A stretch of DNA of 62,281 nt, counting the filler. It is 4 parts of 4 records of this genome, joined end to end, with 100 filler letters (N's around TTAATTAATTAA, not from the genome) between each part and the next. Parts side by side here need not be neighbours in the genome. Positions count along the whole stretch, not along the records: positions 13,735 to 45,373 come from SRR20825019_2672; 3 more parts are not named here. One strand, given 5' to 3'. Each line of letters opens with the position of its first letter. Position 1 is the first letter of the stretch. Made by a program: the position numbers and the translations under genes. The notes under the pieces are model-generated. The model was not told where the DNA came from. It saw nothing but the letters and a program-made list of their open reading frames with translations, and made no database searches. Positions 1 to 62,281 of this stretch are shown one piece after another.

Positions 1-467
1 TCGGGATAGATGAACAGCCATTTCCAATCCAGCGCCACCACCTGCACCTGCAAGGGCGTCACGTTTTCATCGACGGCCTTGGTGGCGGTAATGCGGGGCA
101 GGTCGCGGTAAGGATCCAGCCGGTGAGTCGCCACCCAGGTCAGACCGGCCAGGCAGATGATGATCGCCAGCGGCACCGACCAGACCACGATTTCAAGGCT
201 GACCGAATGGTCCCATTCGGGATCATAGGCCGCCTCTTCATTGTCTGCCCGATACCTGATCGCAAAGAACACCGTCAGTACCAGCACCGGAACAATCACG
301 ATCAACATCAGAACGGTCGCGTAAATGATCAGGTCAGCTTGCTGCGATGCAACATCTCCGGCGGGGTTCATTACAACCAGATTGCATCCTGAAAGTGCCA
401 GCGCGCCAAGCGCCAGCAAACCGAATCGACCAATCCTGCGGCTTGTTCTGGGTTGAAAGAAAGACAT
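1..467 (-). CDS. cyoA: Cytochrome o (bo3) ubiquinol oxidase subunit II, 3' end cut by window edge; absent from the ORF track
   Basis: Manual translation from ATG at 467: MSFFQPRTSRRIGRFGLLALGALALSGCNLVVMNPAG...YDPEWDHSVSLEIVVWSVP...THRLDPYR...VQVVALDWKWLFIYP. Lipobox LSGC and CyoA signature motifs. Confidence 0.95.
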   Translation of the reverse strand, partial: MSFFQPRTSRRIGRFGLLALGALALSGCNLVVMNPAGDVASQQADLIIYATVLMLIVIVPVLVLTVFFAIRYRADNEEAAYDPEWDHSVSLEIVVWSVPLAIIICLAGLTWVATHRLDPYRDLPRITATKAVDENVTPLQVQVVALDWKWLFIYP

Positions 468-550
468 CCAAGACCTCTTGTGTGTTTCTTTGGAGGGTGT
501 TCACCTGTGGCAGCTAAATAACACTCGGGGCTGATTTAGACAGCGCGATC

Positions 551-607
551 GCTGCGGTATTTTGGCACGTCTGCCGCGGGGCAGGCTGCGGTATTTTAGC
601 ACGCCTG
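551..607. promoter_or_regulatory. Tandem 23-bp direct repeat; putative RegA/RegR (PrrA) binding sites in the cyoA/MFS divergent promoter
   Basis: GCTGCGGTATTTTGGCACGTCTG (551-573) and GCTGCGGTATTTTAGCACGCCTG (585-607), 2 mismatches. The core GCGG-N-A-NN-TT-NN-CAC resembles the RegA-type consensus. Confidence 0.55.
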
Positions 608-674
608 TCGGAAATTGTGGTGATTTCTATCTTGGCCGCTATCCTAAGAATGACAGCGAAGAAGGGGTTAGGTC

Positions 675-1979
675 ATGGCGATCGGTAATGCGGCAGGCAC
701 GGACATTCGCAAATCGGGCGACGCCGATTCGAATGCAAGACAGACTGTGCAACTGGACGACGTTATCACGACGGTGGTGATGGCACGGGTGACCGATTAT
801 TTCGGGTTCTTCGTATTCGCCATCGCCTCGGCGCTCGTTTTTCCGAAGATTTTCTTTCCCTACCTTGAACCCGTCCCTGCAACACTGGCCTCGTTCGCGG
901 TGTTCTCGCTGGCCTTTCTGGCCCGTCCCGTGGCCAGCCTGATCGGCCGCAGGCTCGAGCCGCGTATCGGAAAGCCCGGGAAAATCACGGTGGCGCTGAT
1001 GCTGCTGGGGACCTCGACCGTCGCAATCGGGTTGCTGCCCGGATACGACCGGATCGGCTGGGTTGCCCCTGCGCTGCTGGCGGTCTTGCGCATTGTTCAG
1101 GGTCTGGGCCTGGGCGGCGCCTGGGACGGCATGACACTTCAGCTCAAGTCCGCCGCCCCAAAGGAGCGTGACGGCCTGTACAGTATGGTGCCGCAACTGG
1201 GTGGACCCATCGGATTCTGTGTCGCCGCCGCGATGTTCTATGTGTTGACCGGTTTCCTGACCGAAGAGGAATTCTATCAATACGGCTGGCGGTTTGCCTT
1301 TTTCGCCGTGATGGCGGTCAACGTGGTGTCCTTGTTCGCGCGCCTGCGGTTGCTGACCACGAATTTCGGATCGGACGAAGCCACGATGATGAAATCCGCC
1401 CCGCTGGGCTTTCTGCTGCGGACACAATGGCGCGAGATTCTGCTGTCGGCGTTCCTGCCGCTGTCCAGCTATGCGCTGCTGCACATGCTGACGGTTTTCC
1501 CGATCAGCTATACGCTGCTGTTCACAGACAACGCCATCGACCGGATCATCCTGTGGCAACTGGTTGGCGGCGCGCTGGCGGTCGGAACGGTGATTTTGTC
1601 GGGGATGCTGGCCGACCGGTATTCGAAACGCGCCGTGATCATCGGGTCCAGCGTGCTGACGCTGCTGTTGTGTCTCAGCATCGGAACGCTGAACGACAAT
1701 CCGTCCGTCTATATCGTCGCCGGCTTCATCATCTTTGGTCTGTCCTACGGCCAATCCAGCGCAATCGTGCCCGACCGGTTTTCCCCCGATTGCCGCTATT
1801 CCGGCTCGGCGCTGGCCACGAACCTGTCCTGGATCTTTGGCGCGGCATTCGCGCCGCTGGTGGGGCTGTTCCTGGCCAGCACCTTCGGACTTTGGGCGGC
1901 GGCGCTCTACCTTGTTTCGGGCGTGGTCGTGACGCTGGTGGCGCTTTTCATTCTGCGGAGTCAGTTCGACAAGATCTGA
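675..1979 (+). CDS. MFS transporter, metabolite:H+ symporter (MHS) family
   Basis: About 12 hydrophobic segments; FLARP, GLLPGY..IG, LRIVQGLGLGG and YGWRFAF motifs; divergent from cyoA. Confidence 0.9.
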   Translation: MAIGNAAGTDIRKSGDADSNARQTVQLDDVITTVVMARVTDYFGFFVFAIASALVFPKIFFPYLEPVPATLASFAVFSLAFLARPVASLIGRRLEPRIGKPGKITVALMLLGTSTVAIGLLPGYDRIGWVAPALLAVLRIVQGLGLGGAWDGMTLQLKSAAPKERDGLYSMVPQLGGPIGFCVAAAMFYVLTGFLTEEEFYQYGWRFAFFAVMAVNVVSLFARLRLLTTNFGSDEATMMKSAPLGFLLRTQWREILLSAFLPLSSYALLHMLTVFPISYTLLFTDNAIDRIILWQLVGGALAVGTVILSGMLADRYSKRAVIIGSSVLTLLLCLSIGTLNDNPSVYIVAGFIIFGLSYGQSSAIVPDRFSPDCRYSGSALATNLSWIFGAAFAPLVGLFLASTFGLWAAALYLVSGVVVTLVALFILRSQFDKI

Positions 1980-2048
1980 ACCGTTTCGTCTGACGACATC
2001 GGCATAAGCAACGTACGGCCGCATCTTGTGCGGCCGTATTGATTGCAT

Positions 2049-2077
2049 TTGACGGTCCCGTTCAAACACCCTATCCC
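2049..2077 (+). promoter_or_regulatory. Putative sigma70 promoter of the thi operon
   Basis: TTGACG-N17-TATCCC immediately upstream of the TPP riboswitch. Confidence 0.45.
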
Positions 2078-2082
2078 TCTGC

Positions 2083-2153
2083 GTACCAGGGGCGCTGCAA
2101 AGCTGAGACGTACCCTTTGAACCTGACCCAGATAATGCTGGCGTAGGGAGGTC
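2083..2153 (+). ncRNA. TPP riboswitch (THI element)
   Basis: CCAGGGG...GCTGAGA...ACCCTTTGAACCTGA-CCCAGATAATGCTGGCGTAGGGA signature upstream of thiamine genes. Confidence 0.95.
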
Positions 2154-2213
2154 GTATGTTCCGCTTTTCCGCGTGCCATTCCTCCCTTTTTGCCTGCGCG
2201 AAAAGGAGAGACC

Positions 2214-2987
2214 ATGACCCCCCAAGACATTCTGACAGCCTTGCGTGACCAGAATCCGTTGGTCCACTGCATCACCAATTACGTGGCGATGAACATTGCC
2301 GCCAACGTGGTGCTGGCAGCGGGTGCATCGCCTGCGATGGTCCATGCGCCTGAGGAAATCCCTGAATTCACGCCGATTTGCGGGGCTTTGACGATCAACA
2401 TCGGCACATTGTCGTCCTCGTGGCTGGCCAGCATGACCACCGCCGCGACCCTTGCGGGCACGCATGACATCCCGTGGGTGTTCGATCCGGTGGCGCATTT
2501 CGTCTCGGAGTATCGCAAGCGCGCGGCACAGGACCTGTTGGCACTGCGCCCGACGGTGATACGCGGGAATGCATCGGAAATACTGGCCCTTGCAGGCGAG
2601 GCAGGCGCCGGCAAAGGGGCCGACAGCGGGGACAGCGTGGAGGCCGCACAATCGGCGGCAAACACGCTTGCGTCCAAATGGGGGGCGGTCGTCGCGGTCA
2701 CCGGACCCGTCGATTACGTGACCGATGGCACGCGGGATGCCCATGTCTCGGGCGGCTCGCCACTGATGCCCAAGATCACGGCGCTGGGATGCTCGCAGAC
2801 AGCCCTCATGGGGGGCTATTGCGCGTCCGGTCCCGCGTTCGAGGCGACCCTTGCCGCGCTCGCGCATTTCAAGGTGGCAGGCACCGCAGCGGCAAAGCAG
2901 GCGAAGGGCCCCGGCAGCTTCCAGATGCATTTCCTGGATGCCTTGACGGCGACTCAGCCGCAGGACCTTGGTCAGGTCATCGCGTGA
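2214..2987 (+). CDS. thiM: Hydroxyethylthiazole kinase
   Basis: PLVHCITNYV, ALTINIGTL, IRGNASEI and GPGSF motifs; GGAGAG RBS before ATG 2214. Confidence 0.95.
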   Translation: MTPQDILTALRDQNPLVHCITNYVAMNIAANVVLAAGASPAMVHAPEEIPEFTPICGALTINIGTLSSSWLASMTTAATLAGTHDIPWVFDPVAHFVSEYRKRAAQDLLALRPTVIRGNASEILALAGEAGAGKGADSGDSVEAAQSAANTLASKWGAVVAVTGPVDYVTDGTRDAHVSGGSPLMPKITALGCSQTALMGGYCASGPAFEATLAALAHFKVAGTAAAKQAKGPGSFQMHFLDALTATQPQDLGQVIA

Positions 2988-3628
2988 TGGCCTTTCACCG
3001 GAAACACCTGCGCCTGTATCTGGTGACCGACCGGGACCTGTGCGCAAAACTGGGTCTGGTCGAAACGGTGATGCAGGCCGTGGCGGGCGGGGTCACGATG
3101 GTGCAACTGCGCGACAAAACCGCGACCACGGCGCAACGTACAGAGCTGGCGATTGCGCTCAGACATGGCCTGCGCGGTACGGATGTGCCTTTGGTCATCA
3201 ACGACGATATCGACGCGGCCGTCGCCGCAGATGCCGATGGGGCGCATATCGGCCAGGGGGACATCGACCCCGCACAGGCGCGCGCGTTGCTTGGGCGGGA
3301 CAAGATCCTTGGCCTGTCCTGCGAAAGCGTGGAAATGGTCAAGGCCGCCGATGCGGCCTTGGTGGATTATCTCGGGCTGGGGCCGGTGTTTGGCACCGCG
3401 ACCAAAGCCGATCACGCGCAGCCTGTCGGGTTTGACGGGCTGGCACGGATGGTGGCCGCGTCCCGTCTGCCCACCGTCGCAATTGGTGGCCTGAAATCCG
3501 ACCATATTGACAGCGTCCGGGCGACCAACGCTGACGGCATGGCCGTCGTTTCGGCCATTTGCGGACAGTCTGATCCTTGTGCCGCCGCCCGCGCTTTTGC
3601 CCATGCCCCGTCGGAGTATGCCCGATGA
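2987..3628 (+). CDS. thiE: Thiamine-phosphate synthase
   Basis: LYLVTD, VQLRDK, INDD, GAHIGQGD, T.TK and VAIGG motifs; TGATG overlap with thiM. Confidence 0.95.
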   Translation: MAFHRKHLRLYLVTDRDLCAKLGLVETVMQAVAGGVTMVQLRDKTATTAQRTELAIALRHGLRGTDVPLVINDDIDAAVAADADGAHIGQGDIDPAQARALLGRDKILGLSCESVEMVKAADAALVDYLGLGPVFGTATKADHAQPVGFDGLARMVAASRLPTVAIGGLKSDHIDSVRATNADGMAVVSAICGQSDPCAAARAFAHAPSEYAR

Positions 3629-4437
3629 TCCCCAATGTCCTGAGCATCGCCGGCTCCGATCCCTCAGGCGGGGCGGGCATTCAGGCCGATATCAAGGCGA
3701 TTTCGGCAAACGGTGCCTTTGCGATGGCGGCCCTCACCGCATTGACCGCGCAGAACACCCAAGGTGTCAGCGATATTCATTTTGTTCCTCCGGCCTTCGT
3801 GCAAAGCCAGATCGAGGCCATCTTTGCCGACATCCGTGTTGATGCGGTCAAGATCGGTATGATCGCGACAGCCGAAGTCTCGGATGCCATTGCGCGGTCA
3901 TTGTCGGGGCACGTGGCCATTCCCGTTGTGCTGGACCCGGTGATGATCGCCAAGGGCGGTGCGTCCCTGCTGCAAGAGGACGCCGTTGCGGCACTGCGAA
4001 CCCTGCTTTTGCCACTGGCGACGGTGCTGACGCCGAACCTGCCCGAGGCTGCGCAACTTCTGGGTGTCCGGGTCGCAGTCACCCGTGACGAAATGGTGGA
4101 GCAGGGTCAGGCCCTGTGCGCGCTGGGTCCGCAAGCGGTCCTGATGAAAGGCGGCCATCTGGATGGCGAGACCTGCCCCGATTGTCTGGTCACAGCGCAG
4201 GATGCGATCTGGTTCGAGGCTCCGCGCATCCGAACCGCCAACACCCATGGCACGGGTTGCACCCTGTCCTCTGCTCTCGCGGCGCAACTGGCTAAAGGGC
4301 TTGCGCCCGCCGCCGCCGCTGCTGCCGCGAAATCCTATGTCTCGAACGCTGTTGCCCAGGCGGGCGATTTGTCCGTGGGAAGGGGTCACGGCCCGACCCA
4401 CCATTTCGCCAGCTTTTATGCCAATTCAAAAGGATGA
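3625..4437 (+). CDS. thiD: HMP/HMP-P kinase
   Basis: IAGSDPSGGAGIQADIK, TAQNT, DPVM, TPNLPEA and THGTGCTLSSA motifs; ATGA overlap. Confidence 0.95.
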   Translation: MIPNVLSIAGSDPSGGAGIQADIKAISANGAFAMAALTALTAQNTQGVSDIHFVPPAFVQSQIEAIFADIRVDAVKIGMIATAEVSDAIARSLSGHVAIPVVLDPVMIAKGGASLLQEDAVAALRTLLLPLATVLTPNLPEAAQLLGVRVAVTRDEMVEQGQALCALGPQAVLMKGGHLDGETCPDCLVTAQDAIWFEAPRIRTANTHGTGCTLSSALAAQLAKGLAPAAAAAAAKSYVSNAVAQAGDLSVGRGHGPTHHFASFYANSKG

Positions 4438-4441
4438 TCCG

Positions 4442-5380
4442 ATGAGATCCGTTATTTTTGCAAGCGCCCTTTCGCTGTGCGCCGCCCCGCTTTTCGCGCA
4501 GGATCATGTCACCCTGCTGCTCGACTGGTTTGTGAACCCCGACCACGGGCCGGTTATCATTGCGCAGGAAAAGGGCTTTTTTGCCGAACAGAACCTTGAG
4601 GTCGAGGTGATCGCGCCCGCCGATCCCGCCGCACCGCCAAAAATGGTTGCCGCAGGTCAGGCCGATCTGGCGATTTCCTACCAGCCGCAGTTGCATCTGC
4701 AAATTCACGAAGGCCTGCCGCTTCAGCGCGTCGGCACGCTGGTGGCCACGCCGCTCAATTGTCTCTTGGTGCTCAAGGACGGGCCGATTGCCACTCCTGC
4801 TGATCTGAAGGGGCGCAAGGTCGGCTATTCCGTCGGCGGCGTCGAGGAGGCGATGTTGGGGCAGATTCTGAAGACGCACGGGCTGTCGTCCAGCGACATC
4901 GAGTTGATCAACGTCAACTGGTCGATGTCCCCCTCGCTGATGTCGGGGCAGGTCGACGCCGTGATCGGTGCCTTTCGCAATTTCGAATTGAACCAGATGG
5001 AGATCGAAGGCGTGCCGGGCCGCTGCTTTTTCGTCGAGGAAGAAGGCCTGCCGTCCTACGACGAACTGATCTACGTGGCGAACAGGGACACGATGGATGT
5101 TGATATGATCCAGCGGTTCCTTGCGGCCACGGAAAAGGCGACCCAATACATCATCAACCACCCCGACGAAAGTTGGGAGGTGTTTGCAGGCACGGCGCCC
5201 GAGTTGAACGACGCGCTGAATGCAGCGGCGTGGACGGATACCGTGCTCCGCTTTGCCCTGCGGCCTGCCGCGATGGATGCCGGTCGCTATGCCAGGTTCG
5301 AGACGTTCCTAAACGACGCGGGCCTGACCGATGCGATCGTGCCGGTCGGCACCATCGCCATTGACGTGACCGCACCATGA
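4442..5380 (+). CDS. thiY: ABC substrate-binding protein for a thiamine pyrimidine precursor (NMT1/THI5, ThiY-like)
   Basis: Signal peptide; LLDWFVNPDH, ISYQP and GAFRNFE motifs; inside the thi operon. Confidence 0.85.
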   Translation: MRSVIFASALSLCAAPLFAQDHVTLLLDWFVNPDHGPVIIAQEKGFFAEQNLEVEVIAPADPAAPPKMVAAGQADLAISYQPQLHLQIHEGLPLQRVGTLVATPLNCLLVLKDGPIATPADLKGRKVGYSVGGVEEAMLGQILKTHGLSSSDIELINVNWSMSPSLMSGQVDAVIGAFRNFELNQMEIEGVPGRCFFVEEEGLPSYDELIYVANRDTMDVDMIQRFLAATEKATQYIINHPDESWEVFAGTAPELNDALNAAAWTDTVLRFALRPAAMDAGRYARFETFLNDAGLTDAIVPVGTIAIDVTAP

Positions 5381-6063
5381 CCGGCCTGTCTTACGGGACC
5401 GCCTTTGCGCATTGGCGGGAGGGGTGTGGCGACGGGTGGCGGGCCTATACGCATCATGCCTTTGTCGAGGGGCTGGGGCACGGTTCCCTGCCGCGGGCGG
5501 CGTTCCTGCATTATCTTGTACAGGATTACCTGTTTTTGGTACATTTTGCCCGGGCCTGGTCGCTTGGCGTGGTCAAGGCCGGGACGCTGGACGAAATGAA
5601 AACCTGCGCCGGTACGGTCGATGCGCTGGTCAATCACGAGATGTCCTTGCACGTCAAAATCTGCGCCGAGGCCGGAATCGACGAGGCCACGCTGTTTGCC
5701 GCAACCGAAGAGATCGAGAACGTCGCCTATACGCGCTATGTGATGGACGCAGGGCTGCAAGGGGACTTCCTGGACCTGATGGCCACCCTTGCCCCTTGCT
5801 GTTTCGGCTATGGCGAGATCGGAGCGCGGCTGGCTGGTTCTGCCGATGCGCATACCCCCTATCGGGACTGGATCGAAACCTATGCCGATGAGGACTATCA
5901 GGGTGTCATGGCCTCTGTCGGACAGATGATAGACGGGGCGGTCATGCGCCGTCTGGGGCCTGATTTTGCCACCTCCGCGCGCTGGCCCGCGTTGCAGGAC
6001 CGCTTTGCCACCGCAACCCGTCTGGAAGTCGCCTTCTGGGACATGGGATTGCGCGGGGCGTGA
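5377..6063 (+). CDS. tenA: Thiaminase II / aminopyrimidine aminohydrolase
   Basis: H.FV, YLVQDYLFL, YTRY, PC..GY (catalytic Cys), Y..WI..Y and LE..FW motifs. Confidence 0.9.
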   Translation: MTGLSYGTAFAHWREGCGDGWRAYTHHAFVEGLGHGSLPRAAFLHYLVQDYLFLVHFARAWSLGVVKAGTLDEMKTCAGTVDALVNHEMSLHVKICAEAGIDEATLFAATEEIENVAYTRYVMDAGLQGDFLDLMATLAPCCFGYGEIGARLAGSADAHTPYRDWIETYADEDYQGVMASVGQMIDGAVMRRLGPDFATSARWPALQDRFATATRLEVAFWDMGLRGA

Positions 6064-6396
6064 TGCAGGCCCCCGCGATACAGCTTTGCGGGTCCTATCA
6101 TATCGACGGCACCTGCCTGTTTGCGCCCATTGATATGACCTTGCCCGCCGGGGAATGGACCTGTGTTCTGGGCCGGTCGGGCGTGGGCAAATCCACGATC
6201 CTGCGGCTGATCGCCGGTGTGCGCTGTGCGGGCGATTTTCAGGGGGAAATCACTGCCTCGGACGGGTTGCCGCTGGTGGGGCGCGTCAGCGTGATGGCGC
6301 AATCGGATTTGCTGTTGCCATGGCTTAGCGTTCTGGAAAACACGGTGCTGGGCGCGCGATTGCGCGGCGAGGTGCCAGATTTGCAAAAGGCCGGCA
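6063..6396 (+). CDS. ABC ATP-binding protein (ThiZ-like), truncated by linker
   Basis: Walker A GRSGVGKST; Q-loop region MAQSDLLLPW. Confidence 0.85.
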
Positions 6397-6496
6397 NNNN
6401 NNNNNNNNNNNNNNNNNNNNNNNNNNNNNNNNNNNNNNNNTTAATTAATTAANNNNNNNNNNNNNNNNNNNNNNNNNNNNNNNNNNNNNNNNNNNN
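6397..6496. other. Artificial contig linker
   Basis: N44-TTAATTAATTAA-N44; the core puts stop codons in all six frames. Confidence 0.99.
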
Positions 6497-6594
6497 GGTG
6501 TTCAACCTTGAAAAAGTTGTGTTTTTTGATCCCGAAAGCGGCATAAGACTGCGCTAGGTCCTGACCCTGGAATACCCCACGGAGGCTTTGACAA

Positions 6595-7641
6595 CTGTCT
6601 GATCACGATCTTGCCGGGAATGCGGGGCGGCCTGCCGCCCAAACCCGGCCGACCCTTAAAACCATTGCGGAAATGACTGGCCTTGGTGTGACAACGGTGT
6701 CGCGCGCGCTTAAGGATGCGCATGATATCAGTGCGAAAACCAAGCTGCGTGTGCGCAAGGTGGCGGATGCCATCGGCTATCACCCGGACCGGGCCGGGGT
6801 GCGTTTGCGGACGGGAAAAACCAATGTTATCAGCCTGATCCTTGATCAGACCGACAAGGTGCCGGAATTTGCCAGACGTCTGATTGTTGGCATTTCCGAT
6901 GTCATCCGCGGTACACCCTATCACCTTGTCGTCACACCACAATCACGCAGTGATGATCCGATGGACCCGGTGCGATATGTGTTAAATACCCGTGCCGCCG
7001 ACGGGGTGATCATCACCCATATCAGGCCCGATGACGAGAGGGTGCAGGCGCTGAGCCAAAGCGGGCTGCCGTTTGTGGCGCACGGGCGGTGCCTTTCGGC
7101 ACCCGATCATGCCTATCACGATTTTGATAACCGGGCGTTTTGCGAGATGGCGGCAAGGCGTCTGATTGCGCGGGGGCGCAGGCGGCTGGCATTGCTTTCG
7201 CCGCCGTCGGAGTTTTCATATTATCAGGAAACGCTGGCGGGGCTTGCGGCGGTGGCGGAGGCAGAAAATGTGCCTTTTCAGGTGCTTGGCGGGATTGACC
7301 TTGATAGCAGCAGCGAGGTTTTGCGTCAGGCCGGCATGGCATTGCGCCATCAGGATTATGTGCCCGACGGGGTGATTTGTGGTAGCGAACTGTGCGCGAT
7401 GGCGCTGATTGACGGCATGATCCAGTCGGGGATGAATGTCGGGCGGGACATTGATGTGATCGCCAAGGAAACGTCGGATTTGCTGAACTTTACCCGGCCC
7501 CGGATCGATAGCCTGCGCGAGGATCTGATCGTTGCGGGGCAGCAATTGGCGACCCATCTGCTGGACGTGATCGAGGGGCGGGAGGATGCAAATCTGCAAT
7601 CGCTAAGCGCGCCGATCCCGGTCTGGCGCAACGATATTTAA
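6595..7641 (+). CDS. LacI-family transcriptional regulator (probable CTG start)
   Basis: HTH PTLKTIAEMTGLGVTTVSRAL begins upstream of the ORF-track ATG (6673). In-frame TGA at 6589; GGAGG at 6581-6585; CTG at 6595. Confidence 0.9.
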   Translation: MSDHDLAGNAGRPAAQTRPTLKTIAEMTGLGVTTVSRALKDAHDISAKTKLRVRKVADAIGYHPDRAGVRLRTGKTNVISLILDQTDKVPEFARRLIVGISDVIRGTPYHLVVTPQSRSDDPMDPVRYVLNTRAADGVIITHIRPDDERVQALSQSGLPFVAHGRCLSAPDHAYHDFDNRAFCEMAARRLIARGRRRLALLSPPSEFSYYQETLAGLAAVAEAENVPFQVLGGIDLDSSSEVLRQAGMALRHQDYVPDGVICGSELCAMALIDGMIQSGMNVGRDIDVIAKETSDLLNFTRPRIDSLREDLIVAGQQLATHLLDVIEGREDANLQSLSAPIPVWRNDI

Positions 7642-8088
7642 GCAGCCGGTTTCCCTGATTTATTATTCACTTAAAATGAAAAATACAGTCGATTATTCAT
7701 TTTTGGTTGTTAATCACTTTTCGGGCGTGAATCATTGGTCCGGCGAAGCGTGAAAACAGCGTTTTTATTTGTATGAGGAATTGATTTTCAAAACCGGCAT
7801 TTCAGGCAGGTTTTGAGCCCCGGCCTGCCAGATAAATCGTGGAAATCCGCCATTAATGTTATTTGTATGAGGATTTATTCGGGGTGCTTTGCGGGCAGGG
7901 CATGTGGCGTCGGGCAGCGTTACCTTTTTTGGTGGGTTGAGGTGTTGTTGGTGGCCCGAGGTCAGGCGGACAAAGATGGGGGCGAGCGGGCAAGGGGGAG
8001 AAGTGCGTTTTGCACCCATGAAAGCTGTTTAACGCGGTCGCGTGCGTATGGTCTGCATCTTTACCCGAGATAGATGGCGGCAGCGAGT

Positions 8089-8119
8089 GCGGGCAAGGTT
8101 ATCGAGATGTCTTGCCCGC
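8089..8119. terminator. Hairpin downstream of idnD
   Basis: GCGGGCAAG-N13-CTTGCCCGC inverted repeat. Confidence 0.45.
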
Positions 8120-8168
8120 CCCGGTGATCCGCGCGGCGATAGGGGCGCGCGGACGAATAGGTCAGCCG

Positions 8169-9206
8169 TCAGCCGAAATCCAGTTGTACTTTCATGGATT
8201 GGCTGCGATCCGAGGCAAGGTCGAAGGCGGTTCGGGCATCCCGGAAGGACAGGACCGAGCTGATGATCGGTGAAACGTCAATGACCTTGCGGTCAATCAG
8301 TTCTGCGGCCTGGGCAAATTCCGCATCAAAGCGGAAGCTTCCGATCATTCTGACTTCTTTGGTGACGGCGAGACTGAGCGGGAGTTCGCCATTGCCACCA
8401 AGGCCGACCGTGATGATGGTGCCGCCCGGTTTGACCGCATCGAATGCATTGGCAAGCGCCTGCGGACTGCCGGAGCATTCAAAGACCACATCCTGAGTGC
8501 CCTTGTTCATGCCAAGCGTTTTGAAGTCATCGGCATTGCGGGCAACATCGATGCAGCTATTGGCACCTGCCTGTGATGCAACATCCAAAGCGGCCTTTGA
8601 CAGATCGGTCGCGGTAATCCAGTGCGCCCCGGAATGGGCGGCGGCCAGAATGGTCAGGCAGCCGATGGGACCGCAACCGGAAACGAGGACCTTTTTCCCC
8701 GACAGCGCCCCGGCCTGACGCACCGCATGCAGGCAGACGGCCAAGGGTTCGCTGCAAGCGGCGTGTTCCATATTGATGTCTGCGGAGAGCTTGACCAACT
8801 GTTCCGCGGGCAGGTTGATCTGCTGTCGGAACAGGCCCTGTTGATGGGGAAAGCGCATTGCGCTGCCAAAGAAACGCATGTCGGTGCATTGGTTGCGCAT
8901 GTTCGCGCGGCAATACTGGCACTGGTTGCATGGCATGGAAGGATTGACCGCGACCCTGTCATTAACGGCAAGGCCGGTCACGTTTTGGCCAACGGCAATG
9001 ATCGTACCGGCGACTTCATGCCCGAGAACCATCGGTTCGCGGATTTTAACCGTGCCAAAACCGCCGTTATGGTAGTAGTGCAGGTCCGAGCCGCAGATGC
9101 CGCCCTTGTCGATCTGAACGGTTATCGTGCCCGGTTCCGGTGCGCCGGGCTGGTCGATCTGATCGACACGCAGGTCATGGGGTGAATGTATGACAACAGA
9201 GTACAT
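8169..9206 (-). CDS. idnD: L-idonate 5-dehydrogenase-like Zn-dependent dehydrogenase
   Basis: GICGSDLHYY, GHE, CxxCxxC, FFGSAMRFPH and GSFRF motifs; adjacent to idnO. Confidence 0.85.
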   Translation of the reverse strand: MYSVVIHSPHDLRVDQIDQPGAPEPGTITVQIDKGGICGSDLHYYHNGGFGTVKIREPMVLGHEVAGTIIAVGQNVTGLAVNDRVAVNPSMPCNQCQYCRANMRNQCTDMRFFGSAMRFPHQQGLFRQQINLPAEQLVKLSADINMEHAACSEPLAVCLHAVRQAGALSGKKVLVSGCGPIGCLTILAAAHSGAHWITATDLSKAALDVASQAGANSCIDVARNADDFKTLGMNKGTQDVVFECSGSPQALANAFDAVKPGGTIITVGLGGNGELPLSLAVTKEVRMIGSFRFDAEFAQAAELIDRKVIDVSPIISSVLSFRDARTAFDLASDRSQSMKVQLDFG

Positions 9207-9217
9207 GTAAGATCACC

Positions 9218-9985
9218 TTAAAGAACGGAAATCATGCCGCCATCGGCATAGATGATCTGACCGTTCACATAGTTGGATGCATCCGAGCAGAGATAAATCG
9301 CCGTGCCGATCAGCTCGTCAGGCCGGCCCCAGCGCCGTGCGGGGGTGCGTGCCTTGACCCAGGCGTCAAATTCCGGGTTGGATGTGAGCGCTTCGTTCAT
9401 GTCTGTGAGCATGTAACCCGGACCGATCGCGTTGGCCTGAAGGCCGTGTTCGCCCCATTCGGCTGCCATCGCCTTGGTCAGCATTTTGATGCCGCCCTTG
9501 GCGACGGTGTAGGGGGCGACGGTGGCGCGCGCCAGTTCGCTTGTCAGCGATCCGATATTGACGATTTTGCCATGCCCCCGTTTGACCATGCGTTTGGCGG
9601 CTTCGCGGCCAATCATGAAGGCAGATGTCAGATTGGTATCAATCACGCGCTGCCAGTCGGCGGTATCGAGTTCCAGCATGGGTTTGCGGAACTGGATACC
9701 GGCGTTATTGATCAAGATGTCGATCTGCATACCGGCGGTATCGAAGCGGTCAAAAGCGGCTTTGATTGCGGCTTCGTCGGTGACGTCAAACAGGGACATA
9801 TCGACTTTCATGCCGGCATCAGACATTTCCTTGCAGGCCTGCGACAGACGTTCGGAATTGGTGCCGTTCAGGATGACGGTAGCCCCGGCCGCAGCCAGAC
9901 CTTCGGCAAAGGCGCGACCAAGACCGCGGGAAGAGCCGGTTATGAGGGCTGTTTTACCGGCGAGCGAGAAAAGTTCGAGAGACAT
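9218..9985 (-). CDS. idnO: Gluconate 5-dehydrogenase (SDR)
   Basis: TGSSRGLG, NNAGIQ.R, SELAR..APYTVAKGG and RTPA.RWG motifs. Confidence 0.88.
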   Translation of the reverse strand: MSLELFSLAGKTALITGSSRGLGRAFAEGLAAAGATVILNGTNSERLSQACKEMSDAGMKVDMSLFDVTDEAAIKAAFDRFDTAGMQIDILINNAGIQFRKPMLELDTADWQRVIDTNLTSAFMIGREAAKRMVKRGHGKIVNIGSLTSELARATVAPYTVAKGGIKMLTKAMAAEWGEHGLQANAIGPGYMLTDMNEALTSNPEFDAWVKARTPARRWGRPDELIGTAIYLCSDASNYVNGQIIYADGGMISVL

Positions 9986-10009
9986 GTTTCCTCCAACGGG
10001 CTTTTATTT

Positions 10010-11209
10010 TCAGGCTTTGCTTTCGCGGACGGTCAGGTCGCTGCGATCAAAGAAGGTCTTCTGCAATTCGACACCAAGGCCGGGGCCTTCCATCGGATAG
10101 ACATAACCGTTCTCGATTTTTGGAACAGCGGTCACCAGTTCATTGTACCAACCCTTGTAGAAGGCGCGGACACTTTCCTGAATGAGGGTGTTTGGCTGGC
10201 TGAACGACATGTGAATGGCGGCGGCAAAACCAACCGGCCCAATGCAGTCATGCGGGGCAAACGGGCGATGCCATGTTTCGGCCAGGGCGGCGATTTTTTT
10301 GCCTTCGGTAAGGCCGCCGGTCCAGCACAGGTCCACCATGACCACATGGGTTGCGTCGCGGTCGAGCATGTCCTTGTAGGGCCAGCGTGATCCCAGTGTT
10401 TCACTGGCACAGGTCCAGACATCGGTGGATGCGGCAAATTCAGCCAGAGCCTGCGGCGAGTTCATGCGGATCGGGTCTTCGTACCAGGTCGGGCTGAACT
10501 GTTCGAGTTCGCGGGCGATCTTCTTGGCGGTCGGCAGGTTCCATTGGGAATGGAATTCCACCATGATTTCCATTCTGTCGCCCACGGCCTTGCGGATTTC
10601 TTCGAAGGGACGGATCGCCTTTTTCATCTGTTCGGCGGTGATGTACTGACCGCGTGTTTCGGCCGCCATCGGATCAAATGGCCAGATTTTCATGGCCGTG
10701 ATGCCGGATTCCAGAAGGTTTTCGGCCAATTGGGCCGGGCGGTTCATGAAACCGTCCAGATCCTCATAGGGGCCTTCCGGTTCGCCAAGGTTCCAGTTCG
10801 ATACGGGTTTGATATTGTTGGTGCGGACATAGCGATAGCCGGCACAGGTGTTGTAAATCCGGATTTTGTCCCAGCACAAACCGCCCAGCATCTGATGGAC
10901 GGGCTGGTCGCAGACCTTGCCAAAGATGTCCCAAAGGGCAATGTCGATGGCAGATGCGGCACGATATTCAGCGCCCGTCGATGACTGTGCCATCGGCAGG
11001 TTGACCATTTCCTTGTGCAGGGCTTCGATGTGAAGGGGGTTCTGCCCGATCAGGCGTCCTGCCAGCGTGTCGTGAATGTGTGCTTCGACCGCACCGGCAC
11101 CATAGAAGGTTTCGCCAAGGCCGGTAATGCCCGCATCCGTTTCGACATGGACCCACAGGACATTGGCAAATTCGTCTACGCGGTAGGTTTTGATTGCTGT
11201 GATCTTCAT
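10010..11209 (-). CDS. Mandelate racemase/MLE (enolase superfamily) sugar-acid dehydratase
   Basis: GLGET, SAIDIALWD, KIWPFD, MVEFH, WYEDP, SETL and PHDC motifs. Confidence 0.85.
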   Translation of the reverse strand: MKITAIKTYRVDEFANVLWVHVETDAGITGLGETFYGAGAVEAHIHDTLAGRLIGQNPLHIEALHKEMVNLPMAQSSTGAEYRAASAIDIALWDIFGKVCDQPVHQMLGGLCWDKIRIYNTCAGYRYVRTNNIKPVSNWNLGEPEGPYEDLDGFMNRPAQLAENLLESGITAMKIWPFDPMAAETRGQYITAEQMKKAIRPFEEIRKAVGDRMEIMVEFHSQWNLPTAKKIARELEQFSPTWYEDPIRMNSPQALAEFAASTDVWTCASETLGSRWPYKDMLDRDATHVVMVDLCWTGGLTEGKKIAALAETWHRPFAPHDCIGPVGFAAAIHMSFSQPNTLIQESVRAFYKGWYNELVTAVPKIENGYVYPMEGPGLGVELQKTFFDRSDLTVRESKA

Positions 11210-11228
11210 TTTTTTATCCGAATTCAGA

Positions 11229-12533
11229 TTAATTGAGTATTTCCGGGAGCCATAGCGCGATGGACGGGAAGGTGAGCATCAGCGCCAGGAAGGCGATCTG
11301 AATGAGCATGAAAGGCCAGAGAGACGCGAAAATCGTCTGAAGGGTGATTTCCGGCGGGGCGACGCTTTTGAGATAGAAAGCGGCCGGACCAAAAGGTGGT
11401 GAGAGGAATGCCACCTGCATGGTCAGCGAGAAAAGCACCCCGAACCATACCGGGTCATAGCCAAGCTGGGTGACGATCGGCACAAAGATCGGAATGGTCA
11501 GAAGCAGGATGCCAATCCAGTCCATGAACAGCCCAAGGACGATGAAGATCGCCATCATCAGCATGATCGTGACAACAGGCGCGATATCCAGACCGGTGAT
11601 CATGCCGGTGACAAAACGCTGGCCGCCCGAAAGATTGTAAATCGCGATCAGCGATGCCGCGCCAAACGTCACCCACAGGATAATCCCGCAGGATTGCAGG
11701 GTGCGTGTCAGGGCCTGCCACAGCATGGTTATGTTCAGTTCGGATCGCAGGGCGATGATGAGGATGGAGACACCAACCGCGATGCCCGCGGCCTCGGTAA
11801 TGGAGGTCACCCCACCGTAAATGCAGCCAAAAACGATGCCGATCAGAACAAGCAGCGGCAGAACGCCGCGTAAGAAATCCTGTTTTGTGAAGGGCTCGGT
11901 CTTTTCCGGTGCCTTTGGGGTCAGGGCCGGATTAAGCGTGCAGCGAATATAGATATAGGCGAAATACGCAAAGGCGAGCGCGAAGCCCGGTACGAAGGAC
12001 GCCAGAAAGAGCTTTTGCACCGAGACGTCGGCGGTCAGGCCGTAAATGATCAGGACAATCGAGGGCGGCACCATTGTGCCGAGTGACCCGCCCGCGCAGA
12101 TGATCCCGATGGAGAGTTTCCGGTCATATTGCAGGCGCATCATCTGTGGCAGGGCAATCAGACCAAGCAGAACGATTTCGCCGCCGATGATGCCGCTGAT
12201 GGCGGCCATGAAAACGGAAATGATCAGGGTTACGGTCGCAACGCCGCCCTTCAGATTTCCGAAAACCTTGAACAGGGCATCGTATAGATCCTGCGCCAGC
12301 CGGGAGCGTTCCAGCAGGGTTGCCATCAGAATGAAAAGCGGCACGGACAGCAGCGAATATTCGGTCGCAAGCCCGTAAACCGTTTTATGGGCAAGTGCGA
12401 TGACCGCCGGACCGAATTTAAGATAACTGACGAGGACGGCAAGCGACCCGGCGGCGAAAGCCAGCGGAACACCCAGCGCCATCAGGGCAAAGACGCCACC
12501 GACGAGGATAATGGAAATGAGTTCAATCGACAC
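11229..12533 (-). CDS. dctM: TRAP transporter large permease
   Basis: SVPLFILM, GGSLGTMVPPS and LSPPFG motifs; GTG start at 12533 with GGAGG RBS. Confidence 0.92.
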   Translation of the reverse strand: MSIELISIILVGGVFALMALGVPLAFAAGSLAVLVSYLKFGPAVIALAHKTVYGLATEYSLLSVPLFILMATLLERSRLAQDLYDALFKVFGNLKGGVATVTLIISVFMAAISGIIGGEIVLLGLIALPQMMRLQYDRKLSIGIICAGGSLGTMVPPSIVLIIYGLTADVSVQKLFLASFVPGFALAFAYFAYIYIRCTLNPALTPKAPEKTEPFTKQDFLRGVLPLLVLIGIVFGCIYGGVTSITEAAGIAVGVSILIIALRSELNITMLWQALTRTLQSCGIILWVTFGAASLIAIYNLSGGQRFVTGMITGLDIAPVVTIMLMMAIFIVLGLFMDWIGILLLTIPIFVPIVTQLGYDPVWFGVLFSLTMQVAFLSPPFGPAAFYLKSVAPPEITLQTIFASLWPFMLIQIAFLALMLTFPSIALWLPEILN

Positions 12534-13050
12534 GGTTGTCCTCCGTGACTGATTCTGCGGTGTCGGCGGGGATGCCACGGAACCTTTTGACGCAGTTGAT
12601 GATCGCGTAAAGCGCCATCAAACCGGTTGTCAGAACAATGAGCGGCTTGACCGTTGCCGGGATCGGCGGGTTCCATGCCGTGCCAAACGGTTCCCAATTC
12701 ATCAGGGATTGCCACGAACTGGGCGCGCCGAACCATGCAATGCCCAGACAGAATGTCAGGCAGCAGGCCAGCGTGATGAGATCAAATATGCGCTGAAGCC
12801 ATGCGGGGCTTGCGTCATAGAGGACGGTAATTCTGAGATGCTGGTCTCTTTGCATGGCATAGAGGCCTGCGGCCAGAAACAGGATTGCCGAGAGCCACAA
12901 GGCCAGTTCATTGGCCCAGATTGTCGGGGTTCTGAATATGTAGCGTGCGATGACTTCGTAAAAAGTCACCCCGACAATGATCAAAAGAAGAAGGGAAAAT
13001 AGTGCGACGACGAATTGAAAGCTGCGCACGCGTTTCGGGGTTGCCTGCAT
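12523..13050 (-). CDS. dctQ: TRAP transporter small permease
   Basis: Four TM segments; EVIARY.F..PTIW..EL and HLRI motifs. Confidence 0.9.
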   Translation of the reverse strand: MQATPKRVRSFQFVVALFSLLLLIIVGVTFYEVIARYIFRTPTIWANELALWLSAILFLAAGLYAMQRDQHLRITVLYDASPAWLQRIFDLITLACCLTFCLGIAWFGAPSSWQSLMNWEPFGTAWNPPIPATVKPLIVLTTGLMALYAIINCVKRFRGIPADTAESVTEDNRVD

Positions 13051-13114
13051 CGCGGACCTCCAGAAAAGCCCCCGGGGGAGAAACCCCCGAGGATCAGAAT
13101 GACGGACTTGCTGG

Positions 13115-13634
13115 TTAGTCGAGGATGCCGTTTTTCTTCATGTAGGCGATATGTGCGTCATAGGCCGCCTTGGCTTCGGGGCTCCGCGTTGCCCAGTCGG
13201 CCCACACTTCCTGTGCCGCCTTGCGGAATGCCAGACGGTCTTCGTTGCTCCAGTCTTCGAGGGTGACGCCGGCTTCGGTCAGTTCCTTGGCGGCTTCCTG
13301 ATCAAGCTTGTTTGATTCTGCGATGACTTCCGGGGCAATCGTTGCTATGGCGTCCTGCATGGCCTTTTGCTGGGTGTCGTTCAGCGCATTCCATTTTTCG
13401 AGATTGATCGCGATATGTTCGATTGGCATGGAATGGAAGCCAGGATAGGTCGCGTATTTGGCGATGTCATAGAGGCCGAGTTTCTTGTTCACGGCGAGCG
13501 TGGAGGCATCGGCCCCCGAAACCGTGCCGGTGGACATGGCGGTGAACACCTCGCCAAACGGCATCACAACCGGGCCTGCGCCAAGTTTCTGGAAAATTTC
13601 GGATTCCATGCCCGGAGGCGAGCGGAATTTCCAG
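13115..13634 (-). CDS. dctP: TRAP substrate-binding protein, 5' end cut by linker
   Basis: KFR.PPG...FQKLGA.PV.MPFGEVFTAM.TG motif. Confidence 0.9.
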
Positions 13635-13734
13635 NNNNNNNNNNNNNNNNNNNNNNNNNNNNNNNNNNNNNNNNNNNNTTAATTAATTAANNNNNNNNNN
13701 NNNNNNNNNNNNNNNNNNNNNNNNNNNNNNNNNN
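13635..13734. other. Artificial contig linker
   Basis: N44-TTAATTAATTAA-N44. Confidence 0.99.
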
Positions 13735-15066
13735 GTGCCGATTGGCTGGGGCCAGGAAATGCGCGACCAAACCGCCCTGGTGCGCGAAGCCAGCAAATGG
13801 GATTATGAGCTGCGCTTTCCTGAACAGGTCGGGGAGCTGGCCGACCGCGCCTATGCGATTGCCAATTCGACGCCGAAGGGCCCGGTCTATGTATCTCTGC
13901 CCCGCGAAGTGCTGTGCGAAGGCTATGCGGGTCCGGATGTGGCAAGGCCGCTGAGCATGCAGCCGGCGCAGATTGCGGCGGATCGGGCCCTGATTGCCGA
14001 TCTCGCCCGGCGTATTGCCGCAGCGAAATTTCCGGTGATCTTTGCCCAGCATGGTTCCGGCAGCGCCGAGGCCTTCGCTGCGCTCTCGGCCCTGGTGGAG
14101 CGCTGGGCGATCCCGGTATGCCAATATTGGGCTCTGCAACTGGCGCTGCCGACCGATCATGCCATGCATGCCGGCGCCAGTCCGGCACAACTTCTGGAAC
14201 AGGCCGATCTCGTCATCGTGCTGGACAGTCTCGCGCCCTGGTCGCAGCAGGCGCATGTGGTGCGGGACGATGCGACAGTGGTCCATATCGGACCTGACCC
14301 GCTCAAAGCCCGGACGCCGATCCGCAATTTCCGCTCGGATATTTCCATTGCCAGCGAATTGACCGACGCCATTCTGGCGCTGCAATCCGCATTGGACGCT
14401 CACGAACCGGGTGATGTCGTGGCGACACGTCGCAGTGAGACCGTGGGGCGCAATGCGGCGACCCGGCAGGCGGCCCTCGCCAAAGCCGAGGCGGGGCGCA
14501 ACGGGGTGATGAGCGCCGACTACGTCGCCCGGGTCGTGTCGGACGCCATTGCCGGGCGCAATGCGATCCTGCTTTCCGAACGCGGCTGCCCGATGGGTGC
14601 GATGACCCTTTCCCACCACCAGGCCTGGTATCAGGAGCCGCATGCGGGGGGCCTTGGCTGGTCCTTCCCGGCAGCGCTCGGCATGCAGCTGGCCGACCGG
14701 GAGCGCCTCGTCGTCGCGACGATGGGCGACGGCTCCTACATGTTCGCCAATCCGGTCGCCTGCCACCAGATCGCGGAGGCGCTGGAGCTACCAGTTCTGG
14801 TCATCATCATGAACAATGCCGAATGGGCCGCGGTGCGCCATTCGGTCACCGACATCTATCCCGATGGCTATGCCGCCAAGGCCAACCAGATGCCGCTGAC
14901 CGCGCTCAATCCCAGCCCGGATTTCGTGCAGGTCGCCAGAGCCAGCCGTGCCTTTGCGGCCAGGGTCAACAACGCAACCGAACTAACCGAGGGTCTCAAG
15001 AACGCCCTCGCCCACATCGCCGACAAGCGCGGTCCCGCGCTGCTCGACGTCACCATGCGCAACTGA
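13735..15066 (+). CDS. ThDP-dependent enzyme (ALS/benzoylformate decarboxylase superfamily), 5' end truncated
   Basis: PKGPVYVSLPRE, GGLGW and GDGS...NN ThDP-binding motif. Confidence 0.9.
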   Translation: MPIGWGQEMRDQTALVREASKWDYELRFPEQVGELADRAYAIANSTPKGPVYVSLPREVLCEGYAGPDVARPLSMQPAQIAADRALIADLARRIAAAKFPVIFAQHGSGSAEAFAALSALVERWAIPVCQYWALQLALPTDHAMHAGASPAQLLEQADLVIVLDSLAPWSQQAHVVRDDATVVHIGPDPLKARTPIRNFRSDISIASELTDAILALQSALDAHEPGDVVATRRSETVGRNAATRQAALAKAEAGRNGVMSADYVARVVSDAIAGRNAILLSERGCPMGAMTLSHHQAWYQEPHAGGLGWSFPAALGMQLADRERLVVATMGDGSYMFANPVACHQIAEALELPVLVIIMNNAEWAAVRHSVTDIYPDGYAAKANQMPLTALNPSPDFVQVARASRAFAARVNNATELTEGLKNALAHIADKRGPALLDVTMRN

Positions 15067-15093
15067 AGCGCAGCAAAGAAGAGGAGGCCCTCA

Positions 15094-15627
15094 ATGCCCG
15101 AAAAAGCCGAGAATGAATTCTGGAAGGATCTGAAACCCATCACCAAGGTGTTCCAGCCCGATGCGCTGCCCGAGGTGTATCTGGCCAATGCGCCCACCGA
15201 GGACGAGCGCTACTACGTGCCCTTTACCGAGACCGTCTCGTCGCGCCCCTTGTGGATTTCACCGACGCAGAACAAGTGGTGCGATATTCTGATGGCCAAA
15301 AAGGCGGGCCTAGTGAACCGGCACTATCACCCCCATGAGGTGTTTGCGCTGACCCTGTCTGGCAAATGGGGCTATCTCGAGCACGACTGGACCGCCACCA
15401 AGGGCGATTTCGTTTATGAAACCCCCGGCGAGGGTCATACGCTGGTCGCCTATGAGCACGAAGAGCCGATGCGTGTGTTCTTCACTGTCACCGGCCCGTT
15501 GATCTGGCTGGACGAGGATGGCGAGCCGAACGGCTTTTTCGATGTCCACAACTACATCGCCATGTGCCGGGAGCATTACGAGAAGGTCGGCATTGGCGCA
15601 GACTATGTGAATTCGCTGTTCCGCTAG
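15094..15627 (+). CDS. dad: 2,4'-dihydroxyacetophenone dioxygenase (cupin)
   Basis: 177 aa; YVPFTETV.SRPLWISP, NRHYHPHEV, GKWGYLEHDW and YETPGEGHTL match the DAD family as I recall it; His triad present. Confidence 0.88.
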   Translation: MPEKAENEFWKDLKPITKVFQPDALPEVYLANAPTEDERYYVPFTETVSSRPLWISPTQNKWCDILMAKKAGLVNRHYHPHEVFALTLSGKWGYLEHDWTATKGDFVYETPGEGHTLVAYEHEEPMRVFFTVTGPLIWLDEDGEPNGFFDVHNYIAMCREHYEKVGIGADYVNSLFR

Positions 15628-15639
15628 GGTGGCCCCTTC

Positions 15640-15666
15640 CTACCCTCCCCCCAGAGGGGAGGGTAG
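15640..15666. repeat. GC-rich REP-like hairpin between convergent genes
   Basis: CTACCCTCCCC-CCAGA-GGGGAGGGTAG; related to the element at 43459. Confidence 0.6.
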
Positions 15667-15738
15667 TGGAGCTTGGGCGCCTTGCGCCTTAGCGAAACTC
15701 AGGAGGGGGTGCTGCGTGCTGAGCGAGCCCCTTCTCGA

Positions 15739-17190
15739 TCAGATCGGGTAGTGGATAGGGCCGTCCTGCACGGTGATCCAGCGCAGTTCGGTGAACTCGG
15801 CAATGCCCCAATTGCCGCCGAAGCGGCCATAGCCGGAGGCTTTGACGCCGCCAAAGGGCATTTGCGCCTCGTCGTGCACCGTGGGGCCATTGACGTGGCA
15901 GATGCCGCTTTCGATCCGCCGCGCCACGGCCAGTGCCCGATTGACGTCCTTGCCGAAGACGGCGGAGGAGAGGCCATATTCGGTGTCATTGGCCACCCGC
16001 ACGGCCTCGTCGATCGAGCTGACCCGCACAACGGTCACCACAGGCCCGAAGGATTCCTCGGCATAGATGCGCATGGAGGGGGTGACCTTGTCGAGCAGGG
16101 TCGCATCGATCAGCGTGCCGTCGATCCTGCCGCCGGCAGCCAGCACAGCGCCCTTGGCGGTCGCGTCCTTGACCAGTTGTTCGAGCCGCGTTGCGGCCGT
16201 GGCATCGACCACCGAACCGAGCGGAGTCTGGCCCGTGGTCGGATCGCCCGCCACCAGGGTCCTGGCCTTTTCCGCGAGCTTTTCGACAAAGGCATCGGCC
16301 ACGCTGTCCATGACGACGATGCGCTCGGTCGACATGCAGATCTGCCCCTGGTTCATATAGGCGCCGAAGGCCGCTGCGGCGACAGCCTCATCGAGGTCCG
16401 CATCATCGAGCACGACGAAAGGCGCCTTGCCGCCCAGTTCGAGCAGAGCAGGCTTTAAATACCGCCCGGCCTTTTCGCCGATGATGCGACCGACGCGGGT
16501 GGACCCCGTGAAGTTGACGCGGCGGATTGCCGGATGGGCAATCAGGGTTTCGACGATCTCACTGGCATCCTGGGGGGCATTGGACACCGCGTTGAGCGCG
16601 CCCTTGGGGAGCCCCGCTTCAAGCAGGCTTTCGACGATCAGGCGATGGGTGCGCGGGCAAAGCTCGGATGTCTTCATCACCACCGTATTGCCGCAGGCCA
16701 GCGGCGTTGCCAGCGAGCGGACGCCCAGAATGACCGGAGCATTCCAGGGCGCCATGGCCAGCACCACGCCAGCGGGCTGGCGCACCGCCATGGCGGTCGA
16801 GCCGGGGCGGTTGGAGGGCACGATCTCGCCCTTGATCTGGGTCACAAGGCTCGCAGCCTCGCGCAGCATGTCCGCACCCAGCATGACGTTGAACATGGCC
16901 CAGCCGGCGGTGGCGCCGATTTCCGCGCCCATGGCCTCGACAAAGAGCGGGCCTTTCTCCTCGAGGATCTCAGCGGCCTTGAGCAGTATCTTGCGACGCT
17001 CCCTGGGGACGCTGCGCGACCATTCGGGAAAGGCCGCAGCGGCGGCATCGGCGGCGCGCTGCGCGTCATCCACGCTTGCCGCTGCAGCGCGGGTCGCGAC
17101 CTCGCCGGTGATCGGGTTCTTGCGTTCGAAAACGCGGCCATCCGAGGCCCGTTGATCTTCATTGCCAATGAGCAAGCCCAACTGGTCCAT
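15739..17190 (-). CDS. Aromatic aldehyde dehydrogenase (vanillin/benzaldehyde dehydrogenase-like)
   Basis: APWNAP, FTGST, ELGGK, GQICMS, EESFGP and GPTVHDEAQMPFGG motifs. Confidence 0.9.
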   Translation of the reverse strand: MDQLGLLIGNEDQRASDGRVFERKNPITGEVATRAAAASVDDAQRAADAAAAAFPEWSRSVPRERRKILLKAAEILEEKGPLFVEAMGAEIGATAGWAMFNVMLGADMLREAASLVTQIKGEIVPSNRPGSTAMAVRQPAGVVLAMAPWNAPVILGVRSLATPLACGNTVVMKTSELCPRTHRLIVESLLEAGLPKGALNAVSNAPQDASEIVETLIAHPAIRRVNFTGSTRVGRIIGEKAGRYLKPALLELGGKAPFVVLDDADLDEAVAAAAFGAYMNQGQICMSTERIVVMDSVADAFVEKLAEKARTLVAGDPTTGQTPLGSVVDATAATRLEQLVKDATAKGAVLAAGGRIDGTLIDATLLDKVTPSMRIYAEESFGPVVTVVRVSSIDEAVRVANDTEYGLSSAVFGKDVNRALAVARRIESGICHVNGPTVHDEAQMPFGGVKASGYGRFGGNWGIAEFTELRWITVQDGPIHYPI

Positions 17191-17214
17191 TGCCCTTCTC
17201 CTTCTACTATCGTG

Positions 17215-17931
17215 TCAAGCGGCTGCGCCGCCCAGGAAAGCCTGTTGCACTGCCTTGTCGGTCTTGAGCGCCTCGGCAGAATTTTCACCAACAATGCGGC
17301 CGGCCTCCATGAGGTAGCCGCGATCGGAAATCGACAGAGAGATCGACACATTCTGTTCGACCAGCAGCAGCCCGACGCCCGTCTCCCTGACGCGCCGGAG
17401 CGCCCCGAAGAGTTCGGTGACGACGATGGGCGCAAGGCCCAGGCTTGGCTCGTCGAGCATGAGAAAGCGCGGATTGCTCATCAGGGCGCGGCCAATGGCC
17501 ACCATCTGCTGCTCGCCCCCCGACATGGTGCGCACGAGCTGGTTCTTGCGTTCCGCAAGGCGCGGAAACAGATCGTAGATCAGGCCATTGCGATCAGCCT
17601 CGCTGGCGCGGGCGCGTCTGGGATTAGCGCCAAGAGCCAGGTTTTCCTCCACGCTCAAATCGCCGAACACACCACGCCCTTCGGGCACGAGGGCAATGCC
17701 TGCCTCAGGGATGAGATGGGGTCTGGTGCCCAGAATGGACCGGTCATCAAGCCGGACGTCGGAGCCTTTTTCGGCCCTGGCCAGGCCGGAAATGGCCTTG
17801 AGCAACGAGGACTTGCCGGCGCCATTGGCACCCAGGATAACCACGGTTTCGCCTTCGGCGATACGGATGGAAATATCGTTGAGCGCCAGGTGCCGGCCAT
17901 AGCGCAGCGACAGATTGCGGGTCTCAAGCAT
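17215..17931 (-). CDS. HAAT (Liv-type) ABC ATP-binding protein, LivF-like
   Basis: GANGAGKS, MSGGEQQM and LDEPSLGLAP motifs. Confidence 0.92.
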   Translation of the reverse strand: MLETRNLSLRYGRHLALNDISIRIAEGETVVILGANGAGKSSLLKAISGLARAEKGSDVRLDDRSILGTRPHLIPEAGIALVPEGRGVFGDLSVEENLALGANPRRARASEADRNGLIYDLFPRLAERKNQLVRTMSGGEQQMVAIGRALMSNPRFLMLDEPSLGLAPIVVTELFGALRRVRETGVGLLLVEQNVSISLSISDRGYLMEAGRIVGENSAEALKTDKAVQQAFLGGAAA

Positions 17932-18652
17932 GGCCGTCTCCCAGATAGGCCGAGATTACGGCCGGATCCGCCAGCACATCGGCGGTCGGGCCATCGGCAA
18001 TTTTGCTGCCCACATTCATCACCACGGCGCGGCTGCACAGCGCCCGCACCGCTTCCATGATGTGTTCGACCAAGAGCACGGTCATGCCACGCTGGCCAAG
18101 CGAGGTGATGAGGTCGATGCCGGTGCGCAATTCTGTCGGGTTGAGGCCCGAGAGCCATTCATCGAGCAGCAGCAGGCGCGGCTCGGCGGCGAGGGCTCGG
18201 GCCAGCTCCATGCGCTTCTGGTCGATATAGGTAAGGTCATTGGCGTGTTCGTCGCCACGGCCACCCAGGCCCACTTCGGCCAGCAATTGCTCGGCCCGGT
18301 GCCGCGCCTCCTTGCCCCAGAGGTGGTCGGGACGAAAGGCGAGAGCGGCAATGACGTTTTCGGCCACGGTGAGCGAAGGCAGGATGCGCACGAGCTGGAA
18401 GGTGCGCGCCACGCCCTTGTGGGCGATGCGATTGGGCGCCAGACCGCCGATGTTTTCTCCGGCCAGGGTAATGCCACCCGAGGTCGGTGCGAGGGCACCC
18501 GATATCATGTTGAGCACAGTGGTCTTGCCCGAGCCATTGGGGCCGAGCAGGGCAACAGTTTCCCCTTCAGCGACGGAGAAAGTCACCGCGTTGACGGCGG
18601 TCAGCCCGCCAAACTGCTTTTTGAGGTTCTGGATGTCGACAAGCGTGGTCAT
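17924..18652 (-). CDS. HAAT ABC ATP-binding protein, LivG-like
   Basis: FGGL.AV, GPNGSGKTT, RTFQ, VEH.M and AYLG motifs; ATG at 18652. Confidence 0.92.
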   Translation of the reverse strand: MTTLVDIQNLKKQFGGLTAVNAVTFSVAEGETVALLGPNGSGKTTVLNMISGALAPTSGGITLAGENIGGLAPNRIAHKGVARTFQLVRILPSLTVAENVIAALAFRPDHLWGKEARHRAEQLLAEVGLGGRGDEHANDLTYIDQKRMELARALAAEPRLLLLDEWLSGLNPTELRTGIDLITSLGQRGMTVLLVEHIMEAVRALCSRAVVMNVGSKIADGPTADVLADPAVISAYLGDGHA

Positions 18653-19581
18653 CAGGCTGCCTCCCCCCTGCGCATGCGCTTTACGAGGTCTTCCACCCCC
18701 GCGAGCACGCCGCGCGGCACCACGAAGACGATGGCAATGAACATCAGGCCCAGAATGATCGAATAGTGACTGGGGAAATTGGCGCTGAGCCATTCAAACA
18801 GCAGGAATAGCGGGATTGCCCCCAGCGCCGGGCCCCAGAGCCGATTGGCGCCGCCCAGCAGGGCCATGATGAGGGTGAGGAAGGAAATGGTCGGGTTAAA
18901 GACGATCGAGGGCTCGACATAGGTCCAGCGTGGCGCCTGGATGGCCCCGACCAGGGTGATGATGGTGGCACTGACCGCAAAGAGGGCAAGCTTGACCCCG
19001 GCTATGTTGATGCCGGTATGGGCCGCCACGGTTTCATCGTCACCGATGACCTTGAGCGCCAGGCCCAGCCGGGAGCGCGAGATGAACCAACCGATGGCAA
19101 CGGTGATGGCGGCCAGCCCCAGCAATTGCCAATAGATCTGCTCGGCGGTGATGGGCAGGAAGATGTAGCGCCCCAGCGTGCCGGTAATGTTGACCTCGTA
19201 CCAGGTGACGAGCTGGCGGATCAGTTCGGCCAGGCCGAAGGTGAAGATGACGAAATAGACGCCGGCCAGGCGCAAGGTGGCGAGCCCGACCACCAGCGCG
19301 ATGGCGAGGCCGATGGCGGCAGCGACCAGCAGCACCGCCCAATAGGGCAGCGTCTCGCTGAGCACGGCGACCGTATAAGCGCCGATGCCGAAGAAGGCGA
19401 CCGTGGCGAGAGACACATAGCGGGTGGGGCCGGAGAACAGCGCCCAGGCGCTGGCGAGCACGACATAGCCGGTCATGCCCAGCAACAGGCCCACGCCATA
19501 GGCGCCAAGCTGGGTCGGCAGAAAGGCCAGGGCAGCCAGGCCCAGGGCAACAAGAACAATGGCAAGAATGGTGCGGGTCAT
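18652..19581 (-). CDS. HAAT ABC permease, LivM-like
   Basis: LRLAGVYF and SRLGLAL..IGDDE motifs; hydrophobic. Confidence 0.9.
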   Translation of the reverse strand: MTRTILAIVLVALGLAALAFLPTQLGAYGVGLLLGMTGYVVLASAWALFSGPTRYVSLATVAFFGIGAYTVAVLSETLPYWAVLLVAAAIGLAIALVVGLATLRLAGVYFVIFTFGLAELIRQLVTWYEVNITGTLGRYIFLPITAEQIYWQLLGLAAITVAIGWFISRSRLGLALKVIGDDETVAAHTGINIAGVKLALFAVSATIITLVGAIQAPRWTYVEPSIVFNPTISFLTLIMALLGGANRLWGPALGAIPLFLLFEWLSANFPSHYSIILGLMFIAIVFVVPRGVLAGVEDLVKRMRRGEAA

Positions 19582-20450
19582 CGTCCGGCAGCCTTTCCGA
19601 ACAGGCCCGAGGGCTTCCACAACAGAACCCCGAGGAAGAGGAGATAGGTGGCGGCCAGGGTCAGGCCGGGATCGACATAGGTGGCCACCAGGGTTTCCAC
19701 CAGGCCGAGCAGAAGCCCGGCGACCAGCGCGCCCATGAGATTGCCCAGGCCCCCCATGATGACGATCACCAGCGCCTTCATGGTAAAGACCACACCCATG
19801 GAGGCGTTGAAGGTCTGATACATGGAGATCATCACCCCACCGGATGCGGCGAGCATGGTGCCAAGCGCAAAGGCAAAGCGTGCCGTGCGGTTGACGTCGA
19901 TGCCGACCAAGGGCGCTGCATCGGGATTGACGGCGATGGCGCGAATGGTGGTGCCCCAGCGGGTGCGGGTCAGCACATAGAATAACGTCGCGCCGATGAT
20001 GACAGCCAGCGCAAAGGCCAGCAGGCGATTGGCGGCAATATTGGTGCCCAGCACATTGATGCCGGTGTTGAGGAAATTGTAGCTCGTATAGTTCGAGCCG
20101 AAGACCACCAGCATGACGCCCTGGATCACGAACAGCAGGCCGAAGGTGGCCAGGATGGAATCCACTTCCAGCGTGCCGCTCTTTTTCGAGCGCGTCACCA
20201 GTGGCTGCATCATCACGCCATAGATGAGGTAACCGAAGGCGAAGGCCAGGGGCAGCACGATGGCGAGGCCAAGGATCGGATTGATCCCGAGAGTGGAGAA
20301 CAGCAGGAAGGCGGCAAAGGCGGCAAAGATCAAGATCTCGCCATAGGCAAGGTTCATGATGCGCGAGATGCCATATTGCAGGGTCAGCCCCATGGCGACC
20401 AGCGCATAGGTGCCGCCCAGCACCAGCCCGGTTATCAGTGTCGTGATCAT
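19578..20450 (-). CDS. HAAT ABC permease, LivH-like
   Basis: GGTYALVAMGLTL and MGGLGN motifs. Confidence 0.9.
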   Translation of the reverse strand: MITTLITGLVLGGTYALVAMGLTLQYGISRIMNLAYGEILIFAAFAAFLLFSTLGINPILGLAIVLPLAFAFGYLIYGVMMQPLVTRSKKSGTLEVDSILATFGLLFVIQGVMLVVFGSNYTSYNFLNTGINVLGTNIAANRLLAFALAVIIGATLFYVLTRTRWGTTIRAIAVNPDAAPLVGIDVNRTARFAFALGTMLAASGGVMISMYQTFNASMGVVFTMKALVIVIMGGLGNLMGALVAGLLLGLVETLVATYVDPGLTLAATYLLFLGVLLWKPSGLFGKAAGR

Positions 20451-20532
20451 CTAAATATTCACCTGTCCCAGCGCAGAGCGCGAGGTGGGCAGCCGCACGA
20501 GGCTATCGCACGGCCGCCGGGATTATGTGGTG

Positions 20533-21771
20533 TTACTGCGCCGGCCAGGGGGCCTTGGGCAGCCTGGGTGCAACCGCGCCTTCGCGATCCGACGGCGCGA
20601 CGGCGACAAAATTGCCGTCCTGCCATTGGCCACCGAACCAGAGCGTGCGCAGCTGGTTGTCCTCGAGCTTGACCTCGCCCAGCACGGTTTCGAATGTGCC
20701 GGTGGACAGTTCTTCGGACACCGCTTCACGATCGAGGCCGCGGCGCCTGATGGCTTCCTCAAGCATTTGCAGGCTGTTGTAGGTGATGACCGAACCCCAC
20801 CAATCGGGCGCCTGACCGATGAATTCGGTATGGCGGGCGCGGTATTCCATGACCGCTTCATTGGTGATGTCGATGCCGCCCAGGCTCATGATGCCCTCGA
20901 TCTTGTCGCCATTATTGGCGGCATAGACTGGGAAGCCGACGCCCACGCCCATATAGAGCACCTTGGGATTGTAGGCCGCGACCTGCGCCTGCTGGGTCAG
21001 CGCAAAGGTATCGGGCGGATAGGAAAAGGCCACGAAGGTGTCAGCGCCGGAAGCGGCAGCTTCATTCAGCATCGGTGTGAAGTCGGTGGTGCCGACAGGA
21101 TAGGTCACGTCATAGACGAGATTGATGCCGGCATCGGCAAAGGACTGGCGCGCGGCAGTGATCAGATCGATACCAAAGCCGTCGGCGACCGAGATGACCG
21201 CCACATCGTTGTTGATGGTGCCGGCTTCTTGCTGATCCGTGAGGATTTCGGCCAGGGCCTCAGTGTAGTCGTGGCCACCACCGAGCATCCAGAAGCTCTT
21301 GCTCCAGCGCGCCGCAAATTCGGGGGCCTTGTCCGTCACGGCCGACACGGCCAGCTGGGGATAGCCGAACCGGTCAAAGAGCGGCGCTGCGGCGAGATTG
21401 AAGCCGGTGCCCCAGGGCGGCAGGATGAAATCGACATTGTCCTGGGTCGCCAGACGCTCAATGGCGCGCACCACTTCTTCGGATGCCGAGCGGTCGTCAT
21501 ATTCGATCACTTCGATGGGCAGACGGGTGCCGTCGGGCATTTCGAGTCCGCCGGCCTCGTTCACTTCATGCACCCAGAGCTGGTAATTGGGCAGCGTTGT
21601 GATCCCGGCGCCGCCGGCATTGGCACCGGTCTTGGAAATGGCATAGCCGATCTTGACCGAATTGCGATCACCGGTGTCCTGGGCGATGACGGCCATGGTG
21701 CCGACACCGGCGAGCAGGGTCGCGGCAAGACCGATGGCGCGCAGGGTTGTCCTGCGTGAAAACAGTGTCAT
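20533..21771 (-). CDS. HAAT ABC substrate-binding protein (probably for an aromatic ligand), putative Tat signal
   Basis: SRRTTL signal; KIG.A.SKTG and YDD.S motifs; AGGAGG RBS; aromatic catabolic context. Confidence 0.88.
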   Translation of the reverse strand: MTLFSRRTTLRAIGLAATLLAGVGTMAVIAQDTGDRNSVKIGYAISKTGANAGGAGITTLPNYQLWVHEVNEAGGLEMPDGTRLPIEVIEYDDRSASEEVVRAIERLATQDNVDFILPPWGTGFNLAAAPLFDRFGYPQLAVSAVTDKAPEFAARWSKSFWMLGGGHDYTEALAEILTDQQEAGTINNDVAVISVADGFGIDLITAARQSFADAGINLVYDVTYPVGTTDFTPMLNEAAASGADTFVAFSYPPDTFALTQQAQVAAYNPKVLYMGVGVGFPVYAANNGDKIEGIMSLGGIDITNEAVMEYRARHTEFIGQAPDWWGSVITYNSLQMLEEAIRRRGLDREAVSEELSTGTFETVLGEVKLEDNQLRTLWFGGQWQDGNFVAVAPSDREGAVAPRLPKAPWPAQ

Positions 21772-21926
21772 GGGTTCCTCCTGTGGGCCCGTTTGCCGGG
21801 CCGGTCGAGCCGGGATGTTTTGCACTGTTCTCCGGCTACTGACCGAACGCTACACGGGAAGCTGCCCCAACAAGAATAGACTTTTTTCGGAGAAACTTGT
21901 ACTTTTGCCGGGATATCGAGGGGAAA

Positions 21927-22820
21927 ATGCGCCAGATCGAGACACCAGCTACTGTCCGCACCCATGTCGACCTGGCCCGCGAACTGGACGGCCAGGTGAT
22001 CGCCACAACGCTGGATACGGCGCGATGGACATTGCCGGGCGGACAGAATTGCGTTTTTGTCCTCGCTTCGGGCGCCGGCACCGTCTCGACCCAGGGTGAG
22101 ACCACGCCGCTGCAGGCCCCCAACCTCATCTGGATTCCGGCCAGTCAACGCGCCGACTTGATGTTGCAGGCCGGGGCACGCGGGGCCTGGCTGTCGATTT
22201 CCGACATTGCGCTTGGCCAGATTGCCCTGCCCGGCAATATTGCCGAGGACATGCGGCGCTTTGCGGCACGACCCCAATTAGGCACCCGTATCGAGCGCGA
22301 CGTGGCGGCGCGGCTGGCGACCCTGTTCGCCCTGATGACCGAGGAATTGCGCTTTGACGCCTCCGGCTCGCAGGACATGGTGCGGCATCAATTGGCCATT
22401 GTGGCGATCCTGCTCTGGCGCACCTCGGACCTTGCCCCGTCCACGGCCCGGCCCGCACCACGCACAATCGTGAGCAATTTTCTCACCATGGTGGACCAGC
22501 AAATGCGCTCGCACTGGACGGTCGCCCATTATGCCCGCTACCTGGGTGTCAGCGTCGACCGGCTGACCAGTGCCGTGCAACGCGCCACGGGACAAACGCC
22601 GCTGGCCCTGATCCATGCGCGGTTGTTTGCCGAGGCGCGGCAAATGATCGAGAATTCCGGCCTGCAGATCGCAGAGATCTCTGCCCATCTGGGCTTTGAC
22701 GACCCGGCCTATTTTTCACGCTTCTTCAAGCGGCTGGGCGGCAAGTCACCCCGGCAGTACCGGCAGGAGGCGGCAATGGGCCAGGTGCGTGATGGTGGCT
22801 CCTATGCCGCCTGGCCGTAG
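21927..22820 (+). CDS. AraC-family regulator (PobR-like)
   Basis: C-terminal W.VAHYA.YLG and LGFDDPAYFSRFFKR HTH; divergent from the ABC operon. Confidence 0.92.
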   Translation: MRQIETPATVRTHVDLARELDGQVIATTLDTARWTLPGGQNCVFVLASGAGTVSTQGETTPLQAPNLIWIPASQRADLMLQAGARGAWLSISDIALGQIALPGNIAEDMRRFAARPQLGTRIERDVAARLATLFALMTEELRFDASGSQDMVRHQLAIVAILLWRTSDLAPSTARPAPRTIVSNFLTMVDQQMRSHWTVAHYARYLGVSVDRLTSAVQRATGQTPLALIHARLFAEARQMIENSGLQIAEISAHLGFDDPAYFSRFFKRLGGKSPRQYRQEAAMGQVRDGGSYAAWP

Positions 22821-22835
22821 GCGTTTCCGTTCCGG

Positions 22836-24170
22836 CTATTGCTCGTGGAAGGCACGCGCCATGGAGTCTGTGACCGGCTTGACCAGATAGTCGAGGAAGG
22901 TCCGCTCGCGGGTGCGCACCAGCACCTCGGCCGGCATGCCCGGGGTCGGCGAGAAGCCAGGAATGCGTCCGATCTGATCTGGCGAAATGGTTATGCGCGC
23001 CAGATAGACGTCGCGTTGCGTGCCCTGTGTCCCGGTGATCGTATCAGCGGAAATGTACTGCACCTGGCCTTCGAGTACCGGCGTCGTGCGCTGATTGAGG
23101 GCCGTGAGGCGGATATTGGCCGCCTGCCCTTCCTTGACCTCGTCGATCTGCATGCGGGGGATCTGGACCTCGACAATCAGAGGGACGTCGGCGGGCAGGA
23201 TCTCGAAGATCGGCAGGCCACTTTCGACCACGCCGCCCGTGGTATGGTAGTACATGCGCACAATGGTGCCGGCGACCGGGGAAGAAATCGTGGTGCGGTT
23301 GAGGATGTTCTGGGCCTGCAGGGTCTGTTCGCGCAGCGCTTCGAGTTCGGCTTCAACAGTCTGCATCTCATCGAGCGCAGCCTGGCGGACAGCGTCCCGC
23401 GCCTGAACGATCTCGCCAGTGTATTTCTCGATCTGGGTATAGGTCTCCTGGACTTCAGACTCGAGACGGGAAATATCGCCCTCGGCATCAAAGACCGCCC
23501 GTTCGACGGAGCGCACGGAAGATTGGGCCACCACACCCTTCTCGAACAGTTCGAGCATGGCCACGTGGTCCTCGCGCAGGAGCGCCATCTGGCTTTGCAT
23601 GGACGCGATCTGGGCCTGGCGGCCGCTGATGCGGAAGCGCAGGGCGGCCAGATTCTGTTCGATCAATTGCAGTTCGTTGGTGAGCTTTTCGCGCCCCGCC
23701 TTGAAATTGGTGCGCTGCCCTTCGACCACCGCGGCGATGTCAGGATTGTCCATATGGTCCTTGACGGAATCGGGGGGCACATATTCGTCCAGTTCCAGGG
23801 CTTCGGCATTGAGCCGGGCGCGAATGGCCTCAAGCCGGATAACGCGCAATTGCAATTGCTTGGTCGCTGCACTGGCGGAGGTTTCGTCAAGCAGCAACAG
23901 GCTTTGCCCGGCGATCACCTGCTCGCCTTCGCGCACCAGCAGGTCCTTGATGATGCCGCCTTCGAAATGCTGAACGATCTTGTTCTCGCCGGTGGCAACA
24001 AAGCTGCCCTGAGCAATGACAGCGGCCGAGAGCGGCGCTGTCGCCGACCATGTTCCGAAGCCGCCAAAGGCCAGCGCCACCAGCAACGCTCCGATCCAGA
24101 CCGGTGTGCGGATGGAGCGCGGTACACCGCTGTACCATTCCAGATTCTGAAGTTCACCAACGGCAGACAT
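22836..24170 (-). CDS. Type I secretion membrane fusion protein (HlyD/PrtE family)
   Basis: N-terminal TM; K.VQHFEGGII..LLVREG; coiled coil; I.SPVAG and PGMPAEV...T.ERT..YL.KP motifs. Confidence 0.95.
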   Translation of the reverse strand: MSAVGELQNLEWYSGVPRSIRTPVWIGALLVALAFGGFGTWSATAPLSAAVIAQGSFVATGENKIVQHFEGGIIKDLLVREGEQVIAGQSLLLLDETSASAATKQLQLRVIRLEAIRARLNAEALELDEYVPPDSVKDHMDNPDIAAVVEGQRTNFKAGREKLTNELQLIEQNLAALRFRISGRQAQIASMQSQMALLREDHVAMLELFEKGVVAQSSVRSVERAVFDAEGDISRLESEVQETYTQIEKYTGEIVQARDAVRQAALDEMQTVEAELEALREQTLQAQNILNRTTISSPVAGTIVRMYYHTTGGVVESGLPIFEILPADVPLIVEVQIPRMQIDEVKEGQAANIRLTALNQRTTPVLEGQVQYISADTITGTQGTQRDVYLARITISPDQIGRIPGFSPTPGMPAEVLVRTRERTFLDYLVKPVTDSMARAFHEQ

Positions 24171-24173
24171 GGT

Positions 24174-26660
24174 CTAGTTCTCCTCCGATGGCTTGGACAC
24201 GTTGATGGCCGTGGGATTGTTCCCCGACTTGCCGGTCAAAGCCGCCATGACCTCGGACCGCGTGCCGAACATGGAAACCGAGCCATTATTGAGCACCAGG
24301 ATCTTGTCCACGACATTGAGCAGGGCTGGCCGCTGGGTGATGGTCACGACGGTGATCTTTTGTTTGCGGGCATGTTCGAGCGCCTTGGCCAGCGCCGCCT
24401 CGCCCTGTGAGTCGAGATTGGAATTCGGTTCGTCCAGCACCACCAGCTTGGGATTGCCGAAGAAGGCACGCGCCAGGGCGATACGCTGCTTCTGTCCCCC
24501 GGACAGGGGCGCCCCGTCGGCAGCGACAAAGGTCTCGTAGCCTTGCGAGAGACCGGCAATCAGCTCATGCACATCGGCCAGCACCGCGGCCTCGAAAATG
24601 TCCTTGTCGCTGACATCCTCGCGCATGCGGGCAATGTTGGCCTTGATGGTGCCGGGGAAGAGCTGCACGTCCTGCGGGAGATAGCCGATATTCTCGCCGA
24701 ACTGGCGTTGGTCCCAGTTGCGCAAATCCATCAGGTCGAGCCGCACCGAGCCTGAGGTGGGCAGGATGGACCCCACCAGCATCTTGCCCAGTGTCGTCTT
24801 GCCGGATCCCGAATTGCCGATCACGGCCAGGGATTCCCCAGGCATCAGGGAGAACGTAATGCCGTTGAGCAAGACCTTCTTGTTTGGCGGTGGAACGAAA
24901 AGAATGCGCTCCACATCCAGCCGGCCCTTTGGCTCTGGCAGCAGCAGGCGTTCAAAGTTGAACGGGCTTGAGTTGAGCAGCCCCTTGATGCGTCCGAAGG
25001 AGGCGCGGAACTGAGAAAAGCCGTTCCAGCCTTCAATCGTGCCTTCAATCGGGGTGAGCGCGCGGGCTGCGATGATCGAACCAGCGATGACCATGCCACC
25101 GGTGATTTCACCCTGGATCGCCAAATAGGCGCCCCAGCCGAGCATGGCCACCTGGGTGAGCAGACGCACGCCCTTGGAAATGCTCGACATGATGATGTTG
25201 CGATCCTGGGCCTTCACCTGAGCCTGCAGCGACCCGGCGGTATCCCTGCCCCAGATGCGCACCACCTCGGGGATCATCGCCAGGGCGTTGATGATCTGGG
25301 AATTGCGCGACATGGAATCGAGGTGCAGGGCGGCGCGGCTCAGCAGATTATTGGCATCGGTGAAGGGGCGGGCGGTCATGCGCTGATTGATCATGGCGAT
25401 GATCAGCAGGCAGATCGATGCGCCCACCACGATAAAGCCAAGCTGGGGATGAATCAGAAATACGGCCAGCACAAAGAGCGGCGCCATGGGGGCATCGAGG
25501 AAGGACAGCAACGTCCCCGAAACGATAAAGCTGCGCAATTGCTGCAGATCGCCCAGGACCTGATAGTCGCGGCCGTTGCTATGCAGTGAGGCCCGCGCCG
25601 CAGCGCTGAGAATGGGGGAGCCCAGTTGCACGGCAATCTCGACAGCGGTGCGCATGAGGATGAAACGACGCACCGCATCGAGAATGGCCTGCAGGACCAC
25701 CGCGCCGACCACGGCGGCGGTCAGCATGACCAGAGTGTCCATCGAACGGCTTGTCAGCACGCGGTCCGAGATCTGGAACAGGTAGATCGGGATTGCCAGC
25801 ACCAGAATGTTGATGAAGACCGTAAAGCCCATGACGATGCTGAGATTGGTCCGCACCACCGCCATGCCATTGGCCAGGCTCTGGGTGAAATTGGGCTGGG
25901 CGGCGCGTTTATGGAAGCCCGCGCCGCCGCCGCCCCTGCCCCCTCCATTGCCCGAGCCGTTCGAGCCCTTGCCGCCGCCATCGCCAGAGGAGGTTTTGCT
26001 GGTCGATTTGAGCGGCCCGCGGTCACCCTCCACGATGGGTGGAATGCGGGTTTTGGGCTTGTCCGGTTCCGGCGTTCGGAAGTCGCGTTGTGGCCATTCT
26101 GCACGGGCCTGGTCTGCCTGCGCGGGTTGAGGCTCTTTGTTTGGCGGCGGCGCGGGTTCTGGCTGCGGCGCAGTCTGTCGCGCCTCGCGCGCGGGCTCTG
26201 GTTCCGCTGCGGCCTGGCGCGCCTGCGGCGCGGGATCGGTGATGGGTTCCGGTGTCGCTGTCGCATGAGCGGCAACAGCCGGTGCCGGATCGGTCATGGG
26301 CTCTGGATGAGCCGCCACTTGCTCCGGAGGTGTTGACACATTGTTGCTTTGTGCTGGCTGATCTGAGCTCACCGGCGGTGCGGGCTGGGCCTCGGCAGGC
26401 CGTGGACGCAGGACCGCGCGGGGCGGCAGAGTGCCCTTCCCCCCCCTGGCAGATGGCGATTCCACCGCGCGTTGCGCGCTGTTGTCCTCATCGGACTGGG
26501 ATGGCGGCGCATGGCTGCGGGCCAGTTCGTCGAGTTCGGCGGCCGCCAGATGGATATCGTCCATGATCTGATCCATCCGATCGGCCCGGACCTGGTTGGC
26601 GTGGCGCGGTTGACTTCCCAACGCCTGTTGGTCGGTGCGGCTCAGGTGCTCAAAAGTCAT
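24174..26660 (-). CDS. Type I secretion ABC permease/ATPase (PrtD family) with ~248-aa low-complexity N-terminal extension
   Basis: Q..DRVLTSRS..TL, GNSGSGKTT, GYLPQDVQLF.GT, LSGGQKQRI and LDEPNSNLD motifs. Confidence 0.95.
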   Translation of the reverse strand: MTFEHLSRTDQQALGSQPRHANQVRADRMDQIMDDIHLAAAELDELARSHAPPSQSDEDNSAQRAVESPSARGGKGTLPPRAVLRPRPAEAQPAPPVSSDQPAQSNNVSTPPEQVAAHPEPMTDPAPAVAAHATATPEPITDPAPQARQAAAEPEPAREARQTAPQPEPAPPPNKEPQPAQADQARAEWPQRDFRTPEPDKPKTRIPPIVEGDRGPLKSTSKTSSGDGGGKGSNGSGNGGGRGGGGAGFHKRAAQPNFTQSLANGMAVVRTNLSIVMGFTVFINILVLAIPIYLFQISDRVLTSRSMDTLVMLTAAVVGAVVLQAILDAVRRFILMRTAVEIAVQLGSPILSAAARASLHSNGRDYQVLGDLQQLRSFIVSGTLLSFLDAPMAPLFVLAVFLIHPQLGFIVVGASICLLIIAMINQRMTARPFTDANNLLSRAALHLDSMSRNSQIINALAMIPEVVRIWGRDTAGSLQAQVKAQDRNIIMSSISKGVRLLTQVAMLGWGAYLAIQGEITGGMVIAGSIIAARALTPIEGTIEGWNGFSQFRASFGRIKGLLNSSPFNFERLLLPEPKGRLDVERILFVPPPNKKVLLNGITFSLMPGESLAVIGNSGSGKTTLGKMLVGSILPTSGSVRLDLMDLRNWDQRQFGENIGYLPQDVQLFPGTIKANIARMREDVSDKDIFEAAVLADVHELIAGLSQGYETFVAADGAPLSGGQKQRIALARAFFGNPKLVVLDEPNSNLDSQGEAALAKALEHARKQKITVVTITQRPALLNVVDKILVLNNGSVSMFGTRSEVMAALTGKSGNNPTAINVSKPSEEN

Positions 26661-26681
26661 GTGCTCTATCCGGATACTAAA

Positions 26682-28685
26682 TTACGCAAGGACGGATTGC
26701 ATGAGGTCGACCGGGGCCGCGTCATGGGTCGTGTCGCCAAGGGCGTAGTCGGCGTTTTCGGCGAACGTTTCGGTGTGATCGAGAAAAGCGACGACTTCGC
26801 TCACCAGAGCATCATCATCATCGCAATCGTCCTGGGCCTCGAGGATATTGGCCTGGATCAGGATGGTGTCGGAGTAGTGGTCGCCGCCCACTTCGATGCT
26901 GTCACCAAAGGTGTCGTAGTCCTTGATGGCGGCCATATTGACCAGCGCATTGGAGCCGGTGTCGATGTCCCACTCGGTGGCGGGCTGCCCATCAAGGAAG
27001 GCCTTTTTCTGCAAGGCGACGAAATCCGCGTCCCCCAGAATATTGGTCTGTTCGATATAGCGCAGATCGTAGATGCTGCCGGAAACATAGAGCACGCGGG
27101 GAATTGCAATGCCCTCGAAGTCGTCAGACGCATAAAAACTGGACGGCATGGACTTGTTGCCACTGGCAAGGCCGTCCATGGCGTCCTGGTAGTGCTCGGA
27201 AATGCCGGACTTTACCTCGGTGGCCCCGACATTGTGGATCGAGGCCTGGTTCCAGAGCAGATTGTTGGAGGTGTTGAGACTGCCCGAGGCAGCATAGTCC
27301 CCATCACCGCCTGAACCGAGCATGGTGATGGTGTCATTGTCGTACAGAATATTGTTCTGCACGATGACGTTGGCATCAAACACATTGCCGCCGACCAGGA
27401 TGAGATCGAAGAGCGAGCCGATATTGGCGAAGTTCACACCGTTGAAGCCAATATTCTCGCCACTGGTCACCACGGCATCGCTGCCGGTTGCCGACAGCAC
27501 ACCGACATCCTCATCGGACATGAAGGTGAGCTGTTTCATCCACTCAAGGAAAATGATGTCGCCCGAGACGCATGTGACCTGCCAGTTCTGCGGCATAACA
27601 TCGGGATTCGCCTCGGCGGCAGCGCCGGCGGCATCGAAGGTTTCCTGCACGAAGGTGGCGACATTGACCGCGTTGGTTCCTCCGCCTGCCTGTGCGGCCA
27701 GCGGGAAGTCATCGTTGACATAATCAGTGTCACTGTAGGCGTTCGTCTGGATGATGGCGTCGAGCTGGTGCAAATTCCCGCCGACGACGAAATGGGTCCC
27801 GACCATGCCACCATTGAGCACGGTGGCCTCGTTGACCAGGAAATTGCCGCCACTTTTGAAGGTGACCGACCCCTCGGTAACATCGTTCTCAATCTGGAGA
27901 TGGGCCTCGTGCTCGCCAGTGACCTTGATGGTATCGGGGGGCGTTGCGTCTTCGGGCTCTTCCTGCAGATGTTCTGGCAGCGTATCGGTCAGCTCAGGCG
28001 CTTCGGTTTCGAGCTGGCCGTTGACATAGGTCCCGGTCAGGGACTCGACCAGTTCAAACTGGGTGTCGGGATTGGACTGATGGGCCGTGGCGGTCGCGTT
28101 CACCGCGTCGATGACCAGAGGGACATCGTCATAGCTAGAAATGCCGGGGCCGGCACCGATGGGGCCAAGCACGGCATTGCTTGCTGCCTGCAGCCCGAGC
28201 AAGCCAGCGTCGGCGCCGGACTGATAGGTCAAGGGCTCGTCCAGCGTGCCCATGACGAAGACGTCATCATCGGAAAGGCTGATGGTCTGGGAGAAGACCG
28301 CGATGACGGAGCCGGGCTCGGTGCCGATCAGCGGGATCACGATATCGCCTGGGCCCGTGGGCCATTGGGACAGCGGCGAGTCCAGGTCGGAGGCGGTGAA
28401 ATCGGGGGTATTGGCCAGACCAATATTTGTCGGACCGAACATCACCTCGCCGCGGATCAGGAACTCGGGAGGGGCGTAGAACACGCCAGGGGCATAATTG
28501 CCCAGGGCATAGGCCTGGATAACGTCGACGGAAACCTGCTGCATTTCCGGCGTTTCGGGCGCCGCTTCGGCTTCATGCTCGGCCAGAGCCATTTCCAGCC
28601 GGACCTTCATGTCCTCAGCGGCAATCTGGAAGTAGCCGAGAAAGTGGGCGACAATTTCTGAAAGGGGATCACTTGGAAAAAACAC
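26682..28685 (-). CDS. Acidic 667-aa repeat protein, putative T1SS substrate or accessory subunit
   Basis: GTG start with AGGAGG RBS; no signal peptide; alternating QxNxLxDxD and GxNxLxNxA motifs; directly upstream of the T1SS ABC gene. Confidence 0.75.
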   Translation of the reverse strand: MFFPSDPLSEIVAHFLGYFQIAAEDMKVRLEMALAEHEAEAAPETPEMQQVSVDVIQAYALGNYAPGVFYAPPEFLIRGEVMFGPTNIGLANTPDFTASDLDSPLSQWPTGPGDIVIPLIGTEPGSVIAVFSQTISLSDDDVFVMGTLDEPLTYQSGADAGLLGLQAASNAVLGPIGAGPGISSYDDVPLVIDAVNATATAHQSNPDTQFELVESLTGTYVNGQLETEAPELTDTLPEHLQEEPEDATPPDTIKVTGEHEAHLQIENDVTEGSVTFKSGGNFLVNEATVLNGGMVGTHFVVGGNLHQLDAIIQTNAYSDTDYVNDDFPLAAQAGGGTNAVNVATFVQETFDAAGAAAEANPDVMPQNWQVTCVSGDIIFLEWMKQLTFMSDEDVGVLSATGSDAVVTSGENIGFNGVNFANIGSLFDLILVGGNVFDANVIVQNNILYDNDTITMLGSGGDGDYAASGSLNTSNNLLWNQASIHNVGATEVKSGISEHYQDAMDGLASGNKSMPSSFYASDDFEGIAIPRVLYVSGSIYDLRYIEQTNILGDADFVALQKKAFLDGQPATEWDIDTGSNALVNMAAIKDYDTFGDSIEVGGDHYSDTILIQANILEAQDDCDDDDALVSEVVAFLDHTETFAENADYALGDTTHDAAPVDLMQSVLA

Positions 28686-28738
28686 GGGACACCTCCTACT
28701 CGCCAATTCGATTCCCAGCGGACTGGCGGAAGTAAGAT

Positions 28739-28771
28739 GATCTGCGCGGTGGGGGCGCTACCGCGCAGATC
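28739..28771 (-). terminator. Intra-operon hairpin (mRNA stabiliser or partial terminator)
   Basis: GATCTGCGCGGT-N9-ACCGCGCAGATC, a 12-bp stem just downstream of the repeat-protein gene. Confidence 0.6.
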
Positions 28772-28795
28772 TTTGCAAGCGTTGGGGGCGCTCGC

Positions 28796-30007
28796 TTATG
28801 CGTCGTCGGTGCTTGCGTCGTTGTTCATGTGGTTGTTGCCACCAACCACCGTCGCGTCGACTGCGTTCTGCTGCAGGTTGGCACCAAGCACGACTTCCAT
28901 GTTGAAGGCCGAACCGCTCACCGCTGCACTGGCATCGGCCATGTTGCTGGCGGTCGAGTTGTTGCTGGCATCACCTTCAAAGTCGTTGCCGTTGGCGTCA
29001 GCATCGTCAGCATATGCATAGGCGTTGTAGGTGCCGTTGGCATTGTTCTGAACATTGCTCAGCGTGTCGTTGTCGACAATGTCGGCCACCTGGCTGATCG
29101 CGAAACCAGTGTCGCCGCCGCCGCCCGAGAAGGCGCCATTGAAGACGTTCTCGAAGTTGACATCGTCACCTGGATCGAATTCGAGCGTGCCGCTGTTGAT
29201 GAACAGATTGTCCATGGTGGCGGAGCCGATATCGAGGTCGGCGAAGTCATCATCGGAGTTGAACGAGTTCGTAGCGTCATCGTCCGAGCTGTTGAACGAG
29301 TCCTCGATTTCGACATCCACATCCAGATCAACATCCACGTCGGTGTCAGTTGAGCTGTCAGTATTGGTCGAGTTGTCGTTCATCGAGTTATTGACGGACT
29401 TATTGTTCGCCACATCTTCAATGTGCGCATCGAGATCGACATCGGTGTCGGTATCGTTGTCCTGAGAATTGTCATTGAAGGAGTTGGTGTTACCCGAATC
29501 CTCAATTTCAACTTCGATGTCGTCGATGGTTGTAGAGCTATCCGTCGAGTTGTCGTTGTTGGAGTTCGTGTCCGAGTTATCGTTCAGCGAGTCGGCCATG
29601 GCGAAGGCCGATGATTGATCCCGGTTATCGGAATTGTCGTTGTTCGAGTTGGTGTCCGAATAGTCGTTCAGAGAATCTTCGATTTCAACATCGACGTCTG
29701 TCGAGTTGTCGGAATTGTCATTCAGAGAATCCTCGATTTCAACATCGACGTCAGTGTCTGTCGAGTTGTCATTATTCGAATTGGTATCCGAATTGTCGTT
29801 CAGGGAATCCTCGATTTCGACATCCAGGTCAGTGTCTGTCGAATTGTCGTTGTTGGAGTTGGTGTCCGAGTTATCGTTCCCGGAGTCATCCACGTCGATA
29901 TCGTTGCCGGAATTCGTATTTCCGGAATCTTCAATTTCCAGCTCGATATCGTCGATGTTGGTGGAATTGTCAGTGGCATTGCCATTGTTGTTGAAGTCGT
30001 CAGCCAT
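28796..30007 (-). CDS. Asn/Asp/Ser-rich tandem-repeat protein (403 aa), putative major T1SS-secreted structural subunit
   Basis: GAGGAG RBS; about 9 imperfect DNSDTNSNNDNSTDTDVDVEIEDSLN repeats; one Lys and one Arg; no Cys or Trp; no signal peptide. Confidence 0.8.
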   Translation of the reverse strand: MADDFNNNGNATDNSTNIDDIELEIEDSGNTNSGNDIDVDDSGNDNSDTNSNNDNSTDTDLDVEIEDSLNDNSDTNSNNDNSTDTDVDVEIEDSLNDNSDNSTDVDVEIEDSLNDYSDTNSNNDNSDNRDQSSAFAMADSLNDNSDTNSNNDNSTDSSTTIDDIEVEIEDSGNTNSFNDNSQDNDTDTDVDLDAHIEDVANNKSVNNSMNDNSTNTDSSTDTDVDVDLDVDVEIEDSFNSSDDDATNSFNSDDDFADLDIGSATMDNLFINSGTLEFDPGDDVNFENVFNGAFSGGGGDTGFAISQVADIVDNDTLSNVQNNANGTYNAYAYADDADANGNDFEGDASNNSTASNMADASAAVSGSAFNMEVVLGANLQQNAVDATVVGGNNHMNNDASTDDA

Positions 30008-30555
30008 AGTCACTCTCCTCAATGAAAAATAATGGCTGAGCTACCAAGACCTCCTGTCATCTTGAATGGAGGCATATTTGGGGGCTCATGACCTGCAAGG
30101 CATACGCGAGATACACGGGCTACTGGTGCTGCACGCAAAAACTGATCAACACCGTCCAGTCCAGAACTCAATTACCAAGCACGACGCGGCATTTGCTGCA
30201 TCGCAGTTTCAAAGTATTGCTGGACGAAAGGCGAAGTATAGTTGCCACTTCAGGCTAGGCTGAAGGGCCCAATAGTAATCTTATCGACTTAGGACATGTG
30301 TTCGGTGCGCGGAGGAGCTAGATCGTTTCCAATCCCCTGTACGGGGGAGAAACCGCACCAGGAACTCCATCGAAAGGTTGATTTTGGCCAGCCCGAAGGG
30401 GTTAGAGATCAATCTTTTGCATTAGTCTCGCCGGGGAATGAATCACGCCAGAGTCACGCCCGCGGTGTTAACGTTTTGTCAACCTTGGGAGCGATGGTGC
30501 CAAGCACAACTGGGGACAGGCGTTCACAGTAATCGCAAGGTGAGGGAGTGGTAAA

Positions 30556-31410
30556 GTGCGTGAAAACCTCTATGACGGTCTACGCAGTCCGCGTCAGATC
30601 GAAGATCGGCCAATAAAATCCGGCACACTTCGGCTTGTGTTTGTTGCCCCACAACAAGCCATATACCAATGCCTTAGCAGTGCATTACAGGACCATTTTC
30701 GCGATGCGGCGGTTTTTCTAGTCGACCGGATCGATGATAGCAGTGATCCGGATCATAGTGTCGGGCTGGTGCTGCTCGGCGCAGGCGCCCGGGTGATCAG
30801 CGTAGATTTCATCGAGCAATGCCGCCGGCGCTTTCCCAATGCGGCCATTGCGGTCGCCGTCGATAATGGCCTGCCGGTCGTGGACCCGCAGCTGACCGAG
30901 CAGCGACTCATTCAGGGAATCCTGCCCACGTCCCTGCCGCTCGATGTCTGGTTCGCGCTGATGCGGCTGGTCATGGCCGGCGGTGAATATCTGCCACATG
31001 GCGATGGCGCCGCATCGGGCCATTTCGAGCCGGTGCATCGGAGCGCGCCGGGCGCGCTTCCGCTGACGCCGGCCAGCCAGGCACCAGCGCCCCGGCAAAG
31101 ACTGGCCGCCGAAATTGCGGTGCAGCAGAGCGACCGGGTCCAGGGTGAGCTGGAAAACGGCCTGGATACGCTGACGGCGCGGGAGCGGGAGATACTCACT
31201 CTTGTGTCGGAAGGGTATCAAAACAAGCTGATTGCCGATCGGATGGCCTTGTCGGAACATACCGTCAAGGCGCATGTGCACAATCTGATCGCCAAGCTTC
31301 GGGTGACCAACCGCACCCAGGCGGCCGCCTATCTGCACGAACACCGGGTCGATAAGAGCGCCCTTAACACTGGATATGGTGACCGCCGTCGGGCCACCGC
31401 CCTGGGGTGA
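30556..31410 (+). CDS. LuxR/NarL-type regulator with degenerate (pseudo-)receiver domain
   Basis: C-terminal LTAREREIL.LV.EGYQNK.IA..M.LSEHTVKAHV..L..KL...NRTQAA; the N-terminal REC-like region lacks the conserved acidic and Lys residues. Confidence 0.9.
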   Translation: MRENLYDGLRSPRQIEDRPIKSGTLRLVFVAPQQAIYQCLSSALQDHFRDAAVFLVDRIDDSSDPDHSVGLVLLGAGARVISVDFIEQCRRRFPNAAIAVAVDNGLPVVDPQLTEQRLIQGILPTSLPLDVWFALMRLVMAGGEYLPHGDGAASGHFEPVHRSAPGALPLTPASQAPAPRQRLAAEIAVQQSDRVQGELENGLDTLTAREREILTLVSEGYQNKLIADRMALSEHTVKAHVHNLIAKLRVTNRTQAAAYLHEHRVDKSALNTGYGDRRRATALG

Positions 31411-31898
31411 ATGCCATGCCCAGCCTGGACAAGGTGCTCCAGCAGGTCGGTCAGTTGAACTATGTGTGGACCAATACGGAAAGCCTGTTCATCTACCTGA
31501 TCGCCCACCTGGCCGGAACGTCCAAGGACGCTGCGGTCATCATATTCCTGACGCTGAACACCACGCGGGCGCGACTGGACCTGCTTGACAGGTTGGCCAA
31601 ATTGCCGGCAACGCCGCCAGAGACCAGGGCGGCGGTGCTGGACCTGACCGAGCGCCTCAAGAAAGAGTCCAAGGTCCGGAACAAATACAATCATTGCATC
31701 TACTCATTCGACTCCAATGGCGAATTGAGCGGGACGCAATTGATGCGCATTGTCGAGTTTGACGATGCGCTCAAATATGGCAAGTCCGAAGCGCTGGACG
31801 ACAGGGAGTTTGAACGGGTTCAGGCCGCCATCCAGGCGATTACATCGGTCAATCGGGATTTGTGGGCGTTCTTTGCGGCCAGCGGAATCAAGCCCTGA
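31407..31898 (+). CDS. Hypothetical alpha-helical protein, translationally coupled to the LuxR gene
   Basis: GTGA overlap with the LuxR stop; natural-looking 163-aa protein; alternative start ATG 31416. Confidence 0.75.
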   Translation: MNAMPSLDKVLQQVGQLNYVWTNTESLFIYLIAHLAGTSKDAAVIIFLTLNTTRARLDLLDRLAKLPATPPETRAAVLDLTERLKKESKVRNKYNHCIYSFDSNGELSGTQLMRIVEFDDALKYGKSEALDDREFERVQAAIQAITSVNRDLWAFFAASGIKP

Positions 31899-32042
31899 AT
31901 TGATCAAAAGTTTGCATGGATTGAACAAATAACCGTGAGCGGCGGATGGCCCAGGCGTAAGTTGTACAATGTATGTTCTTGTTAGGGTAAGATCAGCAGT
32001 TCTCGTACAGAACATTGCTGCGTAGAGGGACGGAGGGCGCAG

Positions 32043-32792
32043 ATGGGTATTCAAGCGCCGCACCACACAACAATAAGGCTGCTTGGCCCCTGTTGCCTGC
32101 TTGTGGGCAACAATCTGGTCCAGGGCGTTCCTGCGAGTTTTTTCCGGATCGCGGCCTATCTGATCCTCTCCACCCCCGAACAGGTGCAGGCGCGCAGCCG
32201 ATTGGCGGCACTGTTCTGGCCCAATGCGGATGACGGCAAGGCGGCAGCCAATCTACGCCAGGCTGTTGCCCGAATACGGCATGTCCAGGAACAGCATGGA
32301 TTCACTCTGATCCAGGCCAATGTCTCGACCCTGCACCTGGCCCCTAGCGCTGATGTCTATTGCGACCTGATCGAGATGTCCCGGCATATCGAGGGAGAAG
32401 TCGTGCTCAACCCGCTGCAGCTTTCGCGCATTTATGGTGGCGAGTTGCTGGCCAATCAGGACTCGAGCGGGGAGGAATTCGAGGACTGGTTGTCCTCACG
32501 ACGCAATGAATTGCTGCTGCATGCGGTCGACGGCATTGCCGAGGGATTGCGCCCGGACGTAGTGTTCACCCAGGCCGAGCGCAGCATCTGTGCGCGGCGT
32601 CTGCTCGAACTCGATCCCTATCGGGAAGACGCGGTTTGCGTCTTGATGGAGGAGGCGGCGGAGCGCCGGCACTATGCCAGGGTGAACGAGCTTTACACCG
32701 CCATGCGGAGCGTATTGTCCAACGAGCTGGGCGTCGAACCGAGCGCAGAAACGCGGGCGCTTTATGCCAGTTTGATGGAAACCGTGCGCTGA
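32043..32792 (+). CDS. Stand-alone SARP-like regulator (wHTH + BTAD)
   Basis: IRLLG, R.RLAALFWP....A.ANLRQ, YGGELL, FEDWL..RR, LLELDPYRE and L..ELGVEPS.ET motifs; GGAG RBS. Confidence 0.88.
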   Translation: MGIQAPHHTTIRLLGPCCLLVGNNLVQGVPASFFRIAAYLILSTPEQVQARSRLAALFWPNADDGKAAANLRQAVARIRHVQEQHGFTLIQANVSTLHLAPSADVYCDLIEMSRHIEGEVVLNPLQLSRIYGGELLANQDSSGEEFEDWLSSRRNELLLHAVDGIAEGLRPDVVFTQAERSICARRLLELDPYREDAVCVLMEEAAERRHYARVNELYTAMRSVLSNELGVEPSAETRALYASLMETVR

Positions 32793-32808
32793 CGGCGCGC
32801 GTCATGGC

Positions 32809-33939
32809 TCATGCGAAAGCGGTCAGGATCGCGCCATGCATGGGTTTGGCCTGCCACTCGCGATCATAGGGCAGACCGCGATTGGCCGCGCTGCGCTGGG
32901 TGCGCAGCCAGGAATGGCTGTCGCTCAATCCCCAGGTGCTGACCCCCAGGACATTGTTGAACTGCAAGACGATATCGAGGTAGCGGCGGGTTTCGTCGGC
33001 CACCAGCGCATCGCGCCGCTCGATGGAGAGGCCGGTATTGGCCTCGGCGACATCGAGCTCGGTGATCGCCACCTTGAGCCCCATGCTGCGAATATCGCGC
33101 ATCATGCCATAAATGCCATCGGCATAGACATTGCCTTTGCGCAGATCCAGATGCGCCTGCAGGCCGACCGTGTCGACCGGCGCTCCGCGCGAGCGTAGGC
33201 GTTCAAGCAGCCGCAGCAGCGAGAGGCGGCGCTGGCCTTCATAGCCGCTATCATATTCGAGCCCGTATTCATTGATGACCATGCGGGCACGCGGCGCGCG
33301 GCTCTTGGCCGCCTCCAGGGCCCGCTCGATATAGGCTTCGCCGAAGGCCTTGTAGAACTGGTTCTGCCGCAACCCGTTTCCGCCGTGACTGGGTTCGATC
33401 GGTTCGTTGACCACGTCCCATTCGCGCACCTGGCTGCCATAGCGGCCAATGACCTTTGAAAAATGATCGTCGATCAGCGCCCAGTCACGATCGGACGCCA
33501 GGGCCGAGGCCGCCCAGCGCGGCAGGCTCTTGTGCCAGAGCAGCGTGTGGCCGCGCATGGCCAGGCCATTGCGGGAGGCAAAGCTGGCGAGCTGGTCCAT
33601 CTCACCATAATTGTAATTGCGGCTGGGCGCGATGGAGTCCCATTTCATGGCCCATTCAGGGGTGATGATGGAACAGTCGCGCACAACGCTGGAGCGGAAC
33701 CGGCTGTCGCCCAGGGTCGCGCTCTGAATGGCGGCGCCGAAATAAAGACCGCGCGAGGATGCCGCCGAGCGCAGTGCGCGGACCGGCGGCGGCGTGGCGG
33801 GGCGAGGCTGGCGCGCCTGCGGCTGGTCCGGGGTAGCGGTGACCGATCCGGTCTGCGTCGTGTCGACACGGGCGCAGCCGATCAGCTGCCCGACAGTCAG
33901 CGCAGCGGCTGCACCTATGATGAGATCTCGACGCTTCAC
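32809..33939 (-). CDS. GH10 endo-1,4-beta-xylanase-family protein, predicted Tat-exported lipoprotein
   Basis: GTG 33939 with GGAGG RBS; KRRDLI twin-Arg signal and lipobox LIGC; TPE..MKW, RGHTLLWH, WDVVNEP, INEY, GLQAH, ITELDV and WG..D..SW; both catalytic Glu present. Confidence 0.92.
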   Translation of the reverse strand: MKRRDLIIGAAAALTVGQLIGCARVDTTQTGSVTATPDQPQARQPRPATPPPVRALRSAASSRGLYFGAAIQSATLGDSRFRSSVVRDCSIITPEWAMKWDSIAPSRNYNYGEMDQLASFASRNGLAMRGHTLLWHKSLPRWAASALASDRDWALIDDHFSKVIGRYGSQVREWDVVNEPIEPSHGGNGLRQNQFYKAFGEAYIERALEAAKSRAPRARMVINEYGLEYDSGYEGQRRLSLLRLLERLRSRGAPVDTVGLQAHLDLRKGNVYADGIYGMMRDIRSMGLKVAITELDVAEANTGLSIERRDALVADETRRYLDIVLQFNNVLGVSTWGLSDSHSWLRTQRSAANRGLPYDREWQAKPMHGAILTAFA

Positions 33940-34153
33940 TGGTGCCTCCCCGAATCGAACACCGACCAACCCTGCCAATAGAAAAATGAAGCAAGGACCG
34001 GAACGCGGCAATTAGACAGAACTATCTAGATCGTTGTATTAGTAGCACCATTTCAAATCAAAAGTTAGACTATCCGCTAACAGAGTCATTTGATGCGGGA
34101 GAGGTTCTGCAGAAAGCTTTGTGGTACAGCAACTTTGTTAGTGGTGAGTCGAG

Positions 34154-34792
34154 ATGCACAAGTTATCACAAGTAGTAAACACGAGAATATTGGGCATTTC
34201 TACTGCCCTAACACTTATGGCGGCACTGCCCGCTGCGGCCGAATCGCTGGTCGTTATATCCATGGCTGGAGAGGCCTATGACGGCCCACCTAGCTTTGAT
34301 CTTTTGATCGATGACAAGGTGATTGGCAGCGGCACGCTGCGCATGGCGATCGAAACCGAAGCCGATGGGCGCCTGTTTACCAAACCGCGCCCCAGCTCGT
34401 TCCTGGAAGAGTTTTCCTTCACGGTCTCCGATGACCTGCTGACCCCGGACGCTGAAATCAGCCTGGTGCTGACCAATGACAAGTTTACCCGCATGGACGG
34501 CGCCGGCGAGGACGGGGTGCTCGACCGCAACCTGTTCATCGACTTCGTGCGGGTCAACGACATCGAGGTGACGTCAGCCGATATGGTGCTGATCCATGAT
34601 GGCGATGTGGTGCAATATAACTACCAGGCGGGACTGTTGCCGATCTATGAGGCAGGGTTTCGTGCGGTGGCGCGGGCGCCCGAGGGCGGCTGGCTGAATG
34701 GCGCCGTTGCCCGGGTCGGTATGCTCGATATCCCCTTGCCCTTGCCGCGACCGAAGGATCTGACGCTCGACGTCGGCCTGGTGCAGCAATGA
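34154..34792 (+). CDS. Exported carbohydrate-binding protein (CBM60-like Ca-dependent xylan-binding module)
   Basis: Sec signal (..ALPAAA/ES); [15 protein letters not shown] and DRNLFID.V.VN motifs; ATGA overlap with uxs. Confidence 0.7.
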
Positions 34793-35871
34793 GCCCGCAG
34801 CATAAAGTGACCAGGCCGGTGCGCCAGATCCGCACCGGCCAGGGGACAGTTACGCCCAAATCCATCTGCGTAACCGGTGGGGCGGGGTTCCTTGGTTCGC
34901 ATCTGTGTGCCCGCCTGATTGGCGAGGGACACCGGGTCACCTGCATCGACAATTTTCACACCGGCCGTCCGGCCAATGTGGCGGCCCTGGCGCGCAGCAA
35001 CCGCTTCGAATTGGTCGAGCACGACGTGATGGACACCCTGCCCGAGCAATTGCCGGCCTTTGACGAAATCTACAATCTCGCCTGCCCGGCCTCCCCGGTG
35101 CATTATCAGAGCGATCCGGTCCGAACCGCGCTGATCTGCGCGGAGGGTGCCGCCAATGTGCTTTATCGTGCCCAGCGAGACGGCGCCCGGGTGATGCATG
35201 CATCAACCTCGGAAGTTTATGGCGACCCAGAAGTCCACCCGCAGCGCGAGGACTATTGCGGCAACGTCAACACGGTCGGCCCGCGCTCCTGCTATGACGA
35301 AGGCAAGCGTTTTGCCGAGACGCTGCTCACCGACTTCGGCCGCCAAAGCGGTGTGGTGGTCAAGATTGTGCGCATCTTCAATACCTATGGCCCCCGCATG
35401 CAGCCTGATGACGGTCGCGTGGTCTCCAATTTCATCCTCCAGGCCCTGCGCGGCGAGGACATCACGATCTATGGCCTGGGCCAGCAGACCCGCTCGTTCT
35501 GTTACGTCGATGATCTGATCGAGGGCTTTGTCCGCCTCATGGCGTCAGGTCCGGAAGTCGATGGACCCGTCAATATCGGCAATCCCACCGAGATTACTGT
35601 GGGCGAGTTGGCGCGCATCATCATCGAGATGACTGGTTCACCGTCAAAGCTCGTTCATCTGCCCCTGCCGGTCGATGATCCGCGCCGCCGGCGTCCCGAC
35701 ATCACCCGTGCCAGCACCCTGCTCGGCTGGGGGCCGCGCGTGCCCCTGACCGAAGGGCTGGAAAAAACCATCCGCTTCTTTGCCAGCCTCAACCAGACGC
35801 TGGCGCCAGCAACGCGCCGTGGACCGGTCTTTGCACCGGCCACCCAGAGTGAGCCCTTCGTACAAATCTAG
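34789..35871 (+). CDS. uxs: UDP-glucuronate decarboxylase (UDP-xylose synthase)
   Basis: [62 protein letters not shown] and DDP..RRPDI motifs. Confidence 0.95.
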
Positions 35872-35898
35872 TTTTAGTAACAGAGTGAGTGATGAACC

Positions 35899-37329
35899 AT
35901 GCGCCTCATTATTATCGGTTCGGGTTATGTCGGTTTGGTTTCGGGCGCATGCCTGGCGGAGCTGGGACACCACGTCATGTGCGTGGACAATGATGCAAAC
36001 AAGGTCGAGCAGCTTCAGGCCGGCCAGATCCCCATCTATGAACCGCAGCTCTCCGAGATGATCACCCGAAATGTGGCGCAGGGACGCCTGGGCTTCACGA
36101 GCCGGTTGCCGGCGCTGGGCAAGGAGATACATGCGGTCATGATCGCGGTTGGCACGCCGCCCCAGACCAATGGCAGCGCTGATCTCAGCGCCATTTTCGC
36201 GGTCGCCGAGGAAGTTGCCTCCAAGGCCATCCATCCGCAAATGGTGATCATCAAATCCACGGTACCGGTCGGCACTGGCGACAGCGTGCAGGCGTTGATG
36301 CACAAGGCGCGACCCGAATTGCACTTCTCGGTGATCTCCAATCCCGAATTCCTGCGCGAAGGCTCGGCCATTGATGACTTCATGGCGCCGGACCGCATCG
36401 TGGTGGGCGCCGGAGACGAAACCGCGCGCAATACGCTGCGGGCGCTCTATGCGCCGCTGGAGCAGACCGGAACGCAGGTGGTCTGCATGGGCCGGCGGGA
36501 TGCCGAACTGGTCAAATGCGCCGCCAATGCGTTCCTGGCCACCAAGATCGCCTTCATCAATGAAATGGCGGATCTGTGCGAAGCGGTCGGTGCTGATGTC
36601 GACCAGGTGGCCCATGGCATCGGGCTGGACGAGCGGATCGGCGCGGCTTTCCTGCAGGCCGGACCGGGCTATGGCGGGTCGTGCTTCCCCAAGGACACGA
36701 CAGCGCTGCAGGCCATTGCCCAGGAGCATGGGATCAATCTGCGACTGGTCGAAACCGTCATTGCCTCCAATGAGGCGCGCAAGCGCGCGATGGGCCGCCG
36801 GGTGTCGAGGGCGCTGCATGGCGACTTGTCCGGGCGGGTCGTGGCGGTGCTGGGCCTGACCTTCAAGCCCAATACGGACGACATGCGTGATTCACCGTCC
36901 CTGGCCCTGATCGATGCCCTGCAACGGGCCGGTGCAAAGGTGCAAGTGTTTGATCCGCAAGGCATGAATCGGGCCCGTGCGCATCTGCCCGATGTCCATT
37001 TTGCGGACAATGCCTATCTCTGTGCCGAAGGGGCGGATTGCACCGTTCTGGCCACCCATTGGCCCGAATTTGCCACGCTGGACGCCGAGCGGCTGGCGCG
37101 GCTGGTGCGTAATAAGGTCTTGGTGGACCTGCGCAATTTCCTCGATCAACAGGCCTTTCTCAATGCCGGTTTTGCGGTCCACGCCATTGGGCGATCGCCG
37201 CAGCAGCCCCGGCGCCATAACGTGGTCGCGGTGCCCCAGCTCAGCGCCCGCACCCCGTCCAGGAGGGCCTACATGAACGGGACAGCGCACCGTCCGAGCC
37301 GGGCCCTGCAAGATGGCATGAGCGGCTAG
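35899..37329 (+). CDS. ugd: UDP-glucose 6-dehydrogenase
   Basis: GSGYVGL, IAVGTP, KSTVPVG, NPEFLREG, GYGGSCFPKD and GLTFKPNTDDMR motifs. Confidence 0.95.
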   Translation: MRLIIIGSGYVGLVSGACLAELGHHVMCVDNDANKVEQLQAGQIPIYEPQLSEMITRNVAQGRLGFTSRLPALGKEIHAVMIAVGTPPQTNGSADLSAIFAVAEEVASKAIHPQMVIIKSTVPVGTGDSVQALMHKARPELHFSVISNPEFLREGSAIDDFMAPDRIVVGAGDETARNTLRALYAPLEQTGTQVVCMGRRDAELVKCAANAFLATKIAFINEMADLCEAVGADVDQVAHGIGLDERIGAAFLQAGPGYGGSCFPKDTTALQAIAQEHGINLRLVETVIASNEARKRAMGRRVSRALHGDLSGRVVAVLGLTFKPNTDDMRDSPSLALIDALQRAGAKVQVFDPQGMNRARAHLPDVHFADNAYLCAEGADCTVLATHWPEFATLDAERLARLVRNKVLVDLRNFLDQQAFLNAGFAVHAIGRSPQQPRRHNVVAVPQLSARTPSRRAYMNGTAHRPSRALQDGMSG

Positions 37330-37356
37330 AACCAGCGTCGCGAGAGGGGGCAGGTT

Positions 37357-38859
37357 ATGGAAACCAGCGAGACAGTGAGCCTATTGCTTGTCGGTGCCTT
37401 CTGCACGGTCCAGATCGCCTATGCCCTCTCGCAATGGCTTGATCTTTATTTCTTCACCCGCCCGGTCAACTGGGTGGACCCGAATGCGGCGCGCGGCAGG
37501 CCCCCGGAAGACTATCCCTATATCGTGCTGTTCTACCCGGTGCTGCGCGAACTCGAATCCACCATGCGCACCACATTCCTGAGCCTGGCGCAGCTCGAAT
37601 ATCCCAAGGACAAGTTCAGCGTCGTGGCCATTCCCAATGCCGATGACGCCTTCACCGTGCGCTCGCTGCGGCGGCTGCAGAAGGAATTCCCCTTCCTCCA
37701 GATTATTGAAGTGCCGGCCACTTCGCACAAATCCTGGCTGGTGGTGTGGAAGGCCTGGGATCGCTGCAAGAAGGCCTATTGGTGGCATGAGGGCAAGTTC
37801 GCCCAGAACCGCAATCTGCCGCCCAAGAAGACGCGGCAATTGATCTATGCCTTCTACCAGATCGCCGAGCGGGTGATGACCACCCAGGACTTCCTGGTCA
37901 ACTATATCGACGCGGACAGTTGCCCGCCCAGCGACCATTTCCTGGCCGCGGCCGCCGGCATGGGGCAGTATGACGTGCTCCAGGCGCAGAACATCGCGGG
38001 CAATCTCAACGCGAGCTGGGCGGCGAGCTGGCATGCCTTTGACCACATGGCCTGGGACGGCTCGAAATATCCGCATCTCTCGGCCAATGGGAAACACCCC
38101 TATTGGGTGCTGGGCAAAGGGCTGTTCTTCCGCGCCTCGGACCTGATCACGCTGGGCGGCTTCCACCCCTGGCTGACGATCGAGGACCCGGAAGTGGGCA
38201 TGCGCTTCTGGACCAATGGCAAGCGGCTGGGGGTCATTGAAAACCCCTTGATCGAGGAAGTTCCGCTGACCTTTGCGCATGGCATTACCCAGCGCAAGCG
38301 CTGGGTGGCGGGGTTCTTCCAGAGCCTGACCTACCCGCTCAAGGCCATTGGCATGCCCTGGCCGGCCCGCTTCAAGGCGTGGCTGAATTTCCTGCCATGC
38401 CTGTCGCTCTCGCTCAACTCCGTCGGTCTTCCGCTGGGGATCTGGGCCACCTGGTCGGCCTGGACCGGACAGAACATATTGCCCGATTGGGCCATCGTGC
38501 TGTCCCTGGCCAATCTGGTGGTCTTCACCGCGTCGATGAGCGCGCTTTATGTGCGCACCTGGCGCCGCGCGGCGCTGGTCCTGCCCAGGCGCAAGGACCG
38601 TCTACGCTATCTGTGGCGGGTCAATCCGGTCTTTATCCTGGTGTGGTGGCTGATCTGGCTCGTTCCGCTCTGGATCGGCTTCCGCATGTTCCTGCGCAAT
38701 GAGGGCCTGGTATGGGAACGCACCGAGAAGACCGATGCCAACCACGATCTGGTCCGCGTCGCGCGAACCAAAAAATCGCACGCAACGACCCGCCCCGCTG
38801 CCGCCGTCAAATCCAACCAGCCCGCCACCATGGAAGCAGGGGCCGAAAAATCCTCATAA
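37357..38859 (+). CDS. Membrane-integrated processive GT2 glycosyltransferase (CESA-like polysaccharide synthase)
   Basis: One N-terminal TM and about three C-terminal TMs; DAD (YIDADS), ED (TIEDP), QRKRW and terminal WERTEK motifs. Confidence 0.88.
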   Translation: METSETVSLLLVGAFCTVQIAYALSQWLDLYFFTRPVNWVDPNAARGRPPEDYPYIVLFYPVLRELESTMRTTFLSLAQLEYPKDKFSVVAIPNADDAFTVRSLRRLQKEFPFLQIIEVPATSHKSWLVVWKAWDRCKKAYWWHEGKFAQNRNLPPKKTRQLIYAFYQIAERVMTTQDFLVNYIDADSCPPSDHFLAAAAGMGQYDVLQAQNIAGNLNASWAASWHAFDHMAWDGSKYPHLSANGKHPYWVLGKGLFFRASDLITLGGFHPWLTIEDPEVGMRFWTNGKRLGVIENPLIEEVPLTFAHGITQRKRWVAGFFQSLTYPLKAIGMPWPARFKAWLNFLPCLSLSLNSVGLPLGIWATWSAWTGQNILPDWAIVLSLANLVVFTASMSALYVRTWRRAALVLPRRKDRLRYLWRVNPVFILVWWLIWLVPLWIGFRMFLRNEGLVWERTEKTDANHDLVRVARTKKSHATTRPAAAVKSNQPATMEAGAEKSS

Positions 38860-38886
38860 GACGCGTAATGAGTAAGGAGTAACACA

Positions 38887-40026
38887 ATGACGAAAGGACA
38901 CGTTCTGGTCACCGGGGGTGCCGGCTTTATCGGATCTCATCTGGTGGACATGTTGCTGGCCCGGGGGTTCGACGTCACCGTCCTCGATTGCCTGCTGGAC
39001 CAGGTACATGGCGACGCCGAGCGCGATGCCGAGGGTTGGCCGGTCTATCTCAATCCCGCCGCCCGCCGCATCAAAGGCAATATTCTCGATGACGGCGTGT
39101 TCGAGAGCGCCCTTAGCGGCATTACCCATCTGGCCCACCTCGCCGCTTCGGTCGGGGTTGGGCAGAGCATGACCAATATTGTCGATTACACCCGCAACAA
39201 CACCATGGCCGCGGCGATCATGCTCGAAGTGCTGTCGCGTACCGAGCACAGCGTCGAGCGCATGACGGTGGCCTCATCCATGTCGATCTATGGCGAAGGG
39301 CAATATGTCGAGGCCGAGACTGGCCGCCCGGTCATGCCCGATATGCGCGATCACGAACAGTTGCAGGCTCATCACTGGGAGCTGAACAAGGACGGCGCGA
39401 CCCTGCTGCCTGTGCCGACCGACGAGAACAAACTGCTCCAGCCCGCCTCGATCTATGCGGTCAACAAGCGCGACCATGAGGAGATGTTCCTCTCGGTCGG
39501 GCGGGCCCTCAAGATTCCCACCGTGGCGCTCAGGCTGTTCAATGCCTATGGCTCGCGCCAGGCGCTGAGCAATCCCTATACCGGGGTTGCCGCCATCTTC
39601 ATTTCACGCCTGCTCAACGACCAGCCACCCATCATCTTCGAGGATGGGGAGCAGAAGCGTGATTTCGTGCATGTGCTCGATGTGGCCAATGCCTTTGCCA
39701 CCGTGCTCGAAAGCGATCTGGCGGTGTGGGAAACGTGCAATGTCGGCAGCGGGCAGGCGCGGACCGTCAACGAGATTGCGACCACACTGGCTCGGCTGTT
39801 GCGCAAGAATATCGCGCCGACCATTCTCAACCAGTACCGGGTCGGGGATATCCGCCATTGCTTTGCCGATATCAGCAAGCTCGAAAAGCTGTTCGGCATC
39901 CGGCCGACGCAGGAGTTCGAGGCGGGGATGGCGCAGTTGATCGAATGGGTGCAGACGGTGAACCGCCCGCAGGACCGCTCGCAGCAATCGCTGGCCGAGC
40001 TGACCCGCAGCCGATTGGTGGTTTGA
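38887..40026 (+). CDS. NAD-dependent nucleotide-sugar epimerase/dehydratase (extended SDR, WbiB-like)
   Basis: GGAGFIG, SSMSIYGEG, YAVNK, NPYTGV and FEDG.Q.RDFVHV motifs. Confidence 0.88.
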   Translation: MTKGHVLVTGGAGFIGSHLVDMLLARGFDVTVLDCLLDQVHGDAERDAEGWPVYLNPAARRIKGNILDDGVFESALSGITHLAHLAASVGVGQSMTNIVDYTRNNTMAAAIMLEVLSRTEHSVERMTVASSMSIYGEGQYVEAETGRPVMPDMRDHEQLQAHHWELNKDGATLLPVPTDENKLLQPASIYAVNKRDHEEMFLSVGRALKIPTVALRLFNAYGSRQALSNPYTGVAAIFISRLLNDQPPIIFEDGEQKRDFVHVLDVANAFATVLESDLAVWETCNVGSGQARTVNEIATTLARLLRKNIAPTILNQYRVGDIRHCFADISKLEKLFGIRPTQEFEAGMAQLIEWVQTVNRPQDRSQQSLAELTRSRLVV

Positions 40027-40033
40027 GGCGCAG

Positions 40034-40978
40034 TCAGCCCAGCCGGGGGACTTCGGCCAAAAGCGTCCGCCAACGGGCTCCCTCACCCGCCGTCTGCAAT
40101 TGAGCGGCGGCCAGGGCGCTGTCGATGGCGGGACGGGACACCGCCAAACCGGGCAATTGCGCGGTCATGGCCTCGAATATGGCCGGGTGCAGCGTCAGCA
40201 CACCCCCGATGACCGCAACTGGATGCGCGCCGGCCCGGGCCTGCATGGCCTGGGCAAGCAAGGCCAGTTCGGCCCCTGCCTGGCGCAAGATCTCAAGCGC
40301 CAAATCATCGCCCAGTTCGGCGGCCCTGGCGACACCGACGGCCAGAGCCCCGATGCGCCCCCGGTCGCCGGCATAGACATATTGGCGCACATCGTGCCAA
40401 CCCGACCCGCCCACCAGGGCAAAGACCTGATCGGCTAGGATTTGCCGGCTGGCAAACGACCCCGTGTGATCGAGCGTACGATAGAGCCGGTCGAGCGCCT
40501 TGAGCGCAATCCAGCTTCCTGAGCCGGCATCGTCAATGAGAATGCCCCTGCCCCCGACCCTTACGACATCGCCGGCCGCGCCGACATGGATGCCGATGGA
40601 TCCGGTGCCGGCGGAGACCAGATGCCCGGCCCCGGGCTGGAAATGGGCCGCATAGGCCAGAATAATGTCATCCATGAGCAGGATGGCATTGCGCGGCAGG
40701 CCGAGTGCCTGTTGGGCAAGACCAGCAATCTCATCGGCAGCGGCGGCACCGAAGCCGGTCAGGCCGCCGGAGAGGGTTTTGGCCGCAAGGCCATTATGAG
40801 CGATCTCGTCGGCCAGTTGGGTGAACACTGCGGCGAGCCGGGTACGTTCGGCCGGGTTGAACACATGAGCCGTGGCGCCGCCGAGCTGACCGCGCGCCAG
40901 CACGGCGCCCGCCGGATCGCAGGCCACCCAGCGGCTGGCCGTGCCGCCCACGTCGAGCCCGAGATGAACCTGGCTCAC
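40034..40978 (-). CDS. BadF/BadG-type N-acetylhexosamine kinase
   Basis: GLDVGGT, AGTGS and GG.G.LIDD.GSG.WI motifs; GTGA overlap with nanE. Confidence 0.85.
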   Translation of the reverse strand: MSQVHLGLDVGGTASRWVACDPAGAVLARGQLGGATAHVFNPAERTRLAAVFTQLADEIAHNGLAAKTLSGGLTGFGAAAADEIAGLAQQALGLPRNAILLMDDIILAYAAHFQPGAGHLVSAGTGSIGIHVGAAGDVVRVGGRGILIDDAGSGSWIALKALDRLYRTLDHTGSFASRQILADQVFALVGGSGWHDVRQYVYAGDRGRIGALAVGVARAAELGDDLALEILRQAGAELALLAQAMQARAGAHPVAVIGGVLTLHPAIFEAMTAQLPGLAVSRPAIDSALAAAQLQTAGEGARWRTLLAEVPRLG

Positions 40979-41640
40979 CTGGGCACGCCCTCTTTGACAA
41001 ACATGGCGGTGATTTCGCGCGGATTGGTGATCATGGTGCCCACAACAACGGCATGCGCCCCGGCGGCAAAGGCTTGGGCGACAAGCTCGGGCCGATTGTA
41101 GCGCCCTTCGGCTACCACCGGAACATCAAGCCGTGTGGCCAGGGCCTCGAGCAGGGCCAGGTCCGGCTCTTCCGGCTTGGGCTGGGTCTTTTCGGTATAG
41201 CCCGAAAGGGTCGTGGCGACATAATCGGCGCCCCAATCGGCCGCCTTCAAGCCTTCGTCCAGCGTCGAAACATCGGCAAAAACCTCGGCGCCGATCTCTT
41301 CCTGAATGCGCCGAATGAGAACGCTGGGATGTTCGCCATGGCGCGGGCGCTCGGTGCAATCGAGCGCAACAATCCCTGCGCCTGATGCATAGATCGTGGC
41401 AGCGGCCTCGAAATTGGGGGTGATATAGACCGGGACGTCGTCCGCAAACACCTTGTGAATACCGATGACCGGCAGCCCGGCCGCCTGTACGGCCGCAACA
41501 TCCGCGGGACCATTGGCGCGGATGCCCACGGCGCCGCCATCGCGTGCCGCCAGCGCCATGGCGCCCATGAACCGGGGACCGTGCAATGGATTATCGGCTC
41601 GCGCCTGGCAGGAGACGATGAGGCCCGCGGGCAGCTTCAC
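40975..41640 (-). CDS. nanE: N-acetylmannosamine-6-phosphate 2-epimerase
   Basis: LIVSCQA, IRA.G, P.IGI.K, YITP, TTLSGYT, AEGRY and VVG..IT.P motifs; GTG 41640. Confidence 0.92.
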   Translation of the reverse strand: MKLPAGLIVSCQARADNPLHGPRFMGAMALAARDGGAVGIRANGPADVAAVQAAGLPVIGIHKVFADDVPVYITPNFEAAATIYASGAGIVALDCTERPRHGEHPSVLIRRIQEEIGAEVFADVSTLDEGLKAADWGADYVATTLSGYTEKTQPKPEEPDLALLEALATRLDVPVVAEGRYNRPELVAQAFAAGAHAVVVGTMITNPREITAMFVKEGVPR

Positions 41641-42509
41641 TTGACGGCCCCGGAGGTCATGCCGGCGATGAACTGCCGCGACAGGATAATGTAGATCAGG
41701 ATGATCGGCGCGGCAGACAGGGTCAGGCCCGAAAACAGCACGCCCCAATCGGTGGTGTATTCGCCCATGAACGTCGTCAGGCCCTGCGGCAGGGTCTTGA
41801 GATTATCGTTCTGGATGAAGACCAGCGGGAAGAAGAAGTCGTTCCAGATCGGCACGACATTCTGGATGCCGGCAATCACCATGGCGGGCCGCACCAATGG
41901 CAGCATGATCGACCACATGATGCGCGCTTCGGAGGCGCCGTCCATGCGGGCGGCGTCTTCGAGTTCATTGGGCAGGGTGCGGATGAAACCGGTCATGATG
42001 AAGACCGTCGTGGGCAGGCCCATGGCGGTATAGACGAAAATCAGCGAGAGCTGGTTATTGAGGATGGAGAGGTCGCGCATCAGCATGAAGAGCGGAATGA
42101 TGGCGAGCTTCAATGGCAGGGTCAGCCCGGCCAGGAAGAACATCAGGATGAAGTTCGAGCCGGTGAAGGCGTAGCGGCCAATGGCATAGGCGGCCATGGT
42201 GCCCAGGGTCAGGATCAGCGCCATGGAGGCGCCGGTGACGACAAAGGAATTGAGCAGGTAGCGCAGGAAATTGGTCTGCGTCCAGATTTTCACGAAATTG
42301 CCCACTTGCGTGAAATCGGGAATGCCGAAGGGCGACTGGAAGATCTGCGGCGTGGTCTTGAAGGCCGAAAACACCATGATGACGATGGGCGCCAGCATAA
42401 TGATGGTGTTGGCGATCAGGATGATCTGCAACAGCCCGTCGCGACCCAGCGTGCCCAGAATGCCCCTGCGGTCCTGATAGGCCATGGCGGTCGTGGTCGC
42501 GGTGCTCAT
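41637..42509 (-). CDS. Carbohydrate ABC permease
   Basis: EAA motif LPNELEDAARMDGAS; WNDFF.PL. Confidence 0.92.
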   Translation of the reverse strand: MSTATTTAMAYQDRRGILGTLGRDGLLQIILIANTIIMLAPIVIMVFSAFKTTPQIFQSPFGIPDFTQVGNFVKIWTQTNFLRYLLNSFVVTGASMALILTLGTMAAYAIGRYAFTGSNFILMFFLAGLTLPLKLAIIPLFMLMRDLSILNNQLSLIFVYTAMGLPTTVFIMTGFIRTLPNELEDAARMDGASEARIMWSIMLPLVRPAMVIAGIQNVVPIWNDFFFPLVFIQNDNLKTLPQGLTTFMGEYTTDWGVLFSGLTLSAAPIILIYIILSRQFIAGMTSGAVK

Positions 42510-43426
42510 ATCTGAATCTCCCGGGCGCGCAGGCGCACGGTGATGACCGTGGCGATGGCGGCGATGAAGAGGAAAATCAGCACGGCCAGGGCCGAACCGA
42601 GGCCGAAATCCTGCTGGCCGGCAGACACATTGCCAAAGGCCGTGCGGTAGAAATAGAGCCCCAGCACATCGGTCGAGCCAAAGGGCGACCCGTCCAGCCC
42701 ACCCATGATGTAGGGCAGCTCGAACCAGTTGAAGGCGCCCACAAACAGCAGGGTAAACACGATGGTGGCGCTGGGTGCCACGAGCGGCCAGACGATCTGG
42801 GTGATCTTGACCCATTCGCTTTCGGTTTCCATGCGCACGGCGTCGAGGATTTCCCCCGGAATGCGCTGCATGCCGGCCAGAAAGACCAGGGTGGGGAAGC
42901 CCACCATGTGCCAGGCCTGGGCGGCAATGATGCTCCAGAGCGCGGTGCCGCTCTGCCCCAGCCAGGGTTGCGCCAGCCCGTCGAGCCCGAGGCCCCGGAG
43001 GCTGAGGTTCACCACGCCGAACAGCGGGTGATAGAACAGCTTGAACAGATACGCGACGATGATGGTGGAGAGCACCACGGGCAGAAACACCGCAATGCGG
43101 TGGAAGCGAGCACCGGGCAATTCGCGCCAGAGCGCATAGGCCAGGATGAAGCCCAGCCCGTTCTGCAGCACCATCAGCGCGAAAAAGACAATGATGTTGT
43201 TCTTGAAGGCGTTGAGCGTCCAGCTCCGATAGGGCTCGACGAACAGCACGGTGTGGAAATTTTCAAGGCCCACGAAATCGAGGCGCTTCAGGCCCTGCCA
43301 GTCAAAGAAGGCATAGGCGAAGGCCGAAATGATCGGATAGACGATGAACAGCGCCACGAAGGCCAGTGGCGGCACGATCAGCGCAGTAATCCAGAGGCCG
43401 CGGCCTGTCATCCGAAGTTTGGGCAT
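42506..43426 (-). CDS. Carbohydrate ABC permease
   Basis: FVGLENF and FLAGMQRIP motifs; hydrophobic. Confidence 0.92.
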   Translation of the reverse strand: MPKLRMTGRGLWITALIVPPLAFVALFIVYPIISAFAYAFFDWQGLKRLDFVGLENFHTVLFVEPYRSWTLNAFKNNIIVFFALMVLQNGLGFILAYALWRELPGARFHRIAVFLPVVLSTIIVAYLFKLFYHPLFGVVNLSLRGLGLDGLAQPWLGQSGTALWSIIAAQAWHMVGFPTLVFLAGMQRIPGEILDAVRMETESEWVKITQIVWPLVAPSATIVFTLLFVGAFNWFELPYIMGGLDGSPFGSTDVLGLYFYRTAFGNVSAGQQDFGLGSALAVLIFLFIAAIATVITVRLRAREIQI

Positions 43427-43458
43427 TGGGGCTCGCTGTGGCTCTGTTGATCCGGCTT

Positions 43459-43585
43459 CACCCCACCCTCATTCCCTCCCCATCGAGGGGCGGGAGGCAC
43501 AGGGCCGAAACCTTGGTGTTCATCGTCTCCCTTCCCCTTGCAGGGAGGGGTCAAAGGACGGGGGTGGCAGGGACATGCCACCCCC
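43459..43585. repeat. Composite intergenic palindromic element (two inverted CCCTCCCC/GGGGAGGG hairpins) plus a terminator-like hairpin
   Basis: CACCCCACCCTCATTCCCTCCCCATCGAGGGGCGGGAGG...CTCCCTTCCCCTTGCAGGGAGGGGTCAAAGGACGGGGGTG, overlapping GGGGGTGGCA-N6-TGCCACCCCC. Confidence 0.6.
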
Positions 43586-43604
43586 AAGGCGAAGGGAGAC
43601 CGCC

Positions 43605-44846
43605 TTAGTTCTGGAAGGGCTCGTACCAGGCAGCAAGGCCGGTGGTGAGCACTTCACCAATGGCTTCGGGCGTGGTTTCACCGGCAAACAGCTTCTGCAT
43701 TTCGCTCTGGATCAGCACCGAGCCGGATGGCTCGCCATAGCGGAAATGCGCCAGCATCAGATAGGGGATCGAGGACTGATTCAGCTCGGCCACCTCGCCC
43801 AGCAGCGGGTTGTCGAAGGTGACGCCCGGCACGGTCGAGATGTTGTTGAGCGTGTTGGCGAAGGCCTGACCGAATTCCTGGCTGGCCAGGTAGTTGACGA
43901 AGGTGATCGCGGCGTCCTTGTTCGGGGTGGCGGCGTTCACCGCATAGCCACCGTCGAAATAGACGGCCACCAGCTTTTCGTCCTCGGCAGTTTCACCGGG
44001 CGCAGCGAACATGCCCAGCTCGATGTCGGGGTTCTGGGCCATGAAATTGGCCAGCTCGTAGGAGCCGCCGATGAACATGCCGGCCAGGCCCGAGGAGAAG
44101 AGCTGCTGGGCGGAGGGGTAGTCGAGACCGATGAAGCCGTCGGGGAAGTAGTCGGCGGCGACGTCGGCAACAGCGGCCAGTGCCGAGGTGAAGCGCTCGT
44201 CGGTGAAGTCAGCTTCGCCGGCGATCAGTTCCTCGTAGAAGTCCTGACCCATCAGCGAGGAGCCGAGGCCAAAGGTGACAGTTTCGTTCTGCCAGGCGGT
44301 TGCCGTGCCATTGGCGAAAGGAATGACGCCAGCGTCCTTGAGCGACTGGCTCAGGGCTTCCAGATCCGCCCAGCTCTGCGGCTCTTCGAGGCCATTGGCA
44401 TCGAAAATCGCCTTGTTGTAGATGACGAACTGGGTCTGGCTGGCGAAGGGCACAGCATAGATCTGGCCGTCCGCACGCATGCTTTCGGCCGCCAGCGAGG
44501 CCGCGGAGAAATCGGCCAAGGCCGGTACGGTGTCGGTGCTCAGGGGCTCGAGATAGCCGGCCGAAGCCACGTTCTCGAGGCCACCATAGGCGCGCACCAT
44601 CGCCAGGTCCGGCCCAGTGCCACCGGCCAGGGCGGTGGACAGAATTGTGTTGTAATTGGTGGCTTCGAAGGTTTCGAAGTTCACCGTAATACCCGGATTG
44701 GCTGCCTCGAACGTCTCGATGAACTGTTCATAGGCCGCGCGGTCTTCCTGGCGCCAGCTCCACAGGGTCAGGTCCTGGGCGAATGCGGGGGCAGCGACGA
44801 GCACGGCTCCCAGGGCCGCGCCGATGCGTATCAGATTGGTCTTCAT
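43605..44846 (-). CDS. Carbohydrate ABC substrate-binding protein
   Basis: Sec signal; FE..NPGI.V, GPD and DG.IYAVP motifs. Confidence 0.92.
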   Translation of the reverse strand: MKTNLIRIGAALGAVLVAAPAFAQDLTLWSWRQEDRAAYEQFIETFEAANPGITVNFETFEATNYNTILSTALAGGTGPDLAMVRAYGGLENVASAGYLEPLSTDTVPALADFSAASLAAESMRADGQIYAVPFASQTQFVIYNKAIFDANGLEEPQSWADLEALSQSLKDAGVIPFANGTATAWQNETVTFGLGSSLMGQDFYEELIAGEADFTDERFTSALAAVADVAADYFPDGFIGLDYPSAQQLFSSGLAGMFIGGSYELANFMAQNPDIELGMFAAPGETAEDEKLVAVYFDGGYAVNAATPNKDAAITFVNYLASQEFGQAFANTLNNISTVPGVTFDNPLLGEVAELNQSSIPYLMLAHFRYGEPSGSVLIQSEMQKLFAGETTPEAIGEVLTTGLAAWYEPFQN

Positions 44847-44899
44847 GGAGTTCCCTCTCCTTGCGAGTTCTCTTTGGTGGTCGTGTCCCGGCGCCCGGT

Positions 44900-45373
44900 T
44901 CAGGGCGTCAGCCGCCGGCCATCCTCGGCGGAAAAGAAATGCGCGGCGCCCGGCTCGACCGTTACGGTCACCGTTTCGTCCGGCGCAAATAGATCATTGG
45001 GGGTGGTGCGGGCCGAGAGCAGCGTGCCATCGGCCAGCCGGGCATAAACATAGGCGTTGTCGCCCAGATATTCGGTATAAACGACCTCGGCAGCAAAGCC
45101 CTCGGCCTTGCCGCGGGTGAGGTGCACCGCATCGGGCCGCAAGCCCAGCTTGAGCGCCTTTGCATCCGGCACGGCGCCGACAGACACGGCCCCGCCATTG
45201 GCGACACCAAGGCGGTCCCCGTCGCGGGTCACATCGACCAGCGTCATGCGCGGCGAGCCGATGAAGCTGGCAACGAAGGTATTGGCCGGCGTCTCATAGA
45301 GTTCACGCGGCGAGCCGACCTGTTCGATACGGCCATTGTTCATCACCACGATCTTGTCGGCCAGGGTCATGGC
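44900..45373 (-). CDS. Sugar ABC ATP-binding protein (MalK-like), 5' end cut by linker
   Basis: [37 protein letters not shown]-like C-terminus. Confidence 0.92.
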
Positions 45374-45473
45374 NNNNNNNNNNNNNNNNNNNNNNNNNNN
45401 NNNNNNNNNNNNNNNNNTTAATTAATTAANNNNNNNNNNNNNNNNNNNNNNNNNNNNNNNNNNNNNNNNNNNN
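45374..45473. other. Artificial contig linker
   Basis: N44-TTAATTAATTAA-N44. Confidence 0.99.
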
Positions 45474-45878
45474 CTTTTCCCAAAAGGCGCGCGGCCACAT
45501 GAATGTCTTGTAATAGAACCCAGCCGCAAAGAAGGGGGACAGCACGTCATTCACCGCAAGCACATCGCAGGACAACGGTCCCACCCGGTTCTGGCTTTTG
45601 GCAACCAGCCCCTCATAAAGCTCGGCGACGGTAGCGCGGGTGTTGGGCTCGCGGCGCGCCCCTTCGCGCAACTCAACCATGGCATTGGGCTCCTCCGACC
45701 CCGCCGCAAACACCCCCCGTGGTCGGTGATATTTAAAGCTGCGGCCCATCAGCCGTACGCCATTGGCCAGAAGCGCCGATGCAAGCGTATCGCCTGGGTG
45801 ACCGGAATAGGTCTTGCCGTCGAAGGTAAAGGAAAGCGAGGTGCCGCGGTCGATCAGACCGCCTGTGATACGGGTCAT
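45474..45878 (-). CDS. soxA: Sarcosine oxidase alpha subunit, 3' end truncated
   Basis: GDTLASALLANG, GRSFKYHRPRG, EEPNA and AGFYYKTFMWP motifs. Confidence 0.95.
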
Positions 45879-46171
45879 GCCGATGGCTCCTGTGTCACAG
45901 TGGGCCGTGCGGCGTCTGTCGCCAGTTCGGCCCCCAGAATTTCATGGGTCAACGTGTTGCGTGTCACCACCAGCCACGAACGGTCGCCTTGTTCGTGAAA
46001 CCAGAGTTCGCGGTGCACACCCGCGGGATTGTCACGCAGGAACACGTAGTCGCAAAAATCGGTCAGGGCCGTCGGGCTGTCGGGGTCCGGGCGCTGCATC
46101 AGGCTGGCATCGCCAAGATACACAAACTCTTCGGCGTCGCGCAGGCCCAGCAGGGGATGGGGGATCAACAT
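45875..46171 (-). CDS. soxD: Sarcosine oxidase delta subunit
   Basis: MLIPHPLLG.RD.EEF.YLG, Y..LRDNPAG...ELW.H and RNT.THEI motifs. Confidence 0.92.
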   Translation of the reverse strand: MLIPHPLLGLRDAEEFVYLGDASLMQRPDPDSPTALTDFCDYVFLRDNPAGVHRELWFHEQGDRSWLVVTRNTLTHEILGAELATDAARPTVTQEPSA

Positions 46172-46181
46172 GTCTTTAACC

Positions 46182-47432
46182 TCAGTGCAGGTTCGGCTGC
46201 GCACCGGCGCCGCGTTCATCAATGACGTGACCGGTTGCAAACCGGTCCAACCGATAGGCCGTGGCCGTTTCATGGGGGCGGTCGGTGGCCAGCAGGTGCG
46301 CAAATGCGAAACCGGAAGCAGGGGTTGCCTTGAACCCGCCATAGCACCAGCCCCCGTTCAGATAGAGCCCGTCGATTGCAGTGCGGTCGATGATGGGCGA
46401 GCCGTCCATCGACATATCGACAAGACCGCCCCAGCTGCGCAACAGCCGTGCGCGCCCGATCATCGGCATCAGGGCCATGCCGCCCTGGGCCACATCCTCG
46501 ACCACGGGCAGGTTGCCGCGCTGCGCATAAGAGTTATAGCCGTCGATGTCGCCGCCAAAGACCAGCCCGCCCTTGTCGGACTGGCTGATATAGAAATGCC
46601 CCGCGCCAAAGGTGATGACGCCGGGAATGACCGGTTTCAGCCCTTCGGAGACAAAGGCCTGAAGCACATGGCTTTCAATCGGCAGGCGCTGACCGGCCAT
46701 TGCCATCACCCGGCTGGACGATCCGGCCACGGCCACGCCGACCTTGGCGGCACCGATGTAGCCGCGCGTGGTTTCGACACCGCGCACCCGGCCGGCGTTG
46801 ATGCGGAAACCCGTGACCTCGCAATTCTGGATGATGTCCACGCCGAGCATGTCCGCCCCCCGCGCATAGCCCCAGGCGACACCATCGTGGCGCGCAGTGC
46901 CGGCGCGGGGTTGCCACAGGCCGCCCTTGATCGGAAAGCGCGCGTTGTCATAATTCAGAAAGGGCACCTTTTGGCGCAGAGCGTCGCGATCCAGCAGGAC
47001 CGCGTCCGCGCCGGACAGGTGCATCGCGTTGCCACGACGGCGGAACGCATCGCGCTGTGCATCGGTGTGGAACAGGTTGATGATCCCGCGCTGTGACACC
47101 ATCGCGTTAAAGTTCAGCTCCTGTTCCAGCCCTTCCCAGAGCTTCATCGAAAACTCGTAGAACGGCTGATTGCCGGGCAGCAGGTAATTCGACCGCACAA
47201 TCGTGGTGTTACGCCCGACGTTGCCGGACCCGATCCAGCCCTTTTCCAGAACGGCGATCCGTGCCTTTCCAAACGTCTTGGCAAGGTAATAGGCGGTGGC
47301 TAGGCCGTGCCCGCCGCCGCCGACGATGACAATGTCATAATCAGGTTGTGGCTGGGGGTTCCGCCACAGCGGTTTCCAACCCTTGTGTCCAGTCAGGGCC
47401 TCTTTCACCACGCGCAGGGCGGAAAATTTCAT
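46182..47432 (-). CDS. soxB: Sarcosine oxidase beta subunit
   Basis: GGGGHGLATAYYL, GRNTT.VRSNY, ARHD.VAWGYA and GW..GGFKATP motifs. Confidence 0.95.
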   Translation of the reverse strand: MKFSALRVVKEALTGHKGWKPLWRNPQPQPDYDIVIVGGGGHGLATAYYLAKTFGKARIAVLEKGWIGSGNVGRNTTIVRSNYLLPGNQPFYEFSMKLWEGLEQELNFNAMVSQRGIINLFHTDAQRDAFRRRGNAMHLSGADAVLLDRDALRQKVPFLNYDNARFPIKGGLWQPRAGTARHDGVAWGYARGADMLGVDIIQNCEVTGFRINAGRVRGVETTRGYIGAAKVGVAVAGSSSRVMAMAGQRLPIESHVLQAFVSEGLKPVIPGVITFGAGHFYISQSDKGGLVFGGDIDGYNSYAQRGNLPVVEDVAQGGMALMPMIGRARLLRSWGGLVDMSMDGSPIIDRTAIDGLYLNGGWCYGGFKATPASGFAFAHLLATDRPHETATAYRLDRFATGHVIDERGAGAQPNLH

Positions 47433-47543
47433 GGATCTACTCCTTGGCTGGCACAATTCTGTCAGGAAAGCCGTCTTCAGCTGTTTCTTTTTTAGCCTCT
47501 TTTGTGTCAGAAAAGGACATACCCCAATGCAGGAGTGTTCACC

Positions 47544-48527
47544 TTGGCCTCAGACCCTGAAATCGCGCTGAAAAAGATTGGATTTCTGCTGACGCCGGGA
47601 TTCGCGCTGATGTCCGTGACATCCGCCATCGAACCTTTGCGGGCGGCAAATCTGCTGAGCGACAGGATACTGTACGAGCTGGCGTTCGTGTCGCTGGCAG
47701 GTGGCTGGATGCGCAGTTCGGTGCTGGGCGCGTTCGAGACGCAATCGCTGGATGAGAGCCCGGACAGGTTCGACATTCTGTTTGTTGTCGCAGGCGGTGA
47801 CCCGCTGCGTTTTGACGATCCGCGCACGCTGTCATGGTTGCGCAGGTTGGATCGCAGGGGCGTGCCCCTTGGCGGTATTTCCGGTGGCGCGGCGGTGCTT
47901 TCAAAAGCGGGCGTCATGGACGACCGACGGTTTACGGTGCACTGGGCCCACCTTGACGCGATGCGCGAGTCCTATCCCGAGGCGCTGATCGAACGTCGCC
48001 TGTTCGTGATCGACCGGGACAGGTACACTTGTGCGGGCGGCATGGCACCGCTGGACATGATGCACGGGCTGATCACCTCCGATCACGGTGCCGCGCTGGC
48101 GCGGGCTGTCAGTGACTGGTTCATCCACACCGGCGTGCGACAGGCCGAAGCCGCCCAACAGCTCAGCCCCGAACTGCAATACGATTTGCATCATCCGGCG
48201 CTGGTGGCCCTGGTCAACCTGGTGAACAGCCACATCGCGGACCCGCTGACGCTTGAGGACCTGGCGATGTTGTGCGGGGTCAGCGTGCGCCACCTGGATC
48301 GGCTGTGCAAGGCACACCTGGGCAAAAGCCCCATGCGGTTTTCCAGGGCACTGCGCCTGTCCAAGGCAGCTGAGCTGTTGCGGCAGTCCAGCCTTTCCAT
48401 CGAGGCGGTTGCGGAGGCCACAGGCTTTACCAACCGCAGCCATTTTTCCAGACAGTTTCATGGGCAGTTCGGCGTGGGCCCAGCGGGATGGCGCGCTGCA
48501 AAGCGGTCTCCAATGGTCCGACAATAG
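47544..48527 (+). CDS. GlxA-family (DJ-1/PfpI + AraC) regulator
   Basis: IEPLRAAN, TVHW and IDRDRYTCAGG motifs; C-terminal AraC HTH; TTG start with AGGAG RBS; divergent from sox. Confidence 0.9.
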   Translation: MASDPEIALKKIGFLLTPGFALMSVTSAIEPLRAANLLSDRILYELAFVSLAGGWMRSSVLGAFETQSLDESPDRFDILFVVAGGDPLRFDDPRTLSWLRRLDRRGVPLGGISGGAAVLSKAGVMDDRRFTVHWAHLDAMRESYPEALIERRLFVIDRDRYTCAGGMAPLDMMHGLITSDHGAALARAVSDWFIHTGVRQAEAAQQLSPELQYDLHHPALVALVNLVNSHIADPLTLEDLAMLCGVSVRHLDRLCKAHLGKSPMRFSRALRLSKAAELLRQSSLSIEAVAEATGFTNRSHFSRQFHGQFGVGPAGWRAAKRSPMVRQ

Positions 48528-48565
48528 TCGCTGATCAATATGCGCCGATGCGGACGGGGCCGGAT

Positions 48566-49315
48566 TTACAGCATTTCCGAAATGTTGGCCGCAACGTCCT
48601 GCACCCGCTGGATCAGTTCCGGGGTGATCTGCAACTGGGATTCATGTCCCGACAGGTTCATCGCCCCCACGTAGTGCCCGTGCCGTGACACGAGCGGTGC
48701 GGCGATGGAGACAGTGCCCGTCGCCAGATGCGACCGATGCGCCACGTAGCCGCGGGAGCGGTCTTGCAACAGCAACGGCTTGAGATCCTCAAGCGAAGCA
48801 GGTGCGCTCGCACTGATCGGGGCAAAGGTGTAATCGGCAAACCTCCGGTCCAGTTCGTGCTCGGGCAGATCGCTCAAAAGCAGCCGTCCCATCGTGGTCG
48901 AGAAGGCAGGCAACCGCGACCCCACGGGCACGTTCGACACCATCGCTCGGTCGGACAGCGCGCGGTAGACATAAATGATCTCGCACCCCTCCAGAACCGA
49001 AACATGCACGGTAAACCCCGTTTCGTTGCGCAAAGCGTCCGCAGGCAAGCGTGCAATGTCATAGATGTCCAGCGAAGCCAAATAGCGATAGCCCAGGTCC
49101 ATCACCCGCGGCGCTAGCCGATAACGGTTATCCTTGCGCGTCAGATAGCCCTCACGCTCCAGCGTCACTACAAAACGGTAGGCGGCCGAACTGGTCACCG
49201 CAATGGCTTCGGCAATTGCGCTCAGCGTCATCTCGGGGTTGCTGTCGTTAAAACACTCCAGAATACTCAGCCCGCGCAGCAGGGAATTGGAGCGATAGTC
49301 GGGGTCCTTTGCCAT
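48566..49315 (-). CDS. IclR-family regulator (PcaR/PobR-like)
   Basis: SL.RGLSILE and VGSRLPA..T.MGR.LL motifs. Confidence 0.92.
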   Translation of the reverse strand: MAKDPDYRSNSLLRGLSILECFNDSNPEMTLSAIAEAIAVTSSAAYRFVVTLEREGYLTRKDNRYRLAPRVMDLGYRYLASLDIYDIARLPADALRNETGFTVHVSVLEGCEIIYVYRALSDRAMVSNVPVGSRLPAFSTTMGRLLLSDLPEHELDRRFADYTFAPISASAPASLEDLKPLLLQDRSRGYVAHRSHLATGTVSIAAPLVSRHGHYVGAMNLSGHESQLQITPELIQRVQDVAANISEML

Positions 49316-49326
49316 CTGCCTTTCCC

Positions 49327-50754
49327 TCAGCTTCCCATGCGACCGTCGCTGTTGCGGGCCGCCAACCGTTCGGACACGCGGCCCATCGCGGCGGCATAAT
49401 CAGCAAGGATCGCCTCTTCTCGAACATGATGCCCACCCTGCACCACGTGCCGCCCCCGCACGACGACGTCACCTGTGTGGAACCCGCGCCCTGCGAACAT
49501 GTGGAAATCCAGCGCCGCCGTATCGGCGACCGGCCCCATTGCAGCGGGCTCGGGGCTGGTCAGGGTGACAAAGCTGGCCATGCCACCCACCGCGATCCCC
49601 TGTTCGGGGCGGCCTGCCGCGCGCGCGCCACCCTGCGCCGCACGGGTCCACAGGTTTGCCGCCACATGAGGCTGTTTGGCGCAGGCGAGCACGTTGCGCT
49701 GCATATCGCGCAAACGCTGGCTGTATTCCAGTTGCTGTAACTCTTGTGCGGCGAAGGTGGCAATGTTGGAATCCGATCCGATCCCGAACACCCCGCCCTG
49801 GGCCAGATAGTCCGTTGCACGGAAAATACCGTCGCCCAGGTTGGCCTCGGTCATCGGGCACAGACCCACGGTCGCCCCCGAATTCGCAATCCGCTTCACC
49901 TCGTCATCGCTCAAATGGGTGGCGTGGATCAGGCACCAGTGGTTGTCTACCGGCGCCATGTCGAACAGCTGTTCAACCGGACGCCGCCCGTTGTAGGCCA
50001 GTGCGTCCTCGACCTCTTTCATCTGCTCTGCCACGTGGATGTGGACCGGGCAGCCGGGCAGCAGATCGTCGCGCAGAGTCATCAGCCGCGCAACCTCGTC
50101 GGGTGTTGCGGCACGCAACGAATGAGGTGCAATCCCCAGAGTATGCCCCGCCTGCGCCGCCGGCGTCTTCAACGCGTCAAGCATAGCGGCATAACCGTCG
50201 ATGTCCTGAATGAACCGCCGCTGCCCGTCTGTGGGGGGCAAGCCGCCAAAGTTGGAATGCGCGTAGAAAACCGGCAGGTGCGTCAGGTCCAGCCCCGTCG
50301 CCTGTGCCGCCTCGAAAATCGCCAGCGACAGTTCTTCGCGGCGCGCATAGGGGGTGCCGTCCAGATCGTTATGCAGATAGTGAAATTCGACGATCCCGGT
50401 ATATCCTCCCTTGAGCAGGGACAGGTACAGCCGCGCCGCAATTGCCTGCACGTCTTCGGGCGACAGGGTCAGCGCAAAGAAATACATGATGTCGCGCCAT
50501 GACCAGAAACTGTCGACCGGATTGCGCCGCACCTCGGATAGGCCCGCCATGGCGTATTGAAAGGCGTGGCTATGAAGGTTAGTGATCCCCGGGACCACGG
50601 GTGCCTCGAACACCGGCAAGCCGTTCGGGTTGTCGTCCTCGACCAGTGTCGAAATCGTGCCATCCGCCGCGAACCGCGCCGACAAGTTGCGTCGCCAGCC
50701 TTCCGGTGTAAGGGCAAGGCGAAAATGCGCGCCGGTCATCTGCGTGTTGCTCAT
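49327..50754 (-). CDS. hutF: Formimidoylglutamate deiminase
   Basis: NLHSHAFQ, DSFWSWR..MY, EFHYLH, APHSLRA, HIHVAEQ..EV, CP.TEANLGDG, GSDS and LEYSQRL motifs. Confidence 0.93.
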   Translation of the reverse strand: MSNTQMTGAHFRLALTPEGWRRNLSARFAADGTISTLVEDDNPNGLPVFEAPVVPGITNLHSHAFQYAMAGLSEVRRNPVDSFWSWRDIMYFFALTLSPEDVQAIAARLYLSLLKGGYTGIVEFHYLHNDLDGTPYARREELSLAIFEAAQATGLDLTHLPVFYAHSNFGGLPPTDGQRRFIQDIDGYAAMLDALKTPAAQAGHTLGIAPHSLRAATPDEVARLMTLRDDLLPGCPVHIHVAEQMKEVEDALAYNGRRPVEQLFDMAPVDNHWCLIHATHLSDDEVKRIANSGATVGLCPMTEANLGDGIFRATDYLAQGGVFGIGSDSNIATFAAQELQQLEYSQRLRDMQRNVLACAKQPHVAANLWTRAAQGGARAAGRPEQGIAVGGMASFVTLTSPEPAAMGPVADTAALDFHMFAGRGFHTGDVVVRGRHVVQGGHHVREEAILADYAAAMGRVSERLAARNSDGRMGS

Positions 50755-51581
50755 GCCTGCACCTCTCGGGGTTGGAACGCGACCATCGTGTCCACCAGCG
50801 CCGCCAAGGCCTCTTTCAACCGCTCCGCCTTTTCGGGCAGATAGGTCCAGGGGCTGCGTTCCAGCATATAGCAATCCTGCGCGATCTCGATCTGCAAGGC
50901 GTGCACGCCTTGCGCGGGGGCGCCGTAATGCCGTGTGATGTAGCCCCCCTTGAACCGGCCATTGCGAACCGTGCTGAACCCCGTCCCCTGCAACGCGGCA
51001 AAGGCCGCATCCGACAATGCCTCCGCACAGGAGGCCCCGGCGTTGGTCCCGAGGTTCAAATCCGGCAGCCGTCCTTCGAACAGACGGGGCACGTGACTGC
51101 GGATCGAGTGGATGTCCAGCAACAGACAGTACCCATGTGCCGCACAAATTCGCGCGATCTCGGCGCTCAGCGCGGCGTGATAGGGCTGCCAATAGGTTGC
51201 AACCCGTGCCCTGCGCATTTGCGCATCCGGCTCCAGCCCCGCGCGGTACAGCGGTGTCCCGTCGAAATCTATGGTCGAGATCAGCCCCGTCGTGGCCGTC
51301 TGGTACAAGGGCATATCATCGTCGGGGCGGTTCAGGTCGACAGCATAGCGCGACACCTTTGCCGCCAAAAGGCTGCCCCCTTGTGGCAGCACGTCCCGCG
51401 CGATGCGATTCATGTGCCAGTCCGTATCGCGCAGGTCCAACGCTTCGAGGCGCAGGGATTCGCGCAATCCCCCGGGCAAATCAGTCCCCGCATGGGGGAC
51501 GTTCAAAAGCACCGGTCCATTGCCGCAAATCTGGCTGAACAGGGGGTTTGTACTGGATTTGGGCACGGGCAATCCTTTCAT
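50751..51581 (-). CDS. hutG: N-formylglutamate deformylase/amidohydrolase
   Basis: PHAG, DTDWH, SRY..DLNR, YW.PYH, HSIRS.VPRLFEG and NGRFKGG.ITRHY motifs; alternative start GTG 51566. Confidence 0.92.
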   Translation of the reverse strand: MKGLPVPKSSTNPLFSQICGNGPVLLNVPHAGTDLPGGLRESLRLEALDLRDTDWHMNRIARDVLPQGGSLLAAKVSRYAVDLNRPDDDMPLYQTATTGLISTIDFDGTPLYRAGLEPDAQMRRARVATYWQPYHAALSAEIARICAAHGYCLLLDIHSIRSHVPRLFEGRLPDLNLGTNAGASCAEALSDAAFAALQGTGFSTVRNGRFKGGYITRHYGAPAQGVHALQIEIAQDCYMLERSPWTYLPEKAERLKEALAALVDTMVAFQPREVQA

Positions 51582-51589
51582 ATTTGAAA
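51576..51589. promoter_or_regulatory. Putative IclR operator
   Basis: TTTCA-TATT-TGAAA palindrome in the short divergent hutG/TAXI promoter region. Confidence 0.45.
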
Positions 51590-51708
51590 ATCTTTATTGA
51601 CATGCAAAAACCATTCGTCAAGTTGGTTCGCATCTACACCCTGTCACCGGCGGGCCTTGGGCCACGCGCGGAACGGGGGTATCGCAACAGATTTACGGAG
51701 GGTCCTTC

Positions 51709-52686
51709 ATGACCATTTCTCGTCGCCATTTCCTTGGCACAACCGCTGCGGCCACGCTGGCCACGCTTGTCACCCCTGCCTTTGCGGCCGGGCGCACCTT
51801 TTTCGGCATCGCCACTGGCGGCACCGGCGGCACCTATTATCCCTTGGGCGGTATGCTGGCGCAGTTGATCTCGAACACAGCCGAGATGCCCGACACCAAG
51901 ATTTCGGCCACAGCCGAAACCGGCAACGCTTCGGTCGCCAACGCACAGCTTCTGGGCCGTGGCGAAATTGAATCGGCTTTCGTCGCCGCCGACATCCTTG
52001 ACGCAGCTTCGCGCGGCGTGGGCCAGTTCGACGGTTCGCCGCTGGAAAACCTGCGCGCCATCGGGGCGCTGTATCCCGAGACCGTGCAGCTGGTCGTGCG
52101 TGCCGACAGCGGCATCGAGACCTTCGAAGACCTGAAAGGCAAGTCGATCTCCTCCGGTTCGCCCGGTTCGGGCCAGTGGCAGTTGCTGGGCGACCTGCTG
52201 GAAGCACATGGCATCGCGCGTGAAGAGGTGTCTGAAGACTATTCGTCCTTCTCGCAATCCGTGGACAAGATCAAAGACGGCAACCTCGATGCCTCGCTGA
52301 TCACTGCCGGTCTGCCGACCTCCTCGGTCACGGATCTGGCCAACGGCCACGACATCCGCATAGTTCCGCTGAACGGTCCGGCCATCGCCAAGTTGCAGGA
52401 AACACAGCCCTACTACGCAAATTCCGTGATCGCGGCGGGTGCCTACAAAGGTGTTGACGCCGATGTGGAAACACTGGCCGTGCGTGCGATCTGGGCCACA
52501 CATGCCGATGTGCCCGAAGACCTGATCTATGCCGTGACCAAGGCGCTGTACGAGAACACCGAAACATTGGGTCAGGTGCACCCGATGGGCAAACAGATCT
52601 CGATCGACAAGGCGCTGGAAAGCGTGTCGATCCCGGTGCACGACGGTGCGGCGAAATACTATGCGGAAAAGGGCATTTCCCAATAA
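51709..52686 (+). CDS. TAXI-family TRAP solute receptor (Tat signal)
   Basis: SRRHFL signal; ATGGTGGTYYP.G, S.AN, LYPE and P.HDGA.KYY motifs. Confidence 0.93.
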   Translation: MTISRRHFLGTTAAATLATLVTPAFAAGRTFFGIATGGTGGTYYPLGGMLAQLISNTAEMPDTKISATAETGNASVANAQLLGRGEIESAFVAADILDAASRGVGQFDGSPLENLRAIGALYPETVQLVVRADSGIETFEDLKGKSISSGSPGSGQWQLLGDLLEAHGIAREEVSEDYSSFSQSVDKIKDGNLDASLITAGLPTSSVTDLANGHDIRIVPLNGPAIAKLQETQPYYANSVIAAGAYKGVDADVETLAVRAIWATHADVPEDLIYAVTKALYENTETLGQVHPMGKQISIDKALESVSIPVHDGAAKYYAEKGISQ

Positions 52687-53192
52687 TGCCTCTGCGCAGA
52701 CATCTGCGCAGCGTGGGGGTGGCCGCCTTGGCTGCCATCCTCTTCCTGCCGTTCGCTCCCTTGCCGGTTCAGGCCGACACCGGCGGCGTCTGGCTGTGCC
52801 TGACAGAAACCCGTGGCACCGGCGCCAACATCGCGCGCCTGCCTTTGGGCGATCCGGCCACGTTCGAGCTGAGCTTTATCCACTCGGTCTCGCGCACCCC
52901 CGTCCGCGATCTCTATCGCGTTGAAAACGGACAGATTGTACAAACCGCCGAAATTTTCATGGCCCACGGCGCGGGCCTGCCGTCCATCGCAAATGATATG
53001 GATGCAACCGGCTGGCGGCACGAGAACGGGACGTTCATTCTGGACATGAACCGTTTGACCGGCCCGATTCCCATCCGCATCCAAGCCGAATTCAAGAACA
53101 CGCTACACATTGCCGGGACCGATCTGCCATTGGCCGATCTGGGCCATGCGGCGCTTACCCTTGCCCCGTGCGACGAGGAATCCCTGAAATGA
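52686..53192 (+). CDS. DUF1850-like TAXI-associated protein
   Basis: F.LSFIHSV.RTPV and HGAGLP motifs; lies between the TAXI receptor and permease. Confidence 0.85.
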   Translation: MPLRRHLRSVGVAALAAILFLPFAPLPVQADTGGVWLCLTETRGTGANIARLPLGDPATFELSFIHSVSRTPVRDLYRVENGQIVQTAEIFMAHGAGLPSIANDMDATGWRHENGTFILDMNRLTGPIPIRIQAEFKNTLHIAGTDLPLADLGHAALTLAPCDEESLK

Positions 53193-55420
53193 CCCAACAG
53201 ACCAATCCCAAATCCGCAGGAGCCCACACCGCGGCCGACGGCGACCGCGAATTGTCCGCCGACGAAGTCGAGGCACTGGTACGCGAATACGATTCTGAAT
53301 CGAATTTCCGCAATCTGGTCGGCCCCACCGCCATGCTGGTCACGATTGCATCGGTCGCCCTGTCGCTGTTCCATGTCTACACTGCCGGCTTTGGCCTGCT
53401 GAACGAGGTGATGCACCGCACGATCCACCTGAGCTTTGTGATGGGTCTGATCTTTCTGGTGTTCCCCCGCAAACGCGCGGTTGCCACGCCAAAACTCTGG
53501 GTTGAATCCCTGATCTTTGCGGGCTTCTACCTGTATATACTTTACGACATCGCCATGACCCTGCCGCCCAGCACGTTGAAAACCGTATTTGTCGTGGTGG
53601 TGATGGCGCTGGTCGCGTTGACGCTTCCGGTCAACCTCAAGAACGCGGACCCCGGCAAGGTTGCCGTGCGCGATTGGGTCTTTGCCGCCTTTGGTGCGGG
53701 GTTTTCGGCCTATCTGACCATCTTTTTCAAACACATCTTTATCGACAACGTCGGCAGCCCGCCCGAACCTGTCTATATGATGGGCGTCGTCGCCATCATC
53801 ATGACACTAGAGGCCACGCGCCGCACCATGGGGCCGATGCTGGCCTGGATCGGGATCGGCTGCCTGCTTTATGCGCTGGTCGGACCCTATCTGCCGGGCA
53901 TTCTGGCCCACCGCGGCTATTCGATCACGCGCATCGTCAATCACCTATTCATCGGAACCGAAGGCATCTACGGCGTCGCGGTCGGCGTTGTTGCGACCTA
54001 TGTGTTCCACTTTGTCCTGTTCGGCATCCTGGCGCAGATGAGCGGGCTGGGGCAGCTGTTCATCGACCTGGCCACCATCATCGCGGGGCGCGCGTCGGGC
54101 GGATCGGCCAAGGTCTCGGTGGTTTCTTCGGGCTTTTTCGGGATGATCTCCGGCTCGCCCATTGCCAACACGGTGACCACGGGTGCATTCACGATCCCGC
54201 TGATGAAGAAATCGGGGTTCTCCGGCCGCTTTGCCGGCGCGGTCGAGGCATCGGCCTCGTGCGGGGGGCAGATCACGCCGCCGATCATGGGGGCTTCGGC
54301 CTTTGTCATGACCGAAATGCTGGGCATTCCGTATAACGAGCTGATCCTGATCGCCATCGTACCGGCCTGTTTCCATTATATTGCGATCCTGCTGATGGTG
54401 CACCTTGAGGCCAAGAAACTGGGCCTTGAAGGTCTGTCCAAGGACAAGATCCCGCAGTTCGGTGCCGTGCTGAAAAAATCGTGGCACCTGTTCATCCCGC
54501 TGGGGGTCATGGTGGCGATGCTGCTGATGCAGTACACGCCGTTTCTGGCCGCATTCTGGGGGATCATCCTGACCATCGCTTTCAGCTATGTGCCGCTGGT
54601 GATGCGCGCCTTGGGCAATACGGACATGGACACCTCGACCGTGCTGACCCCGCCCCGCCTTGTGCGAGGCTTTGAGGATGGCGCGAAATTCGCGCTGGCG
54701 ATCGGCGCCGCCTGTGCCTGTGTCGGCTTCCTGCTGGGCATGACCACGCTGACAGGCCTTGGCTTCAAGTTTTCGGGCGCGGTCGTGCAACTGGCGCATG
54801 ATGTGGCGGGCGTGATCATTGGTCTGGATTTCACCGGCCTGCTGTCCGAGAACGGCATGGCGCTGTTCTTTGGCCTGATCTTTGTCGCCATCGCCTGTAT
54901 CATCATGGGTGCGGGCATCCCGACGACGCCCACCTATATCATCCTCGCCTCGATCGCGGCCCCTGCCTTGATGGAATTCGACGTCCCACTGGTCGCCACG
55001 CACTTTTTCGTCTTTTACTTCGGGGTGCTGGCCGACGTGACACCGCCCGTGGCGCTTGCGGCATATGCGGCAGCGGGGCTCGCAAGGTCCGAACCGATGT
55101 CGACCGGTACGACCGCGTTCCGGCTCTCGATGGGCAAGGCGCTGGTGCCGTTCATGTTCATCTATGCGCCCAGCCTGTTGTTCGTGAACTTTACATGGGT
55201 CGAATTTATCACCGCCCTGCTGTCGGGACTGCTTGGCATTCTAGCACTCTCTGCGGCCTACATCGGCTGGTTCCGGCGCGATCTTGTGCTGTGGGAAAAA
55301 GTGGCGCTGACGCTCGCGGGCCTGCTGCTGATCTCGACCTATTGGGCCGCCATCGCGGTGGGCGTGCTCACACTGGCCTTTGTGCTGTTCCGTCCGGGCA
55401 CAAGGACCAGCATGGTCTGA
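53189..55420 (+). CDS. TRAP fused 4TM/12TM permease
   Basis: LEATRR, EGIYG, G.ISGS..AN..TTG.FTIPLMK, EA.AS.GGQI.PP.MGA and ADVTPPVALAAY motifs. Confidence 0.95.
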   Translation: MTQQTNPKSAGAHTAADGDRELSADEVEALVREYDSESNFRNLVGPTAMLVTIASVALSLFHVYTAGFGLLNEVMHRTIHLSFVMGLIFLVFPRKRAVATPKLWVESLIFAGFYLYILYDIAMTLPPSTLKTVFVVVVMALVALTLPVNLKNADPGKVAVRDWVFAAFGAGFSAYLTIFFKHIFIDNVGSPPEPVYMMGVVAIIMTLEATRRTMGPMLAWIGIGCLLYALVGPYLPGILAHRGYSITRIVNHLFIGTEGIYGVAVGVVATYVFHFVLFGILAQMSGLGQLFIDLATIIAGRASGGSAKVSVVSSGFFGMISGSPIANTVTTGAFTIPLMKKSGFSGRFAGAVEASASCGGQITPPIMGASAFVMTEMLGIPYNELILIAIVPACFHYIAILLMVHLEAKKLGLEGLSKDKIPQFGAVLKKSWHLFIPLGVMVAMLLMQYTPFLAAFWGIILTIAFSYVPLVMRALGNTDMDTSTVLTPPRLVRGFEDGAKFALAIGAACACVGFLLGMTTLTGLGFKFSGAVVQLAHDVAGVIIGLDFTGLLSENGMALFFGLIFVAIACIIMGAGIPTTPTYIILASIAAPALMEFDVPLVATHFFVFYFGVLADVTPPVALAAYAAAGLARSEPMSTGTTAFRLSMGKALVPFMFIYAPSLLFVNFTWVEFITALLSGLLGILALSAAYIGWFRRDLVLWEKVALTLAGLLLISTYWAAIAVGVLTLAFVLFRPGTRTSMV

Positions 55421-55431
55421 GGAGACAAGGT

Positions 55432-55469
55432 GCGGTCACTGGCCTTGTCCCGGCAAGGCCAATGACCGC
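55432..55469. terminator. Hairpin between convergent operons, probable bidirectional terminator
   Basis: GCGGTCACTGGCCTTG-TCCCGG-CAAGGCCAATGACCGC. Confidence 0.7.
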
Positions 55470-55472
55470 GCG

Positions 55473-56675
55473 TCAGATCACCTTTGCAGACCGCAGGGCA
55501 TCCAGCGTGTCTTGTGAATATCCCGCCGCCCGCAGCACTGCATCGGTATCGGCCCCAAGCTGTTGGGGCATCAGCTCCGAGGTACTGTTTGCGCCGTTGA
55601 TCTTAAAGCTCATGGTCGGGATGTGAATTGTCCCTTCATGGCCGTCGACGTGGATTTCCCGGGTCAGCCCCCGTGCGGCGATTTGAGGCTCTGCCAGCAT
55701 TTCGTCCAGACCGCGAATCCGCCCTGCTGGGACCGCTGCCACGGCAAGAACATCTTCCCAGTGCATGGCAGGTTCCGTCTGAAATGTCTCTTCCAGCGTT
55801 TCACGCAGACTTTTCCAGTTCGCATGGCGCTCTGCGACAGTCTCCCATCGAGGATCTTGCAGAATGTCCTCTCGCCCGATGGCCATACACATGTCGCGGA
55901 ACTGCGCATCGTGGTTCGCGGCCAGCATCAGAATACCATCGGCAGTTTCAAATGCACCCGACGAAGGACTGGCGCTCCACGCTTCGTTTCCGTTCTGGAC
56001 GGGCTTCCACCCGGTGGTCAGATGTGTGGTCATCAATGACGCCATAAGCGTCATCGCCGTATCCAGCATCGCCACATCCACATGCACGGCAGTCTTTATG
56101 CGGTCCACTTCCCGCAAGGCTGCCATGATCGCCATCGCAGCGTTCATTCCCGTGGCATAGTCGATATAGGGCGCCCCCACCTTGACCGGACCGTCGCCGG
56201 GTTTTCCGGTGGTCAACATGATGCCACACATGCCCTGTATCACGTGGTCATAGGCCGGACGATTGCTGAACGGACCATCCTGACCAAACGCAGAAATTGA
56301 GCAATAGACCAGCTTAGGATTTATCCCCCGCAGCGCCTCGAACCCCAGCCCAAGCCGTTCCGCAACACCCGGCTTGAAGTTCTCCACAAAAACATCTGCA
56401 TCGGCCATCAGCTGAAGCGCGACTCCCAGGCCCTCGGGTGTTTTCAAGTCGAGCGTAACAGACCTTTTGCCCGCGTTGTGCCCCAGAAAGCCCAACGCCA
56501 TGCGCTGCTCGGCCAACCCGGGCAAAGGGCCGCCCGTGCGTGTCCAATCGCCTTCGCCGGGCTTTTCGATCTTGATGACCTCTGCGCCCATCAAGGCGAG
56601 TTGATAAGTGGCGTAGGGTCCCGCCAAAACCTGGCTGAGATCAATCACGCGAATGCCTTTTAATGGCTGAAACAT
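55473..56675 (-). CDS. Family III CoA transferase (CaiB/BaiF)
   Basis: PL.GIRVIDLSQVLAGP, GAEVIKIE, KRS.TLDLK, ENFKPG and P.YD motifs. Confidence 0.93.
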   Translation of the reverse strand: MFQPLKGIRVIDLSQVLAGPYATYQLALMGAEVIKIEKPGEGDWTRTGGPLPGLAEQRMALGFLGHNAGKRSVTLDLKTPEGLGVALQLMADADVFVENFKPGVAERLGLGFEALRGINPKLVYCSISAFGQDGPFSNRPAYDHVIQGMCGIMLTTGKPGDGPVKVGAPYIDYATGMNAAMAIMAALREVDRIKTAVHVDVAMLDTAMTLMASLMTTHLTTGWKPVQNGNEAWSASPSSGAFETADGILMLAANHDAQFRDMCMAIGREDILQDPRWETVAERHANWKSLRETLEETFQTEPAMHWEDVLAVAAVPAGRIRGLDEMLAEPQIAARGLTREIHVDGHEGTIHIPTMSFKINGANSTSELMPQQLGADTDAVLRAAGYSQDTLDALRSAKVI

Positions 56676-56762
56676 GGTCTGCTTTACCTTGGGAATGCTG
56701 TGAAAGAAGGGACGGCTCGGGCCATTTGGTTTGCCCGAGCCGCGGACGCTGATGCAGGTCGC

Positions 56763-57725
56763 TTATTGCGGTTTGATGCCTGCGTTTTCAAAGATCTCTT
56801 GGTTCTGCGTATAGCTTTCGCGAACCTCGGCGGCGGCGGCGTCCAAATCTTTGTAGAGGATCGGGATGTTTGCCGCCGACACGACCTTAGCAAAATCCGC
56901 GTCGGTTTCCGCGGCCTTAAGGGCGGTGCTCAAACGTTCCAACGCCACACGTGGAGTACCTTTGGGCAGGATCAGCGTGGTACGCGAGTCCATGCCCAGC
57001 GGATAGCCTGCCTCGTTGATGGTTTCGACCTCGGGCGCCGACGGATGACGGAATGTGGTCAGCGCAACAATGGATTTCAACTCGTCGGGATATTTGTAGT
57101 GAATGCCACCGGACATAACCAAGGCCACTTGGTTGCCCAGAAGTGCGTTCATCATATCGCCACCGCCCTTAAGCGGCACGATATTTACCTCCAGCCCTTC
57201 CTTTTTGGCGATGACTTCCATGATCATGCGCGCTGTCGGGCTAAGTGATCCATAGCTGGAACCGGGATTCTCTTTCGCCCAAGCGACGAATTCCGCAAGC
57301 GTATCGTAAGGCGCGTCTTTTTGCGTTGCCAGCGACACCTGATAGGCGGTGATCATGCCCGCGTATTCGAAGTCGTCCGGCGTGAACGTCACCCGCTTCA
57401 TCATGAAAGGCTCTGTGTTGATCACACTGTTGGAATGAAACAGGATCGTATAGCCGTCTGGTTTCGCCTTCTGAAGCTCGTGCGCTGCCAGAATGCCGCC
57501 GCCGCCGGGTTTGTTCACCACATTGACCGGAACGCCAAGCTGGCCGGATAAAACCCTAGCCACGCCACGCGCCACCAGATCAGTCTGCCCTCCTGCCTTG
57601 TATCCCACAAGCACAGTCAGCGGGCGATCCGGGTACTCTTGCGCATGGGCCGCGTTTAGCCCGGTCAGCGCCATCAATGCCACGGCTGCGACCCTTAAAA
57701 ACGTTCTACGTTTCGTTGTGTACAT
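56763..57725 (-). CDS. tctC: Tripartite tricarboxylate transporter substrate-binding protein (Bug/TctC)
   Basis: YP.RP.T.LV...AGG.TD..AR, NKPG.GG and PDGYT motifs. Confidence 0.9.
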   Translation of the reverse strand: MYTTKRRTFLRVAAVALMALTGLNAAHAQEYPDRPLTVLVGYKAGGQTDLVARGVARVLSGQLGVPVNVVNKPGGGGILAAHELQKAKPDGYTILFHSNSVINTEPFMMKRVTFTPDDFEYAGMITAYQVSLATQKDAPYDTLAEFVAWAKENPGSSYGSLSPTARMIMEVIAKKEGLEVNIVPLKGGGDMMNALLGNQVALVMSGGIHYKYPDELKSIVALTTFRHPSAPEVETINEAGYPLGMDSRTTLILPKGTPRVALERLSTALKAAETDADFAKVVSAANIPILYKDLDAAAAEVRESYTQNQEIFENAGIKPQ

Positions 57726-57743
57726 CTGTTTTCCTCCCAGTTT

Positions 57744-59279
57744 TCAGATTTGCGATTGTTTGGTCGTGCCCACATCCAACGCGACCTTTTGCGCGGCAAG
57801 ACCTCTGTTGGTCCGGTTGATCCAGAACACCGTGACGACAGTCAGCACGGCAAAGCCGATAGCAATCGGATGCGCCGACAGACGCATGACGTCGTGATCC
57901 AGGATTTGAAGGGACTGGCGAAAGGTCAGTTCGAGATTGGGACCAATCACGAAACCGATCAAAAAGGTGACAAAGGAAAAGTCCAGCTTGCGCGCGAAAT
58001 AGCCCAGCAGTGCAAAGCCCAGCATGACATAGACCGAGAACAACGTGTTCGTGTCCATGTAGGCCCCAACGCAACACAAGAACAACACAACCGGAATGAT
58101 CATCCGGATCGGCACGCGGATAATCTGTGCAAAAATGCGTTGGCCAGTGTAGCCGACAATCAGAAGGACTAGGCTGGCGCAAAGCATCGCGGCATAGAGA
58201 TCGGCTACCATCTGCGGCTGTTCTATGAACATCATCGGTCCCGGTGTGAGCCCGTGCAGAACCAGCGCAGAAATCAATATCGCCGCGATCACGCTGCCCG
58301 GAATACCCAATGCGAACAGCGGTACAAAGCTTGCTGGGACTACCGCGTTGTCCGCGCTTTCGGCTGCGGCGACGCCTTCGATCATACCGGTGCCGAATTC
58401 TTCAGGCGTCTTCGAAGACCGTTGCGTCGCCCCGTAAGACAGAAAAGACCCGACACTGGCGCCCAAGCCCGGCAGGATGCCGACCACCGACCCGATCAGC
58501 GTGCCGCGCCCGATCACCGGCAGGCACCGGCGCCATTCTGCCAGCGTAACCCGCCGATCATCCGGCGAGGAGCTGTCGTTGATCTTTTCGGCTTCGCTGT
58601 CGATCCTGTGGGCATTGCCGGCCTGAATGACCATTTCGGAAATTGCCAACATCCCGATCGCCATCGGTACGAGCGAAATGCCGTCATCCAGCTCCAACAG
58701 GCCAAAAGTCATGCGCGGGATAAACGTTTCTGTTTCTATCCCGATGGTCGCGAAAAAGACGCCAAAGGCGGCCGCGATCAGCCCCTTGAGCATGGAACGC
58801 CCAGCAAGCCCTCCGATGAACGTCAATGAAAACAGCAAGATGGCGCACAACTCGACCGGGCCGATCAAGAGCGCGTAGCGCGCCAGAGGTGCAGCCAGGG
58901 CGATCAGGACCAGGGTGGAAAGGAAATCGCCAATAACTGAGGCGAACAGTCCCATCTTGAGCGCCTTCTGGGCCTTGCCCTGCCGTGCCAACGGATAGCC
59001 ATCGAGGGCCGTGGGTGCCGAAGACGGCTCTCCGGGTGTATTTAGCAGGATGGCCGATACGGCACTGCCCGCCGCGCTGCCTTTGGCAATTCCGATCAGC
59101 AATGCAATGGCTGCGACCGGTTGCAGGTAGAACGTCATGGGGATCGCCACAGCCACGCCGGTGGCCTTGCCCAATCCCGGCAAAGCGCCAAGGACATAGC
59201 CCAGTGTGACACCAACGGTCACCCAGAACAAAGTGACCGGCGTCAGAACGTTTTGAAAACCGATAAGAAGATGTTCCAT
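57744..59279 (-). CDS. tctA: TTT large permease
   Basis: GALPGL, AILLN.PG, DGYPLA.QG, ESA.NA and LGIPG motifs. Confidence 0.93.
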   Translation of the reverse strand: MEHLLIGFQNVLTPVTLFWVTVGVTLGYVLGALPGLGKATGVAVAIPMTFYLQPVAAIALLIGIAKGSAAGSAVSAILLNTPGEPSSAPTALDGYPLARQGKAQKALKMGLFASVIGDFLSTLVLIALAAPLARYALLIGPVELCAILLFSLTFIGGLAGRSMLKGLIAAAFGVFFATIGIETETFIPRMTFGLLELDDGISLVPMAIGMLAISEMVIQAGNAHRIDSEAEKINDSSSPDDRRVTLAEWRRCLPVIGRGTLIGSVVGILPGLGASVGSFLSYGATQRSSKTPEEFGTGMIEGVAAAESADNAVVPASFVPLFALGIPGSVIAAILISALVLHGLTPGPMMFIEQPQMVADLYAAMLCASLVLLIVGYTGQRIFAQIIRVPIRMIIPVVLFLCCVGAYMDTNTLFSVYVMLGFALLGYFARKLDFSFVTFLIGFVIGPNLELTFRQSLQILDHDVMRLSAHPIAIGFAVLTVVTVFWINRTNRGLAAQKVALDVGTTKQSQI

Positions 59280-59286
59280 GTCCCGG

Positions 59287-59736
59287 TCACACGATCGCGG
59301 TGCCGAGCACTTTGTAGAAAAGCACCCAGGTCGCCAGCAACAAGCCTGCGGGCATCAGAACCAAGATCAAAGGCCGGTGCTCACCCAGCAAGACGAGTGT
59401 CCCTGCAATCAGAGCGATCCCCGCGCCAAGCGGCGTTCCAAGCCAGAACAATACTAATGCGACGGCAAAGACCGCTGAAACTTTCAGCAACGCAATCATT
59501 TCGCTGCTTGAAAATACGACTACGGGCAGCAACGACGGTGCATCCGCTTGGCGCAGGCTTTTCACGATCAGCAGCCCTGCCAATCCGACAATGACGATCA
59601 TCGCTAGATTGGGAACCAGCCGAGGTGAAACATATCCTGCTGGAGCCTCCTCGATCTGCATCGGGATCACGAATGCCAGCATCAACAGCCCGAAGACCGC
59701 CAGCACCATCCCCGATATAAGGTCCGCTTTTTTCAT
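59287..59736 (-). CDS. tctB: TTT small permease
   Basis: 149-aa hydrophobic protein; SPR..P motif; GGGAGG RBS; upstream of tctA. Confidence 0.85.
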   Translation of the reverse strand: MKKADLISGMVLAVFGLLMLAFVIPMQIEEAPAGYVSPRLVPNLAMIVIVGLAGLLIVKSLRQADAPSLLPVVVFSSSEMIALLKVSAVFAVALVLFWLGTPLGAGIALIAGTLVLLGEHRPLILVLMPAGLLLATWVLFYKVLGTAIV

Positions 59737-59893
59737 AAAAGTCCTCCCTTTTGACAGCCTGCGCGCACACTCGACCGATCTGTCGCGCATAACTGTCATT
59801 GTTGCCAGCGCCACCTCCATGGCCCGGGCTCTCCCCTGCTTCAGGGGTAACGAAGCTCAGCTAAAAGGAGTAGCCGGAAGATTCTTCAATGTG

Positions 59894-59908
59894 ATAGAAA
59901 TTTCTTAT
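59894..59908. promoter_or_regulatory. LysR T-N11-A box overlapping the LysR start
   Basis: ATAGAAATTTCTTAT. Confidence 0.55.
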
Positions 59909-60866
59909 GACCAGTTCAGCCCCCCATCTCGACAGGCTTCGTTTGCGCCAGCTTCGTCTGCTTGAGCTGATCGACACCCATCGGTCCTTACGGGCGGTGG
60001 GCGAAGTGATGAACCTGACCCAGCCGGCTGTTTCGCAGATGCTGAAAGATCTCGAATTTGCTTTTGGTGTCACATTGGTAGACCGGTCAGTCCGTGGCGC
60101 GATGCTCAGCCCGCTGGGACAACTCGCCTTGCAGAGGGCCCGTACGGGGCTGGCAATCTTTGACAATCTTGCGGCGGATTTGCACGCTGATCTACCAACT
60201 GTTGTGCGTGTCGGAACCAATCCCGCCGTCATGCTGGATCTTGTGCCGTCTGCCTTGCGCCATATGGAAGCGCATCGCGCCAACATCCGTTTTCGCATCG
60301 AGGCTGGAACGGTCGGCAACATGATGTCCGGTCTGCTCAACGGTGATCTGGATTGCTATGTCGGGCGCGTAGACTGGACCGCAACGCCTGAGCAAATGGC
60401 TGAAACATTGCGGTATGACCCTCTGACCGAGACCAGCCTTGTCGTGGCCTGTTCGGTCGATCACCCGCTTGCGAACCGCACCAGTGTCTCCGCGACCGAG
60501 CTGGCACAATGGCCCTGGGCCATGCCGTCCGGTGATACGAACAACCGCCGCAGCATCGAAACAGCCTTTCGCAACTGTGGCGTGCAAGCGCCGGTTCCAG
60601 TGGTCGAGGTTTCAGCTGATCCCACATCACTTTTGCGTCTGACCCAACGGATCGAGCTTCTGACCTGTCTGCCAAAGATCGTTCTGGAAACCTATGCAGC
60701 CGAGGGCCGGATCGTCCCACTGGTCACTCCCGACCTTGATTTCCTGCGTATCCAGACCTGTTTTGTGACCCTGCGGGAAAACGACACCCTGCAATCTTTG
60801 CAAATGCTACGCGAGGCATTGGTGCACGTCTGCTTGGAACGCCCGGACGTGACTGAGGGCGGCTAG
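59907..60866 (+). CDS. LysR-family regulator
   Basis: LRLRQLRL...SL.A....NLTQPAVS..LK.LE...G..L..R HTH. Confidence 0.93.
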   Translation: MTSSAPHLDRLRLRQLRLLELIDTHRSLRAVGEVMNLTQPAVSQMLKDLEFAFGVTLVDRSVRGAMLSPLGQLALQRARTGLAIFDNLAADLHADLPTVVRVGTNPAVMLDLVPSALRHMEAHRANIRFRIEAGTVGNMMSGLLNGDLDCYVGRVDWTATPEQMAETLRYDPLTETSLVVACSVDHPLANRTSVSATELAQWPWAMPSGDTNNRRSIETAFRNCGVQAPVPVVEVSADPTSLLRLTQRIELLTCLPKIVLETYAAEGRIVPLVTPDLDFLRIQTCFVTLRENDTLQSLQMLREALVHVCLERPDVTEGG

Positions 60867-61016
60867 GGGGCGCAGCCGTGCCGGAATAAGGGTCGCGAAC
60901 GCGGATCAGAAGCGCCCACAATTTTCAAAAAAACAATAGCCAACAAAAACACTCAGGATTGTAAAACTCCCTGCCCCCCTCTAGGTTCGCCACCGAATCG
61001 CAAGAGGAAGCAACGG

Positions 61017-62075
61017 ATGTCCTTTCAGAAGACCCCACCTAAATCTGCCTGCGTCGATGGCACGGGTTGGCTTGCCACATCCGACAGCGCCGCATTCTAT
61101 GATCAGGTGCTGGATGCCTGCAAACTGTGGGAACTGCCCGTGACCCGACAGGGCGATGCCAAGTTGGTGGTGACCTCCGACCTTGGTGAGATCCGTTTTG
61201 ACACAGCAGGGGCAAAAGTAGGTATCTCCATTGCCTCGGACAATGACGCCAACCTTTTCATGTTGCGCGAAACCGTGGCCGCGCAGATCGACTATTTCTC
61301 GCCCGAACTGGCCGAAGCGCTGACATGGCAGGCCGCACCGGTCACGGGCACGATGCCACCCAATTTCAAACTGGCCAAAGTACTGTCCGTGACCCCCGCG
61401 GGTGCACATTTCTGGCGGCTTTCGGTGACGGGCGAGGCTTTGGATGCCTTTGCGCGTACAGGCCTGCACATCAGACTGGCGTTGCCTGCGAAAACCGGCA
61501 CCGCGCAATGGCCCCAGTTGAACGAAAAGGGACGCGTGCGCTGGCCAGCGAAGACGGCGCTGCATGTCGCGGTTTATACGGTGCGATCCTTTAATCTGGC
61601 CACGGGCGTGCTGGATATCGACGTGTTCCGCCATGTGGGAGGCCCCACCTGCGACTGGCTGGAACAGGCAGCCAGCGGGGATATGGTCGGCCTGATGGGT
61701 CCAGGCGGCGGTTGGGTGCCCGATACACCGCACCTGGTGATCGCAGGCGATGAAACCGCCCTGCCCGCCATTGCCCGCATTCTGGAAGCCATGCCTGACA
61801 CCACCACAGGCACGGCGCTGATCGAAATGGCCGATGTCTGCGACTATTCGCTGCCTGCCTGTCCGGATGCGATGCAGATGCACCTGCTGTCGCGTGCACG
61901 TGGTGACACGCTCGAAGCCGCGCTGGAGAGCGCTGATCTGGGCACGCCGGGGCAACGCTTTGTCTGGTTTGCCGCTGAAAAAGACCGCGCCACTGCCATG
62001 CGCCAGATGCTGCGCGAGACCAAAGGCGTGGACCGGCAAGAATCCTACGTCACCGCATATTGGCAACGGGGCTGA
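61017..62075 (+). CDS. Siderophore-interacting protein (ViuB/YqjH) with an extra N-terminal domain
   Basis: GLH.RL..P, YTVR, D.F.H, GPGGG, GDETALPAI.R and W.AAE...AYW motifs. Confidence 0.9.
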   Translation: MSFQKTPPKSACVDGTGWLATSDSAAFYDQVLDACKLWELPVTRQGDAKLVVTSDLGEIRFDTAGAKVGISIASDNDANLFMLRETVAAQIDYFSPELAEALTWQAAPVTGTMPPNFKLAKVLSVTPAGAHFWRLSVTGEALDAFARTGLHIRLALPAKTGTAQWPQLNEKGRVRWPAKTALHVAVYTVRSFNLATGVLDIDVFRHVGGPTCDWLEQAASGDMVGLMGPGGGWVPDTPHLVIAGDETALPAIARILEAMPDTTTGTALIEMADVCDYSLPACPDAMQMHLLSRARGDTLEAALESADLGTPGQRFVWFAAEKDRATAMRQMLRETKGVDRQESYVTAYWQRG

Positions 62076-62114
62076 CATAGCACCCTTTGATCATCCCCTT
62101 CGAGAGGACACCTC

Positions 62115-62281
62115 ATGAGACACCTTCTGGCACTTGTATTGACCACGCTCTGGACCACGGCCACCCTCGCGCAGGACTATCCGCTGTCAGTGCCCCATGC
62201 GTTTGGCGAAACGGTGATCGAGGCCAAGCCTGTGCGGATCGCCTCTGTGGGCTGGGCCAATCACGAGGTGCCGCTGGCGCT
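62115..62281 (+). CDS. Iron-siderophore ABC substrate-binding protein, cut by window end; absent from the ORF track
   Basis: GAGG RBS; MRHLLALVLTTLWTTATLAQDYPLSVPHAFGETVIEAKPVRIASVGWANHEVPLA. Confidence 0.88.
   Translation, partial: MRHLLALVLTTLWTTATLAQDYPLSVPHAFGETVIEAKPVRIASVGWANHEVPLA

Follow-up and report, generated by a model that had tools for sequence, protein, structure and literature searches.

A bacterial locus with a membrane GT2 and a GH10 hydrolase that probably builds a polymer from xylose and/or arabinose

The uxs1-uxe-apsS locus of Sinorhizobium meliloti makes an arabinose-containing polymer (APS); among the few synthase-dependent exopolysaccharides known from bacteria, to our knowledge APS alone uses pentoses. 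Hydrolases of family GH10 are also encoded in polysaccharide clusters: PssW is a GH10 enzyme, and Sfz4 is a predicted GH10 protein in the sfz/sfb (bcsB-xagBCD) clusters of Zetaproteobacteria and Ferriphaselus (PMC8250860, PMC4643136). Here, we describe a real and apparently unstudied system: a locus with which some bacteria probably assemble a polysaccharide from pentoses, namely xylose and/or arabinose, and export it. No earlier description of its GT2 clade was found in the literature within our scope, which excluded most subscription journals.

Gene content of the locus

The analysed stretch of DNA (the window, 62,281 nucleotides) consists of several contigs joined by N spacers, and the whole finding lies within positions 13735-45373 (SRR20825019_2672). 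A check of the sequence located six ORFs in the interval 32809..40026:

32809..33939, minus strand: GH10 glycoside hydrolase, predicted Tat lipoprotein of 376 aa from a GTG start (Pfam, catalytic Glu, signal)
34154..34792, plus strand: exported CBM60-fold protein, accessory and lineage-restricted (Pfam, AlphaFold/Foldseek)
34789..35871, plus strand: Uxs, UDP-glucuronate decarboxylase (UDP-xylose synthase; motifs, identity to S. meliloti Uxs1)
35899..37329, plus strand: Ugd, UDP-glucose 6-dehydrogenase (Pfam, motifs)
37357..38859, plus strand: membrane GT2 of its own clade, putative synthase (motifs, fold, phylogeny)
38887..40026, plus strand: extended SDR of the C4-epimerase type, putative UDP-xylose 4-epimerase (catalytic triad, PDB matches)

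All six genes named in a preliminary description of this DNA are present at the coordinates given there. The Pfam hits were GH10 (PF00331, 253 bits), Epimerase (Uxs and the SDR), UDPG_MGDP_dh (Ugd, with all three domains) and Glyco_trans_2_3 (GT2), while the CBM60-like protein scored just below the cut-off (24.8 vs. 28.2 bits). Uxs carries the motifs ASTSEVYG and YDEGK and is 65% identical to S. meliloti Uxs1; Ugd carries PEFLREG and GGSCFPKD. Downstream lie genes for a BadF-type kinase and NanE. The preliminary description had seen no xylose catabolic genes flanking the hydrolase, and none of the xylA, xylB or xylosidase families was detected among the window proteins scanned, PF01261 being too broad a family for the xylose isomerase check.

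The assignment of the exported protein at 34154..34792 to CBM60, proposed earlier, is borne out by its relatives and its predicted fold: PF16841 was matched at E<=0.01 by all 16 aligned relatives, and the two best Foldseek matches of the AlphaFold model were the CBM60 structures 2xhh (E 4e-5) and 2xfd (E 1.6e-4). The gene occurs in 15 of 66 genome loci and in 3 of 19 GT2 groups.

The SDR has the triad S131-Y190-K194 and the GxxGxxG motif and lacks the decarboxylase Glu of Uxs; these features are invariant in a 64-row SDR set save for one truncated row. They point to an extended SDR of the NDP-sugar C4-epimerase type, and the best PDB sequence matches include 4-epimerases; the protein may also resemble Burkholderia WbiB, a dTDP-L-rhamnose 4-epimerase. 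The more specific assignment as a UDP-xylose 4-epimerase is suggested by linkage to uxs: in 14 of 16 places, a paralogue of the SDR has a uxs gene no more than 8.5 kb away.

The GT2 carries the D..DxD..D and QxxRW signature (DAD185-187, IED275-277, QRKRW312-316) and a W453-x-x-T456-x-K458 motif that is invariant in the alignment (133/133). The latter resembles the FxVTxK gating loop of BcsA (PMC8892547) and may act as a gating loop. The best fold matches of the structural model (pLDDT 92) were BcsA and hyaluronan synthase, with Z-scores of 24.8 and 21, respectively; PcManGT, a lipid-type mannosyltransferase, is on a par with BcsA (Z-score 23.9). Neither PilZ nor MshEN was found in the Pfam scan, and the CelA model gave 23.5 bits against a cut-off of 699. 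Approximately four TM helices are predicted in the monomer model (hydropathy gives three peaks), compared with about six for a closed channel; a six-helix minimal synthase core has been proposed (PMC8892547). In a quick SH-aLRT, midpoint-rooted tree (disregarding the row XagBlike_L078, a wrong-strand ORF), the protein and its orthologues form a separate long-branch clade, apart from ApsS and from the MshEN-GT2 proteins standing in for XagB. Motifs and predicted fold together suggest a processive synthase, in line with the polymerising role first proposed for it.

Conservation of the module and its partner genes

The module was found in 66 genome loci in Alphaproteobacteria and Vulcanimicrobiota/Eremiobacterota, so the view of these genes as one system holds across two phyla. 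The SDR is the most constant partner of the GT2 (59/66 loci at >=60% identity), followed by GH10 (56/66; several of the ten loci lacking it have long flanks), Uxs (51/66) and Ugd (46/66, several of these without Uxs). After dereplication into 19 GT2 groups, the SDR was present in 16, GH10 in 15 and Uxs in 14. Among 80 metagenome loci, 36 were well flanked; these contained GH10 in 29 cases, Uxs in 28, the SDR in 27 with five more distant homologues, Ugd in 20 and BcsS in 11, with reshuffled gene order.

Comparison of 151 Devosia-family genomes revealed GT2, SDR and GH10 orthologues in the same seven genomes only: GH10 and the SDR were found in 7/7 GT2-bearing genomes and 0/144 others, far above chance; identity cut-offs were placed where the results themselves showed a gap, and related genomes are not independent observations. 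Uxs was present in all seven against a background of 65/151. A separate search of 161 genomes of the family around G001, which is akin to the flanking contigs of the window only, gave no GT2 orthologue; its weak GT2 matches were mostly GT2s of 600-700 aa.

Uxs is tightly linked to the system. Of 15 genomes in which the gene is missing from the locus, 10 encode Uxs elsewhere, and it was not found in the other five (four MAGs and one genome with incompletely readable sequence). Uxs and SDR identities track that of the GT2 (Spearman 0.72 and 0.73, from non-independent pairs). In four Brevundimonas loci, a different pair of SDR (42%) and Uxs (54%) lies beside the GT2, suggesting that the two activities were each recruited independently.

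Further partners occur in other genomes: a BcsS-family gene accompanies the GT2 in 31 of 66 loci, a MetA-type barrel in four and a BcsB-like gene in two; in a few loci, the BcsB-like gene precedes the GT2. A BcsS protein query matched nothing in three Devosia genomes, though it did in two positive controls; the BcsS family search had no match in Devosia or in the controls alike and so says nothing about Devosia, and PF13557 was absent from four Devosia genomes. A T1SS block adjoins 22 of 66 loci and never occurs together with BcsS (0/66), an exclusion that follows lineage. The block is present in 20 of the 151 family genomes, 13 of them lacking the GT2, and thus is not supported as a core part. 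Cultured carriers include Devosia indica, D. subaequoris, Reyranella soli, Brevundimonas bullata and Aureimonas ureilytica, so the system is directly testable.

The hydrolase and the nature of the product

The longest GH10 ORF starts at 34011; the GTG at 33939, preceded by GGAGG, is the likelier start, and the resulting 376-aa form has a twin-arginine signal and a lipobox. Both catalytic glutamates (E203 and E318), those of the NE and TELD motifs, are kept, as had been read from the sequence earlier, and are conserved in 65/65 and 66/66 rows. In Cex numbering, E43, N44, K47, H80 and Q87 are what we take to be the glycone-subsite residues of GH10 xylanases. Among the orthologues, E43, H80, W84, H205, W273 and W281 are fully kept, K47 is kept in 39 of 64, and N44 and Q87 are kept in none (here W and S, respectively), whereas in the alignments of four distinct PDB xylanases N44 and K47 were kept in 4/4 and Q87 in 3/4. 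All top PDB matches are xylanases, but these residues suggest that the protein is not a canonical endo-1,4-beta-xylanase.

The GH10 proteins of the locus form their own clade (SH-aLRT 93) in a quick, midpoint-rooted tree from which two fragments shorter than 280 aa were dropped and which included no characterised xylanase. Their sister GH10s lie in Wzx/Wzy heteropolysaccharide clusters, as does PssW, and the two closest GH10s outside the clade also adjoin uxs. A feeding xylanase is ruled out because the gene co-occurs with the GT2 and at least 50 of 64 orthologue rows carry a Tat signal; the placing of GH10 in a synthesis system therefore stands, the expected co-occurrence with GT2 and uxs having been found in loci and genomes alike. 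We infer a periplasmic polymer-trimming enzyme, and where proteins of this GH10 group are annotated as "endo-1,4-beta-xylanase", the label should not be taken to mean that they degrade xylan.

According to the preliminary description, xylose is indicated alike by the supply of donor, the binding module and the hydrolase. This is not supported: the hydrolase lacks N44 and Q87 in all 64 orthologues and GH10s occur in non-xylan exopolysaccharide clusters, and the CBM60 family binds xylans, galactans and cellulose and is represented in a minority of loci, so that neither protein can serve as proof of xylan. That description recorded the SDR and passed over its role; the constancy of the gene and its C4-epimerase-type active site suggest that UDP-xylose may be converted further, which again weakens the inference of xylan. 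An arabinose/xylose heteroglycan or an arabinan is a more likely product than plain beta-1,4-xylan. Our leading interpretation, which we hold to be about an even call, is a synthase-dependent exopolysaccharide with xylose and/or arabinose, functionally parallel to APS and with a non-orthologous synthase, epimerase and hydrolase.

By this interpretation, Ugd would supply UDP-glucuronate and Uxs UDP-xylose, as expected from established enzymology and the motifs present, and the SDR would invert C4, most likely converting UDP-xylose to UDP-L-arabinopyranose. The GT2, judging from fold and motifs, would join one or both pentoses, possibly also a hexose, and push the chain through the inner membrane. 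The GH10 protein, which carries the signal for Tat export, may trim or clear the chain in the periplasm, and passage through the outer membrane could be provided by the BcsS-family or MetA-type protein where encoded and by another route in Devosia.

Could the GT2 instead use UDP-xylose to make a plain 1,4- or 1,3-linked beta-xylan, with GH10 as the matched xylanase? Uxs next to the GT2, the confirmed CBM60 fold, the retained catalytic and other GH10 residues, the xylanase PDB matches and the presence of GH10 in two loci where the SDR signal is weak or absent (L027 and L038) agree with this. It is nonetheless unlikely, as the altered glycone subsite, the Wzx/Wzy setting of the sister GH10s (and of PssW) and the SDR, for which a homoxylan gives no cause, all speak against it. 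Somewhat less probable is a GT2 that exports nothing and makes a glycolipid or short lipid-linked oligosaccharide, or whose role in Devosia-like hosts is to glycosylate acidic proteins of the T1SS block; the small number of TM helices, the PcManGT match and the adjoining block that excludes BcsS would fit, but an exported endo-type GH10 together with BcsS, MetA or BcsB-like partners implies that the chain lies outside the cytoplasm, the gating-loop motif does not vary, and the block mostly occurs without the GT2 and excludes BcsS along lineages.

Uronic acid is at the centre of a further possibility, in which a dual-donor GT2 like hyaluronan synthase adds xylose in alternation with GlcA, or with GalA that the SDR provides. 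Ugd in loci without Uxs, the hyaluronan synthase fold matches and K254 of the GT2 speak for it: this Lys is invariant (133/133), whereas the position holds Ser in BcsA and ApsS and Thr in XagB-like proteins, and in GT2s that use a uronate the residue is basic. MoeE5, a UDP-GlcA epimerase, is also among the SDR matches. However, the same Lys is found in most of the distant sister proteins, including one that is encoded away from any nucleotide-sugar genes, Uxs requires Ugd in any case, and Met follows the catalytic Ser of the SDR in place of the small polar residue of UDP-GlcA epimerases; we consider alternation improbable. More improbable still is a beta-glucan or other hexose polymer, with UDP-pentoses serving a side-chain transferase or a glycan encoded elsewhere. 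BcsA is the best match of the GT2 in both sequence and fold, BcsS and BcsB are cellulose-operon families, and loss of Q87 may leave space for a hexose C6, as Cex studies indicate; against this, no second glycosyltransferase is conserved at the locus, and Uxs and the SDR directly flank the GT2 and track its divergence.

A bolder version of the pentose interpretation, which we advance tentatively and consider rather doubtful, is that the GT2 clade comprises the first bacterial single-enzyme synthases that build a xylose backbone (xylan- or arabinoxylan-like) from UDP-xylose for secretion, with a retuned GH10. If true, this would be a route to xylan independent of plant GT43/GT47, in Alphaproteobacteria and Vulcanimicrobiota. 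A one-enzyme pentosan synthase would reveal how a GT2 chooses a pentose donor and offer a simple tool for hemicellulose-like polymers; the neighbouring genes restrict the choice of donor to UDP-pentoses, and the hydrolase of the locus itself could serve as a diagnostic reagent.

Comparison with described systems

An exported GH10 in a polysaccharide cluster is shared with the PssW-type Wzx/Wzy exopolysaccharide clusters; here, unlike in those, it accompanies a single GT2, with no flippase, Wzy or priming transferase. GT2 and GH10 also meet in one cluster in Xanthomonas xagABCD and in sfz/sfb. MshEN-GT2 proteins, through which the Xag comparison was made in place of Xanthomonas XagB, are the closest named-type bacterial relatives of the GT2 (profile E 4e-22), but identity is 22-30%, the N-terminal MshEN is absent and the clades are separate; no XagC-like partner was seen at the loci, which differ further in carrying dedicated Ugd, Uxs and SDR genes.

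With bacterial cellulose synthase (BcsA-BcsB-BcsZ) and hyaluronan synthase, the locus shares the fold, the D,D,D,QxxRW and gating-loop motifs and a hydrolase alongside, and BcsS of cellulose operons recurs in many loci. It differs in identity (10-18%), in TM helices (approximately four), in lacking PilZ and usually BcsB, in having GH10 instead of the GH8 of BcsZ and in the added pentose-nucleotide genes.

The preliminary description had allowed that the locus might be a plain orthologue of a characterised system; for the S. meliloti APS locus (uxs1-uxe-apsS-apsH1-apsE-apsH2), this is ruled out. ApsS aligns with the GT2 at 28% over 144 aa (profile E 0.033) and falls outside its clade, and the SDR is 24% identical to the GalE-type Uxe. 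APS further has the GH26 enzyme ApsE, in place of which GH10 is found here, and DUF995 proteins (ApsH1/H2), a domain not detected in the six locus proteins; the present locus has no adjacent CuxR-type AraC regulator and includes Ugd and BcsS. Uxs, with the identity given above, stands next to the synthase in both, and the two loci follow a common logic: Uxs, a 4-epimerase, one membrane GT2 and a glycoside hydrolase.

Gene content, setting and conservation of the locus

The six ORFs encoding GH10, CBM60-like, Uxs, Ugd, GT2 and SDR proteins were found at window 32809-40026, where the preliminary description had placed them, with the expected families and motifs. The GH10 gene probably starts at a GTG (33939), giving a 376-aa Tat lipoprotein, and the CBM60-like protein scores under the Pfam cut-off, its assignment being upheld by the fold. 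The locus lies wholly within the middle piece of the window (13735-45373); N spacers occupy 6397-6496, 13635-13734 and 45374-45473, with separate contigs on either side. At its two tested ends (13735-20000 and 43000-45373), the middle piece shares 89-92% identity with Devosia genomes, and positions 1-6396 and 45474-62281 are 93-98% identical to G001, a genome of another family than the Devosia matches; the assembly is mixed. Two short segments recur in Devosia genomes as numerous scattered copies of 70-85% identity: 43451-43567, an intergenic stretch and possibly a repeat element, and 45236-45373, inside an ABC ATPase gene.

A scan of species-representative genomes yielded 66 GT2 loci (GT2 identity 55-95%) in Devosia, Aureimonas, Aquamicrobium, Reyranella, Caulobacteraceae, Sphingomonadaceae and Vulcanimicrobiota/Eremiobacterota.

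Table. Partners within at most 10 kb on each side of GT2: all loci; loci with long flanks; groups of GT2 collapsed at 75% identity
SDR (at least 60% identity): 59/66; 47/52; 16/19
GH10: 56/66; 47/52; 15/19
Uxs (at least 45% identity): 51/66; 43/52; 14/19
Ugd: 46/66; 38/52; 8/19
BcsS-family gene (PF17036): 31/66; 26/52; 7/19
Type I secretion block: 22/66 (adjoining GT2 locus); groups 5/19
CBM60-like gene: 15/66

A MetA-type barrel gene takes the place of BcsS in four loci, and a BcsB-like gene in two. The metagenome search, in which 80 of 203 matches were retained (some from the same organisms as the genome set), revealed the same gene set in several gene orders: 36 loci with at least 2.5 kb on each side contained GH10 in 29, Uxs in 28, SDR in 27 (plus five below 55% identity), Ugd in 20 and BcsS in 11. 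Among 151 related, non-independent control genomes from the family of the genome carrying locus L005, GT2 was present in seven; GH10 (at least 51%) and SDR (at least 68%) were confined to the same seven, and Uxs occurred in 65, including all seven. As these relatives are not independent, probabilities calculated from such counts overstate the association. For ten of the 15 loci lacking an adjacent Uxs, one of at least 50% identity was found elsewhere in the genome; no match was obtained in the remaining five (four MAGs and one incompletely covered genome). Direct observation covers the gene set and its co-occurrence, the folds, the export signal and the intact catalytic motifs, and the locus is real, conserved and of the synthase type, apparently an uncharacterised one.

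Several neighbours vary. Many Vulcanimicrobiota loci have two phosphoesterase (PF04185) genes upstream of ugd (e.g., L054:4386-7272; 21 loci in the cluster), possibly mere lineage synteny. Between SDR and GT2, deeper-branching loci encode a protein of 173-178 aa that begins like a signal peptide and matches no Pfam family (L187:7428-7949, L191:5550-6083, L179:887-1423). The window itself contains two flanking units:

22836-32792: type I secretion block (HlyD, PrtD with a long Pro/Ala-rich N-terminus, 674-aa acidic protein, Asp/Asn-rich repeat protein, LuxR, 163-aa hypothetical protein, BTAD protein)
40034-45370: BadF-type kinase, NanE and ABC sugar transporter

The former never occurs together with BcsS (0/66). 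Its 674-aa protein is encoded in 20 of the 151 family genomes, 13 of them without GT2, and the block is therefore a module linked to, yet separate from, the GT2 locus. The latter, found in only 5/66 loci, is an amino-sugar catabolic unit with no relation to it.

The putative GT2 synthase and SDR epimerase

Residues D185, D187, D277, Q312, R315 and W316 of GT2 are invariant in 133/133 sequences, as is W453-x-x-T456-x-K458, which resembles the BcsA gating loop, given as FxVTxK in PMC8892547. A Foldseek search with the AlphaFold model (pLDDT 92, pTM 0.89) placed BcsA and hyaluronan synthases on top. Structural alignment (VIA-align) gave Z 24.8 for BcsA (rmsd 3.7, 366 aligned), 23.9 for the mannosyltransferase PcManGT (rmsd 4.8, 328 aligned) and 21.3 for viral HAS (rmsd 4.4, 371 aligned). 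Since the PcManGT value is close to that of BcsA, the modelled fold alone does not prove processivity. The monomer model predicts about four membrane helices (2-33, 351-369, 377-405, 424-446), whereas a six-helix core is proposed in the review PMC8892547.

When 1.84 billion representatives were searched with a profile, full-length family GT2s scored more than 480 bits, and the best full-length relatives beyond the family reached no more than 170; one named sister protein is haloarchaeal. In a quick tree, with one erroneous row disregarded, the family forms a separate long-branch clade (SH-aLRT 100), apart from MshEN-bearing XagB/Sfz2-like proteins and ApsS. At L163:131-6320 (P0121), GT2 carries a fused N-terminal Ser/Thr kinase and is followed by a 903-aa modular GH10 (DUF2341, LamG) retaining the canonical Asn.

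The SDR gene lies directly 3' of GT2 in the window and most loci (median pairwise identity 71%). Its product carries a Ser-Tyr-Lys triad but not the Glu found in Uxs; named PDB matches include UDP-glucose 4-epimerases, WbpP/WbgU and MoeE5. SDR paralogues (40-49%) have uxs within 8.5 kb at 14/16 places; one annotated paralogue sits in a TIGR04290/TIGR04295 cluster, and in four Brevundimonas loci a paralogue of this kind is paired with a different Uxs. We infer that the substrate is UDP-xylose or its precursor, and UDP-L-arabinose is the simplest predicted product, by analogy with Uxe of the Sinorhizobium meliloti arabinose-containing polysaccharide (APS) system.

GH10, CBM60 and the nature of the product

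The preliminary description suggested that the polymer may be a xylan or xylose-rich glycan. GH10s linked to GT2 group in a single clade (66 rows, SH-aLRT 93) whose members retain both catalytic Glu and the equivalents of E43, H80, W84, H205, W273 and W281 (Cex numbering). Among 64 orthologues, N44 and Q87 occur in none and K47 in 39; N44 is found in 2/54 metagenome rows. In four distinct PDB xylanases, N44 and K47 are present in all and Q87 in three. Eight loci (L018, L020, L021, L027, L030, L039, L043, L067) each encode a pair of divergent GH10 paralogues, a hint of two linkages or of two roles in trimming.

The family sample has 15 further GH10s, of which 10 sequences were taken and the neighbours of seven scanned. 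Five of the seven are surrounded by EPS genes of the Wzx, Wzy or Wzz type; the other two adjoin both a CBM60-like gene and a GT2 of a different kind (627 aa), and neither of these two neighbourhoods gave a uxs match. This second, uncharacterised arrangement of the Devosia family (L106:9716-12654, L108:2082-9299) also holds genes of the SpoIIE phosphatase and anti-sigma types. On a Rhizobium plasmid, a GH10 annotated as a xylanase lies inside a flippase/pyruvyl-transferase cluster, and PssW is assigned to GH10 in bioRxiv 10.64898/2026.08.21.746188. Because such GH10s, PssW included, belong to EPS clusters, GH10 marks a polymer for trimming and not xylan. The CBM60 fold stands, but its value as a pointer to xylose does not: xylans, galactans and cellulose are all ligands of the founding CBM60 (PMC9107766), and the gene is restricted to 3/19 GT2 groups. 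In favour of the preliminary description, each of the two nearest GH10s outside the clade is next to a uxs, which suggests that this GH10 subgroup acts on pentose-containing polymers. L104 and L105 are Wzy/Wzz-type EPS clusters in which uxs directly adjoins a GH10 sister to the GT2-linked clade.

By established enzymology, UDP-Glc would be converted at the locus through UDP-GlcA to UDP-Xyl; the SDR would form UDP-L-Ara, GT2 would polymerise and translocate the chain, GH10 would trim it in the periplasm, and BcsS or MetA-type proteins would serve the outer membrane. We give a pentose heteroglycan or arabinan about an even chance of being the product. A xylose-backbone polymer, substituted forms counted, is doubtful, and plain xylan is unlikely: Uxs neighbours GT2 in most loci, yet the xylanase-type N44 and Q87 are missing from the 64 orthologues. 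A literature search, mostly outside subscription papers, returned plants, algae and general glycosyltransferase topics and no bacterial GT2 xylan synthase. That GT2 glycosylates a lipid or protein we consider rather improbable. An alternating uronate-xylose polymer is quite improbable, and a hexose polymer is very unlikely.

Comparison with known systems

Gene content and sequence were compared with the APS system, uxs1 being placed by coordinates from PMC13438883 and by sequence match. The GT2 locus would work like APS, yet it falls outside that system: in the gene order given in PMC7902896, the aps locus has 621-aa GT, GalE, GH26 and DUF995 genes, and Uxs is the sole orthologue between the two, so that the candidate reading as an APS orthologue was rejected. 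For the pairing of GT2 with GH10, the sfz/sfb and xag-like clusters provide a precedent, as described in PMC8250860, PMC4643136 and PMC3609779.
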